A stretch of 64,000 nucleotides of DNA from Macrostomum lignano. Its lineage: Eukaryota. The translations under genes were made by a program, and so were the position numbers. Within the stretch, counting starts at the first letter, position 1; each line of letters opens with the position of its first letter. Shown here in pieces: positions 1 through 64,000 of this stretch. The DNA lies in contig NIVC01000197.1 in NCBI GenBank assembly GCA_002269645.1, positions 558,001 through 622,000 on the forward strand. The letters run 5' to 3'. The notes beneath the pieces are model-generated. The model did not search any database and was not told the origin of the DNA. It saw nothing but the letters and a program-made list of their open reading frames with translations.

Positions 1-470
1 GTGCCTGTGGCAACAAATGAGTGCCTGTGGCATCAAATGAGTGCCTGTGGCATGAAATTAGTGCCTGTGGCATGAAATAAGTGCCTGTGGCCCAAAATAA
101 GTGCCTGTGGCATGAAATAAGTGCCTGTGGCCCAAAATAAGTGCCTGTGGCATGAAATAAGTGCCTGTGGCATCAAATGAGTGCCTGTGGCATCAAATGA
201 GTGCCTGTGGCATCAAATGAGTGCCTGTGCTACCAAAATGAGTGCCTGTGGCATCAAATGAGTGCCTGTGGCATGAAATTAGTGCCTGTGGCATGAAATA
301 AGTGCCTGTGGCCCAAAATAAGTGCCTGTGGCATGAAATAAGTGCCTGTGGCCCAAAATAAGTGCCTGTGGCATGAAATAAGTGCCTGTGGCATCAAATG
401 AGTGCCTGTGGCATCAAATGAGTGCCTGTGGCATCAAATGAGTGCCTGTGCTACCAAAATGAGTGCCTAT
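1..470. repeat. Minisatellite, 20-21 bp unit (GTGCCTGTGGCATCAAATGA and variants), truncated by the window start
   Basis: Tandem units read directly from the sequence. Confidence 0.95.
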
Positions 471-1950
471 AATGCCAAAATAAGTGTCTATAGAAAAATG
501 AGTGCTAATAGGCAACACTGACTTCCAAAAAAATGCAGGAATTTGGCCTTGCAGAATTCTTTTCTTTGTCCTTTCTACTGCAAAATTCATGGCAACACTA
601 CTAATTTAGAGTTATATTAAAGCTTTACTCTTATACAATACCTATATCTGCCAGCATATCTAGTATATCCAATATGAATGGATACCACTGGCAAATGGGT
701 ATTTTTACATTACAGCCATGGGAAATGATAATATATATTGGCTAAACATTAGTGCAATATAAAAGTACTCATTTTCTATAGCAACAATGCAATATCAATA
801 AATGCCAAAAATATTGGTCAATCTTGCAAATATTAAATTGCTATATAGAATTATATAAGAATAGACAAAAATTTTTATATCTAGCAATAATATTATAATA
901 TCTACTAAAATTACTAAAATTCATGGAACTAAAGCTAGGTTTAGAGTGCAATTTATAAATTTTAGTTAATTAGTCTAAATTTTAGACATTTGTTTATTTA
1001 TAATAATATTATTATTTATATTATGAAATAAAATTAGCTTTAATTGGGACAAGGAAAATGATGAGTTCAAATAACAAAGCTTTCTAATGATGTCTTTGAT
1101 TTTAAGCATATATATAGACAAAATCTATTACATTTATGTTATGTTATTAATATTAATATGATATCTTATTATATTCAAGCATATAAAGCTAAAACTGTTT
1201 TAGTTTATTCTCTGGGCAAAATAATGATAACAAAGCAAAAAATTATTGCACTGAATTGTCAATTGGTAAGAGTTTGAAGGGTAAGACTAGAAGCAAGGAG
1301 CATATAAGTTAGGATATTAATTCCTTAATATATTAATACATTACTTATCTATGTATAGACTTTTTCCATTGAATACCTAACCAGTTACACTGTTGAGTTT
1401 TTAAAGCTAAGGGGTCTATATTATATTAGTCATCCATATTTTAAATTGAGTTATACTTCTCAAAATCAAGAATATATCAATTTGTAATAATAGATGTTTA
1501 ATAAACTGACTATTTAGATATTACAATTAGATAGATAATAACGTATAGCAGAATCTATATAGCGTACGACTAAATGAATCACTCATCTGTTCTTAATAAT
1601 TTAATTATCTATAATAAAAGTTGGGTGAGTCCATTGACCATGTCGACGACGTTTCATTAGCGAGCTGTCATCTGAACATTTAGATTTACAAACTTTCTTG
1701 GAAAATTTCTAGTTCAAATATCGAATCGTTAGTAAACTTTAAAAACGCATGAAAAATAGTCTAATAGTTTTGAATCTACACCATTGATTTCCTATTACGA
1801 ATTTACAAGATTTTTTATTTGCGGGATTTCTGTGTCTAAAATTTCGTATAATTCGTATATATACTGTGCATGACAAACTGTCTCTAATTCCAGGCTATTT
1901 CGAAAATGTAAGCTAGCAAATCGGTGTTTTATCCAGACGTAACGCCGAGA

Positions 1951-1990
1951 CAAGGACTTCTAGACTAGCTAGCTAGTCTAGAAGTCCTTG
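1951..1990. mobile_element. 40-bp perfect palindrome flanked by an 8-bp direct repeat (minimal hAT-like insertion)
   Basis: CAAGGACTTCTAGACTAGCT (1951-1970) is followed by its exact reverse complement (1971-1990). CGCCGAGA occurs at both 1943-1950 and 1991-1998. CA...TG ends and an 8-bp TSD are typical of hAT elements. Confidence 0.65.
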
Positions 1991-3202
1991 CGCCGAGACC
2001 CGTGCGGCCTTGTCATTTTTGGGGGGCGTTCACTTAAGTTGAAGATAGTATAATACTAAAATAGAAATAATTTGACCACTACTGCAGAAAGACATGCAAC
2101 TCCCGCAATTGTGACACAGTTATATTGCTTCAAAAAAGTGACTCCCTCCACTCCGGGGAGATCCCTCCACTCCGGGGAGATCCCTCCACTCACCGCCCAC
2201 CGAGACTCTCTGTGTCACGGGTGGACCTCGTAAGTGTGAATCTCATGACAACATCTCGGCCAATTTTTCGTGCACAAGCGGCCTAAACTTATTACATGTA
2301 CATGTATATGTATGGCCGCGTATCGACCAGTGAGGGCCGCGGGGGTTTCGTGACGCGAGATCCAGACGCGCTTATCGCTGAGCTACATGTACCACCAGCT
2401 GGCCGTCCGTTCTAACCCTTGCATTTACGTCAAGACAGCTTAATTCGTCCTATCTTCTACTACCTTAAGGTCTAGATGCGACAGAAGGCCTGAACTAAAT
2501 TTTAATATGTAAGTCATCAATCAATTCCTCTACATTTTGTATACAGAACATATTTTGTCCCTATATCTGCAGGTTACATGTATACCACACGATTACACAC
2601 ACGATTGTCACTATAATATTACTTGTACAGTACTTGTACCTATATACATGTAACAACATATACAACAACATACAGACGAAGTCTGCTTGCACACATTATT
2701 TATGCATGCTTTGTATGCAATTTTATTCCTTCTTCCTTTGATTCTTCCCCAACGAGGTCGAGGATTGCTAGCTTATTACGCACCACTAACTTTCATCACT
2801 AAGACGAAATGAAACATTAAAAAACCGCAACTGGGACGCGAACATGTGTATGTCTATACTCTTAGATTAAATTGTAAAATATTGAGATAACAGTGTTAAA
2901 CTCGAATAGGAGACTAAAACTTTATTGAAAATTTCCTCGATTTTAAACTGTGCAATGACGTACGATTGGATATAAAATTGGTTGAATTTTTTTTGATAAA
3001 AGAAAGTCTTTCGTGCAGTAATAAAATATTTGTTTCATTCGGCATAGGCCAAGTAAGCTTTGAAAGGAAGCAAAATTAAGATCGAGTAAATCATTGAGTA
3101 CATATGTAAAACGGAGGCTTTAGCTGTGAGACGCTTTCTCTTAGTCAACAAGTAGTTAATTAGTCAATTTTGAGTTATATAGTTGAGTCATTGAGCTCGC
3201 AG

Positions 3203-3733
3203 CTACTTTTGCACATTCTGCACCTTGATCCTGCTACACACCAGGCCCAATGTCTCGCACAACGGACCGCAGCAGGTATCTAGAATGAGCAGGTTGAACC
3301 GTTTCACCAGGTTCAGGTCGATGGTCTGGAACTTCAGCATCGGGGTCATGCACCAGACGTGGCAGTAGGTCAGGAAGGCGAACTGGCAGCCCCAGTAGAG
3401 GCCCAGACAGAGGCCGGTGAGCACGGTCAGGGTCTTGTACAGGCAGGCAAAGCCGCAGTTGTAGCACTTATAGGAGTTGCTCCACAGACAGTCGATGCTG
3501 TGAGCGTGCGGCTGCTCGCCCAGAACTTCGTCAAAGTTGCTCTGTGATGAAGAAAATCAGTAGGTAGTGTCGTGAGAATATTCCGGTTCTCTTTTTGGAG
3601 CTTTGCAGCGCTACATGCACGTCGTAGTTATACTCACCCTGATGTGACTGTTGATGCTGTTTGGATCCCGGTTAACAAGGTCCACCGACGTCTCAGCCTC
3701 AGCTGCACCTCCGGACTTCTTTGGCGCGGCCAT
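3203..3733 (-). CDS. CAV: Caveolin, 144 aa, 2 exons: complement(join(3203..3541,3638..3733))
   Basis: Spliced translation MAAPKKSGGAAEAETSVDLVNRDPNSINSHIR|SNFDEVLGEQPHAHSIDCLWSNSYKCYNCGFACLYKTLTVLTGLCLGLYWGCQFAFLTYCHVWCMTPMLKF... matches caveolin motifs (DLVNRDP; FEDVIAEP-like FDEVLGEQ; HSxDxxW; WG..FA..F.H.W...P). The 96-bp GTGAGT..CAG intron is phase 0, at the position equivalent to vertebrate VK|IDF. Confidence 0.93.
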
Positions 3734-5266
3734 GCTTGCAGATGTAAATTCCAGGCGACTACCTTTGGATGCTAACTAGCTCAGCTTTAAGGGCGAGTAG
3801 GGCGCACAATGCCGCAGGAGAACGCATTATATAAAGCCTTCCCATGCGCTGCGCCTGTTGCCATGGTGTTGCTATGTGCACATGCTGCTCCATGTTTTCG
3901 ATCTCTACTTAATACGCGCTTGCCCTCCCCTCTATGCTAACAAAAGCCAAGGGCAGAGGCTCGACTTTAGCAAGCAGTTTAGGAAAAGAAAGTAAAATAA
4001 GGCAATGGCTTATGCTGAAGCACAGAAGAAATAGCGGTCCACTTTGCTTTTGTTTGTCAGTGAATGCAAAGGAGGCTGCTTCAAGCAAAAAAGACGAAGG
4101 CAGCCCGCGGTCCAGTATTTTGCCCCGTCGATCTGAGAACAGCTTTTCTTTACTAAGTTTACTTAAAAGGGACTTACATGTGAATGCAGCTAAAAAGGGC
4201 TATGTAGAATTTAACCCCCCTCCCGCTCGATGTTGACCAAGCTTACGGCCCTAACAACCGCTGCTGCATTATTCGAATCTTAAAAACATTGGATGCGCGT
4301 GCCAAGAAGTGAAAAAGTGAAAAGAGAATATACAGTGTGAGGCTCTTAATTCTCGATTCTAAATACAACTTGAAAGATAAAAACATTTGTGCGTTTTTCG
4401 TTTTCTTAGAGATTCAAGTTATTAAATCCATTTTAAGATTTCTTTAAAGTCTTTCTCGGGACAGCATAAGCAAGAGTTCTAAATGACTTCGAAACAAAAC
4501 GAGAATTGCCATATCGGTTGCTGAACCCGGAAGAATTCAAGACTCAGCATATTAATCACTGCATTGCATGGCAACTTAACCAAAAGACAGACCAAATAAA
4601 AAAATTTTATTTACTTAAATCTTCTTGAAAATGGACAAACTGCATAACCTACTCGTAACCAACAGTAAAACATGTTCCGTTATACATCTAGGTGCTATAG
4701 AATCATAAATTTAAACAAGACTTAAAGCAAAATCGAGAGGAGCTATCTCGTGAGAATTTGTAGCTGTGACACCACAAAATGTGCCGCCGATCTGGGACGC
4801 CGGCGTCAGCCAGCAGGCAGTGAGTGAGCGCCTATACTGTCTCTGCCAGTAGGGTGGCCCGCAGGGTCCTGCAGCGCGCGGCTGTACATTGAGAGGTATA
4901 AGTCAGTACTAAGTTTTAGCAGGCGTGGCACACATAATCATCCCGGAAATCTCCTCTCCTGATACCTGTAGTTTGGCTCGCACTACAAGTTTACAAGCAT
5001 AATTTGATTAAATTTGTATGGTGCGTCAATCATACAACTGTTTGTAGCAAAAATATTGATTTATTATGTCGTATAGACGCATAAAACAATTAACACCCTT
5101 TAACACATGAAAAAATCCAAGAGCGGATGAAGTATTTGGTACATAAAATTAATCGCTTTTGCGGACATGTGCGCGTGTATACGATGTATTTCAGCTGAGA
5201 CAGCAGTAAACAGTATAGAAACCCGTCCCAGTGTCATCCGGCACAAAAAGTCTGTAATGCTCAATC

Positions 5267-7894
5267 TCAGTTAGCGCTCAATTCCGACGGCTTAAATACA
5301 ACGCTACCGCTGTTGAAGTACTCGTCGATAGTCTCGTCCAAGTCCAGCATCATGCGGATGACGCTGGGCAGTAGGCAGATGAAGCCAGACAGAACCAAAC
5401 GCTCCGACCCAGACACCTTGGCTACGTAGGTCTCGTGCTTCAAATGAAACGGCTGGTCCTCGCGCAGGGCCTCCTTGATGTTTTGAATGATCTGAAACAT
5501 CTCCTTCTTACGCTTCAGCTGCTCCTCATTCTCACCGCCAACCCGGATCTGGGCCAGCGGGAAGGAGATGCTGGTCTCGATGACGCGCACAGACTTGCCG
5601 ATTCCGCGAAGCGTATCGAAGTACTGCTCAACCAGCTTGCCATCCGGCGAGTTTGTCTTCTCCTTCTCGTAGAGGTCGATGACCTCCTTCGCGCATTTGA
5701 TCGGCACCATGCTGTTGCTGCGAAGCATCTTGAGAAAGTTGATGAGGCTGGTTAAGCTGGCCTCGTACTTTGCTTCGGCCTCGCGCAGTTTTGTACAGCA
5801 GCCGGTCTCGGAATTCTGCATGTAGTTGAGCTGGAACTGCTTCACCAGGCGGAGCATGCGGTAGCTCTTCTCTGGAATGTAAGAGGGTGCGATTGAATGG
5901 CGAAAGCTTGATTTAGAGAATAATAACGCTGTACTCATAGCTCTACTGGGAGTAGAAAAGCATGAAAATGGTTTGCTTACCGTTCTTATCCATATCGTAA
6001 GTCTGAGGCATGGCACCCTCCAGCCATTCGGCCTCAACTTTTTTCAGTTCCGGCGGTGACAAATGAATTTTTAGCTTCATCGAGGTCACCTCCAGCTTCT
6101 TCATGGCCACCGGGGTGACGAAGCATTCCACAAAGAAGCGCTCCAGCCGACCAGATTCGTAGTCCTTTTGAAGGCGTTGCAGTGCGCTCAGACTCGAGGG
6201 GCAAACGATGCACAGGCACTCTGTGGATTACAAATAGATGGAGGTTGAAAACCTCTTGAGAGCGTCATGGGTCGCTAAAGAGTTGCATATTTGTAAGTAC
6301 ATAATAAATACGGCGTAAGCCAGGATTTTGCATTGCATGGAGGCGCGTCTTTGGGGCTGCGACATTTTCTTTTGAACGGATGCCACTTCATTTGACTGGG
6401 CTTTAGCACTAGGGGCACCAGGTCATTACAGGCGATTGTAGATGACTTTATACTAGAATTCCATGATGGGACTTCAAGGGGATCACAAAACGCAAACGTC
6501 TTGCAATTATTATAAAATGACTGTCATTCACAGGGACCGCTGATTGATCAAATCTAACTACAAAATTGCTATAAAAGTCTCTCTTGGTTCATGAGAAGAA
6601 ACTCAGACACATTAATGGAGCTACCTGCACGATCGCTCTTTATCCACTCTCCTCGCCAGCAATGAGGAACATTTAACTAATCCTACGATCGAGCCAGTCC
6701 AACTCCCCCTCATGAGGGCAGCTGAGACGGAGTAGTCGGTCGATATTGATTTTACTTTTTTAAAACTGTCGCTCACATCTCTATTTTTAACTTTAGTGGC
6801 CGTGGTCCAATCTTGCCTCGCATGCATATGGAGAGGCCTGGAGGCCTAAGCACCCTGCCGCTTCAACAGGGGCTGATATACTGGTCTCATTTTAGTTTGC
6901 ATAGGAGTAAGACTTTACCTGTAGCTGGGGGAGGGGCAGAGCAACTCAGTGGTAAATGCGTCTGACTCTCGATCGCTCCACGCCTCTCCTCACTGGTTTA
7001 ATTCCATTCATTTGGGTCTTGTGTGCACGAAAGTGTCGCACGATTCCCCACCCATGAGGGCCAGCTCCCAAGGCACAGGGAGTGTTCATGCCTGGCGATT
7101 AGAAATTCAGGGCCGCTGTACACCCTCTGTGAGCGTGTGCATGAGTGCGTGCTTGAGTACAGTATTGGCGCGCTTTTCTGTGCTCCGGATCGAGTCAGCG
7201 GGATGGGGCAGAATTGCCTCAGCGCTGATTGCGGGACAATTTCGCTGAAGGCATTGCACCAAGGGTAACCACAGCGCTCCTGCAATTATATCATTACATA
7301 CCTTTAGCTGCAGCTTGCAGTCCTTCTGTACTGTACGCCGCAATATTTTTACAGAGCCGTAATAGAGCCAGAGTGGGAAAAGCTAAATTCAGCATTTGTA
7401 TCGGTGCAGAAGTCCTTTAAATATGACTATTAGTATAAATGAATACATTATTTTGCCGACTCTTTTAACTAGATAATGTTTAATTCAGAGAATTGAGTTG
7501 CTTGCTGGGCAAAAGTCTGGTGACTTTTCAAGGTTTCTGAATATGCTTGCAAACACGAGCTGGCACCAACTACTGCCATCACTCACTGTCCGTGAAGTAT
7601 TCTATTGTGGTATCTTTCAGCGTATTCCTCTTGTCAAAGAATCCCTTCAGCTTGTGCAGCTCAGTCTTCTCAAGCATGGCAGCGAACCGATCAGACAGGT
7701 TCACCAAGAAGTACTGCCGGGAGCCGAACTGTTCTGGGTTCACCGCCTTGGCGTCGAAAATGTCCAAGTGAATAGACAGCTCGCCTACAATGAACAGGGG
7801 AAACGTGTTTGCATTACGCGACAGGCTATTTCGGGGTCGGTTGGGCATCCATCGCATGGTGGTAGATGGAAGAAGCCTGATGGCGCGATTATGG
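5267..7894 (-). CDS. Partial multi-exon gene with a TRADD-N-like/DEDD-C-terminal-like domain and a possible DED-like N-terminal region; exons 7587..7894, 7124..7279, 5981..6220, 5267..5871; 5' end not found
   Basis: Four exons join in frame through GT-AG introns (all phase 1; the 7123 donor GTGTAC is weak). Exon 5981-6220 reads CLCIVCPSSLSALQRLQKDYESGRLERFFVECFVTPVAMKKLEVTSMKLKIHLSPPELKK, resembling the L..LW.DY.SG.L...F.T......KL motif of the DEDD C-terminus and TRADD-N-like domains (recalled pattern, not searched). The last exon is the C-terminal 200 aa of ORF 5267..6037. Confidence 0.55.
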
Positions 7895-7958
7895 CTGGAA
7901 ATTAAGAAGCAGGAAGGCTCATTCTACAGCTCTCAGGTAAAATTTTCTTAGAGAGCTT

Positions 7959-8561
7959 CAAGGACTACTTAAAAACACAGGACCTTACACTTGCAAATAT
8001 TGGAAGAATTCTAAAAGGCCGCTTTGAATGTGTGTCTATGGTTTTAGGGGCCTTTTTGCTTAGTAATTCGCATAGCAGTGCAGCATGATAGCCTGTATAA
8101 AGTCTAGCTTAGAGCACCAAGTAGACAAGAGCAAACAGCTAACTGTGCGTTCTCGGAATCTTTTTTATTTCTTGCTTCAAATTCAATTGAGTTATACAAG
8201 ATGCCGACGAAATGTTGCAGACTCCAGACTGCATGCATCAGCACTACAAAAGCGGTGAAAGGTGCACCGTGTATTACTTTTGTGAAAGAAGAGGATAAGG
8301 TTGACTCCTGAATGAAGGCTTTGCCCATCGCAGCAAAGGTAAGGTAGCATTTCACTGCGCACATGGGCGTATGCCGCAAGCATTGGCCGGAGGATGCTAG
8401 AATGAAGCAAGCGGAGCCTCGACTCTCAAACGGCACATGAGTGGTCTCGGCACAGTTGGGACATTCCGACTCGATCAAAATATTGTCAAGACACAAAGCG
8501 GCCTTTTAGAATTCTGCCAATATTCGCAAGTGTAACGTCCAGTGTTGTTAAGTAGTCCTTG
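7959..8561. repeat. 68-bp inverted repeat pair (7959-8026 and 8494-8561, 5 mismatches) around a ~470-bp spacer
   Basis: Aligned by eye: CAAGGACTACTTAAAAACACAGGACCTTACACTTGCAAATATTGGAAGAATTCTAAAAGGCCGCTTTG against the reverse complement of 8494-8561. Confidence 0.85.
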
Positions 8562-11500
8562 GAAAGCTTTTCGGATGAATTGTGAGAATTAACTTAAGAC
8601 TTAGTTTCAATACAATTATTTTTTGCTCGGAGACTTGGCTACAACCCACTTATTTTCATACTTGCTTCCATCTAATCAGACGAATCGCAGAAGTTAGCTA
8701 AGTCCCTCTCACCTGTCTTTCGTTCATAGAACGGTCTTCTACCGTCATTGCCTGCCATTCCTATTGAAGAATGATATGGTCGGCGGCGGCGTCGATGGTC
8801 CTGGTTGCACTCGTGTTGTCCGCAGCGTTGTAAACAAACGAATTCTGACCGAGTGTGACAGCTACAGAAATAGGCGTCTCGCAGAGAAGAGAATTCTGAA
8901 AAATAATATTGAGAAAACAGAGTAGCTATGCTGCATTGAGATTGCTGGAACGCTATACTTTTTTTAAATACTTACCATGCGTTAGGCAGTCGTGGCTTCC
9001 AATCCAGAGCAGAGGAAGCCCTAGAGAGAAAGAAAGCCGTTGCCCAACCCCACCGCACAGCCTCCAGTCCGTGCGACCACTACAAGTCTCGCAGGGACCA
9101 CCAGTATTAAACTCAAATCAACTCCGGGCTCAGCATTAGATGCCGCTGCAGATACATACTTTTCAGCGCTCTCACTTCTCTCCCCTTCTGATCTCAGTAA
9201 GCAGTTTGCAGTTTGCATGGGTGGGTGAGAGCAGACAAATGGCACAGCGCGGTATGAGGCCCCTTGTCAGCCCAGGTGGAGACCTTCTATACCTTGGATA
9301 CCAGCTACTGCTTTTGTCCGTCAGGGTCTGTGTTTTATTTTCGTTTTCATCATTTCCACTTAATAGCACTAGGCCAGTCGGGGGGTGGGGAGGGGTAAAT
9401 TAAAGGCCATCATCAACTCGGCTAACCAGAAGAGCTTACACGAGGGTGGAGCCTGTGGTCACAGACCCAGAGTCAACGGGCCAATTCATGAGCGTGTAGC
9501 GCACAATGGAACAATTGGAAAGCATTTTCGAGACTAGTCTACATTAGCAATGTCGCCTGTTCAATTTGTCTACTTGCCCCAATACCGATTGTTTGAGGCT
9601 GAGGACTTGCTGATGTGGGTGCGACCTACCCTCGTGCGGGTCGGTATAGCGAGATTAGGGTGTCCTATCCTTGCTCAACTATACGCTCTCTCCCACGGCC
9701 TCCGTAGTGTTTGAAACGCTCTCAACCCAGATCACTTGGCCTGCCAATTGAAGCCGCTGACATAACGCAGGATGGCAGAATTTCGGACCATTTCATGAAG
9801 GGCCTGACGGTTTGACCAATGCCTGCCACAGCCGAGCCTTCTGATGGCGGTCAAGCAGCGCCTTGGACTGTGAGACGGCACCAAACAGGTGTACTTCATT
9901 CAGGTTGCGCCGCTGGATGCTAGAGCACAAGACTGATGCTAGAAAAATAACGCACAGAGCTTAACAATTCTTGTTGCTTTGAAACGCCAATCGGCTCAAA
10001 ATTTTTAAATTTATTCGAATGAGAAACAAAAACAAGAGAACTGCTGTGTTCAGTAAGCATGTTCGTATATCCGCTACAAAATTTAGGGAAAAACTGATAG
10101 AATTATGAACTTAGATTTGAGTAGATTTGAACAATCATGTATCATTCTTTATTCGAGCGCATGGGTTCATTACCAACTGTTGTATAGGTGTGGCATTTTT
10201 TGCTTTTCGACAAAAAGTAGCATAGATAGAACTACACTAAGATTAAATTTATAGAGGCAAGTCTGAGGAAAAAAAATTAATGGGGAAATATAAATATTGA
10301 TAATTGCAGTTAGAACGAAGAATAATCACGGGAAACAGCTGAGGTATGTTCGAGAAGACGTTTTTTTTAAATAAAAGCTTCTCAAAATGTGTTGCAGGGA
10401 TCAGCTACAGCCCTCCACGCAGGGCGAACTTCGTGCTATTCTCCACGGACAGCTCCACCTGAGCATCGATGTACTTTAGCAGCACGCACCGTCTCAACCG
10501 GCTGTTGTACAAATTAAGCGACTTCACGCTGGTAGCCAGCCGAGTGGCCTCCCTCATGCAGTGGAGAACCGGTGCCGCGGTCACTTCAGTCTGGCAGTAG
10601 ACGCAGTTTTAGGTCTGCCAGGTCTGCCAGTCGAAGTCCACTTGCTGCCACCAGGTGTTTGAAGCGGGCTGAACAGTTAATTCCCACGTATTCGAACACA
10701 GCCGTAGTTCATTTGCAGGTCATGTCCGCAAGCGGTGCTGTGGGCTTATTTGCAACACAAATGCAGTTCTCCCCTTTAGCGCCGCTGGGCTCGTTGCCTC
10801 ACCAACGCGCAGAGTTGTTAGGAAAAAATGGATTTCCAGGAGCGACGGTGCGCCAGCCAGTAGCTGCACTATATACTTGATCGATCTTTTCGTACGCAAC
10901 TATCTCGTTTTCCAGTAGCAAAAGCATGCAGTGCCACATGAGAAGACGGCAGAGTATTTGTTAGGCCGAAGCTGGGATGCATAAGGCCAGTTTTTCTGTC
11001 GAACCTAACAGGCCGTTGGCCTCAGTCGAAAACAAAAGCCACCAAGATTGTGCATATATGGGGCCGGATAATATGATACAGAAATGACCTGTGCAGAAGG
11101 GAATCAAACAAACAAGCGAAATTTGTAACAATTTACAATAATTTTATTTCAAAAAGTTGTTTGTAAAGTTTCGAGCAGCTGAACGTTTCAAGCTTTCAAA
11201 GGGTTTCGAGGTTGAGTTTGAGGTTTCAGAAGTTGTGAAATTAATCATCAACTCTACAACCAACTTAGGCAAGCTTACTAGGCCTAACGCTTTCTTTTTC
11301 GAATATTTTTATATTGTATATTATATATTATGCATTAGATTGTTTATATTGTATCACTGAATATTTGTTATAGTAAGACTTTCACCGAAATGAAACGAAC
11401 GTGCTTTGGCAGTTCTTTAAAGTTGTCGCGTCGGTCAGAATATACATGTATAATTCATAATTGTTGGCATGATCAGTCAAAATCATCATGCTCATTTGCT

Positions 11501-12163
11501 TCGCTGTTATTACCTGAATGCAAGCCATACATCCGCCTAAACTAACGAAACTCATACATGATATCTACAGCATCATTTGCTGTATGATGACTGAGCTTCA
11601 GAAGTTCAAACATCAGATTATGATTAGGGCCTAGATAAAGATTAAACTTTATGGTTTTAAGTTGACATTGACACTTGACATGCCCTTTGAATAAAAAGTA
11701 GGTTATTTTAAAATGAATAGCTGCAATGCATTTACATAAAATTAAAAGCAAATATAAATCAGAAAGAAGAGAAAAAACTTTTTGATAAAGAAAAAAAATT
11801 ATATAGGCCTAGCTATAGTATAGGCATAGCCATAGCCCATGGCCATAGTCCATCGGCCAACCTAGCCATCAAATATAGCCTATAATCTATCTCGCAGTTC
11901 TAGCTTCATTAGGATATAATAAACTATTATCTTTTTCATTGAAAAGATCAGCTTAGCCTAACTAAAAAACCTGTGACACTTACAAAAATACTAAAAATAA
12001 AATAAGACCTGAAAATAAGTCCAGGGGCATAGCCTAGATTTTTGGGGATATCAGTTTGCTATTATTAGGCGTAGACAATTACTGTACACTAGTCACAAAG
12101 AGTGTTCAGGCAGGGTAGTAGTGGCTCACTGAGCATGCTTGGGCGCAACCTTGGGATTCCCTT

Positions 12164-12279
12164 GGCCGTTTCTATTGGCAACACACACACATGTAAGTCG
12201 CTATTGGACGGAATAGTAGTCACGTGACTGCTCTCAGCCAATAGCGACTTACATGTGTGTGTTGCCAATAGAAACGGCC
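12164..12279. repeat. Long hairpin: 44/42-bp inverted arms around a 30-bp loop centred on GTCACGTGAC
   Basis: Arms 12164-12207 and 12238-12279 differ only by one CA unit. Weaker pairing extends to about 12125 and 12320. CACGTG lies at 12221-12226, on the symmetry axis. Confidence 0.9.
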
Positions 12280-12849
12280 GGGTGATTCCCAAAGTTACGC
12301 ATGTATGTCACTGAGTACAGGAAGTCCACTAGTTGGGTTAGCTGTAGGTGGCTACGCTCAAAGAACGAGCCCTTCCTGATGGACTCCTGAGCGCGGCAGT
12401 CCTTGCAGGCCCAGGCCCAGCCATCAACGTAACAGGGGCGTAGCTAGGAATTTCTCATAGGGGGGGGGATGCAAGGATATAAATGAGTAAAGCTGCTGCT
12501 ACTTGTACAGCTTGCTGGCCCAATGACAGTTCACAAGAAAATTAAGTGCTGTAAATCAAATATATAGGTGATAGGTAGCTATGAATGGCCAATCAAGTTT
12601 CTAATTCAATGAAAATATCACAATTTAGTGAAAAAATAGAAAAAATTCTTTCTACTGAATGCTTGAGTAAATGAAAATCGTTTTTTACTTGCTGCACTAG
12701 CATGCACTATGCTTTCCAATGTATCAATTTTGCTTTTCAACAATATTTTGCTTTCTAATCAATGTAGCACCAATATATTTTAGAGCTGTAGAGCAATATG
12801 TGAAATAAAAACAACAAACTGGCAGTCTGACATAGTAAAGAGTTCACAA

Positions 12850-13092
12850 TTACAAAAGTCCTTGACGATGTTGAAGCCGCATTTGGGGTGTTGTAGGGCA
12901 GTTGTCGTTGTGGCACTGGTGCTCATTGGGCAGTAGCCGGTACTTTGCTAGCTAGCACATCACAGATTGCGTGTCAGCAGTCAGGATAGCGAGGTCACGC
13001 ATCTTCATGAACGGAAGATCGCATAGATCAGTCGTTGGCCTGACCTCAGCCAGTGGGACAATCGTCGTCGGAGTAGATGGGCGACCCGCCAT
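12850..13092 (-). pseudogene. Merlin (ISXO2/IS1595-like) transposase N-terminal relic with an in-frame stop
   Basis: MAGRPSTPTTIVPLAE...DTQSVMC*LAKYRLLPNEHQCHNDNCPTTPQMRLQHRQG aligns with the N-terminus of the relic at 42837-43234, which carries Merlin C-terminal motifs. It includes the WL..Y.LL.N...C...C...M.L pattern. Confidence 0.6.
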
Positions 13093-13399
13093 GCTGAAAA
13101 AGGGGTAAAAAATAATATAAGACTCTGAAAATAATTAAACAAACAAAACTGAAGGATAGCCTGTTTTTTTCACTAGCATTTTATCACTTGGCCAACTATT
13201 TTGATATTAAAAATGCTTGAAAAAACTATGAAAACCTAGGTAGAAGCTTCAATCCATCCAATCTTTGCCTTCTACTCTTTCTGATCATACTGTTGATTAT
13301 ATGTTACTTATGCTCATTCTAGGCCTATTAAAACTTATTGACTAAAAGTTTAACTTAATTATTTATAAATCAATTCTATAAGACCCATTCTGTATAAAC

Positions 13400-15200
13400 T
13401 GATTGATAACTTTATTAATATCCAGCTTTATGTCCCTGTGAATTAGAAGCTAGGCCAATCCTATTAGTCACTCTTGTCTCATTGTAGAATGTGGGTACAA
13501 CTTCAGTAGACAAAGCTAACTAAATGACCATTTTGCTGTTGCAGTAGTGATGGGAATCATTGTTAAAACTTGTAGAAGCTAGATATTAGAGAAGCTCTGG
13601 AGTCTCACAGCTGAATTTGTTAATGTCTCAAGCACATGTCATAGTCAGTCCTTTAGATTGACATTCTGCCAGTGCTTTTTCTATAGCAAGAATTCAACTT
13701 TGATGTCATTCCACAAAGCTTAATATACATAATTATCTAATGTAAATTTCTATTGATTTCTTCATATTATCAAAAATTTTGTCAATAACACTGAGAAAGC
13801 AGTTGTGCTATCTAAAATGCAAGCTAGGCATATGAACTAAAGCATTCCTCAAGAGTAGCACTTATATTATCCAATGAATAGATTGTACATTGCTATGTGG
13901 CATTTATCACATGCTGTTTAGACATTGGGGTTGGCACAATGCTTCTATTGATACCTGGTATTGGTTCAAGGCTTTTGTAGTTGCTTGTCAAGTGCTTTCT
14001 TAGTAAAATCAAATATCTTATTATAATTAACATGGCCATCATCAGAGTAGAAATCTTGAAGGACATTAATGATAGCCTTAATTTAATTGACATAATCAAC
14101 AAGATTGAGATCTACACACTGCAATTTCTCTGATAATGGTTTTATGATAATGAGAACAGCATTGATAATGTGGCTTGCAATAACATATTTGCTGTCTATT
14201 AAATGTTTAAGGTTGTTTCGAGCATTGTTGCCTGCCTCTTCTCCCCATGTGCTGATCTCCTCTAGAGCTTCAATGATTGCTAAGAAGAGAAGGTTGAATC
14301 AGATAAAAGCCTCTTGTTTTTTAACCCATCTGGTCTTGCAATATTTTAGAAGTTGATGCACAAATGACTCCAGAACCAACTCTTAGATTTTTTCAAGCAA
14401 AGCTATTCTTTGTAGCAATGAGTAAATGAAGACTATGAGTCATGACTGTATTAACAGCAGTAATGGTAGCACAAACTGAATCTAGCTTACAAGTATCCTG
14501 GAAAGACAGGTTTAGATTATGTGTAGCACAGTGCAAATAGATTGCTAGTTTTTTCCCAGCTGCTTGCTAATCATTGCCTGAATGCCATTGAATCTATCAT
14601 AGCTTTGAGCAACAAGTTGTACTGTAATATGGAGAGAATTAGTATCTTGAGAAGCTTTGTTGCAAGTCGGATAATCAAAACTTCAACGTGAACAAAGCAT
14701 ATAAACTCTTTGTGAATAGCTACACTTCCATTGTTGATGTTGAGGTACCTAACACAGATGGACATCTATTCTTTGTGCAAGCAGCGCAAAGTAGTCTACT
14801 ACTAAAATCCAAAATTGCCAAATCTTGGGTGATAATATCAGAAAGAGCCCGAGTTATTTTATTCTGTGATTCACTAGAAGTTTATTTGGAATTTGATGGT
14901 CTAATACAAAGGTGTTCACATAGAACAAGATCATGTTTTGGGAGAAACTGCAGAAGTGCAATGAAGTTACCTTTGTTTTAAGTCAATAGTTCTATTTGAA
15001 TGAACTTTTATAAGCCCAACAGTCCCGATGTCCTTGAAAAGCCAGACCATAGCAAGTAAGAAATTCAATTGGTTCAATTACATATTTTAGTCTATTTATT
15101 TTCTTTTACCAGCTTTGTGCAACTGATATCCAGCATGTGGCCAACATTTGTTCCAGATAGCAGGATATTAGCTTTGATCACAGAGTCACTTCTGTGGTAG
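13400..15200 (-). mobile_element. Decayed hAT (Tip100/ZMYM1-like, DUF4371) transposase
   Basis: Minus-strand fragments in the expected order, broken by stops and frameshifts: IEFLTCYGLAFQGHR (~15040-15075), NKGNFIALLQFL (~14930-14960), KE*MSICVRY (~14750-14775), AIYLHCATHNLNL (CxxH motif, ~14510-14550), CKTRWVKK (~14325), KPLSEKLQCVDL (~14110-14145). Termini not identified. Confidence 0.85.
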
Positions 15201-15220
15201 TTACATACTGTGGTAGGCAT

Positions 15221-15862
15221 GATACTGTGCATCTTCAGGTTTATTTTTGAGCAAAAGAAACAAGTGAGATCGGCAGTAAATAAATACAAAATTTTGGGTG
15301 TAAATTCAATCAATATTTGAAGTACATGCTTGTTGGTCCAAAAGTTGAGAGGCAAAGTCCAGGGACAGAATGATAGCAATATAGTTAGAAGTATATAATG
15401 TATGAGTGCCTTTTAGTCTTCCCCATGTACCTGCATACTAGAATCAGAGAGCATTGGCTAAAACTGTTGGCTATCCAAAACCATCTCTTAGAGTATAATA
15501 GTTGCTCCAATTGCAAACCCAAAGAGCACTTCAAAGTCATTGATCAATGCTCATTTGACACCAAACTCCAGATACTTGAAGTGCTGTACATTAGAGCACA
15601 TTCCCCAACCTCAACACTCAATTCCAACACAGTGGTGTGGGACATGTTCTCCATGTGTTCTGAGGGAGGGGGCACTGGATGTACATTATATACTTCTAAC
15701 TATATCGCTATCATTCTATCCTTGGACTTTTCCTCTCAACTTTTGGACCAACAAACATGTACTTCAAATATTGATTGAATTTGCACCCAAATTTTTTTAT
15801 TTATTTACTGCCAATCTCACTCACTTCTTTTGCTCAAAAATAAACCTAAAGATGCACAGTAT
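15221..15862 (+). mobile_element. Penelope-like element 3' fragment (GIY-YIG endonuclease C-terminal part) flanked by a ~190-bp inverted duplication
   Basis: ORF 15398..15778 has LHTRIREH...AIQNHL...C....HFKVID...FDTKLQILEVLYIRAHSP..LN, the typical C-terminal half of the Penelope GIY-YIG domain. Region 15221-15410 is an inverted copy of about 15670-15862; both translate as WT(L/F)PLNFWTNKHVLQILIEF...KINLKMHSI. Confidence 0.7.
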
Positions 15863-16419
15863 TGTGCAAAATGCGTTGATCAATTAAATTAATATAATGT
15901 TGATTTTTGTCTTCCTATTCATCTTACTTGCCAAGCGAGCAACTTTACCTGAATATTACTAAAGTAGCTTTTACCACAGTGGACTATTACCTTGCTAAGT
16001 CTAATAGACAAACAATTTTTGTGATAGAAAAATACTGAAGTGAATTAAGACAAAGTAGCAATACTTTATTTTTACTTTTATACATTTAATCATTTTCCTA
16101 ATAAATTAAAATTCAAATTGGTACAAAATTATATGGCTTAAAAGATTTGTCTCTAGCACAAAGTTTGACTATCAGTTAGATGAGTAGACTTAGTAGTCAA
16201 TCAGGGGAGGGGGATAGATGTGGGGCAGATTCAGCTTTGACTTAGTATAGCTAGCTATTATCTTGCATAACTTGGAATCTATTTGTTCAATAGCTGCAAA
16301 CATCAACTAGTCAGGTCTTTGTCATACCAAAGATATTAGCACAAGCTAGAATGCAAGGTGTAACCAAAGAGTAATAGGAATTTAGCTACAAAAACTTTCA
16401 GATTGATAAAATGCAAATT

Positions 16420-16700
16420 TAGTCAACTGCAGCCTTCAAAGTAGTTGCTGCCACTTTCAACATATCACCTCAATTGTTGTTGCCAGCTCCTGATGCAGCT
16501 TTGGAAGTCCTTCATGATGCCCCTCGGCACCCTTATCACACTCCCTGATGGCATCTAAGTCTTCAAATCTGGATTCTTTGAGGACCTACTTCACCTTGGC
16601 AAAGGGCCAAAAATCATGGCATTATATCTGGTAAATAAGGTGTGTGGCTCAACTCTGTGACCTGTCTTTAGATTGAGCTAGTAGTTGTGTCTAGTTGTCT
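16420..16700 (-). mobile_element. Mariner transposase 3' fragment, decayed
   Basis: Minus strand reads DFWPFAKVK*VLKESRFEDLDAIR...KDFQSCIRSW...SNYFEG, matching the mariner C-terminus (DF.LF.KLK..LKG.RF ... G.YFE). Confidence 0.6.
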
Positions 16701-17100
16701 CTTGGATTGCCAAATGAATTTTACAAGAAGATATATACTCAAGGCATCAAGGAAAAGTCTGGAGAAAGTCAAGGCTGTCACACCCATAATTCACAATGTA
16801 AGTCACACCTGACACATCTGAATGCATGCCTGCATGCAGTAATCAATGTGTTATTAGTAAACTAAAACTTAAATGTTCTTCATTTCCAAAGTTCCTAAAG
16901 TGAGACTAAACTCATAAAAAAGATGGGGAGGGGCAAAATGCGTGTTGCAAAGGTAAAAATTAGGCAACTCAACTGAAGGTGCAACTTGCAATTGCTTTTT
17001 ATATATACCTCTTCTGGCTTAATCTAAGCTCAAACTTAGGCAATCTGAAATAATATGTTTTAACAAAGGTTGCTATTTACTCTTCTTTGTTTCTCAGAAG

Positions 17101-17380
17101 GGTTTGTAGCCTAGTTCCACCAGTGATTTTTAGAGTATCGAACTCACAACTTGAAGGTCAGGGATTCGATTCCCAACCCACTTGGAACAGTTTGTTTCCT
17201 TGAGCAAGACACTTAACTCTGCATTGCTTTAGTTTACCCAGCTGTAAAATGGGTGCCAGCATTAGCTGGGGTAATTGAAGGTGTCGGGTGTATGTGTATG
17301 TGGCAATCCCCCCTCCAGTCCTTGGACTGAACAGCTGCACGCAGCCTTCAAATGTGGCTGGGCTGCCGGTTTAACATTTA
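17101..17380 (+). mobile_element. tRNA-derived SINE with a CORE-like central domain, copy 1
   Basis: tRNA-like head with a B-box-like GATTCGATTCC. Body CCTTGAGCAAGACACTTAACTCT...CAGTTTACCCAGCTGTAAAATGGG resembles the MIR/CORE consensus (CCTTGGGCAAGTCACTTAAC...CATCTGTAAAATGGG). Two more copies occur in the window. Confidence 0.85.
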
Positions 17381-17424
17381 TTTTTTTTTTGTTGTTAAAG
17401 AAGAGGAAGCACTGATAGTAAAAT

Positions 17425-19143
17425 ATGGCTATCGCTAATAGCTATAGCTACTCAAAACCGGTTAGAAGGGTTCAATACTTGCGAGTGACTTGTTAACTTT
17501 GCGGTACGGTCTAACTTCCAGCCGTGCACTCGTCCAATCCGCGGCCCGGCGGACGCCCTAGCGCGCGGCTTCTCGCGACCGTTTTCTCTGTTCCGCTGCT
17601 GGCAGCGGGACGCCATCCGGTCGGGCCTGTGCGGCCAGGCCAACACCATGGTCCTGGCCAGCGCCTGCGCTAAAACCCTGAAACCTTCGCAGCGGCCAAT
17701 GCAACTGGCTGACGCCAACGAGGACGCTTTTCTATTTTTATCTAGCGAGTGCAGTCGGAAGGGCTGCCAGATCGCTCAGAACAATCGAGTGTCACTTTTC
17801 TTTGATTGGCTGGCCCAAGGCCGTCACGTGACTGTCGAAGGTGAAGTGGCGATTGTAAGGTAAATATTGTTACAGGATTCACGGACCCCGGTTTTTCGGC
17901 TAATCACTGTTTTTTACAATTCTTTTGTTATTTTTTAATTCCGTCACGACAAGAGATCTTCAAGAATATGAATTTAAGTTTCTAAAAAACTCGCAGGATT
18001 TCGTGTGAGTATATAAAAATAGCCAAAAATAGTTTCTAAAAATAGCCACGGGATTCCGTGTCAGTATATATTTTCTAAAAATAGCCACGGGATTCCGTGT
18101 CAGTATATATTTTCTAAAAATAGCCACGGGATTCCGTGTCAGTATAGTTTTTAAAAATTGCCACGGGATTCCGTGTCAGTATAGTTTTTAAAAATTGCCA
18201 CGGGATTCCGTGTCAGTATAGTTTTTAAAAATACCCACGAGATTCCGTGTCAGTATAGTTTTTAAAAATTGCCACGGGATTCCGTGTCAGTATAGTTTTT
18301 AAAAATTGCCACGGGATTCCGTGTCAGTATATAGTTTCTAAAATAGCCACGATATTCCGTGTCAGTATAGTTTTTAAAAATAACCACGTGATTTCTGTGG
18401 TGTCTCGATAGACTAACACAGGAAAAACAAACGAGTACTTAAGCAGGTAAGAATTTTGCCGGAAAACCAGAACAAGAGCTCCCTTAGGACAACCCACGCT
18501 TATATTTGACATCCAACAATAAATTATTACACGATTAATAAATTAGAAACCCCAAAATGTCACGTGATTCCAAAATACATTATACGAATGATTTATAAAC
18601 TGCACTACTTTAAGTAGAGTAGTAAGAAAAAATACCCCTATTAGTTAGTCAGAAAAACGGCCCTTTTACGGGCTCCTTGCCACGACACAACAATTTCGTG
18701 TCAGTATGGTTTCTTAAAAGGCTTAGTAATTCGGTACCATTTACAGTGAATTTGGTGCACATTTTTCATCAACTCCTCCCTCTGGCAGAGACAAGCAGCA
18801 AATCTGTCGCTACTTCAGCCAAACATTCACCCCGGATCTGTGCCGCTACTTCTACGCCATAGACAGCAACCAGAGCCTGGCCATAGATGACGAGTTCAAA
18901 GAACAGTTCCAACAGGAGGTTGACGCTCTGATCAGGGGCGGCGACAGTAAAGGCCCGCCGCCGCCGCCTCCTTCAATGGTGCTGTTTTGCGTTGAAGCCA
19001 CCGGCTACGAATTCTGTGAGAATTCCAATGAGATTGGCAACGTGCGCCTGGTTTATTCGCGCTGTACCGAGGACTCGCAGGTTGACAATCGGTTCACATT
19101 CAGCGAGTGTCCCGACTGGGTGGTGGAGCAGATTGCTCAGTAG
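17425..19143 (+). CDS. PNPO: Pyridoxine/pyridoxamine 5'-phosphate oxidase-like protein, strongly diverged, 242 aa: join(17425..17460,17522..17859,18789..19143)
   Basis: Spliced protein PFSLFRCW...ANTMVLASA...KPSQR...FLFLSSECSRKGCQIAQNNRVSLFFDWLAQGRHVTVEGEV...YF...NQS...EF...R...DWVVEQIAQ* is colinear with the PNPO fold. Splice phases are consistent (total 729 nt). The first small exon is the least certain part. Confidence 0.8.
18020..18390. repeat. Intronic minisatellite, ~37-38 bp unit with a CACGG-GATT-CCGTG hairpin core
   Basis: Tandem units inside intron 2 of the PNPO-like gene. Confidence 0.9.
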
Positions 19144-19262
19144 TGGATCTGTGCTGCGAAATATTTCACTCCTTTTTACAATTGTTAGAACTGCCTGAAG
19201 TACTCGTACCTTGCGTTGTTAATAACTTCACTTATTTTCAGCCATATTTCCAAATGCTCAGA

Positions 19263-20062
19263 TGCGCCATCCTCTCCCAGATCCTCAGAGTGAGGCGCCA
19301 TCCTCTCCCAGATCCTCAGAGTGAGGCGCCATCCTCTCCCAGATCCTCAGAGTGAGGCGCCACTCTCCCAGATCCTCAGAGTGAGGCGCCATCCTCTCCC
19401 AGATCCTCAGAGTGAGGCGCCATCCTCTCCCAGTTCCTCAGAGTGAGGCGCCATCCTCTCCCAGATCCTCAGAGTGAGGCGCCACTCCCTCCCAAATCCT
19501 CAGAGTGAGGCGCCACTCTCTCCCAGATCCTCAGGGCGCCCTCCTCTCCCAGATCCTCAGGGCGCCATCCTCTCCCAGTTCCTCAGGGCGCCATCCTCTC
19601 CCAGTTCCTCAGACTGGACCGCCATCCTCTCCCAGATCCTCAGACTGGACCGCCATCCTCTCCCAGATCCTCAGGCTGGACCGCCATCCTCTCCCAGATC
19701 CTCAGACTGGACCGCCATCCTCTCCCAGATCCTCAGACTGGACCGCCATCCTCTCCCAGATCCTCAGACTGGACCGCCATCCTCTCCCAGATCCTCAGAC
19801 TGGACCGCCATCCTCTCCCAGATCCTCAGACTGGACCGCCATCCTCTCCCAGATCCTCAGACTGGACCGCCATCCTCTCCCAGATCCTCAGACTGGACCG
19901 CCATCCTCTCCCAGATCCTCAGACTGGACCGCCATCCTCTCCCAGATCCTCAGACTGGACCGCCATCCTCTCCCAGATCCTCAGACTGGACCGCCATCCT
20001 CTCCCAGATCCGCAGACTGGACCGCCATCCTCTCCCAGATCCTCAGACTGGACCGCCATCCT
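19263..20062. repeat. Minisatellite, 31-bp unit (GACCGCCATCCTCTCCCAGATCCTCAGACTG), downstream of the PNPO-like stop
   Basis: Direct reading. The 31-aa periodicity of ORFs 19474..20190 and 19505..20128 equals three 31-bp units. Confidence 0.95.
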
Positions 20063-20517
20063 CAGTATTTATCAATTCAAATATCGGTGTTAGCGCCTGT
20101 ACTGGCAATATGTGCTTTAATTTTTTAATTTCTACATTTATCATTTATTCAATAATCGAACAATTTACAATTTTTACATGCTTCAAGTGATGCTTTTGAA
20201 AACCATTAAATGCAGGTTCTTATTTAGATATTTTTGTAATTAGCTCTTTTTCTCTAGGTGCACTCAGTGCGTGGCAGCAATTTTTCATTTCAATAATCTT
20301 CCTCCATTTTTTTATTCAAAATATTGTGTAGAACTATTTTTTTTAAATTACTTTAACTTTTGTAAGTGTTTTATTGCTTTGCAAGTACACCTTGATAGAG
20401 TCCAGTCTTTTGTTTACAGTATTTGTTTGCACTCGGTATCTGCGACTTCAGCGAACTTCTTTACTTGTGTTTTAAGTATTCGATTGAGTTAATTTCCTAA
20501 TTTTCATCTACTGTGTG

Positions 20518-21090
20518 CCCCCTACAGTCATTAGAGTGCTGTAGGGGCTGCCTGCTACAGCCAATAGAGTGCTGTAGGGGCTGCTACAGTCAACAGGGTG
20601 CTGTAGGGGCTGCTACAGCCAATAGAGTGCTGTAGGGGCTGCTACAGTCAATAGAGTGCTGTAGGGGCTGCTACAGTCAACAGGGTGCTGTAGGGGCTGC
20701 TACAGCCAATAGAGTGCTGTAGGGGCTGCTACAGTCAATAGAGTGCTGTAGGGGCTGCTACAGTCAATAGAGTGCTGTAGGGGCTGCTACAGTCAACAGG
20801 GTGCTGTAGGGGCTGCTACAGCCAATAGAGTGCTGTAGGGGCTGCTACAGTCAATAGAGTGCTGTAGGGGCTGCTACAGTCAATAGAGTGCTGTAGGGGC
20901 TGCTACAGTCAACAGGGTGCTGTAGGGGCTGCTACAGCCAATAGAGTGCTGTAGGGGCTGCTACAGTCAATAGAGTGCTGTAGGGGCTGCTACAGTCAAT
21001 AGAGTGCTGTAGGGGCTGCTACAGTCAACAGGGTGCTGTAGGGGCTGCTACAGCCAATAGAGTGCTGTAGGGGCTGCTACAGCCAATAGT
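20518..21090. repeat. Minisatellite, 29-bp self-complementary unit (CTACAG-TCAATAGAGTG-CTGTAG-GGGCTG), upstream of METTL17
   Basis: Tandem units, each containing the inverted pair CTACAG/CTGTAG. Confidence 0.95.
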
Positions 21091-21241
21091 GCTGTCAAGC
21101 AACAGCCCCATAATGAAACAACTGTCACCTTTGCTAATTGCAGCGCAGTTAATTATGCTGTCTACCGTTAGCCAGTTGCTGGGTGGTAGCAACTAAGCCA
21201 ATCAATACTTACTCGAAACTGTAGCGGCCAGTGCAGCGGTC

Positions 21242-24200
21242 ATGATCCCCGGGGTTACCAGGCCGCTGCGCCTTCGAGCCGACGAGTCCATTCGCTCGGT
21301 TGCCGATCGATTTTTCACCCGACGCCGCAGAGGCGAGCAGCAGCCGCCGGAGCCGACGCTGCGCGATTTTCTTCGCCGTCATCCGGCCGCCGCGTCGCTG
21401 CCGCCGATACGCCTGCCGCTGCGGCTCGATCGGGCCGCCGTGCTTGCGCTGAAGTCCGTGCCTGAGAGCCCCGCTAATTTAGAGGCTCAGGCTGCGGTAC
21501 TCTGCAGGTTAGTCTGCTTTGCTTTGCGCTTTTATGAGTGTTTTTGGGCTAGGGTCATGGGAACCCGTCCTAGGGTCATGGAAAACTGTCTCTAGGGTCA
21601 TGGGAACCTGTCCTAGGGTCATGGAAACCTGTCTCTAGGGTAATGGAAACCTGTCTCTAGGGTCATGACAACCTGTCTCTAGGGTCATGGAAACTTGTCT
21701 CTTGGGTCATGGGAACCTGTCCTAGGGTCATGGAAACCTGTCTCTAGGGTCATGGGAACCTGTCCCAGGGTTATGGAAACCTGTCTCTAGGGTAATGGAA
21801 ACCTGTCTCTAGGGTCATGGAAACTTGTCTCTTGGGTCATGGGAACCTGTCCTAGGGTCATGGAAACCTGTCTCTAGGGTCATGGGAACCTGTCCCAGGG
21901 TCATGGGAACCTGTCCCAGGGTCATGGAAACCTGTCTCTAGGGTCATGAAAACTTGTCTCTTGGGTCATGGGAACCTGTCCTAGGGTCATGGAAACCTGT
22001 CTCTAGGGTCATGGCAACATGTCCCAGGGTTATGGAAACCTGTCTCTAGGGTAATGGAAACCTGTCTCTAGGGTCATGACAACCTGTCTCTAGGGTCATG
22101 GAAACTTGTCTCTTGGGTCATGGGAACCTGTCCTGGGGTCATGGAAACCTGTCTCTAGGGTCATGGGAACCTGTCCCAGGGTCATGGAAACCTGTCTCTA
22201 GGGTCATGAAAACTTGTCTCTAGGGTCATGACAACCTGTCTCTAGGGTCAGACAACCTGTCTCTAGGGTCATGGAAACCTGTCTCTAGGGTGTTTGGAAC
22301 CTGTCTAGGGTAGTCTAGGTAAGGGCAACCTATATTTAGTGTCAGGGTTCTAGGTTTGAACCAGTCTCTAGGGTTGAAAACAGAAATAATTGTAGAAATC
22401 TATAAATCTGCAAAACCCGCAACGTAGTCGCTGGATGCTAGACGCTCCGCTGAAGGATCGGTACACCTACAAGAAAGAAGTTCTGCGCCGGTTAGAACAA
22501 CGCGACGCGAAGAAGTTAGAAGAGATGGCGGAAGCAGGCGCCCCGGAAGAGGAACAGGCAATGGAAGCTGCCAGGCAGAAGGCTGAACGACTCCAGGTAG
22601 GACATCGGCTGGAAGGGACCCTTACAACCCCCAATCCTAAGTGTCAGCCGCTACCCTCCCCCAATCCTAAGTGTCAGCCGCTACCCTCCCCCGATCCTAA
22701 GTGTCAGCCGCTACCCTCCCCCAATCCTAAGTGTCAGCCGCTACCCTCCCCCAATCCTAAGTGTCAGCCGCTACCCTCCCCCAATCCTAAGTGTCAGCCG
22801 CTACCCTCCCCCAATCCTAAGTGTCAGCCGCTACCCTCCCCCAATGCTACGTATCAGCCGCTACCCTCCCGCAATCCAAGTGTCAGCCGCTACCCTCCCC
22901 CAATCCTAAGTGTCAGCCGCTACCCTCCCCCAATCCTAAGTGTCAGCCGCTACCCTCCCCCAATCCTAAGTGTCAGCCGCTACCCTCCCCAATGCTACGT
23001 ATCAGCCGCTACCCTCCCGCAATCCAAGTGTCAGCCGCTACCCCACACCGCCAGCTGACGCCACTAGTGAAGCGGTACGCAGCCGCAGACAGCCGGCACA
23101 CATTCAGTAATCGCAACTGCATCCTGTACATGGTAGCCCGACTGGCTCCCAACTACTCTGCTGGAGTCCGAGTGCTGTACCAGCTGCGCAAACGCTGGCC
23201 GGAATTCCGGCCCAGAACCCTGTTCGACTACGGCTCGGGCGTTGGGACCTCGGCCTGGGCTGCCAATACGGTTTGGCCGGGCCTGCTGCGCGAGCATTTC
23301 ATGGTGGATCCGTGCTCCAGCATGAACTCGCTGGCCGGACTGCTTATGCAGGTTGTTGTTTATTCATTCTGTTATTAAACGTCTGCTGTATTTGCCTGCT
23401 TTGATTATAAAAGTAGAAAAATCCTGCTTTATACGCTTGTGCTACTCATTTATACAGTACTATATATCAGACTTATTTGAGGGTAATAAAGCAGAGGATT
23501 AGGGTTTAAGCTACATGGCTTAGGGTTTAATCTGTGTGGATTAGGGTTTAATCTGTGTGGATTAGGGTTTAATCTGTATGGATTAGGGTTTAATTTACAT
23601 GGATTAGGGTTTAATCTACATGGATTTGGGTTTAATCTGTATATATTAGGGTTTAATCTGTATAGATTAGGGTTTAATTTACATGGATTAGGGTTTAATC
23701 TACATGGATTAGGGTTTAATCTACATGGATTAGGGTTTAATCTACATGGATTTGGGTTTAATCTACATGGATTTGGGTTTAATCTACATGGATTTGGGTT
23801 TAATCTACATGGATTTGGGTTTAATCTACATGGATTTGGGTTTAATTTACATGGATTAGGGTTTAATCTACATGAATTAGGGTTTAATCTACATGGATTT
23901 GGGGGTTTAATCTGTATATATTAGGGTTCAATCTACATGGATTAGGGTTTAATCTACATGGATTAGGGTTTAATCTACATGGATTAGGGTTTAATCTACA
24001 TGGATTAGGGTTTAATCTACATGTATTAAGGTTTAATCTACATGGATTTGGGTTTAATCTACATGGATTTGGGTCCAAGCTGCGTGGATTTCAAGCTCAA
24101 GACATCAAACAGACAGCTTAAACGTTTAAGCTGCATTGGTTAGAGTTTAAAATATACAAATCAACACCCTAAGAACCCAGCACCACTACTAAACAATTAT

Positions 24201-25881
24201 GAGCTACTTGAAACGCACGCCACCGCAGGACGGATCCCCGCGCCGGCCCGCCTGCTTCCCGGGCGTCTTCCTGCGCCAGTTCCTGCCAGCCAGCGTGGAT
24301 CGCCGCTACGATCTGGTGACCTGCGCGCACAGCCTGCTGACTCTGCAGGACGCCGGGCTCCGGGCCGACACTCTGGACACTCTGTGGGCCAAAGTTGAGC
24401 CGGGCGGCGCTCTGGTTATCATCGAATACGGCAACAGGGCCGGATTTGCCGCCGTGGCCGAGGCGCGCCAACACCTGCTGGATAATTATGGCCTGGCCGA
24501 TGCGGACACCGGCCGGCTGTCACCTGTGGACGGCGCTCACATTGTGGCCCCGTGTCCGCACGACTCGCCCTGTCCGAGACTGGCCAAGCGGTGCAGCTTT
24601 CCCAACCAGTGATGAGTGGCAAAATTGTTAATATATGCTTTTTAGCGCACATCTCGCAGTTGTGCGCGATGCTTGCAATCTCCTCCTGAGACCCTAATGA
24701 TAATTTCTTTTCTGTAGCTTTTCTCGATCAATTAGAGAATCGCCTCAATCAATTAGAGAATCGCCTCAATCAATTAGAGAATCGCCTCGATCAATAAAAA
24801 ATCGTCTCAATCAATTAGAGAATCGCCTGAATTAATTAGAGAATCGCCTCGACAAATGAGAATCGCCTCGACAAATGAGAATCGCCCCAATCAATGAGAG
24901 AATCGCCTCAATTAATTAGAGAATCGCCTCGACAAATGAGAATCGCCTCAATCAATGAGAGAATCGCCTCGATCAGTAATAGAATCTTTTCAATCAATTA
25001 GAAAATCGCCTCAATCAGTTAGAGAATCGCCTCAATCAATTAGAGAATCGCCTCAATCAATGAGAGAATCGCCTCAATCAATTAGAGAATCGCCTCAATC
25101 AATGAGAGAATCGCCTCAATCAATGAGAGAATCGCCTCGATCAATAATAGAATCTTTTCAATCAATGAGAGAATCGCCTCAATCAATGAGAGAATCGCCT
25201 CGATCAATAATAGAATCTTTTCAATCAATTAGAGAATCGCCTCAATCAATTAGAGAATATGCAGACTATGCAGTTGGTCAAGCTAAACAACAAAAATACG
25301 AGGTGCTCCACCTAAAGGGTCTATGTATCGAAATGTACAGCTAATGAGACTTTCAAAATCACGAAAAGTCAATCTAAATGCACATACACTAACAGACAGG
25401 CAGACAGGCTCTCTGTAACCATAGCTGTCCCAACTCACTCCCCAGGTACGTACAATTCCGCCTGAGCTCTCAGACGCCGCCGGAAGTGCTAATGGACACC
25501 TTCGCCTACCTAATCGTTGCCAAGGGGTCTCCGGGCGATCTGGCCCTGCCGGCCTGGCCTCGCATTATAGAAACCGGCTCCAGTCGCGTCCGAACCGATT
25601 CGGTTCGCCGACACGGGAAGGACTCGCACGGTCAGGCGCTGGTCGGCCTTTGCCTGCCAAACGGCTCTGCCGGTTGCTACGGGTTCTCGCGCGGCAACAC
25701 GGATCCGGATCTTCTGCTGGTCGCTCACGCCGCCAAAATCGGGGACCGACTGCCTGCGCTGGTGGACTCAGAGACCGGTGAATCGTGCCCAGAGCCGCTG
25801 CCCGAGCCAGACTGGGCGGACGATGAGGGCGAAAGCATTGAGGATCGAGTGGAGGAGAGCACTGGAGCAGTCAGCGGCTGA
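21242..25881 (+). CDS. METTL17: METTL17/RSM22 mitochondrial small-subunit assembly factor, 515 aa: join(21242..21507,22428..22596,23055..23351,24229..24608,25446..25881)
   Basis: Family motifs: RHP....I.LP, YMVARLAPNY, F.PRTLFDYGSGVGT..WA (SAM-binding motif), GVFLRQFLP, YDLV.CAHSL, LVIIEYG..AGF, APCPHDSPCP....CSF, FAYLIVAKG, WPRI, LCLPNG, GDRLP. All four introns are GT-AG and phases are consistent (1548 nt). Confidence 0.93.
21549..22310. repeat. Intronic minisatellite, 21-22 bp unit (CTAGGGTCATGGAAACCTGTCT), METTL17 intron 1
   Basis: Direct reading. Confidence 0.95.
22625..23045. repeat. Intronic minisatellite, 30-bp unit (CTACCCTCCCCCAATCCTAAGTGTCAGCCG), METTL17 intron 2
   Basis: Direct reading; the array ends about 10 nt before the acceptor AG at 23053-23054. 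Confidence 0.95.
23497..24075. repeat. Intronic minisatellite, 21-bp unit containing TTAGGG (GGATTAGGGTTTAATCTACAT), METTL17 intron 3
   Basis: Direct reading. Confidence 0.95.
24724..25256. repeat. Intronic minisatellite, 21-bp unit (TCAATCAATTAGAGAATCGCC), METTL17 intron 4
   Basis: Direct reading. Confidence 0.95.
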
Positions 25882-25954
25882 GGCCCGTTTATACGTCGTA
25901 GTTGCTTATGCATTGAGATTTATTCTATATACTATTGTTGCAAATGTATTCTGT

Positions 25955-26405
25955 CTGTAGTCTATGGGACTGGATTCTGTCTGTAGTCTATGGCACTGGA
26001 TTCTGTGTGTAGTCTATGGCACTGGATTCTGTGTGTAGTCTATGGCACTGGATTCTGTCTGTAGTCTATGGCACTGGATTCTGTGTGTAGTCTATGGAAC
26101 TGGATTCTGTGTGTAGTCTATGGCACTGGATTCTGTCTGTAGTCTATGGCACTGGATTCTGTCTGTAGTCTATGGCACTGGATTCTGTGTGTAGTCTATG
26201 GCACTGGATTCTGTGTGTAGTCTATGGCACTGGATTCTGTCTGTAGTCTATGGCACTGGATTCTGTATGTAGTCTATGGCACTGGATTCTGTGTGTAGTC
26301 TATGGCACTGGATTCTGTCTGTAGTCTATGGCACTGGATTCTGTCTGTAGTCTATGGCACTGGATTCTGTCTGTAGTCTATGGCACTGGATTCTGTCTGT
26401 AGTCT
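25955..26405. repeat. Minisatellite, 26-bp unit (GTAGTCTATGGCACTGGATTCTGTCT), just 3' of METTL17
   Basis: Direct reading. Confidence 0.95.
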
Positions 26406-28569
26406 ACACATGTCAATGGAAAGTCGGTTTTCTATCCAATTAATCTATTCTCAGCTGTTGCTGCATATTTTTCTATCTTTATGTGAATAAATTTTAGTAG
26501 GTAATTTGAAGTGCATTTACCTAATGCCTTGTTGCTGTCCAGCATACATTTATCTTGTTACATCTTCTGAGCACATAAAGTTGCCATCTCTGACTAGTAT
26601 TGCCTGTTCTCCATTTAATCGATTCGCCTAAAAAGTGCACGAATTGAATTTACTTAATCAGGTGGGTAAAATCCATCCAAAGACGAACTATTTAATGGCC
26701 TTTGTGTTGGGTGTATTGATTAACTAATGGGGCTGGTTGGAGTGGACTGAGACCGGCGAAGCGGGTGCGAAATGGTTAAATGAAAAGTTCTAATTATCAA
26801 CTGGTGAGGATTCCAGGCCCGATTCTGGATGTTCCATCCATGTGCCAGCATGAAAGCTGAGCCAATCATTTTCGTTAAGACATGCGCATATAGAGCCAAT
26901 TCATCAAGCATCGATGGACTCTATGTAGTTTATCCTGATTCAGCATTTCAATTCAATGGAGCTAATATTTTAAGACCTATTCGTACCGGTACCTCTATAA
27001 AATGATTTTGGTGTTATGCACTACAGTGACACTCTATGTAAATGTACAATCTGCGCAGTGATCGCTCTCTGTCCTCTCTATCTTTCTGTTTGGCTGCATC
27101 ACGTATCGTGTGAATTGTAGGGCGCGGGGTCCAAGCGAGTGTATTTTTTTAATTCAGGGGTTGAGTGCAGATAAGAACGGGGGGTGGAATGGGCTACAGG
27201 TCAAAAGGGCGACAGTCGCAATATATTTATTAGAATTACAAGTTTACATGTATGATTAAAATTAGGCCTAGAATTGTGCGAGCGTATTTGTTAGATTTGT
27301 TAAAATATACGAGTAGTGGTATGGAATATGCGATCTATTTTATGATTCTTAGCTGACAGTTGAAAAGCTTTATGAATATCAATAGAGCTAAAAGAAAGGC
27401 AGAACATAGCAAACAATGAACATTGAGGCTTCCTTCTGTATCGAAAGCAATAACAATTTTTTGCGCTTAAAATGGAAACTTTTTATTTCCGTAGTGTTTT
27501 TTTCGGAAAAACCTGCCTCGTAAAGTTTTCTAAGAAACGAGGTTTTCCGGTTTTTGATACTTGAGTAGTCCTTAGCTTGGTGCATTAATTTACACGCATG
27601 TAGAATATGCCAATACAAGTCTACAAGTCGCCCTTTTGGTCGGTTCCAGTGGAGTGCTCGACTGAGACTAGTCGAGATTGAATAGCCAATCAGAAGGCAG
27701 CGTGGGATAGAGAAGAATAATAAGACTGAACTATGGAGAGAGGGAGAAAACAAATGAGCTGAAGAAATGACTAAGAATGTCACAAAAAAAGAAAATGTAA
27801 ATTTAACCAAAAACATCATTTGCAGTTAAATGAAGATACGAGAGTATAAAATACGACTGGTTTTATGAAACGAACCAATATAACCAGTTAAAGATAAGCG
27901 AGCTAGCTCGTGTTTAGGGCATTTCTGACTATTTTCCGAGTTATCCAAGATTGGGCAACAGCCAAAACCGCTAATTGGCAGATTGATTGACTTCAACTCA
28001 CTTGCACTGCAATCACACAAGGTTTTCCAGCTCTCGCTCAGGCACACTGGGTCTGTGGTGTATTCAGTAATTGTATTCAGTATTCAGTAATTGCTGCAAC
28101 GATTGTCTGAGCAAATAGCAAAGAGTTGCCAATGCCACCTTAATCTTAGATTCTTTGTCATTCCTGAAAAGCGGTTTTTCGCCGTTTTGACCCGCAGAAC
28201 ACAGATCCAACTAATCCACTATGATCGGCAGCTGTCGCTCAAATTTACGAGTTTGAGCCGTAGCCCTCGTCCAGACCTGCGCCAGAGATTAAAAATGGCG
28301 GGAGCTGCGAAACAGGCGAGGGAAAATCCCGACAGATTTCTGTCAAAAGCTTCCACTCCACTCCGAGGGTCGCCAAGGCATGTGGCTTCTACTTTCATAA
28401 CAGTGTCAGTGCGTTGTGCGCAGAATTATTGAAAATAATGCCTTCCTTACTAAATAATAAGATTTCTTGAGGTAGCGATTAGTAGCCTAAATCAATCTAA
28501 CACTTAGTCTCTATACTCGTATGTACTTTAAAATCGTTTCTGTCTCTAGCCGTTTTAGGGTGTTGACCC

Positions 28570-29206
28570 ATCTAGTCACTCTAGTATCTGACCTATCTAG
28601 TCACTCTAGTGTCTGGCCAATCTAGTCACTCTAGTGTCTGGCCCATCTAGTAACTCTAGTGTCTGACCCATCTAGTAACTCTAGTGTCTGGCCAATCTAG
28701 TCACTCTAGTGTCTGGCCAATCTAGTCACTCTAGTGTCTGGCCAATCTAGTCACTCTAGAGTCTGACCCATCATCTAGTCAATCTAGTGCCTGGCCAATC
28801 TAGTCACTCTAGTGTCTGGCCAATCTAGTCACTCTAGTGTCTGGCCAATCTAGTCACTCTAGTGTCTGGCCAATCTAGTCACTCTAGTGTCTGGCCAATC
28901 TGTCACTCTAGTGTCTGGCCAATCTAGTCACTCTAGTGTCTGGCCAATCTAGTCACTCTAGTGTCTGGCCAATCTAGTCACTCTAGTGTCTGGCCCATCT
29001 AGTCACTCTAGTGTCTGGCCAATCTAGTCACTCTAGTGTCTGGCCAATCTAGTCACTCTAGTGTCTGGCCAATCTAGTCACTCTAGTGTCTGGCCAATCT
29101 AGTCACTCTAGTGTCTGGCCAATCTAGTCACTCTAGTGTCTGGCCAATCTAGTCACTCTAGTGTCTGGCCCATCTAGTCACTCTAGTGTCTGGGCCATCT
29201 AGTCAC
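28570..29206. repeat. Minisatellite, 25-bp unit (TCTAGTCACTCTAGTGTCTGGCCAA)
   Basis: Direct reading. Confidence 0.95.
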
Positions 29207-30016
29207 AGTTTATTTGGCCTTCACGAGCAGGACTCAATCAATGCTAGATAGTGTAATATGTAGAGCTGAGTTGAATAATAGCCGAGTCTTCTAGAGCGCT
29301 CGGATCTCGGCCATTCAACTCATGATCAGTAACATACTTATCATGTAAGTATGTGATAATGTATTTGCCCAGCACAGCTAGATATCATTATTTCACACTT
29401 ATTTTTTTGCTAACGCAAAGACACGGAGGGGTAGATCGATAATAAACGAGGGAAATCAGTCACATGATGAAATCTGTACTCAAGGGTAAAAGTACATCGA
29501 GAAGCAACTGTAAAATAATGGGCCAAAACAAATTGCCATTTTGTCCGGCCGGGTGAAGGTAGATCAATGATATGCTCAGTCATTTTTTGAATAGTAGCCA
29601 CTTTAGTTTTACAATCAGCTGTTAAACGCCGACTTTTCATAGCAGCACTGATAAGCGACTCCATTGGGTGTACATTTAGCAGTGCAGACCAACTTTTGTT
29701 TGGTCTCGTGCAACCGAAGTTTTTTCGTTAGCTACTCGTAATTGATTGAGACCCCAGGAGGCGGGGTTAGTTGGAAAACTGACTCGAATTATTGTAATTT
29801 ATTTGCAAATAGTCTCGTTTCTATGCAAATAAGTTTGCTATAATTAGATTTACAAAATATGAGCTGCACAGAAGCTATAGTCATTAGTCAACCTCCCTGA
29901 TGATGGTCTGGAGTTTGCTAGTCGCTAACTTGGGCTGTATTAACGATGCACTGGTAGAACCGTGTTTAGCAGGGCGATTTATTGGACTCCGTCAGGATTA
30001 AATTGGCAACATCTTT

Positions 30017-31046
30017 GCGCTCCTGTGTCTCATTTGCGCTCCGGTGTCTCCGTGCGCTCCTGTGTCTGTGCGCTCCTGTGTCTCCGTGCGCTCCTGTGTC
30101 TGTGCGCTCCTGTGTCTCCCTGCGCTCCTGTGTCTCCCTGCGCTCCTGTGTCTCCCTGCGCTCCTGTGTCTGTGCGCTCCTGTGTCTCTGTGCGCTCCTG
30201 TGTCTGTGCGCTCCTGTGTCTCTGTGCGCTCCTGTGTCTCTGTGCGCTCCTGTGTCTCTGTGCGCTCCTGTGTCTCTGTGCGCTCCTGTGTCTCTGTGCG
30301 CTCCTGTGTCTCCCTGCGCTCCTGTGTCTCCCTGCGCTCCTGTGTCTCCCTGCGCTCCTGTGTCTCCCTGCGCTCCTGTGTCTCCCTGCGCTCCTGTGTC
30401 TCCCTGTGCTCCTGTGTCTCCGTGCGCTCCTGTGTCTCCCTGCGCTCCTGTGTCTCCCTGCGCTCCTGTGTCTCCGTGCGCTCCTGTGTCCTCCTGCGCT
30501 CCTGTGTCTCCCTGTGCTCCTGTGTCTCCATGCGCTCCTGTGTCTCCCTGTGCTCCTGTGTCTCCCTGCGCTCCTGTGTCTCCCTGCGCTCCTGTGTCTC
30601 TGTGCGCTCCTGTGTCTCCCTGCGCTCCTGTGTCTCCCTGCGCTCCTGTGTCTCCCTGCGCTCCTGTGTCTCGCTGCGCTCCTGTGTCTCCCTGCGCTCC
30701 TGTGTCTCCCTGCGCTCCTGTGTCTCCCTGCGCTCCTGTGTCTCCCTGCGCTCCTGTGTCTCCCTGCGCTCCTGTGTCTCCCTGCGCTCCTGTGTCTCCC
30801 TGCGCTCATGTGTCTCCCTGCGCTCCTGTGTCTCTGTGCGCTCCTGTGTCTCTGTGCGCTCCTGTGTCTCCCTGCGCTCCTGTGTCTCCCTGCGCTCCTG
30901 TGTCTCCCTGCGCTCCTGTGTCTCCCTGCGCTCCTGTGTCTCCCTGCGCTCCTGTGTCTCCCTGCGCTCCTGTGTCTCCCTGCGCTCCTGTGTCTCCCTG
31001 CGCTCCTGTGTCTCCCTGCGCTCCTGTGTCTCCCTGCGCTCCTGTG
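30017..31046. repeat. Minisatellite, 18-bp unit (GCGCTCCTGTGTCTCCCT)
   Basis: Direct reading. The unit has no stop codon in any frame, which explains the six long overlapping ORFs. Confidence 0.95.
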
Positions 31047-31631
31047 CGATCTCTTTGCGCTCCTTGCACCCTTGACTCTCCACCTGACCTTCGCTTTCTG
31101 TCTGTCTCTGGCAGACTATCGCCTCCTCTGCTCCCTGTCCGTTCTCAATTGAGCGTGAGATGACTCAATCGCAGGAGTATTCTCATAAATTTTTAGATGT
31201 GGCAGATATAGGTTTAAAAGGCCGAAACAATATGCAATAACAGCACTCAAGAAAGCTGGCTTGCTCAGAAATTTAATTCTATTTCCCCTTTTCCGATTAA
31301 AAATTGGAATAATTGGTTGAAAGTATAGCAATCTAACGAAGGTTACAACCACCATTTTGTTTTGAGTCTATTGGCATCAACTAGAGCAAATTATGTACGA
31401 CATTTTAGTAATCAAAGGACAACAATAAAAGTTTTTACGAGTACACATGTTTTGTTGAAATTGTGGAAATATCCAGCAAAAAAGAAAGCGAGCCAACAAT
31501 CGTCCGTCGTCTGAGAAGCGCATTGTGCAGGGGTTCAAATTTCAAACGCAAACTGTCGAAGATCTGGGGCTTGAGCCAGCGTTACTTTTTTCTTGTCAAC
31601 TCCCAACGACCACCAGAAAATTCCGAGAACC

Positions 31632-32075
31632 GAGCAACAACCCCTACAAATGAGCAACAACCCCTACAAATAGCAACAACCCCTACAAATGAGCAACAAC
31701 CCCTACAAATGAGCAACAACCCCTACAAATAGCAACAACCCCTACAAATGAGCAACAACCCCTACAAATAGCAACAACCCCTACAAATAGCAATAACCCC
31801 TACAAATGAGCAATAACCCCTACAAATGATCAACAACCCCTAGAAATGAGCAGCAACCCCTACAAATGATCAACAACCCCTACAAATGAGCAACAACCCC
31901 TACAAATGATCAACAACCCCTACAAATGAGCAACAACCCCTACAAATAGCAACAACCCCTACAAATGACCAACAACCCCTACAAATGATCAACAACCCCT
32001 ACAAATGAGCAACAACCCCTACAAATGATCAAAAACCCCTACAAATGAGCAATAAGCCCTAAAAATGAGCAACAA
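31632..32075. repeat. Minisatellite, 19-20 bp unit (CAACAACCCCTACAAATGAG)
   Basis: Direct reading. Confidence 0.95.
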
Positions 32076-32710
32076 CGATAAAAAGCGATCAACAGTCCCT
32101 AGAAACGATCAGCCCGGAACGACTTAACACATCAGCTTTTAAACAGACTGTCACTATAGGCTGACTAATTTCTGAAAAATGCTTAGGTGACAAAGTGCCA
32201 ACTCAATCCATCCAATAGCTGATTCAAGGTGAAAGAGCTAACTCTACAACATACTCTGCAGTGTTTTATCAATAGGAACGGACGATATCACGCCTTCCCC
32301 CTGAGCAGTTGGGAAATTCGAATGGGGCGGACAGCTGCCTGAAACAGGACGCGATCTTCCAGTCTCGGTGCTTTCTGCTCTTCGCCTCCTCCCCCCACAG
32401 ATCACCTGCCGTTTTGTTCATTAAAAAGCTTCCTGCTCTAACCCTGCTCTCTAATGATGCCTTTGGGTCTATCCACTGAGTCAATGAAGCCTCCCATATA
32501 CAGCCTGGGGGGATCAAATGCTCCAGTCTACTCGTAGCCGAAATCCGCTGTCGGACCTTGCTAGTTCGGCTGTACCCCTCCTCAATCTATGGCCAATGTG
32601 GGCGATCCCAGCTGGCTTAGTTCTGAAACAAATGCTTGATTCTGCCTGCTTGAGTCTGTCTGAACCTGCACGCGATACATGTTAGACGGGGTTTGTTTGT
32701 GCTTGTCTCT

Positions 32711-34462
32711 TTACACCGGCTGTTCCTGACTGTCTCGCCGCGCTGATTCGTCGTCTTTCAGCGCGACTCTGGCCGCCAGCTCGTCGTTGTCTCCTTTATC
32801 CTCCTCGGCGTCGGCCGCCTTCAAGTCGGGCTGGCTGCCGCTGCAGCAGTGGCTCAGCGGGCGCATCTGGCGCACCGAGTTCGGCATGGCGCGGCCTCGC
32901 GTCTCCGGCAGCAGCAGCACCAGCAGGCCGACCAGCGCCGTAGAGCCACCGTACAGCAGGCCGGGCAACGCCGGGTGCCGCGCGGCCAGGACGCCGCCGA
33001 GCTCCGGAGCGAGGAACTGGCCAACCGTCATGATGCTGTAGGCCAAGAACAGCGAGCAGCTGCGCACCTTCGTTGGCAGCACCTCGGCGCCGTACACGTT
33101 CAGCACGCTGTAGGTAACTGTGCTGCTGAACTTGGCCGCCACAGCCAGGCAGCTCTGCACCTGGGTCGCTCCAGGCATGCTGGGTAGCAACGGCATAGTA
33201 ACCAGAGCTACACCTGTCAGGCACATGCTGCCTACTGTTGTCCCCCGCCTGCCCAGCCGGTTAATAAGCGGCCAGGCGACCACGTGGGCTGGCAGCTCCA
33301 GCGCCCCGGCAATGGCCACATTCACGTACGGGTCGCTGGCGATAAAGTCCCGCTGGAAGCAGAGCGCGTGATAGACCAGGTTCGATGTGAAAAAGCTCAA
33401 CGTCACCACAGCCAGCGTGACCAGGTAAACTGGCCGGCAGATGTTGGCCCTGGGGATGCACCTGCACAGTCCGGGCTCCGAGTGGCCCGAGCCGCCGCCG
33501 CACACCAGCTCGTTGTTCTCGAAGCTGAACCGGCTCAGCGCGTCCTCGCAGCCGCTCAGCTGGCAGATTTGGCGCAGGACGCGTCTGGCTCGCTGAGTCT
33601 TGCGCCGGGTCAGCAGCCAGCGCGGCGACTCCGGCAGCAGCGGCGCATAGGCGGCATAGCTCAGCCCGGTGACGCCGACCACCACGGCCAGCTGGAGTCG
33701 CCAGTCGGTCAGCAGGAAGGCCACCCCTGCCGAGCCCATGTAGGCCAGGGTCCATGTGATCCAGAACAGATTGCCGTGCTGGCTGCGGTACTCCTGCGAC
33801 ACGATCTCCGTGATGAGCATGAGGCCCATCAGCTGGGCCGGGTCGCCGCAGCCCATGAAGAAGCGCAGCGCCATCTGCCAGGTCAGGTCGGTCACGAAGA
33901 CGGCAGCCATGCTGCTGGCCAGGTTCAGGTAGCAGAGGGCCAGCAGCACCGGCTTCCGGCCCACCGCGTCACCCAGCGGGCCGAGCAGCGTGGCCAAGCA
34001 GATGCCCAGCTGCAGCACCGTCTGCATCCGGTCGTTAAGGTACTGCCGGTTGCACACCAGCTGGTACTCGCTGAGAATGCTCCGGCCCGGCGCTAGGAAG
34101 GTCCAGGACTCGCACCGGTCGGGATTAGTCTCGTTAGATCCGTGTCCGCCCGTAGCCAATCTGAGCGAGCCATCTAGACTGGCAACAAGGCGCGGTCGGC
34201 TGCATTGGAAGTCCGTGATGTTCACCGGGGACGCCAGGCTATAGTTTGACAGTATTGAACTCCAGGGCACCGGGGCAGCCCCGCTGCCATTGTCCAGCAG
34301 GGCCTCGGCGCAGTGAAACGGCACCTGCGCTGTGGACAGGTTGAGCAGAAACATGTCGAAAGCCGCCTTCATGGACAGGAAGGAGATCATCAGGGTGATG
34401 CCCCAACGGTAGCAGGGCCCCGACTTGGAGATGCTGGACAGCAGCTCTTCGTACAGCATCAT
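32711..34462 (-). CDS. SLC22: SLC22-family organic cation/anion transporter (MFS), 583 aa, intronless CDS
   Basis: Short N-terminal helix then a large Cys-containing loop (C...W.F...SI.SEYQLVC), G.LGDAVGRK, PESPRWLL, RLGRR, AEVLPT.VR, LPETRG, with about 12 hydrophobic segments. An acceptor (TTTCAG) lies about 14 nt upstream of the ATG. Confidence 0.95.
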   Translation of the reverse strand: MMLYEELLSSISKSGPCYRWGITLMISFLSMKAAFDMFLLNLSTAQVPFHCAEALLDNGSGAAPVPWSSILSNYSLASPVNITDFQCSRPRLVASLDGSLRLATGGHGSNETNPDRCESWTFLAPGRSILSEYQLVCNRQYLNDRMQTVLQLGICLATLLGPLGDAVGRKPVLLALCYLNLASSMAAVFVTDLTWQMALRFFMGCGDPAQLMGLMLITEIVSQEYRSQHGNLFWITWTLAYMGSAGVAFLLTDWRLQLAVVVGVTGLSYAAYAPLLPESPRWLLTRRKTQRARRVLRQICQLSGCEDALSRFSFENNELVCGGGSGHSEPGLCRCIPRANICRPVYLVTLAVVTLSFFTSNLVYHALCFQRDFIASDPYVNVAIAGALELPAHVVAWPLINRLGRRGTTVGSMCLTGVALVTMPLLPSMPGATQVQSCLAVAAKFSSTVTYSVLNVYGAEVLPTKVRSCSLFLAYSIMTVGQFLAPELGGVLAARHPALPGLLYGGSTALVGLLVLLLPETRGRAMPNSVRQMRPLSHCCSGSQPDLKAADAEEDKGDNDELAARVALKDDESARRDSQEQPV

Positions 34463-36689
34463 CCTCTTTGCTTAGTCTGAAACGCATGTAGTTTGACAGT
34501 CGGCCGCAGTAATTCTCCAACTCCCCAGGCCAGTGCTGTGCTTGCCAGTGCGTGCCTCAGTCCATTTTTATCCCTAAATGTTCTCCCGCTTAGCAGGTTC
34601 CCCCCCCCAGAGTGCCGCATCCCCCTTTCCCCTTAAGCACTCGGCTTCTGCAGTCCATTGGCTGACTATTAATCGTCTCTCACTCTTAGGCCGGGGCGGC
34701 AATGGGTGAAATTTTCCTGCCCTCCGCTCAGGGACTCCTTCCTTCCTTTCCCGATGCTGAGAGGGATTCGCCTTCTCTTGCCTCCCATTCGTGCACTCTA
34801 AGGCGCGCTACAGGAGTAAGTACAGGATTTGTTCCTGCTTGGGGTATGGAGCCAGCCTTTTTCCCAGGGCCCCGCATGGGAGCGCCCCGGACAAAGTGCA
34901 AGGACCGCTGTAGTATAACAGCACGTAAAACTTAATGATTGTGTGATTTTTGGAGGCCTATTTCCTGGAAAAATCGCACTGTGGATATAACAATATCATT
35001 TTTCATCGGGGCAGTGAAAATTGTCATTCTTTTAATTTAGCATGCACAGCATGTTAATCTGTTGGATTTTATGCAGCCGTGTAGTGAAAGTCTCTTTTTC
35101 ATATTATTCTCTTTTTATTTCATGTGCCCAAGTTGTATGCACTAACTGTTTAAACTGTTTATGTATGTATATGCAGGAACTAATACTAGAAGTGGAATTC
35201 TACCTACAATAATAGCTTAGAGTACCTGCATGCAACATTTTTATTTCAAAATATGTAGTTGATTCAACAAGAAATAAAATATATAAGTCAAGCTAATGCC
35301 ACTTGTGAGTATTTAGAACTTTAGGCTTATAAAATAAAAAGAAAAGAATATGAAAATGAAACTTTCACTACAACCACAGCTATATATTCAATAAAATTGT
35401 AAATGAAAAAACGGTAATCTTCACTGTCTCAGATAAAATGCAGTCATTGTTCATGTCCTGTTTTATGTCCTGTTATACTACAGTGGTCCTTGACAATGTG
35501 CAGACGACACTCCCGGAATAGGCCAGGCGGTCTTAAACCTGAGATCTCGACTTACCGACTAATGGAGACCGACTCCCCTGTTCACCCCAACCGCTCTCCG
35601 TGGAGGCGAAAGCCCCCAATTGCACTGTCCCGGGTTGCGCGCCGTTTCAGATCCAGAAATTCGCCTATCTAAAGGTCATAGGACAAATGCCAGGGCTGTT
35701 CGTGCAGCTGCCATTCAGCTGATTTGTGTAGGGCTTCCAAGCTGAATTTGGTGGTAGATTTGTCAGACCATTCCTTGGGGGAGGACTCGGGGAAGGAGCT
35801 GCTCATCGGTAACCTCTCGCGCTATACGACCCCCTCGGTTTGATTCCGGTTTGATACATTAATATATCCATGGACTATGGGGCCAACCGGCCTCAAGGCG
35901 AATAGAGTGTACATGCCCGCTGTGTGACAAGAAGAGATTCTGAAGTAACAATTGAATGCCACTTATGCACCCAGTTGACTTACTGGCACGGGCGGCGACT
36001 ATCGATATAAAAAGCGGGAGACGGTGGCATAAACAAACAACACAAGGCAGGCATCGATGCGTATTTGAAGCTCAAAAAACGATGCTTGTAGTTGTTACGA
36101 CTGTATGGACTATATTTTTTCTGCTCTGTTACTGAAGCTCTACTCGGACTCGAACTGGATCTGGGAGATAGAGAAAAAATGGGTTGAAAAATTTATGCGG
36201 TCTGGCTTTCACTTGCTGATAATGCTCAGTGCTTGCCCTCGGCCTCACCTAAAATCTTGCTCCGGTTGGGCCATTCACCGAGCTTTTGGCTGATAGTTGA
36301 ATTATGCTGTTCTATTCAAGAAAGGGCCGTGCGTGTATGCAGAGTAGATTACAGAGACTAGCTAACAGCGGAATCGGGTACAGAGAAAGTAAAAATACAA
36401 GATAGCCGATTGCACCGTTTATACTCGTAGATTAAAAGCACAAGCGCAACTTTTCCACGAAAAAGCTGTCAAAAGTTTAAGCATAAGATCACTAAGTCGA
36501 GAGACCGCATCATGCTGCATGCTTTTACTTTCATGATGCTTTTGTCATGTACTGGCGTTTAGTGTCATTTGAATTGGATGAAGCTGAGCTGAGTACGGAA
36601 CAAATCCCCTATTACAAATATCAGAAATCTACCCATGTTTCCGATGTCTGTTGACCTCTCTGGCAAATTTTTACATTGCGTAATAATAA

Positions 36690-36974
36690 TAATTGATTAC
36701 ACCTGTCCAATGGGCAGATGTGCAACCGACAGCTCAGCCGCAGCTATTGCGCGGCGCATCTGAAGGCTGCGTACGGCTGTTCAGTCCAAGGACTGGGGTC
36801 ACCACCCTCAATTACCCCAGCTAATGCTGGCACCCATTTTACAGCTGGGTGAACTGAAGCAATTCAGAGTTAAGTGTCTTGCTCAAGGACACAAATTGTT
36901 CCAGTGGGATCGGGAATCGAACCCCGACCTTCAAGTCGTGAGTCCGACGCTCTAACCACTAGGCTACAACCACC
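36690..36974 (-). mobile_element. tRNA-derived CORE-like SINE, copy 2 (best preserved)
   Basis: Reverse complement starts GGTGGTTGTAGCCTAGTGGTTAGAGCGTCGGACTCACGACTTGAAGGTCGGGGTTCGATTCCC (A box TAGCCTAGTGG, B box GGTTCGATTCC), followed by the same body as copies 1 and 3 and a (TTA)n-like tail. Confidence 0.88.
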
Positions 36975-39089
36975 CTTTATACATTGCGTGATATCATGGT
37001 GTTCTACGTGATGTCATACCGTCGGCCGGACGCGATGTAATTTACAAATGCCCAATTCGCCGGAGACATCTACTGAGATTGCATACCGCGCCCGTCGCCC
37101 CGGTTTTATGAGATTGCATCCACGACTATTGGCCGCCAAGGTGATGACCCTGTGGTAACACCGCAGCGAAGATGCGATCGTAGACTGTTGCCTCACTCAC
37201 TCTGGGCTCATTGCCTCCAAAATACTGGATCGATCTCCTACGCCGCTGCCGTGTCGCACCATCCGTGGCAACCTCCGCAACCTCAGCAACTCCGTCTTTC
37301 AGTGCCAATTAATCTTAACATATTCCCGTCATCTGCGACCGAAATTCTCTCCATCAATTTAACAACCACCATTCATTCCGCCATCGTTCGTGAGCATATC
37401 GCGCTCTTTGATCATCAACCTGATGAGGACGCACTTTTTCCCAAATCCCGCGCTAGCACATGGGCTCTAAACTTACTTGCCTACTAACAGTGGGCAGTGG
37501 GCATTTTTATCCTTTTCTGCGAATTTTCATAGAATCTATACTAGATATAATGTCTGGCCATACTAGTAGTCAAAATAACATAGGCGCAGCTTTTTGGGTC
37601 ATAAATCATCGCTTTCGAAGCTGGTCTGACAGCCACCTGCGCCTCACTCAGTGTTGAGGCGGGCGCCAGATGGTCTGAGAGGATGCGGGCGGTAGCTTTT
37701 TTCTCATCATTTTGACAGGCCATCAAGATTTATGAGGTAAGAGCCTATTGTTCGTGTTCACTCAAGCGTGTGACAGCTTTGACAGCTATGCGTTTTACCC
37801 CTAAAAGTACCTTGGGATTAGCGATTAGCAATTTCTCTTCACCTCCTGGGAACTTGGTCTAGCTGGAGACCTCCCGGAGCCTGACCGTCGTTTCTTGATC
37901 CCCGGATTGCGACTTCCCCCCATCATCATCAAGGACGAGTCCCCCGGTCATCAGCAGCGAACATCAAGTGAAGAGCATCACCTGCTAGCTAACAGCGAAG
38001 AGTGTGACAGCATCATCCCGAGTCTACAGCTGCAGAGCATCAAGCCGATACGGTCACTGTGGATTACCTGGTCCCCGGCTGTTGAGTTTCTGATTGGTTG
38101 GGTGAGAGGCTACCTAGACTTGCTTGATTGGGTGATCCCTTATCTGTCCCCTGTTTCAGTAGCTGAATTAGGCGCACACTTTTGCTCTTTTTGTTCAGTA
38201 GTGCTGTTGCTGAGGCAGAGATCATTCAATAATACTGCTAGTAGTCTAAAACTCCAATTCAATCTGAAGTGTGAAGCGAACTAAGGAGAAGGTTAAATCT
38301 AACAGTTATTTTTATCGGTTTTATTTCTTTGTTCGCCGATGGCTCAGATGAGTAGCTAAGCTAGTAGGCGCCGGTCACAGTGGACCAATGGCAAGGCAGC
38401 TCTCAGTCGATCAATCTATCAAATCAGTGAGCAAAACTGCCAGGAGTGCAGAATCGGCGCCAGAGATGTACCCTGTGCACTCTAGATTCGCCAAGCGGCT
38501 CGGGTAAATGAATCATGCGGTCTCTGAAGTTCGAGTTAGTCTATCATCAGCGCTATGAGAGGCTAGTTGGCGCGTTGAAGGCCAAAAGTACATATCTTCG
38601 TATTTAGCAATGTAATAGTACATGTAGCTAACCCATAGACTCGCCACTGCAAGAATCCCCTGCACAAGTCCCCTCTGTACCTGCATGGCCAATGCGATCT
38701 AGTCCCAGCAGTGTCCCTTATCATCGGCTATGACTTCGAGATTGACAGCAAAAAGACACTAGTTGGCAGGTAAGTGCAAAGCCCCTTCTAGTCGGAAGCC
38801 CGATTTCGAGAGTCCCGGTGTGGTGAGCCAGGGCGCACGGGCTGGTGGCAGCAAGTTAGTTGATCTGCGGATTAGCTAATTTCTACTTTCAAAATTCTCC
38901 CTGCTCGTCTCTCGCTGTCCCTCTCTTAGCTATAGGACCTAGACTGCTCGCCACACGATCAAGCTACCATGGGGCTGACCATCTGACAGGAGTGGGGGGC
39001 CAGGACTCTAATTGATTTATTTCTGAGCCTGAGGCCCGAAGGCTTCCCTAACAAGGAGCCCGAAGGTCGAAACCCATCAAACCCTTATG

Positions 39090-39330
39090 CTGGTCACCGC
39101 CCCCCCCCCACCATCGACATCACCGAGTAGCTTCTCAACCGGCGCCAAAAGAACCACCCTCGCCCAGCTGCGCTCGGTCACTGCAAATTCTGGCAACCTA
39201 CACGGCAAAACCCGACTCTTCGATCTCTCGCTCGCCGCCGTTGCAGTAGCACAGCCAGCAGAATCGGTCGACCACATTTCAACTGCTCCGATTTTCCCAC
39301 CGATTCCGGTACTGCAGCTAGCCCTCTAAT
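39090..39330 (+). mobile_element. Possible decayed 3' end of an RTE-clade LINE
   Basis: Frameshifted fragments PPIDITE*LLNRR...LGHC...FWQPT-HGK resemble the RTE C-terminal pattern LP.I...IR.RRL.L.GHC...LWQP.HG. Short and degenerate. Confidence 0.3.
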
Positions 39331-39996
39331 TGGTCCTCCGATCCCTTGTGCTTTTTTAGACTTGCACTCTCTTGCTTGAAATCGATCCCCCAGTTTGATT
39401 TTCCATCGATCGCAGTTAGTTTGAACTTTGATACAACTTTTGTCAACTCGCATTCTCCCAGTCCAGCAGTCCAACGAGAGCAGAGTCAAACGAGAATAGT
39501 AATCACTGAATAGTTACAGTCCTATAATAAATTATCACAACTCAAACGGAATTTAATGCACAGGAACTATGCATGCATGAAGTTTTAATGTTGGTTTCAT
39601 TTATAATAATGGCAATGTCCAGGTGAAGTATTGCGTGGAAATTTTCAGCACCAGAGAGCAAATTCAACTCGAATCTTATATCCTAAAAATGAGTTGTCCA
39701 TCTGTCCATATGTGATTTATCAATCTAGATCCACTTAAGAGATAGGAATTCATCAGTAGTTAGTTACCTAGCTATCAGTTATCCAACCTATCCAATTATA
39801 AAAATTAATTCCTGTCGCAAGCTCTAATTTTGTTTAAGGATGTTTATCTCATGGGGGATATGTTTACTTGTAAAAAAAACCATGATGTTTGTTGGTTTAG
39901 ATTAGAAGTTTAGAGTTTTGTTATTTTCGAATATCGATTTGAATATCGCACGGGAAAATAAACCTGCGTCAAGTGCTATATAGCTAGGCTAAGCTA

Positions 39997-41357
39997 TGGG
40001 TCCTGCTATTCTGCGGATCCGGAAACGGAACCGGATCCGGAAAAGAGTGCTAAACTGCGGAATCTGGCGGAATCCGGAATCAACTACTAAAATGCGGAAT
40101 CACAGGGCGGAATATGGAATCAGCAGTAGAATTAGTTATACTAATATATACTAACAGACTAATGGGCAATTTAATTTGTCCAATTATAGAAAAACGTATA
40201 ACAGTATAACGCCAAAAATGCAGATTTATATGCACAAATTAAGACTGTCAAGTTCAATGCGGAATTTTCCGCGAAAAACTAATCGAGCGTATGCCAGCCA
40301 AAGTTTCGCGGAACCTTAAAGAACCTATTTTTGAGCTCTTGTATTACTAATTTAATTTAATTTTCATTTTCTAGGATTCGTAGAAGTCGCCTATAGAGTG
40401 GTATGATTTTGTATGAGGATATGGCGAATTATTACATTTTATATACTAAATTATTATTACTAGGGCCTAATTATTACGAAGAGCTTGCGTACACGGCGGC
40501 CGTGCACGTAATGCTATGCTTGCGTGCACGGCGGGCGTGCATAAGATAGTTAGATAGGCATTATTTGCGTGAACGACGGATGTTCTAATTGCATGCACGG
40601 TGGCAGCCGTCGCGAATACTTTGCAACTAGTATAACTGGTGGCTTGCGTCTGAGGTTTAAAGTACACAAATTAAGACCAATATATTATAACAAACTTATA
40701 GTTGTTTTGTTATCGACATCGTTAGAGTAAGTTCCGTGTTATTTATTTATATAATAAAACTTATGTTTCATTTATATATTCTCTAGCATAAGAACAATAA
40801 ATGCGTTAATAAAAAAGTAATATTTCTGTCCGCCGTGCACGCAAGCATATGCATTACGTGCACGGCAGCCGTTCACGTAATTCTTATATTATATGCACGG
40901 CGGCCGTGCACGCAAGCTCTTCGAAATTATTATTCGGTAGTATATGCATTATTATACATTAGCATCACTACAATTGCCATACCTGCTCAATCTTACTGAA
41001 ATCAGGAACTACAATTATACTGCTACCACCGATCAATATCTACATATACCAAATCTCTAAGCATTTTACAGTGTATATACTAAATTCTTAAAATGAAACT
41101 ATAAGCCTAGTTTGAAAGCTTATAGTGTTAAGCCAGTTTACGTTGACCCTGATAAGAATCCACTTGCAAGCGTCATCTGTAGTTAGCAATAATTGACTGA
41201 CATAAATTTTACTTGCACTTAAATTCGGGATTTCATGGTTTACAAGTTTCATTTTAACAAATTCTACTGCTGATTCCATATTCCGCCCTGTGATTCCGCA
41301 TTTTGCACTCTTTTCCGGATCCGGTTCCGTTTCCGGATCCGCAGAATAGCAGGAGCC
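39997..41357. mobile_element. Non-autonomous hAT-like element with long TIRs and an 8-bp TSD (CTAAGCTA)
   Basis: Left end ...TCCTGCTATTCTGCGGATCCGGAAACGGAACCGGATCCGGAAAAGAGTGC...AAAATGCGGAATCACAGGGCGGAATATGGAATCAGCAGTAGAATT is mirrored at about 41258-41357. CTAAGCTA occurs at 39989-39996 and 41358-41365. Confidence 0.8.
40477..40923. mobile_element. 447-bp MITE nested inside the previous element
   Basis: TIR CGAAGAGCTTGCGT(A/G)CACGGC(G/C)GCCGTGCA at both ends, internal GTGCACGGC motifs, and flanking (T/A)AATTATTA direct repeats. Confidence 0.8.
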
Positions 41358-41602
41358 CTAAGCTATAGCTAGTTCACCTAGTTAGTGCATTCGAATTCGA
41401 TCGATTCGAATACGATTGCTTCGAGTTGTATAATACTCATGCAACATCTACATTTTATTAAAAAATCGATTTTGTTGTTATCTGAAAAAGATACATGCAA
41501 CTTTTGCTTTAATATAAAATCAGAGTAGAACAAGACTATGGCAGGGTGTTGTTAAGGCTAAGGCTAGGCCTAAGGCATGATAACTGATAGTATACTTTTG
41601 AT

Positions 41603-42446
41603 GGTATCCACGCTTTTCGGTGCCTGTGCTTTTGGGTGCCCGTCATTTCGGTGCCCCAGCTTGCTTTTCAGTGCCCAAATTATACTCGTACATTAAAATT
41701 GGACACAAATTATAGAGATTGAGCCCTAATTAAGCAGTAAGTGCTTTCTCTTTGCAGTACTTATTTACTTTAAAAAAAAGGTATAAGTTAGTTAACCTGA
41801 CCTACTGTTTTAATTCAAAAAATGGTTTTCGATTACTCGATTCAATTTACTTCATGTCGCTATAGCCGCGCGTCTCAGCCGCGTAAAAATTTTAAACTAG
41901 TGCCCCAAATGCGCTTGTAATAAAATATTATAGATTATGGTCCAATAGTTATGGCCAAAAAGATTTCAGTTCATTAAATAATACTCGCTTCATTTCCTAG
42001 GCAGTTTTATGAAATAAAACATGATCGGGTGATTCAAAAAATCAATACTTAACTAAAATACATGTAGACTTGTCACATTTCATAATTTCGATCAAAACTA
42101 CATGTAGCATCGTTGATGGATTTCAACTTTCCTAACTAAGTCTTCATAGCACTAGCACGCTTGCTGAGTGCAGCCAGCTTGTATTGTATATACAGGATAC
42201 AGCAAATGTATGCAATTAAATTGAACGGATTTTTCCAATCTAAAGGAAGGTGCCAGCTTAACAAAATTAATACTGCTTTTATTAGGAATATCGAACGTTT
42301 TGTAAAGTATTTATTATATTTGTTATAGGATTTTTTTATTATCATCATTTTGGCGTAAAATTAACTGGGGCACCGAAAGGCAATCTGGGCACCGAAATGC
42401 CGGGCACCGAATTAAAGCACGGGCAACGAAATGAAATGCATGGTTC
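41603..42446. mobile_element. ~840-bp MITE-like element with ~80-bp imperfect TIRs built from TTCGGTGCCC subrepeats
   Basis: 41603-41680 aligns with the reverse complement of 42360-42446. No clear TSD. Confidence 0.65.
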
Positions 42447-42836
42447 AAACCCTTTTGAGGGGGGCCTTTATATCATATAAAATGCCTAAACTAGGCCTAT
42501 AGAACTATGAGGATGGGTCCTAGGTCTAATCTTCTTCTGGCAGAAGTTTATTTGTAATTATTTTTGTAATTTTCATTTTTCAAGACCTAATTATGTTGGC
42601 CTAAGAGCCTATTAAGTCTAAGTAACAATTTGTATCAATGGAGAATTTCGACATATTATTATTTCAACATTCGTTGTTATTTTCTGACATAGGAGGCCTA
42701 GTCAAGAATTGTATGTAGGCTTTATGGCGATCCTACAGTTTTCCGCTTTTTATTATATTTCGAAAAATTATGGCACAGCAGGAATAAGAAATGACAATAA
42801 ACTTATATTTATAGTCACTCATGATAGTCACAACAG

Positions 42837-43234
42837 TTAACATGGATAATAATGGCGTATCCAATACAACATGTTCCTGAATTGATGCTCTTGGAACAGC
42901 TGGCGCCATAAAAACTCTTGGAGGTATGTCTTGAAGACTCGAACAGGCCATCCGCAGTACCATGCACTGCCTGGTACAGTACTTGGCCTTGCAGTTGGCC
43001 CATGCACCCTCAATGGTGTTTGTATAGATGGTAGGATCATTGGGGTCGACAACTGGATAGAGTGATTAGCCCATAACAACTGAGCCAGTGCATTGCCGAT
43101 TGTGTGTCTGGTATCACTATCAGTAGTACCAGCTCCCAATGACTGACATCCAGGGCAGCCAATGCATTGGCAAGTTCAATTTCTGCAGGTGGGATGACTG
43201 TTGTTGGTGCAGGTGGATGACCACGACCAGCCAC
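42837..43234 (-). pseudogene. Internally deleted Merlin (IS1595/ISXO2-like) transposase
   Basis: N-terminal part (GTG start) AGRGHPPAPTT...DTQSAMHWLSCYGL is fused through frameshifts to C-terminal NHS...VDPNDPTIYTNTIEGAWANCKAK...HGT...YLQEFLWRQLFQEHQFRNMLYWIRHYYPC*. These are the Merlin C-terminal motifs (VDP...HTNTIE..W...K; YL.EF.WR). Confidence 0.8.
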
Positions 43235-44057
43235 TGTGGCTTATCTGAAATGTAGAAAAAAGCCAAAAAATAATTAAAAGTGGAAAACTGTAGGATTGCT
43301 GGCTTTATTAGATTAGGGCTAGGCCCTAGTCCTAATAGGCCTATATGAAATAATATAATACTATAGCCAATAGGGATAGGCCCCTATACTTGACTTATAG
43401 TTCGACCTAATATATTCCTATATAATTGTAAATAATATAGTTTATAAATATAAATAGAATATAATTTATTGACTTAGTTTGGCTAGACACAGGCCTAGCC
43501 ATTGTCTATATGACTATACTATATAGTCTATTGCCATTGCCCATTTGGCCTAACCTAATAAGCTCTGTCATAGCCACTAGGTTGGTATTAATTTTTCTTT
43601 TTGGATACTTTGTGATCTAGCTACTTTTTTCATTGGACCACATATCATCCACTTTAGAGATTAGGTTAATTTATAATTTAACTATAAAATTTAATCACTT
43701 GTCAATTATATTATACTAATTTATTATTTGAAAGATATAATTTAAGGGATATAGGATACAAAATAGTAAATTATAAGTCCTAAACTAGAAAAAATCGTTT
43801 AGGCCTACTTCTAGGTATAAATCTAGGACTTAACTTTGCTTGAGTATCAAAAAAAAACAAAAAGCTCAAAACCAGTATTAAATAATTTTTTAAAGATGTA
43901 TTTAGTTTGCATTGACCATTTTCAAGCATTTTATTGGCCAAGCTGTGAACAAATCAAAGATTTGACTTTGATTAAGTATTGAAAGAAACAGGAAGCTGAA
44001 AATCAGTATTAGATAATTTATTCTATAATAATTTGGTCTATATTGACCACTATAATA

Positions 44058-45298
44058 TTTAGTTGAAAGGAAAGTTCTTGCCAATTTTAAGAATTTAAAT
44101 TGTATTGAGTTTTTATTGAACTAAAGCAACTTTACACAATGAAGTAATTGCCATCATATTTGATGACTTTCTGCTATCATTTGTGTAGCAGACCCATGAT
44201 ACCACCCTTATAGTCATAGAAGTTAGCTGGTTTTGAGGCGAAGAAGTTGTCCAGCCAGATGTTGAGTTCATGCTTATCATTGAATGATTTCTCAGACATG
44301 GCGCTAAACAGGGATATGAACAAGTGGTAATCAGATAATGCAAGGTCCAGTGAATAAGGTGGGTAGGGTAAAACCTCCTAGCCCAGATCAAGCAGCTTCT
44401 GCCAAGTAACCTTTGCCATGTATGGCTGTGCATTGTTGTGAAGAAAATGGACCAGATCATGATTTAGGCACTTTTCTTTGATCTTTGTTGCCAAATCATC
44501 CAGTTGCTAACAGTACTTGTCAGGTTTGGTGGCAGCAGCTCATGGTGAATGACGCCATTGCAGTCCCACCAGATATCAAGCATCACTTTCCAAGGGTGCA
44601 GTGGTGCTTTCAGTTGGGGTTTTGGCACTTCATTTTTGTCTACCCACAAAGCATGGCATTGCACATTGTATATAAACACCACTTTTCGTCACCCATCACT
44701 ATGGATGTTATCCAATGGGTTGTGCAATGGTAGGACAGAAAAAAACATTGCAGCATCAGTGCAATGCCGATGGTCAAACTCAGTAAGGTTATGGGGTACC
44801 CATTGTGCCCACTTATATACCTACCCAGCAGGCAAAGGTGATCAATGATGGTGGTCTAGTGTACCCCAAGGACATCTGCCATTTGATGCGAGGTTCAGCA
44901 GGGATCAACTTCTACAAGCTGGTGCAGCTGCTCATCATCTAACCCCGATGGTCAACCTGATCGGGGCTGAACTTCAAGTTCAAAGTTTCCATTGCAGAAA
45001 CAAGTGAACTAGTCCCGGGCAGTTCTGTTGGACATGGTACCCTCTCCAAATGCAGAATTAGTGTGACGTGCTGATGCATTAAGCCCAGATTTAAAGTTGT
45101 AGAGCAAACATCTACAAATATAGAGTTTTGAAATTTCCAATTTTTCAGGCGCTATTCTGAAGAAAGTAGAAGGCAATGACTATGACATGATTCCCACCTA
45201 TACTTCTTTATAATCCAGCAATGGAAGGTTCTAGAACTTTAAAATTTTCTTTGCACTATATTTTTCTAGAATTGGCAAGAACTTTCCCTTCAACTGAA
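44058..45298 (-). mobile_element. Full-length (~1.24 kb) inactivated mariner element with TIRs and a TA TSD
   Basis: TA+TTTAGTTGAAAGGAAAGTTCTTGCCAAT at 44056-44085 versus ATTGGCAAGAACTTTCCCTTCAACTGAA+TA at 45271-45300 (2 mismatches). The minus strand holds, in order, AFGEGT, PRSG.P, WVPHNL, GDEKW, KVML.IWWD..GVIH.ELL, H.NAQP and LP.PPYS.DLA.SDYHLF, with many stops and frameshifts. Confidence 0.92.
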
Positions 45299-45563
45299 TA
45301 TATAGTACTAATGCATATCTATCCTATGTAAGAATTTAATGCTCTAGCATTTATGGCAAGCAATATATAGCTTATGCCAACCCCCAAATCCTAGATTAAA
45401 ATTTGTAGTTTTTATGTTTATCTTGTCTTTATATGATAAACCCATTGGTTTATAAATTTTAGTGAAACTATTATCTAAATTATAGACAAATTATCAGGTT
45501 ATAAAATTTGCAAAGTTGGTTAGTTTGTTAAGTTATAAAAAACTTTTACTTAGTTTAACTAAT

Positions 45564-45811
45564 AGCTCAGCCACCACTATTATATGGTGCAATTGAAGGC
45601 TGCATATGGCTTTTCAGTCCAAGGACTGGAGGGTATCATATACCCCCCTTAATTACCCCAGCTAATGCTGGTACCCATTTTATGGCTGGGTGAACTGAAG
45701 CAATGCAGAGTTAAGTATCTTGTTTAAAGACACAAATTGTTCCCGTGGGATTGGGAATCGAACCTTCAACCTTCAATTTGTGAGTTTGACACTAACCACT
45801 AGGCTACAACC
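45564..45811 (-). mobile_element. tRNA-derived CORE-like SINE, copy 3
   Basis: Same head (AGGCTACAACC on +) and body (AGTCCAAGGACTGG...TTACCCCAGCTAATGCTGG.ACCCATTTT) as copies 1 and 2. Confidence 0.85.
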
Positions 45812-45848
45812 TGTAGAACCCCTTAAGTGTTAAAGAATAAGACTTATA

Positions 45849-48800
45849 ATGCCAATAGGTCTCAGGTAACAATACTTGTTGGGTATTATTTAGAAGCTTA
45901 TTAGTCATTTACCAGTGACTTATTGGGGTATTATCCAGTTTATGGCTTGGCAAAAAGGGCAATCCAATTGGCTCCCAAATTTCTCCAGGAGTTGTCCGAC
46001 GCTCTGGCTCAGGACTGCAGCTCCGGCCTCTCAGCTGCTGGGGCCAGTGGCAACAATGGCGCTGTCGCATCACTAGCCAACAGTGGTGGTGGCAGCGGTG
46101 ATGGAGCGTCATCCAGCAGCAGTCAGCCTGGAAGCACAGTGATAGTCAACTACCTGCCCTCCAGTATAGGCAATAACGAGCTTAAGAAACTATTCGAATC
46201 TGTTGGGCCAACTACTAACTCTATTGTTGTTCGAGATCGAATCACTAAGGAGTCGAAATGCTTCGGCTTCGTCTCCTACGAGTCGCCTAACGACGCTGAG
46301 CGCGCGGTCGAAGTGTTGAACGGTCGCCTAATTCAGGACAAATGCATTCGGGTTGGCATCGCCATACCACAGCAGGAGCTGGGCCACACGGGTTTGTCTG
46401 ATGTCTTTTATTTACCTACAGTCACAATTCCGGATTGTCATGATTTTGTGATTGCCATCAATCGCTGGCATTCACGGAGAGCCTCCATCTCTAGTCAGTC
46501 TCCATCTCTAGTCAGCCTCCATCTCTAGTCAGTCTCCATCTCTAGTCAGCCTCCATCTCTAGTCAGTCTCCATCTCTAGTCAGCCTCCATCTCTAGTCAG
46601 TCTCCATCTCTAGTCAGTCTCCATCTCTAATCAGCCTCCATCTCTAGTCAGTCTCCATCTCTAGTCAGCCTCCATCTCTAGTCAGCCTCCATCTCTAGTC
46701 AGTCACAGAGGGCTCCATCTCTAGTCAGCCTCCATCTCTAGTCAGTCACAGAGGGCTCCATCTCTAGTCAGCCTCCATCTCTAGTCAGTCACAGAGGGCT
46801 CCATCTCTAGTCAGTCACAGAGGGCTCCATCTCTAGTCAGTCACAGAGGGCTCCATCTCTAGTCAGCCTCCATCTCTAGTCAGCCTCCATCTCTAGTCAG
46901 CCTCCATCTCTAGTCAGTCACAGAGGGCTCCATCTCTAGTCAGCCTCCATCTCTAGTCAGTCACAGAGGGCTCCATCTCTAGTCAGCCTCCATCTCTAGT
47001 CAGCCTCCATCTCTAGTCAGTCACAGAGGGCTCCATCTCTAGTCAGTCACAGAGGGCCTCCATCTCGAGTCAACCTCCATCTCTAGTCATTCGCAGAGGG
47101 CCTCCATCTCTAGTCAGCCTCCATCTCTAGTCAGTCACAGAGGGCCTCCATCTCTAGTCAGCCTCCATCTCTAATCAGCCTCCATCTCTAGTCAGCCTCC
47201 ATCTTTAGTCAGACTCCATCTCTAGTCAGCCTCCATCTCTAGTCAGCCTCCATCTCTAGTCAGACTCCATCTCTAGTCAGCCTCCATCTCTAGTCAGACT
47301 CCATCTCTAGTTAGCCTCCATCTCTAGTCAGCCTCCATCTCTAGTCAGCCTCCATCTCTAGTCAGCCTCCATCTCTAGTCAGACTCCATCTCTAGTCAGC
47401 CTCCATCTCTAGTCAGCCTCCATCTCTAGTCAGCCTCCATCTCTAATCAGCCTCCATCTCTAGTCAGTCTCCATCTCTAGTCAGCCTCCATCTCTAGTCA
47501 GCCTCCATCTCTAGTCAGCCTCCATCTCTAGTCAGCCTCCATCTCTAGTCAGTCACAGAGGGCTCCATCTCTAGTCAGTCACAGAGGGCCTCCATCTCTA
47601 GTCAGTCACAGAGGGCCTCCATCTCGAGTCAACCTCCATCTCTAGTCATTCGCAGAGGGCCTCCATCTCTAGTCAGCCTCCATCTCTAGTCAGTCACAGA
47701 GGGCCTCCATCTCTAGTCAGACTCCATCTCTAGTCAGCCTCCATCTCTAATCAGCCTCCATCTCTAGTCAGCCACCATCTCTAGTCAGACTCCATCTCTA
47801 GTCAGCCTCCATCTCTAGTCAGCCTCCATCTCTAGTCAGCCTCCATCTCTAGTCAGCCTCCATCTCTAGTCAGACTCCATCTCTAGTCAGCCTCCATCTC
47901 TAGTCAGACTCCATCTCTAGTTAGCCTCCATCTCTAGTCAGACTCCATCTCTAGTCAGCCTCCATCTCTAGTCAGTCACAGAGGGCCTCCATCTCTAGTC
48001 AGTCACAGAGGCCTCCATCTCTAGTCAGTCACAGAGGGCCTCCATCTCTAGTCAGTCACAGAGGGCTCCATTTCTAGTCAGTCACAGAGGGCCTCCATCT
48101 CTAGTCAGTCACAGAGGGCCTCCATTTCTAGTCATTCGCTGAGTTTCCCCTCTGCTCACCCAGTGAGTGCGGAGTCTGCGGACACCTCATCAGTCCCAAG
48201 TGCACCTGTTCATATCACACCCAAACGCACTGGCAGGCAAGCTGTACGTGGCCGGCTTCCCGGCCTACTGGAACGACAACGAGCTGATGGCGGCATTCAA
48301 GCCCTACGGCCGTATCCTGAGCTCGCGGGTGCTCATCGACCCCAGCACTGGCTTGTCCAAGTGCTCCGGTTTTGTGAACTTTGAAAGCTACCACTGCGCT
48401 GAGGAAGCCGCAAAAGAGCTGCAGGGCAAAGAGTTTGATAAACACGTCATCAAGATTCAGCTGCACAAGCCTGGCGGCGGCGAAGGCATGGGCGCTGGTC
48501 AGAGCGTCGGTCTTGGTGCCAGCAGCGGCCAAAGTAGCGGCCAGGGCGGACATGCGGAGGAGAATCCGGCAGACTGCAATCTGATGGTGAACTTCCTGCC
48601 GGCCGCATTCACAGACGAGGATCTGCGCGACCTGTTTGAAACCATTGGCCAGCTGCGCAGCTCGAAAATTGTTCGCACGCCTGAGGGCGAGTCCAAGTGC
48701 TTCGGCTTTGTCACTTATGTGGCACCGCAGGACGCGGCTAAAGCATCTATTGAGCTTACTGGCCGCCTGATTCAGGGCAAGAAGCTCAAGGTGCAATTTG

Positions 48801-51800
48801 CTAAGCCGGAGATTGCCGAGAATGGCAAGCTGTATATTGGTGAGTAAGATTAGTCAACCATATACGAGCTATTTACTATTTGTGTAGTTTTCTGTGTGGC
48901 TGTTTTGAGACCTGTAGGCGCATTTAGTGGCATATCTACCGGCTTGTGGGAGGTATTTAGTAGCTTATGGGCTTATTTATTAGCTTATGGGGTCTTTAGT
49001 AGCTTTTGGGGTATTTAGTAGCTTATGGGGTCTTTAGTAGCTTATGGGGGTATTTAGTAGCTTATGGGGGTATTTAGTAGCTTATGGGGGTATTTAGTAG
49101 CTTATGGGGTCTTTAGTAGCTTATGGGGGTATTTAGTAGCTTATGGGGGTATTTAGTAGCTTATGGGGGTCTTTAGTAGCTTATGGGGGTATTTAGTAGC
49201 TTATGGGGGTATTTAGTAGCTTATGGGGGTATTTAGTAGCTTATGGGGGTATTTAGTAGCTTATGGGGTATTTAGTAGCTTATGGGGGTATTTAGTAGCT
49301 TATGGGGTATTTAGTAGCTTATGGGGGTATTTAGTAGCTTATGGGGTCTTTAGTAGTTTATTAGGTATTTATTGTCTTATGGGGTATTTAGTGGCTTATG
49401 ATGTATTTTCTAGCTTATGGGGTATTTAGTAACTTATTGGGTATTTATTGTCTTATGGGGTATTTAGTGGCTTATGGGGTATTTAGTAGCTGATAGGATA
49501 TTTAATGGATTAAGGGGGTATTTAGTTGGACATCAGCATCCTTTTATTAGTCTCATCAGTAATATTTAGTAATCCATATTTAGCTGGCCTTGTTTCTCGT
49601 AGTTTAAAAGCATATCTATTTGCTACTCCAGGATTTTTTTGTTTCTTTGGCAGGCAACCTGCCAGAGGGCTACGCGCAGTCGGACCTGGACAAGCTATTC
49701 GACAGCTACGGCCCGCTGAAAGAGTCCAAGCTGCTCATGGACAAGAGGACCGGCAAGTCCAAGGGCTGCGGATTCATTGAACTGTGCAGCGGTCCCCTAG
49801 CAGATATGGCCATCGCCCAGCTCAACGGCCTCCAGCTTGATGGCGCTCCGCAGCCGCTGAAAGTGCACCGGCCGCTGCCTCCGAAGGGCGCCCTGCTGCT
49901 TGGCGGCCAAGTTGGCGCGGCCGGGGTCAGCCCTGTCAATCAGCTGACTGTGAAGCACGAGTTGCTACCTGCCCATATCCGGCCGTTCGGCGTCGCCGCG
50001 GGCCTGCACCCCACCGACGGCCTTCTGTCGCCGCCGAACAAAAAGCGCAGGACTGACACCGCCGAGGAGGCGCTGACCGCCGCCGTGGCCGCGGTGAGAG
50101 GCCGCTGGCCTTGCTGTGCTGCACTGCCCACTAAATCCCTGCAGCACAGTGTTTTAATACCCTTTCCCCTTTAATACCAATCAGTCCATCAAATCCCGGG
50201 TCATTCAGTCCATCAAATCCCGGGGTCATTCAGTCCAAATCCCGGGTCATTCAGTCCAAATCCCGGGTCATTCAGTCCAAATCCCGGGTCATTCAGTCCA
50301 TCAAATCCCGGTTCATTCAGTTCATCAAATCCCGGGTCATTCAGTTCATCAAATCCCGGGTCATTCAGTTCATCAAATCCCGGGTCATTCAGTCCAAATC
50401 CCGGGTCATTCAGTCCAAATCCCGGGTCATTCAGTTCATTAAATCCCGGGTCATTCAGTCCATCAAATCCCGGTTCATTTAGTTCATACAATCCCGGGTC
50501 ATTCAGTTTATTAAATCCCGGTTCATTGAGTTCATACAATCCCGGGTCATTCAGTTTATTAAATCCCGGGTCATTCAGTCCAAATCCCGGGTCATTCAGT
50601 TCAAATCCCAGGTCATTCAGTCCATCAAATCCCGGGTCATTCAGTTTATTAAATCCCGGGTCATTCAGTCCATCAAATCCCGGGTCATTCAGTCCAAATC
50701 CCAGGTCATTCAGTCCATCAAATCCCGGGTCATTCAGTCCAAATCCCGGGTCATTCAGTCCAAATCCCAGGTCATTCAGTCCATCAAATCCCGGGTCATT
50801 CAGTCCAAATCCCGGGTCATTCAGTCCAAATCCCGGGTCATTCAGTCCAAATCCCGGGTCATTCAGTCCAAATCCCGCGTCATTCAGTCCATCAAATCCC
50901 GGGTCATTCAGTCCAAATCCCGGGTCATTCAGTCCAAATCCCAGGTCATTCAGTCCATCAAATCCCGGGTCATTCAGTCCAAATCCCGGGTCATTCAGTC
51001 CATTAAATCCCGGGTCATTCAGTCCAAATCCCGGGTCATTCAGTCCATTCGAACCCACCCGCAGCACCAGCAGCAGCCAAAGCAGGACAAGGGCGAGTTC
51101 CCCCTGTTTGTGTACGGTCTCGGTGACGCGGCCCAAGACATCGACCTGTGGGAGCTGTTCGGCCCCCATGGCGCTGTCAAGTCTGTGAAGGTGATCCGAG
51201 ATGCGGCCACGCAGAAGCCGAGAGGCTACGGATTTGTCACCATGCTCAGGTGAGACCGGCGTCTTTTGTTCGCACTGCGAAAGTTAAATCTTGGTATAGA
51301 CAGTATATAAACTCTTATTATTGTAGAGCGACTCTGAAATCTTCCCAACCCAATCAGAAATCTCCCCAACCCCTCAGAAATCTTCCCCAACCCACTCAGA
51401 AATCTCCCCAACCCCCTCAGAAATCTTCCCCAACCCACTAAGAAATCTTCCCCCAACCCACTTAGGAATCTCTCCAACCCACTCAGAAATCTCCCCAACC
51501 CACTCAGAAATCTTCCCAACCCACTCAGAAATCTTCCCAACCCACTCAGAAATATCCCCAACCCAATAAAAAATCTTCCCCCAACCCACTCAGAAATCTT
51601 CCCCCAACCCACTCAGAAATCTTCCCCCAACCCACTCAGAAATCTTCCCCCAACCCACTCAGAAATCTTCCCCCAACCCACCCAGAAATCTCCCCAACCC
51701 ACTCAGAAATCTTCCCAACCCACTCAGAAATCTCCCCAACCCACTCAGAAATCTCCCCAACCCACTCAGAAATCTCCCCAACCCACTCAGAAATCTCCCC

Positions 51801-52939
51801 AACCCACTCAGAAATCTTCCCAACCCACTCAGAAATCTCCCCAACCCACTCAGAAATCTCCCCAACCCACTCAGAAATCTCCCCAACCCACTCAGAAATC
51901 TTCCCCAACCCACTCAGAAATCTTCCCAACCCACTCAGAAATCTTCCCAACCCACTAAGAAATCTTCCCAACCCACTCAGAAATCTTCCCCCAACCCACT
52001 CAGAAATCTTCCCCCAACCCACTCAGAAATCTCCCCAACCCACTCAGAAATCTTCCCCCAACCCACTCAGAAATCTTCCCCCAACCCACCCAGAAATCTC
52101 CCCAACCCACTCAGAAATCTTCCCAACCCACTCAGAAATCTTCCCAACCCACTCAGAAATATCCCCAACCCAATAAAAAATCTTCCCCCAACCCACTCAG
52201 AAATCTTCCCCCAACCCACTCAGAAATCTTCCCCCAACCCACTCAGAAATCTTCCCCCAACCCACTCAGAAATCTTCCCCCAACCCACCCAGAAATCTCC
52301 CCAACCCACTCAGAAATCTTCCCAACCCACTCAGAAATCTCCCCAACCCACTCAGAAATCTCCCCAACCCACTCAGAAATCTCCCCAACCCACTCAGAAA
52401 TCTCCCCAACCCACTCAGAAATCTCCCCAACCCACTCAGAAATCTTCCCAACCCACTCAGAAATCTTCCCAACCCACTCAGAAATCTTCCCAACCCACTC
52501 AGAAATATCCCCAACCCAATAAAAAATCTTCCTTCAACCCACTCAGAAATCTTCCCCCAACCCACTCAGAAATCTTCCCCCAACCCACCCAGAAATCTCC
52601 CCAACCCACTCAGAAATCTTCCCAACCCACTCAGAAATCTCCCCAACCCACTCAGAAATCTCCCCAACCCACTCAGAAATCTCCCCAACCCACTCAGAAA
52701 TCTTCCCCAACCCACTCAGAAATCTCCCCAACCCACTCAGAAATCTCCCCAACCCACTCAGAAATCTCCCCAACCCACTCAGAAATCTTCCCCAACCCAC
52801 TCAGAAATCTTCCCCAACCCACTCAGAAATCTTTTCCCAACCCACTAAAAATGCCAGGTACTCAGAGGCGGTGGAAGCCGTCAAGAAGGTTAACGGTCAC
52901 CTGCTAGGGGAGAAGCGGCTGCAGGTGCGATTTAAGTGA
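45849..52939 (+). CDS. elav: ELAV/Hu-like RNA-binding protein with five RRMs, ~600 aa: join(45849..45865,45916..46391,48237..48839,49654..50093,51065..51249,52858..52939)
   Basis: Phases are consistent (1803 nt). RRM-a TVIVNYLP...RDRITKESKCFGFVSY; RRM-b KLYVAGFP...SKCSGFVNF; RRM-c NLMVNFLP...SKCFGFVTY; RRM-d KLYIGNLP...SKGCGFIEL; hinge with PNKKRR; RRM-e LFVYGLG...LWELFGPHGAVKSVKVIRD...GYGFVTM...VNGHLLGEKRLQVRFK*, which is the ELAV RRM3 signature. The 17-nt first exon is inferred because exon 2 has no in-frame Met. Confidence 0.9.
46482..48130. repeat. Intronic minisatellite, 17-bp unit (AGTCAGCCTCCATCTCT) with longer variants carrying TCACAGAGGG(C), ELAV intron 2
   Basis: Direct reading. 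Confidence 0.95.
48950..49495. repeat. Intronic minisatellite, 19-20 bp unit (GGGGGTATTTAGTAGCTTAT), ELAV intron 3
   Basis: Direct reading. Confidence 0.95.
50180..51047. repeat. Intronic minisatellite, 21/24-bp units (AAATCCCGGGTCATTCAGTCC[ATC]), ELAV intron 4
   Basis: Direct reading. Confidence 0.95.
51340..52848. repeat. Intronic minisatellite, 21-23 bp unit (CCAACCCACTCAGAAATCTCC), ELAV intron 5
   Basis: Direct reading. Confidence 0.95.
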
Positions 52940-53648
52940 TGGGGGAGACAGCTGTCGTAGCTGAAGAGGATTGGAATCTGCCGAATTTTCGAGGTTCGCG
53001 TGCAATTTAAAGAAAATCATCTTTCTTTTTTTGAGTTACAAATCGTTTGAAAAGCGAACGAATTATAATAGTATGAATTTGTTGCTTGCTTGTAATCGGA
53101 ATTCTTTCGCTTTGTTTTATTTTTATCCTTCTCATGATTATCAGGAGGGAATCCAGGGTGACAGCTTGGCACAGGGAGTGTACATGGCTGGCGGTTAGAA
53201 AGTCTGCCGTAGGGACTGTAGGGTATTTGTCTGCTTTCAAGCATCTTGAGGATTCTTGCACTCAAATCAATCAATCAGTGATCTCTGTGCACCGCATCTG
53301 CCCCATCCTCTGCCATATATAAATGTAAATTCAGTTTTAGTTTTTTGAGTTGTTTTTAAATAAATATTTTATATATTTAAAAACATAAAATTTGTATAGA
53401 TTTATACTTACATATTCGCTGTTCTTTTTGATAAATTTGCTGAAGGGCAAATTTGCTTTATTATTAACTGTTATCTTATTTGACTGCGTTCACTTATTAT
53501 CTTTTTCTTATTAAATAACTTAATATTAGTTACAATCTATAATTTTTTGTAGAATTTGTTTTCATATTGTTTAAGTTCGCATACTACTATATTACTTTTG
53601 TGGTAAACTTTTTTATCATTATTTTTCCCTAGCTTTATTATTTATTTG

Positions 53649-54181
53649 TATTCCTCACTTGGGCCTGGCCATAGGCTACAGAGATGTATGTATTTGGCTT
53701 GGCCATAGACTGGAGAATTGTATTTTTAGCTGGACCATAGACTACAGAGATGTATTTTAGCTGGCTTATAGACTACAGAAATGTATTAATTTGGCCTGGC
53801 CATAGACTACAGAAATGTATTTATTTGGCCTGGCCATAGACTAGAGAAATGTATTTATTTGGCCTGGCCATAGACTACAGAAATTTATTTATTTGGCTGG
53901 GCCATAGACTACAGAAATGTATTTATTTGGCTGGGCCATAGACTACAGAAATGTATTTATTTGGCCTGGCCATAGACTACAGAAATTTATTTATTTGGCT
54001 GGGCCATAGACTACAGAAATGTATTTATTTGGCTGGGCCATAGACTACAGAAATGTATTTATTTGGCCTGGCCATAGACTACAGAAATGTATTTATTTGG
54101 CTAGCCATAGACTACAGAAATGTATTTATTTGGCCTGGCCATAGACTACAGAAACATATTTATTTGGCCAAGTGAGGAATA
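53649..54181. repeat. 34-bp minisatellite (TATTTGGCCTGGCCATAGACTACAGAAATGTATT) bounded by a 14-bp perfect inverted repeat
   Basis: Array 53662-54168; TATTCCTCACTTGG at 53649-53662 and CCAAGTGAGGAATA at 54168-54181. Confidence 0.9.
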
Positions 54182-54593
54182 AATACATTATTCCCCCGCT
54201 TGTTTCACTTATTCGTGGCTGCGAAGGGCTCCGGCCATTCTAGTCCTCAGCCGTTCTCGGCCGCAATAAAAGAAACCAGTGGGGTTTAACTTATAATTAT
54301 CGAACATCTGTAAAGCCATTTATTTCTAAAGTGAGTCAGTGAGTGGCACTGCTTGGTTATATTTTCGTTTCACTAATTATTATCAAACAGTTATCCTTTA
54401 CGTGCGTTTTTATTGTTGCAAGTTTTTTTCGATCAAAATATATATAAATTCTTGTTACACATTATATTACTGTTATCAACCAGTTATTAAGCTGATATTA
54501 CGATTATAAAGTTATTCATCTTTTTATGAATTCTTTATTGAATTATAAAAACAATGAACTCCTAAGTAATCAACAATTCAAATTTTTAGTAGC

Positions 54594-54815
54594 GATTTCA
54601 TTGCTGAGTTGCTAAGTGGGGATTTCGTTGCTGAGTGGGGATTTCATTGCTGAATTGCTGAGTGGAAATTTCATTGCTCAGTTGCTGAGTGGGGAGTTCA
54701 TTGCTGAGTTGCTGAGTGGGGAGTTCATTGCTCAGTTGCTGAGTGGGGATTTCGTTGCTGAATTGCTGTGTGGGGATTTCATTGCTGGGTTGCTGAGTAG
54801 GGATTTCATTGCTGA
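54594..54815. repeat. Minisatellite, ~27-bp unit (TTGCTGAGTGGGGATTTCATTGCTGAG-like)
   Basis: Direct reading. Confidence 0.85.
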
Positions 54816-55404
54816 TTAGTACTACGTCTTATTAATTAGTACTACTTCTGTATTTTTCGGGTGGGCATTTTTGTGACTTACCTTGTGTGGGCTCGGCCGG
54901 GTGCTGCGCATGTGGGACCCTAAATATCAAAACCAAATTCTTAATGTTTCTTCTCATAACTTCGAAAAATTTGAAGTTTTTGATGCACGGAGAGGTTAAT
55001 TATCGCATTTATTTTTAATCGATTGCTACCTGTTAAGTATGACCTAGTTTAAGCTACTAATAGTAGGCGGATTTAGATCATTTAGAATTGTTTTGATTTA
55101 ATAAAAACTATTGTCAACATAACTAGTCTTCCTGTATCCAGTGTTAGTTAATGAACAAACTTTTCAACTTTCTAACCCATTTTACATGGTCCATTGTGTG
55201 CTAAAGCATTTCGCCATTGTACAGAAATATAAGCGTTAGTCCATAGTTTTTCCAGTTTTTACTGATGAGCCTGAATCCGTTCGTCTGCGAATTATGGATG
55301 GCATTATAATTCGGTGTGAGTTGCGTTCAGCTTGACTTGGGAATCGAATAAATCTGCAAATACTGCAATTAATTCAATTGAGTTTGAAGTATCTTCGCTA
55401 GGCC

Positions 55405-56110
55405 CATCTCAGATCCCAAATCTTCGCTAGTCCCATCTCTGATCCCAAATCTTTGCTAGTCCCATCCCTGATCCCAAATCTTTGCTAGTCCCATCCCTGA
55501 TCCCAAATCTTAGCTAGTCCCATCTCTGATCCCAAATCTTTGCTAGTCCCATCCCTGATCCCAAATCTTTGCTAGTCCCATCCCTGATCCCAAATCTTTG
55601 CTAGTCCCATCCCTGATCCCAAATCTTCGCTAGTCCCATCTCTGATCCCAAATCTTCGCTAGTCCCATCTCTGATCCCAAATCTTTGCTAGTCCCATCCC
55701 TGATCCCAAATCTTTGCTAGTCCCATCTCTGATCCCAAATCTTAGCTAGTCCAATCCCTGATCCCAAATCTTTGCTAGTCCCATCCCTGATCCAAAATCT
55801 TCGCTAATCCCATCCCTGATCCCAAAAATGGACGCTAATCCCATTCCTGATCCCAATTCTTCACTTATCTTATCTCTGATCTCAATCCTTCACTAATCCC
55901 ATCCCTGATCCCATCCTTGATCCTAAAACGTTTCGCTAATCCTATCTTGACCAAAACTATGTCCCTAATCTCATCCCTGATTAAAATTCTTCACTAACCT
56001 TATCTCTGATCTCAATTCTTCACTAATTCCATCCTTGATCCCAAAACGTGTCGCTTATTATCCTATCTATAATCGCAAATCTTCAGTAATCCCATCCCTG
56101 ATCCAAAATC
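55405..56110. repeat. Minisatellite, 29-bp unit (GATCCCAAATCTTTGCTAGTCCCATCCCT), decaying after about 55860
   Basis: Direct reading. Confidence 0.9.
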
Positions 56111-56654
56111 CCAAGTGACGCATTCAATTCCAAAATTCTGAAATCTGCAAAGCTAGCCTAAATAATCCTATAAACTTGTGTAAAGTTATAGAGAACGGTC
56201 ACACCATACACTGATAGTGCAGTGCACTATCAGTCAAATTTGAGTATGCATGCAGCAGCTTGAAGCCAATAAAGCATTTACCATGCCGCTGCAGACTCGA
56301 ACCCTGCGCGCAGCTAAGGCCTCGGCAGCTCGGCCAGTCATGCGCACTTATCAAACACATCGGATCCTCTCTAGTAATAGTGCATTTCTGCTGCTGCAAT
56401 AGAGCCTGCGCGGGAAGGGTTCCGGGAATTCGATTGGGGAATTTGATTTTTAGTCCTCACCCCTGCACCGTCGGCAGTGCGTGATCGATGATTCTACAGT
56501 CAGCGGGTGGCGCGACGGTCCGGCATTCCGACAGGCCGAATGCAAATCCGCTTTTTTCTGCTCGATTTCTCTTCCCCTGCCTCATTACAGCCCTGCTGTG
56601 CCCATGCTGCCTGCAGGCTGCTCACTGCGGTATCACTCTCCTAGCCTCTCATGC

Positions 56655-57097
56655 ACTCTCACTCACTCACTCACTCACTCACTCACTCACTCACTCACTC
56701 ATTCACTCACTCACTCACTCACTCATTCACTCACTCACTCACTCACTCATTCACTCACTCACTCACTCACTCACTCATTCACTCACTCACTCACTCACTC
56801 ACTCATTCACTCACTCACTCACTCACTCATTCACTCACTCACTCACTCACTCACTCACTCACTCATTCACTCACTCACTCATTCACTCACTCACTCATTC
56901 ACTCACTCACTCATTCACTCACTCACTCATTCACTCACTCACTCACTCACTCATTCACTCACTCATTCACTCACTCACTCATTCACTCACTCACTCACTC
57001 ATTCACTCACTCATTCACTCATTCACTCATTCACTCACTCACTCATTCACTCACTCACTCACTCATTCACTCACTCATTCACTCACTCATTCACTCA
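56655..57097. repeat. (TCAC)n/(TCAT) microsatellite
   Basis: Direct reading. Confidence 0.97.
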
Positions 57098-57571
57098 CCA
57101 TTTTTAGTATATGGGATTGTTCTTCTGCACTGTTTTGTATTCTCAGAATATTTCGCCATGTTTTGCACCGGACCAATCTCATGCCAAAATAATAATTACT
57201 ATAAACATTCTGATCGGGCAAAGAAAGACGTTTTTTGCATCCGAAATCTCGGTCTCGCCGATCCGATCTGGAATGGGCCCCAGCCGGAATTTGCATACGG
57301 CGGCCTTCAATAGAGGAAAAATGAGGCCAACAGCACGAGGGATTGTAGATGGAGGAATACGTACAGGCTCGAGTGCTCTTGGGAATCGGTGCATGCTAAT
57401 TGGCCTCCAGGCCATCGCGTCTGTCCCGTCAGTGCTCAGTAGACAGCTGGTGTTTTATATTATTCCCAAGTAGCTGCGCCCAACTCTGGACTGTGATTTA
57501 TCTCCTAGCCCAAGAATGCTTCTAAAATGAAACACCTTAACACTTTTCATGAGGGGGATTTCATTTTTTGA

Positions 57572-57732
57572 CTGGGCGCCAGTTCTATAGAGGCGCCAGT
57601 TCTATTGGCGCCAGTTCTAGAGGCTCCAGTTCTAGTGGTGCCACTTCTAGAGGCGCCAGTTCTATAGAAGCGCCAGTTCTAGAAGCGCCAGTTTTATAGG
57701 GGCGCCAGCACCAGAGACGCCAGCACCAGGGG
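57572..57732. repeat. Short degenerate array of GGCGCCAGTTCTA-type units, ending in GGCGCCAGCACCAG
   Basis: Direct reading. Confidence 0.8.
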
Positions 57733-58463
57733 CTCATACTGTCGATCAGACTCAAATTGAATCACACCTTTTAGTTGAGGAACATCCCCACGGCCTACTG
57801 CTATAAATATCCGACCAATTTAGGCTGTCTAAGCAGTCGGAGTTGAAGAATGCAGCGGCAGAGGAGAGCTGCAAGTTGGATGGGCGCGCCGTGCACTCGC
57901 GCGGCACAAGCAGGCCGGTGCTCCATCGACCCAGCCAATGCCAGCTTGGCAGAATCTGCTTCCCCACAAGCCTTCTGTCCTGAAGTGCGCTCAATCTCTT
58001 CTTCCTTCCCGCTTCTCTGTCTCGTCTCTTGTGTCTCCCCCTGCCCCAGTCTGTCCGCTGTCTCTCCCTTGACCCCTAGATAAGCAGCCGGGTGCATGAG
58101 TGATGGCTCGAGTGCGACTAGAGGATCTTCTTATTCTAGCGCGCACACACAAACACAAATATATATATATATATATATAGCTAGCTATATAGAACAGGGA
58201 GATTTCCTGTTTCCGCTATCCTCTTTTCCTATCCCAGCAGTCAGCACTGGCTGTGCTGTTGGACCTCCGGTAGCCCTAGCAGTGCAACAGCGCTCCCAGC
58301 TCCGCTTCCTGTCCCTATTCGGACTGTGCCGTCATCTCTGCACGCAGCTTTGGTTGGCCTCTATATAGCTACTCGTAGCTAGCGGGCTGTAGATATAGCT
58401 GTGAGATAGTTCAAGCCAGACAGCAGGGCCAAGAATCTGCTGACCCAGTTCCGCCTGTCAATC

Positions 58464-59006
58464 ATGCTCATATGGCCAATCCATCTGGACATCGCTCTGC
58501 TGTTCATAGCTCTGCTGGTTGTGTCGTTTGTCTGCTACCACTGCCGCCACCGGCGCAGCCGCTGCGAGCGGGCCGCCCAGCTGGCCCGGGGTTTTCAGCG
58601 CCGAACCCTTCGCCAGCAGGGCAGCACGGCTGGGCAGCAGCCGGCCCATCACCATCATCGTCACGAGCTCGTGCTGGACATGGGATCATCTGGCTTCGAG
58701 TTTGGCGGCGGCGGCGGCAGCGGCTGCGGTGGCGGCGGTGGCATCGGAGGCGGTGGCGGCATCGGCGGCGGTGGCGGCGGCCTAGACCGGGACTGCACCT
58801 ACTCCTCAGCCTCTAGGCACCATCATCACCATCGGAGAGGCGGTGGCGGCGGGGGTGGCGGCGGAGGCGGCAGCCAACAGATGGGCGCCGGCGGAACGGG
58901 CGGTGGCGCAGGCGGGGGAGGCGGCATCGGCAGCAGCAGCGGCGGCGGCGTCAATCTTATTTTCGGCCACTTTGGCGCGGGCCGAGCATCAAGACCGGAT
59001 GGCTGA
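58464..59006 (+). CDS. Hypothetical 180-aa single-pass membrane protein with a Gly/His-rich low-complexity tail
   Basis: ATG start; hydrophobic stretch IALLFIALLVVSFVCY followed by the Cys/Arg-rich CYHCRHRRSRC; poly-Gly and His runs; GC-rich codon usage like the real exons in this window. No recognisable family. Confidence 0.45.
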   Translation: MLIWPIHLDIALLFIALLVVSFVCYHCRHRRSRCERAAQLARGFQRRTLRQQGSTAGQQPAHHHHRHELVLDMGSSGFEFGGGGGSGCGGGGGIGGGGGIGGGGGGLDRDCTYSSASRHHHHHRRGGGGGGGGGGGSQQMGAGGTGGGAGGGGGIGSSSGGGVNLIFGHFGAGRASRPDG

Positions 59007-59198
59007 CCGCTCTGAGTTTAGTGATTGTCAGACTGCTTTAATCTCTGGGATTTCACCATCGAATCATGCGATCACTGCAATTTATTAACATTCTGATGAT
59101 GTACAGTTTTCAAGGTGCGATGCAACTGCCAAAATATATTCTGTTACGTAATATTGTGCACAAGCTGCGTGTGCTTATGTCTAGATTATCTAGCATTA

Positions 59199-59592
59199 AC
59201 TGGGCGCCAGTACCAGGGGCGCCAGCACCAAGGGGCGCCAGCACCAAGGGGCGCCAGCACCAAGGGGCGCCAGCACCAAGGGCGCCAGCACCAAGGGGCG
59301 CCAGCACCAAGGGGCGCCAGCACCAAGGGGCGCCAGCACCAAGGGGCGCCAGCACCAAGGGGCGCCAGCACCAAGGGGCGCCAGCACCAAGGGGCGCCAG
59401 CACCAAGGGGCGCCAGCACCAAGGGGCGCCAGCACCAAGGGGCGCCAGCACCAAGGGGCGCCAGCACCAAGGGGCGCCAGCACCAAGGGGCGCCAGCACC
59501 AAGGGGCGCCAGCACCAAGGGGCGCCAGCACCAAGGGGCGCCAGCACCAAGGGGCGCCAGCACCAGGGGCCAGCACCAGGGGGCGCCAGCAC
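59199..59592. repeat. Minisatellite, 16-bp unit (AAGGGGCGCCAGCACC)
   Basis: Direct reading. The 16-aa periodicity of the overlapping ORFs equals three units. Confidence 0.95.
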
Positions 59593-60039
59593 CCTGGAGC
59601 AGCTTGAGCAAATGGTTAGCACACGGAGCAGCTCAGTGGTGAACGCGTTCAAATGTCGTGCCCTAAAGTTACCGGGTTCCTGCCTACGCATCTCCGTGTG
59701 CGAGAGCGCGCTCAGTGGTCAGCAGAATTTGCTTGCCTGCTTGCTGGTTGGCTGCGGCTAAAGGTAGCCTTGATTTGGCATGGTGCCTTCATGCCCGCTG
59801 CAAACTACTAGTAGCTAAACTAAACTCCAAGCACAGCGCGATGCAATTTTCTTCTCTCGTCTCTGAATTTCTTACTCTCTTGACTGTCCACCTCGAGCCC
59901 CGTGGAACATCCTCTGCCTCCCTGCACCTGCTGAATGTACATTGAAATGCACGTAGGAGTTCGCATTGATCTGTTAATCAGCTCTCTGTATTTCAATCCC
60001 CAGCCATGACAGCCTAAAGTACAGTTAAGTTATTCCTTA

Positions 60040-60183
60040 CAGGGTCGTAGCCAAGGGAGGGGGGTCATGCCCCCAGCCGGCTGATCCAGGCCAAATGCGG
60101 CAGCAACCCCCCTCCCCCGTCGCAGAGGCCTAGCACCCCCTGCCCCCTCCCCCCCCCAGAAAGAAATCCTGGCTACGCCACTG
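60040..60183. mobile_element. 144-bp hAT-type MITE with an 8-bp TSD
   Basis: Ends CAGGGTCGTAGCCA / TGGCTACGCCACTG; flanks ATTCCTTA (60032-60039) and ATTCTTTA (60184-60191); G-rich then C-rich interior. Confidence 0.75.
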
Positions 60184-61181
60184 ATTCTTTACAAAATGAT
60201 CGAAAATGAGAATGAAGAGTTTACCCACTTTGAACAGCTTAATGCGCTTTCAGAGGAAATTGTTTTAATTATTAGTTAAAACCAATAAATTAAAGTAATC
60301 CACGCTTGCTTGATATGGAACTTTGTCTTTAATATCCATGTAGAGAACTGATGGCCACATGGACCTGCACAGTTAAAGTACATTCAATACTTAGTCTAAT
60401 ACACTCGTAGCTTGCTCGCACATCGAGTCCGATCTGGCTCAAGTTTGAGTAGCTTTCACTTCACACACTCTCCTCTCTCTCTCTCTCTCTCTCTTAATTT
60501 GGGTAATTATTATTAAAGGTACTCCCATGGTTTGCCTCTGTTTCTACTAGGCTTCGGTGCAGCTCGACTCGACAAAGTTATATTAGACTTGTAAAATTTT
60601 ATTCGTTATTTATGACAGGACAATTAATTATTTAGACGATTTGACTGGAGTGTACGATTTTAAAACTTTATAGTTTTATTGCCACATTGGAGATGCTGCT
60701 GGACTCACCCGTTCCTCATGTCAGTCTTTTTAAGTCAGCCGAGAAATCGATTTTCTAACATATTGTGCGAAGCACATGCACTATGAGTATAATAGAAATC
60801 ATTGCAGTGCCCCAAGCACCAGCCAATTTCAAGCTTTTCACTGCAGCGAGCGCTCGGTCACGTGTGGAATAGAGAGCTGATGAAGCTGCAGTGCTCTAAA
60901 AGACCTCCCACTGAGCCTGACAGAGGGCTTATTCTCTTTCTCTCATCTTGCTCGCCTCGCCTCTTTCTTTCGTTCTTGGAACTGAACGGCTAATTAGATC
61001 CGCTATCCTCAGCTCCTCAGCCTGAGGCAGCTGTGCTGCCAGCCTCCCATCGCCCTCTGCCCATCCCGGTTCCTGGCTGAATCAATGTTTGGCCGGGGGC
61101 AGGCGACTCCGGCTAAATGGAACTGGCCTGAGAAATAAATTGCCGGAATCGGGGGCACTGCATGAGAACTGACGGGAGGTT

Positions 61182-61345
61182 GCAGTGGCTTACAGGACAC
61201 TGAAGAGAAGTTGCGGTGGCTTACAGGACACTGAAGAGAAGTTGCGGTGGCTTACAGGACACTGACACTGACGGGAGGTTGCGGTAGCTTACAGGACACT
61301 GACGGGAGGTTGCAGTGGCTTACGGAGGGACACTGACGGGAGGTT
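61182..61345. repeat. Short tandem array around G(T/C)GGCTTACAGGACACTGA
   Basis: About five related units read directly. Confidence 0.8.
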
Positions 61346-62389
61346 GCAGCGCCTCACTGACGAGATGTCTCACGTCTCACGGGAGGATTGACCGAGAAGC
61401 AGGAGCCCTGCCATTCCAGAAGCTGAAATATCTTGACACTCAATCAGTAAGCTTTTCTACCGGCAATAGTATTGGGTTGGCAAGGGGATTAATAAATACT
61501 TTATGAACAAAGGCGAGGCTGATTAACTCCGCGCCGCAGATCCCCTTAGCGCGGAGGCCCGTCCGGTAAATCCCTTTAGCGGCTTCCACGGGTCAGATGG
61601 ATTCCATGGTAAGAAGGCTCTGCCAAAATCCTAGAAAATCTTTGGGGATTCTTTGAGGAACCCCGTCGGCGTCATGCAGTGTGGCATGACAGGGAAAGGG
61701 ATTTTTCCTCCGCGGTTATAGGCGAGATTGTTGGCAGGGGATTTGAAGTGGGCCACGCATGGCGGGCTGGAGCTGCGGCAGGCTCGATTCCGCCAAGGTT
61801 CACCATGCAGTGTCGGGGAGGATGGAGGTTCCTCTAAAAAATCTCTAAAATATCCCATAGACACCAACAGAAGAAGGGGCTGAAATATCCAGGCTGGGAG
61901 GGGGGTAGAAATCGAGGGATTTCTGTTTACCGTGGAATCGATAGCCCAGCAGAGATAAGGGAGACGAGGAGGAGTGGCGCAAAGAGTGGCGCGGGAGAGA
62001 GCTGAGGGCAGCTTGAAAGATTCCAGCAGAATTGCCTGCTACTTCCATGCGAGTCCCATGGCGCTGAGCTGTTCAGGTCCGAGAGACAGTGGAGAGCAGG
62101 AGAGAGTCTCAGCTGTCAGCGAGTGCTTGAAAGTTTGGAAAGATTTGCAGAGAGTGTATATGCATTGGTCTTTACAATGGGCTGAGCCTTCTTTCAACTT
62201 AATTTAAGCAGGAACTAGCTCAACTAACATCATCTGCTGAGGCAGGATTAACCAAAACATTATGAAGCTTTGTGAAAACTCTAGAATATTTTAGTAAAAG
62301 CAAAAGAAGAAAAAGGATCTATCTAAAATAAATCGATTCGATTACAGTGTAAAAAATTGATCGATGCTTGATTAAAGTGTTATTCAGGT

Positions 62390-62951
62390 CCAGTTCAAGT
62401 TTGTCCGGTTCAGTTCTGTCCGGTTCAAGTTTGTCCGGTTCAAGTTTGTCCGGTTCAGTTCTGTCCGGTTCAAGTTTGTCCGGTTCAGTTTTGTCCGGTT
62501 CAAGTTTGTCCGGTTCAGTTTTGTCCGGTTCAAGTTTGTCTGGTTCAGTTCTGTCCGGTTCAAGTTTGTCCGGTTTAGTTTTGTCCGGTTCAAGTTTGTC
62601 CGGTTCAGTTCTGTCCGGTTCACGTTTGTCCGGTTCAGTTCTGTCCGGTTCAGTTTTGTCCGGTTCAAGTTTGTCTGGTTCAGTTCTGTCCGGTTCACGT
62701 TTGTCTGGTTCAGTTTTGTTCGGTTCAGTTTTGTCCGGTTCAAGTTTATCCGGTTCAGTTCTTTCCGGTTCAAGTTTGTCCGGTTCAGTTCTGTCCGGTT
62801 CAGTTTTGTCCGGTTCAAGTTTGTCTGGTTCAGTTCTGTCCGGTTCAAGTTTGTCCGGTTCAGTTTTTTTCGGTTCAGTTCTGTCCGGTTCAAGTTTGTC
62901 CGGTTCAGTTCTGTCCGGTTCAGGTTTATCCGGTTCAGGTTTGTCCGGTTC
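62390..62951. repeat. Minisatellite, 15-bp unit (TCCGGTTCAAGTTTG / TCCGGTTCAGTTCTG)
   Basis: Direct reading. Confidence 0.95.
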
Positions 62952-63529
62952 CGCTTTACGCAAAATGAAAGCTACATTTACATCCCATCCAGTGTGCACA
63001 TGATGTAATTATTTCATTATGTATTTTTGGGTGCTGATCCTCGAAGCATTGAGCTCAAATTAAATCGATATTTGGCCTCCAGGCAAAATGCAAAGTAATT
63101 TACATTTTCGACAATCGAATGTTTACATGTATATGCCCAATTATGTACTTTCTATTTAACGAGTAAACCCAGAGTTCATATTGACTTTAAAGCAGCAATC
63201 CAGGGCGGAGCCATTATTGAGCTGTAATTTAATATAATTTGCATGACGATCTACAGACTGCCGGGATTCAAGCATTCAGAAATTACAATCGCCTCCTCTT
63301 TATACACATGCAGTTTGTAGCGGATAAATTATGCAGGGTTCAAATCGAATATGATTGCCTACACGCTTGCGAAGGGAATGCTCAACTATAATTTGATATA
63401 TTCGGACTAAAAATCTGCTGTGTGCTGCTGCTGCTTCAGCATCTTTTGCTTTTTCAGCCATTTATTTCAGCCATAATTTTCATTAAAATCAGCCGAGGAG
63501 TCTTGTGAAAGCAAAGGAAGTCTCATGGA

Positions 63530-63718
63530 AGCATTGAAAGTCTCATAGAAGCGTTGGAAGTCTCTGGAAGTATATGAAGTCTCTGGAAGTATAGGAAGTC
63601 TCTGGAAGTATAGGAAGTCTCTGGAAGTATAGGAAGTCTCTGGAAGCACAGGAAGTCTCATGGAAGCAAAGGAAGTCTCATGGAAACGTTGGAAGTCTCG
63701 TGAAAGTATAGGAAGTCT
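63530..63718. repeat. Minisatellite, ~19-bp unit (GGAAGTCTCTGGAAGTATA)
   Basis: Direct reading. Confidence 0.9.
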
Positions 63719-64000
63719 CGTGCATGGAAGCTCGCAGAGAAGCATTTAAAAAATGAAAATCCTATTGAACTTTGGTACCCTGTGACTGTGTACCAGCTCT
63801 TGCGACAAATTGTCTTTCAGCCTTGCCCTGCCTCTTCCATCAATCACAGTTGGATCGTAACCTTTGGATAAATCAGTTCTTTATATAGATAGACTCGACT
63901 TGGATTTTAGATGACACAATATAATAGTACAGGCTACGGCTATATTGATACATGCAAATGCGATCTCAAGCTTATCATAAAACAATAGCTATACTTGATC

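Follow-up and report, generated by a model that had tools for sequence, protein, structure and literature searches.

Structure of the locus

The window analysed here is a stretch of 64,000 nt from contig NIVC01000197.1 of the flatworm Macrostomum lignano, and its plus strand carries a gene listed as BOX15_Mlig024422g1 and annotated "hypothetical protein". The spliced model (45916/45989-46391, 48237-48839, 49654-50093, 51065-51249 and 52858-52939) is a single open frame with GT..AG junctions throughout and a TGA stop at 52937-52939; NCBI PAA88307.1 (P0001) is identical to its residues 31-600. The first annotated coding exon (45989..46391) encodes a low-complexity N-terminus, the RNA recognition motif RRM-a of the ELAV RRM1 type (46136-46363), and the a-b linker, breaks off after the first base of a Gly codon, and is followed by a phase 1 intron (46392..48236) made nearly entirely of a 17/27-nt minisatellite (46480-48134). 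The next exon (48237..48839) is symmetric (603 nt, phase 1-1) and contains RRM-b (RRM2 type, up to 48472), a Gly-rich linker (48473-48577) and RRM-c (RRM1 type, 48578-48808). It then runs through the c-d linker into RRM-d, of which it holds the beta1 strand 'KLYI' (48824-48839). After a second phase 1 intron (48840..49653), filled with a 20-nt minisatellite (48952-49526), exon 49654..50093 supplies the remainder of RRM-d (RRM2 type, up to 49874) and most of a hinge that has a predicted helix and a conserved basic motif, SPPNKKRRT (about 50031-50054). A phase 0 intron (50094..51064), filled with a 21/24-nt minisatellite (50181-51048), separates this exon from the next (51065..51249), which completes the hinge and encodes the first two thirds of RRM-e (ELAV RRM3 type, from 51098), and a phase 2 intron (51250..52857), filled with a 21-nt minisatellite (51331-52846), precedes the last coding exon (52858..52939), which encodes the end of RRM-e and the stop codon. 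Both phase 1 introns interrupt a Gly codon where the beta1 strand of an RRM2-type domain lies, and the splice model bears out the earlier observation that they lie near the start of each RRM2 with an offset of 5 codons.

At the 5' end, the first-pass annotation had proposed an ATG exon (45849-45865), a 50-nt GT..AG intron (45866-45915), and a continuation of the coding sequence through 45916-45988. This proposal is unsupported: the publicly annotated CDS is flagged as partial and begins at 45989, directly after the consensus acceptor 'tttctccag' (45980-45988). At all three M. lignano loci that carry the gene (see below) the annotated CDS, likewise flagged partial, starts at the equivalent of 45989 or one codon later, and the stretch from the stop codon at 45902 to RRM-a contains no in-frame ATG. 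The spliced leader of M. lignano ends in ATG (PMC8629364), which would be in frame with a CDS starting at 45989. The segment 45849..45988 is more likely to be an outron or other upstream sequence ending in a trans-splice acceptor, and the mRNA probably starts at 45989 through spliced-leader trans-splicing, with the terminal AUG of the leader serving as the start codon (MELSDAL...). Further upstream, at about 45560-45810, neither a tRNA nor a SINE was found by ARAGORN or Rfam. The locus is a clear candidate for a gene whose start codon comes from the spliced leader.

Five RRMs of ELAV/Hu type

The Pfam RRM_1 model matches the protein in five separate stretches (E = 6e-87), and AlphaFold2 predicts five full beta-alpha-beta-beta-alpha-beta domains (pLDDT about 75-92) with disordered linkers between them; the aromatic positions of RNP1/RNP2 are kept in all five. 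From the N-terminus the order is RRM-a (VIVNYLP), a 9-residue linker, RRM-b (KLYVAGFP), a 35-residue Gly-rich linker, RRM-c (LMVNFLP), a 5-residue linker, RRM-d (KLYIGNLP), an 84-residue hinge with the SPPNKKRRT motif, and RRM-e, which carries the signature DLWELFGPHGAVKSVKVIRD. Type-specific profiles for ELAV RRM1, RRM2 and RRM3 (E1, E2 and E3) assign RRM-a to E1 (93.9 bits), RRM-b to E2 (75.7), RRM-c to E1 (87.5), RRM-d to E2 (76.2) and RRM-e to E3 (106.9, with 57 bits or less on all other profiles), in agreement with the order RRM1-RRM2-RRM1-RRM2-RRM3 read earlier from the open reading frame. The closest solved structures are HuC/HuD/HuR RRM1-2 for each tandem (RRM-a plus RRM-b, tandem 1; RRM-c plus RRM-d, tandem 2), and Drosophila ELAV RRM3 (E = 7e-22) and HuR RRM3 for RRM-e; a word-based homolog search with RRM-e alone gave no match. 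Profiles and structure matches back the reading as a single ELAV/Hu-like protein in which two RRM1-RRM2 tandems precede a hinge and an RRM3 of ELAV type.

At the family level, TIGR01661 (ELAV_HUD_SF) ranks first, both for the protein as a whole and for tandem 1 and tandem 2 taken separately. The two tandems each follow profile positions ~4-165 colinearly (tandem 1 was aligned to 5-155), residues 278-600 (tandem 2, hinge and RRM-e) align in one stretch to positions 4-345 of 351, and many ELAV proteins of 320-400 aa align end to end with the same part. The whole protein scores 345.4 bits on TIGR01661, a value inflated by the presence of the second tandem, and tandem 2 with the hinge and RRM-e alone scores 213.1 bits; the curated cut-off is 279.1, under which 4 of 10 sampled ELAV-like reference proteins also fall. 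Where the family is defined by exactly three RRMs, this protein has five RRM_1 domains. In tandem-level trees, all of them built by neighbour-joining only, each tandem alone attaches within the ELAV/Sxl group at 82-89% bootstrap, and both tandems together with ELAV and Sxl are split from PABP/CELF at 58% (Kimura distance) or 86% (score distance).

It might be argued that the protein is no relative of ELAV but a multi-RRM protein of the PABP, CELF or RBMS type with a mere resemblance to it, in view of the RNP1 'SKCFGFV(S/T)Y' of RRM-a and RRM-c, which is the CELF RRM3 motif, the predominance of CELF and PABP proteins in the word-based search, and the behaviour of RRM-b, which lies near PABP RRM3 in single-domain neighbour-joining trees and, taken alone, is ambiguous between HuC RRM2 (70.7 bits) and RBMS1 RRM1 (70.5 bits). 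However, PABP-type profiles lose to ELAV-type profiles for all five domains, the PABP family model TIGR01628 gives 233.7 bits against a cut-off of 497.1, and no PABC domain (PF00658) was found in the five-RRM protein. As for CELF/Bruno, the named CELF proteins lie across the 86% split and the KCFGFV RNP1 is the only common motif. With type profiles, solved-structure matches (including those of RRM-e) and tandem trees alike in favour of ELAV, we consider a non-ELAV affiliation very improbable. The Sex-lethal model TIGR01659 gives 223.3 bits against a cut-off of 486.2, and an RRM3 is present in addition to the two RRMs of that family.

Conservation and integrity of the gene

The gene is present at three M. 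lignano loci with an intact ORF, the same exons and splice sites, and exon identities of 97.6-100%; synonymous and non-synonymous codon differences between the loci stand at 9:1 and 7:2. The intron equivalent to 46392-48236 measures 1845, 1273 and 2212 nt at the three loci, and the introns are almost wholly fast-changing minisatellite beside nearly invariant exons. In a related worm (SRR30276804), contig L001 contains an uninterrupted ORF of 536 aa with all five RRMs at 74-79% identity, and where this contig is aligned with the window, neighbouring matches meet precisely at the M. lignano exon 2/3 and 3/4 junctions (46391/48237 and 48839/49654). When the two species are compared, dN/dS lies at 0.02-0.12 across the five RRMs and at 0.34-0.39 across the linkers, and by this measure all five RRMs are under purifying selection.

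The abundance of minisatellites, which are able to mislead assemblers, could suggest that two neighbouring genes or a mis-joined locus have been annotated as one, but the same structure recurs at three independent M. lignano loci and in the contig of another species, and such an artefact is extremely unlikely. The possibility of two separate genes, which had been raised at the outset, is excluded since the two tandems meet inside one exon, the 603-nt exon that holds RRM-b, the Gly-rich linker and RRM-c.

The same exon could in principle be a cassette, the main product being a three-RRM protein (a-d-e) and the five-RRM form a minor isoform: its length is a multiple of 3 and it lies between two phase 1 introns, so that skipping keeps the frame, and UniProt A0A1I8H7L7 (P0003) is precisely the exon-skipped product. 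Yet skipping would remove the beta1/RNP2 strand 'KLYI' of RRM-d and leave 'GHTGNLP' in its place, the exon is present in the contig of the related species, and purifying selection on RRM-b and RRM-c is strong. A0A1I8H7L7 also lacks the last exon, the 1124-aa A0A1I8IQN9 has a garbled N-terminus, and neither has a contig record, whereas the three PAA proteins of the current Mlig_3_7 annotation do; judging by the accession series, both are probably older automatic gene models, and A0A1I8H7L7 was accordingly treated as a probable old-annotation artefact and was not taken as isoform evidence. We regard the cassette interpretation as improbable and the five-RRM protein as the probable product of the gene.

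In a library of 1.84 billion representative proteins, only Macrostomum entries showed the five-RRM layout. These entries scored 900 and 728 bits and the next match 198.7 bits; among the 150 best matches no protein outside Macrostomum had the E1-E2-E1-E2-E3 layout, and 88 had exactly the three-RRM pattern, which makes that pattern very stable among the ELAV-like matches inspected. Those of the best non-Macrostomum matches that were checked by name are ordinary ELAV-like 2/3 proteins. The literature was searched for Mlig024422, SRR30276804, ELAV proteins with five RRMs and ELAV duplication in flatworms, and no relevant paper came up.

Origin of the two tandems

An internal duplication of RRM1-RRM2 had been proposed from the sequence at first reading, and this proposal found partial support, at the level of whole tandems but not for every single domain. 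In tandem-level trees, tandem 1 groups with tandem 2 as its sister at 72-74% bootstrap, and the two have 11 rare residue states in common, compared with a maximum of 8 with any of 88 ELAV-like proteins. In the per-RRM trees that were suggested as a check, RRM-a and RRM-c are sisters (38% bootstrap), as expected, whereas RRM-b and RRM-d pair at just 2%. The two tandems are 38% identical and both are conserved, in line with the earlier statement that the modules are old, have diverged and were both kept; this identity is no higher than that to the best canonical ELAV proteins (41-43%), and the pairing of the tandems could thus partly reflect long-branch attraction.

An alternative origin is fusion, in which RRM1-RRM2 of one ancient ELAV paralog was joined upstream of a complete second ELAV paralog. 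This would fit the roughly equal similarity of each tandem to canonical ELAVs and to the other tandem, the failure of RRM-b and RRM-d to group as sisters in single-domain trees, and the fact that tandem 2, the hinge and RRM-e constitute a complete colinear ELAV by themselves; other three-RRM elav genes, melav1 and melav2, do exist in M. lignano (PMC2795745). It is disfavoured by the tandem-level sisterhood and the excess of common rare states, and none of the 1.84 billion library proteins, among them those of M. lignano, resembles either tandem more closely than generic ELAVs do. We judge fusion to be unlikely, and an old internal duplication of the RRM1-RRM2 segment to be the likely source of the extra tandem, although short of proven.

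Such a duplication probably had one breakpoint upstream of RRM1 and the other downstream of RRM2. This would account for the single exon that RRM-b, the junction linker and RRM-c have in common, and for the phase 1 intron at each RRM2-type start. The event would be older than the split of M. lignano from the species of SRR30276804. The 5-codon offset of the introns speaks neither for nor against duplication. An ancestral ELAV intron was also considered as the source of the M. lignano intron positions, with no match in Brachionus or wombat ELAV genes: the Brachionus ELAV gene is intronless, and the introns of wombat ELAVL3 fall within the beta2/beta3 loops and where RRM1 ends, with none at RRM2 beta1, so that the M. 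lignano introns cannot be tied to an ancestral ELAV intron. Taking all lines together, we think it probable that Macrostomum has here a genuine gene, single and expressed, that encodes a divergent ELAV/Hu protein whose extra tandem arose, most likely, by old internal duplication.

Predicted function

ELAV/Hu proteins bind U/AU-rich RNA and multimerise via RRM3 and the hinge, and the affinity, footprint and cooperativity of ordinary ELAV proteins depend on multimer formation. By analogy, each tandem of the Macrostomum protein might form an ELAV/Sxl-type cleft for a short U/AU-rich stretch, and the disordered tether of 23-35 residues might let one polypeptide hold two RNA sites, which could result in higher avidity, recognition of an element that is longer or bipartite, or bridging. 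The usual ELAV roles would be left to RRM-e and the hinge, and the conserved KKRR motif in the hinge suggests nuclear import. The predicted function is therefore bivalent binding of U/AU-rich RNA. More tentatively, this genus-restricted paralog may possibly act as a covalent double reader, in which two independently evolving tethered clefts engage U-rich elements that are bipartite or lie far apart, or two RNAs simultaneously, and partly replace in one chain the cooperative multimerisation needed by three-RRM ELAVs. If so, the way in which ELAV target selection depends on the number of tandems could be tested on a natural example. The conserved and selected five-RRM form is a natural experiment relating the number of RRM1-RRM2 clefts to affinity, footprint length and cooperativity, and the role of the gene is directly testable, M. 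lignano being amenable to transgenesis and RNAi. The find is a new five-RRM layout in a known family and does not address a long-standing open question.

Comparison with known systems

With the ELAV/Hu proteins (HuR/HuB/HuC/HuD and Drosophila ELAV/FNE/RBP9) the Macrostomum protein shares the same three RRM types in the same order, the short RRM1-RRM2 linker, the hinge, and the RRM3 signature; it differs in having the RRM1-RRM2 tandem twice, five RRMs in all, and in the RNP1 of both RRM1-type domains, which is KCFGFV instead of LGYGFV. Within the same organism and family, melav2 is required for spermatid differentiation (Sekii et al. 2009, PMC2795745), but it encodes 422 aa with three RRMs. These features, and the absence of the published melav2 primers from the window, rule out identity with melav2, and the five-RRM locus is a different, probably undescribed paralog. 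The RRM1-RRM2 tandem of Drosophila Sex-lethal is closely related (Sxl RRM1-2 matches tandem 2 with E = 2e-25), although Sxl has two RRMs only and no RRM3. Two four-RRM ELAV-like proteins from metagenome/Logan sequences (P0065 and P0079), for which ELAV_HUD_SF is also the top family, have an extra RRM as well, but in the layout RRM1-RRM2-RRM2-RRM3, i.e., one additional RRM2-type domain and not a whole second tandem. PABP contains four RRMs in two pairs that are thought to stem from internal duplication; although its RRM types differ and the Macrostomum protein has no PABC domain, it is the nearest precedent in principle for the architecture of the Macrostomum protein.

Gene structure and the 5' end

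The gene region of the window is identical at every base to contig NIVC01000197.1 of the Mlig_3_7 assembly (GCA_002269645.1). Public annotation already contains the architecture, filed under a hypothetical protein: gene BOX15_Mlig024422g1 (window 45989-52939, + strand) encodes PAA88307.1, a "hypothetical protein, partial" of 570 aa, which matches residues 31-600 of our model protein exactly. The splice model, reconstructed from sequence, consists of exon 1 (45916/45989-46391), exon 2 (48237-48839, 603 nt), exon 3 (49654-50093), exon 4 (51065-51249) and exon 5 (52858-52939, stop codon TGA at 52937-52939), with GT..AG at every intron. Pfam RRM_1 matched five separate stretches (E = 6e-87), designated RRM-a to RRM-e from the N- to the C-terminus (tandem 1 = RRM-a and RRM-b, tandem 2 = RRM-c and RRM-d). 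The five-RRM spliced ORF of the first-pass annotation is thus borne out in domain order and motifs, including SPPNKKRRT in the hinge and DLWELFGPHGAVKSVKVIRD in RRM-e. In AlphaFold2 prediction (31-sequence alignment) all five are complete beta-alpha-beta-beta-alpha-beta domains (pLDDT ~75-92), with a helix before RRM-e. Disorder is predicted for the N-terminus, for the Gly-rich linker and for most of the hinge.

The introns after exons 1 and 2 are both phase 1; each interrupts a Gly codon where strand beta1 of RRM-b or RRM-d is encoded, and the two are offset from each other by five codons, as had been noted earlier. Exon 2 alone encodes the stretch from RRM-b, through the Gly-rich linker and RRM-c, to the first strand of RRM-d; therefore two separate genes, or mutually exclusive exons for the two tandems, are ruled out. 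Each of the four large introns is almost wholly its own minisatellite of 17-27-nt units (46480-48134, 48952-49526, 50181-51048, 51331-52846). Intron lengths over three gene copies (the window and loci L005 and L006) are 1845/1273/2212, 814/889/556, 971/276/1296 and 1608/539/225 nt, differing up to seven-fold, and despite this the exons are 97.6-100% identical. About twenty more unrelated arrays (periods 12-37 nt, lengths 0.4-1 kb) lie at 1-468, 18029-32076 and 53662-63000; the run of twelve at 18-32 kb, set at intervals of a few hundred bases, resembles the repeat-filled introns of another gene.

A start at ATG 45849 followed by a 50-nt intron, as first proposed, is possible on paper and found no support: from the stop at 45902 to RRM-a the sequence contains no in-frame ATG, and the annotated CDS is 5'-partial at all three M. 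lignano loci, beginning at 45989 or one codon later. Position 45989 adjoins a consensus acceptor, tttctccag (acceptor/start region 45980-45991). The M. lignano spliced leader (SL), CGGTCTCTTACTGCGAAGACTCAATTTATTGCATG, ends in ATG (PMC8629364), and fusing this ATG to 45989 gives the in-frame reading MELSDALAQD.... In L001, a 1739-nt Logan contig (run SRR30276804), similarity to M. lignano likewise starts directly after an acceptor-like aattttcag. The missing in-frame ATG, the partial CDSs behind tttctccag, the leader's ATG in frame and the L001 site together suggest SL trans-splicing at 45989, with the start codon probably donated by the leader. Nucleotides 1-19 of L001 are left over from an Illumina adapter (ACGTGTGCTCTTCCGATCT); the 35 nt that follow, 5' of the acceptor-like site, resemble unspliced upstream sequence, not the spliced leader.

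Family assignment

TIGR01661 (ELAV/HuD; cut-off 279.1 bits) is the top NCBIfam family for the whole protein (345.4 bits), for tandem 1 alone (138.5 bits, profile positions 5-155), for tandem 2 alone (123.5 bits, 4-165) and for tandem 2 with the hinge and RRM-e (213.1 bits, 4-345 of 351). Sex-lethal, PABP and other NCBIfam families scored below it and far under their own cut-offs. It also ranked first in 10 of 10 sampled reference proteins, 6 of them above the cut-off. Since the three-RRM-equivalent part (213.1 bits) falls under the cut-off, the protein is, by profile score, a divergent ELAV member. Type-specific profiles, made from 88 three-RRM ELAV-like and 12 PABP-like hits, assigned RRM-a to ELAV RRM1 (93.9 bits), RRM-b to RRM2 (75.7; runner-up PABP RRM3, 64.6), RRM-c to RRM1 (87.5), RRM-d to RRM2 (76.2) and RRM-e to RRM3 (106.9); the type calls for the ortholog were identical. 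Among solved structures, tandem 1 matched HuC/HuD/HuR RRM1-2 (E = 6e-34) and tandem 2 HuD RRM1-2 (E = 1e-32), with Sxl behind; RRM-d matched Hu RRM2, RRM-e matched RRM3 of Drosophila ELAV and HuR, and RRM-b tied between HuC RRM2 and RBMS1 RRM1. The top named matches outside Macrostomum are ELAV-like 2/3 of rotifer, frog, mammals and Trichinella.

Conservation and selection

In L001 an uninterrupted ORF of 536 aa spans all five RRMs; its product is 74% identical to the M. lignano protein in BLASTP local alignment and 79% over phmmer matched stretches. Where L001 matches the window, the aligned segments meet precisely at the M. lignano exon junctions 46391/48237 and 48839/49654; most simply, L001 would be a cDNA of a related species. 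The same exons and splice-site flanks recur at two further M. lignano loci, Mlig024422g2 and Mlig029559g1, with all ORFs intact and synonymous to non-synonymous codon differences of 9:1 and 7:2. Comparison of M. lignano with the L001 species gives dN/dS values (approximate, as synonymous sites are saturated) of 0.04, 0.05, 0.10, 0.12 and 0.02 for RRM-a to RRM-e, 0.39 for the N-terminus and 0.34 for the Gly-rich linker; the DGLLSPPNKKRRTD-AEEALTAAVAAH hinge segment is nearly invariant.

UniProt A0A1I8H7L7 omits exon 48237-48839 (joining exon 1 straight to exon 3) and misses the last exon. Skipping would be in frame, the 603-nt exon lying between two phase-1 introns, but would delete the KLYI beta1/RNP2 strand of RRM-d and two domains under strong constraint, and is probably a prediction artefact. 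Neither this entry nor A0A1I8IQN9 (1124 aa) is linked to a contig record in the collection, and both bear A0A1I8-series accessions; we take them to be older M. lignano annotation, and both look like faulty models of the five-RRM gene. In A0A1I8IQN9 the N-terminus includes ~590 spurious residues and RRM-a is mis-spliced.

Origin of the two tandems

The tandems are colinear and 38% identical over 163 residues (RRM-a/RRM-c 45%, RRM-b/RRM-d 33%). Of the pairings expected in the first-pass annotation, single-domain neighbour-joining trees (79 sites) recovered RRM-a with RRM-c within the RRM1 cluster (38% bootstrap), but not RRM-b with RRM-d (2%), RRM-b shifting toward PABP RRM3. In tandem-level trees (158 sites) the two tandems are sisters at 72% (Kimura distances) or 72-74% (BLOSUM score distances), and they split with ELAV and Sxl from PABP/CELF at 58% (Kimura) and 86% (score distances). 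When only one of the tandems is included, it joins ELAV+Sxl at 82-89%; the proposed ELAV placement agrees with the tandem-level trees, the TIGR01661 rank and the type profiles. Eleven residue states rare (<10%) among the 88 ELAV-like proteins are common to both tandems; either tandem shares at most 8 with any single ELAV (mean <3). The tandems are nonetheless no more identical to each other than to the best ELAVs; long-branch attraction may therefore contribute to the pairing, and fusion of two old paralogs is a possible alternative to internal duplication. A segmental duplication in tandem, with one breakpoint before RRM1 and the other after RRM2, would fit the exon layout but does not by itself account for the five-codon intron offset. 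No intron lies at the corresponding position in wombat ELAVL3, and the ELAV gene of Brachionus has no introns at all.

Proposed function and comparison with known proteins

The RRM1-RRM2 tandem in HuD, HuR and Sxl complexes encloses ~8-11 nt of U-rich RNA. Here the RNP1/RNP2 aromatic positions are retained in all five domains, the inter-RRM linker is of ELAV-like length in both tandems, and the tether between tandems is poorly conserved and predicted to be disordered. As a working model, the protein would most likely act as a bivalent RNA binder of the ELAV type, with the hinge motif as a putative nuclear-import signal.

When 1.84 billion representative proteins were scanned in full with HMMER, the Macrostomum entries P0002 and P0003 (A0A1I8H7L7) scored 900 and 728 bits and all others <=198.7 bits. 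Among the best 150 matches, 88 show the three RRMs canonical for ELAV-like proteins and most others are PABP-like with four RRMs or larger multi-RRM proteins; beyond the Macrostomum entries, none of the 150 has the RRM1-RRM2-RRM1-RRM2-RRM3 layout. P0041, P0108 and P0110 of the representative library contain RRM pairs in several copies (RRM1-RRM2 four times in P0041) and are either PABP-type proteins or fused gene models; RRM-tandem repetition therefore occurs outside ELAV too. No account of a five-RRM ELAV turned up in a literature search. The gene is a genuine, conserved variant of the family's architecture, hitherto undescribed. Published M. lignano elav genes encode three RRMs, in contrast to five here, and melav2 is a different locus from BOX15_Mlig024422g1. 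P0065 and P0079 (Logan, JGI, ENA) are ELAV-like with four RRMs (RRM1-RRM2-RRM2-RRM3), an extra-domain variant of the family distinct from the double tandem of the five-RRM protein.
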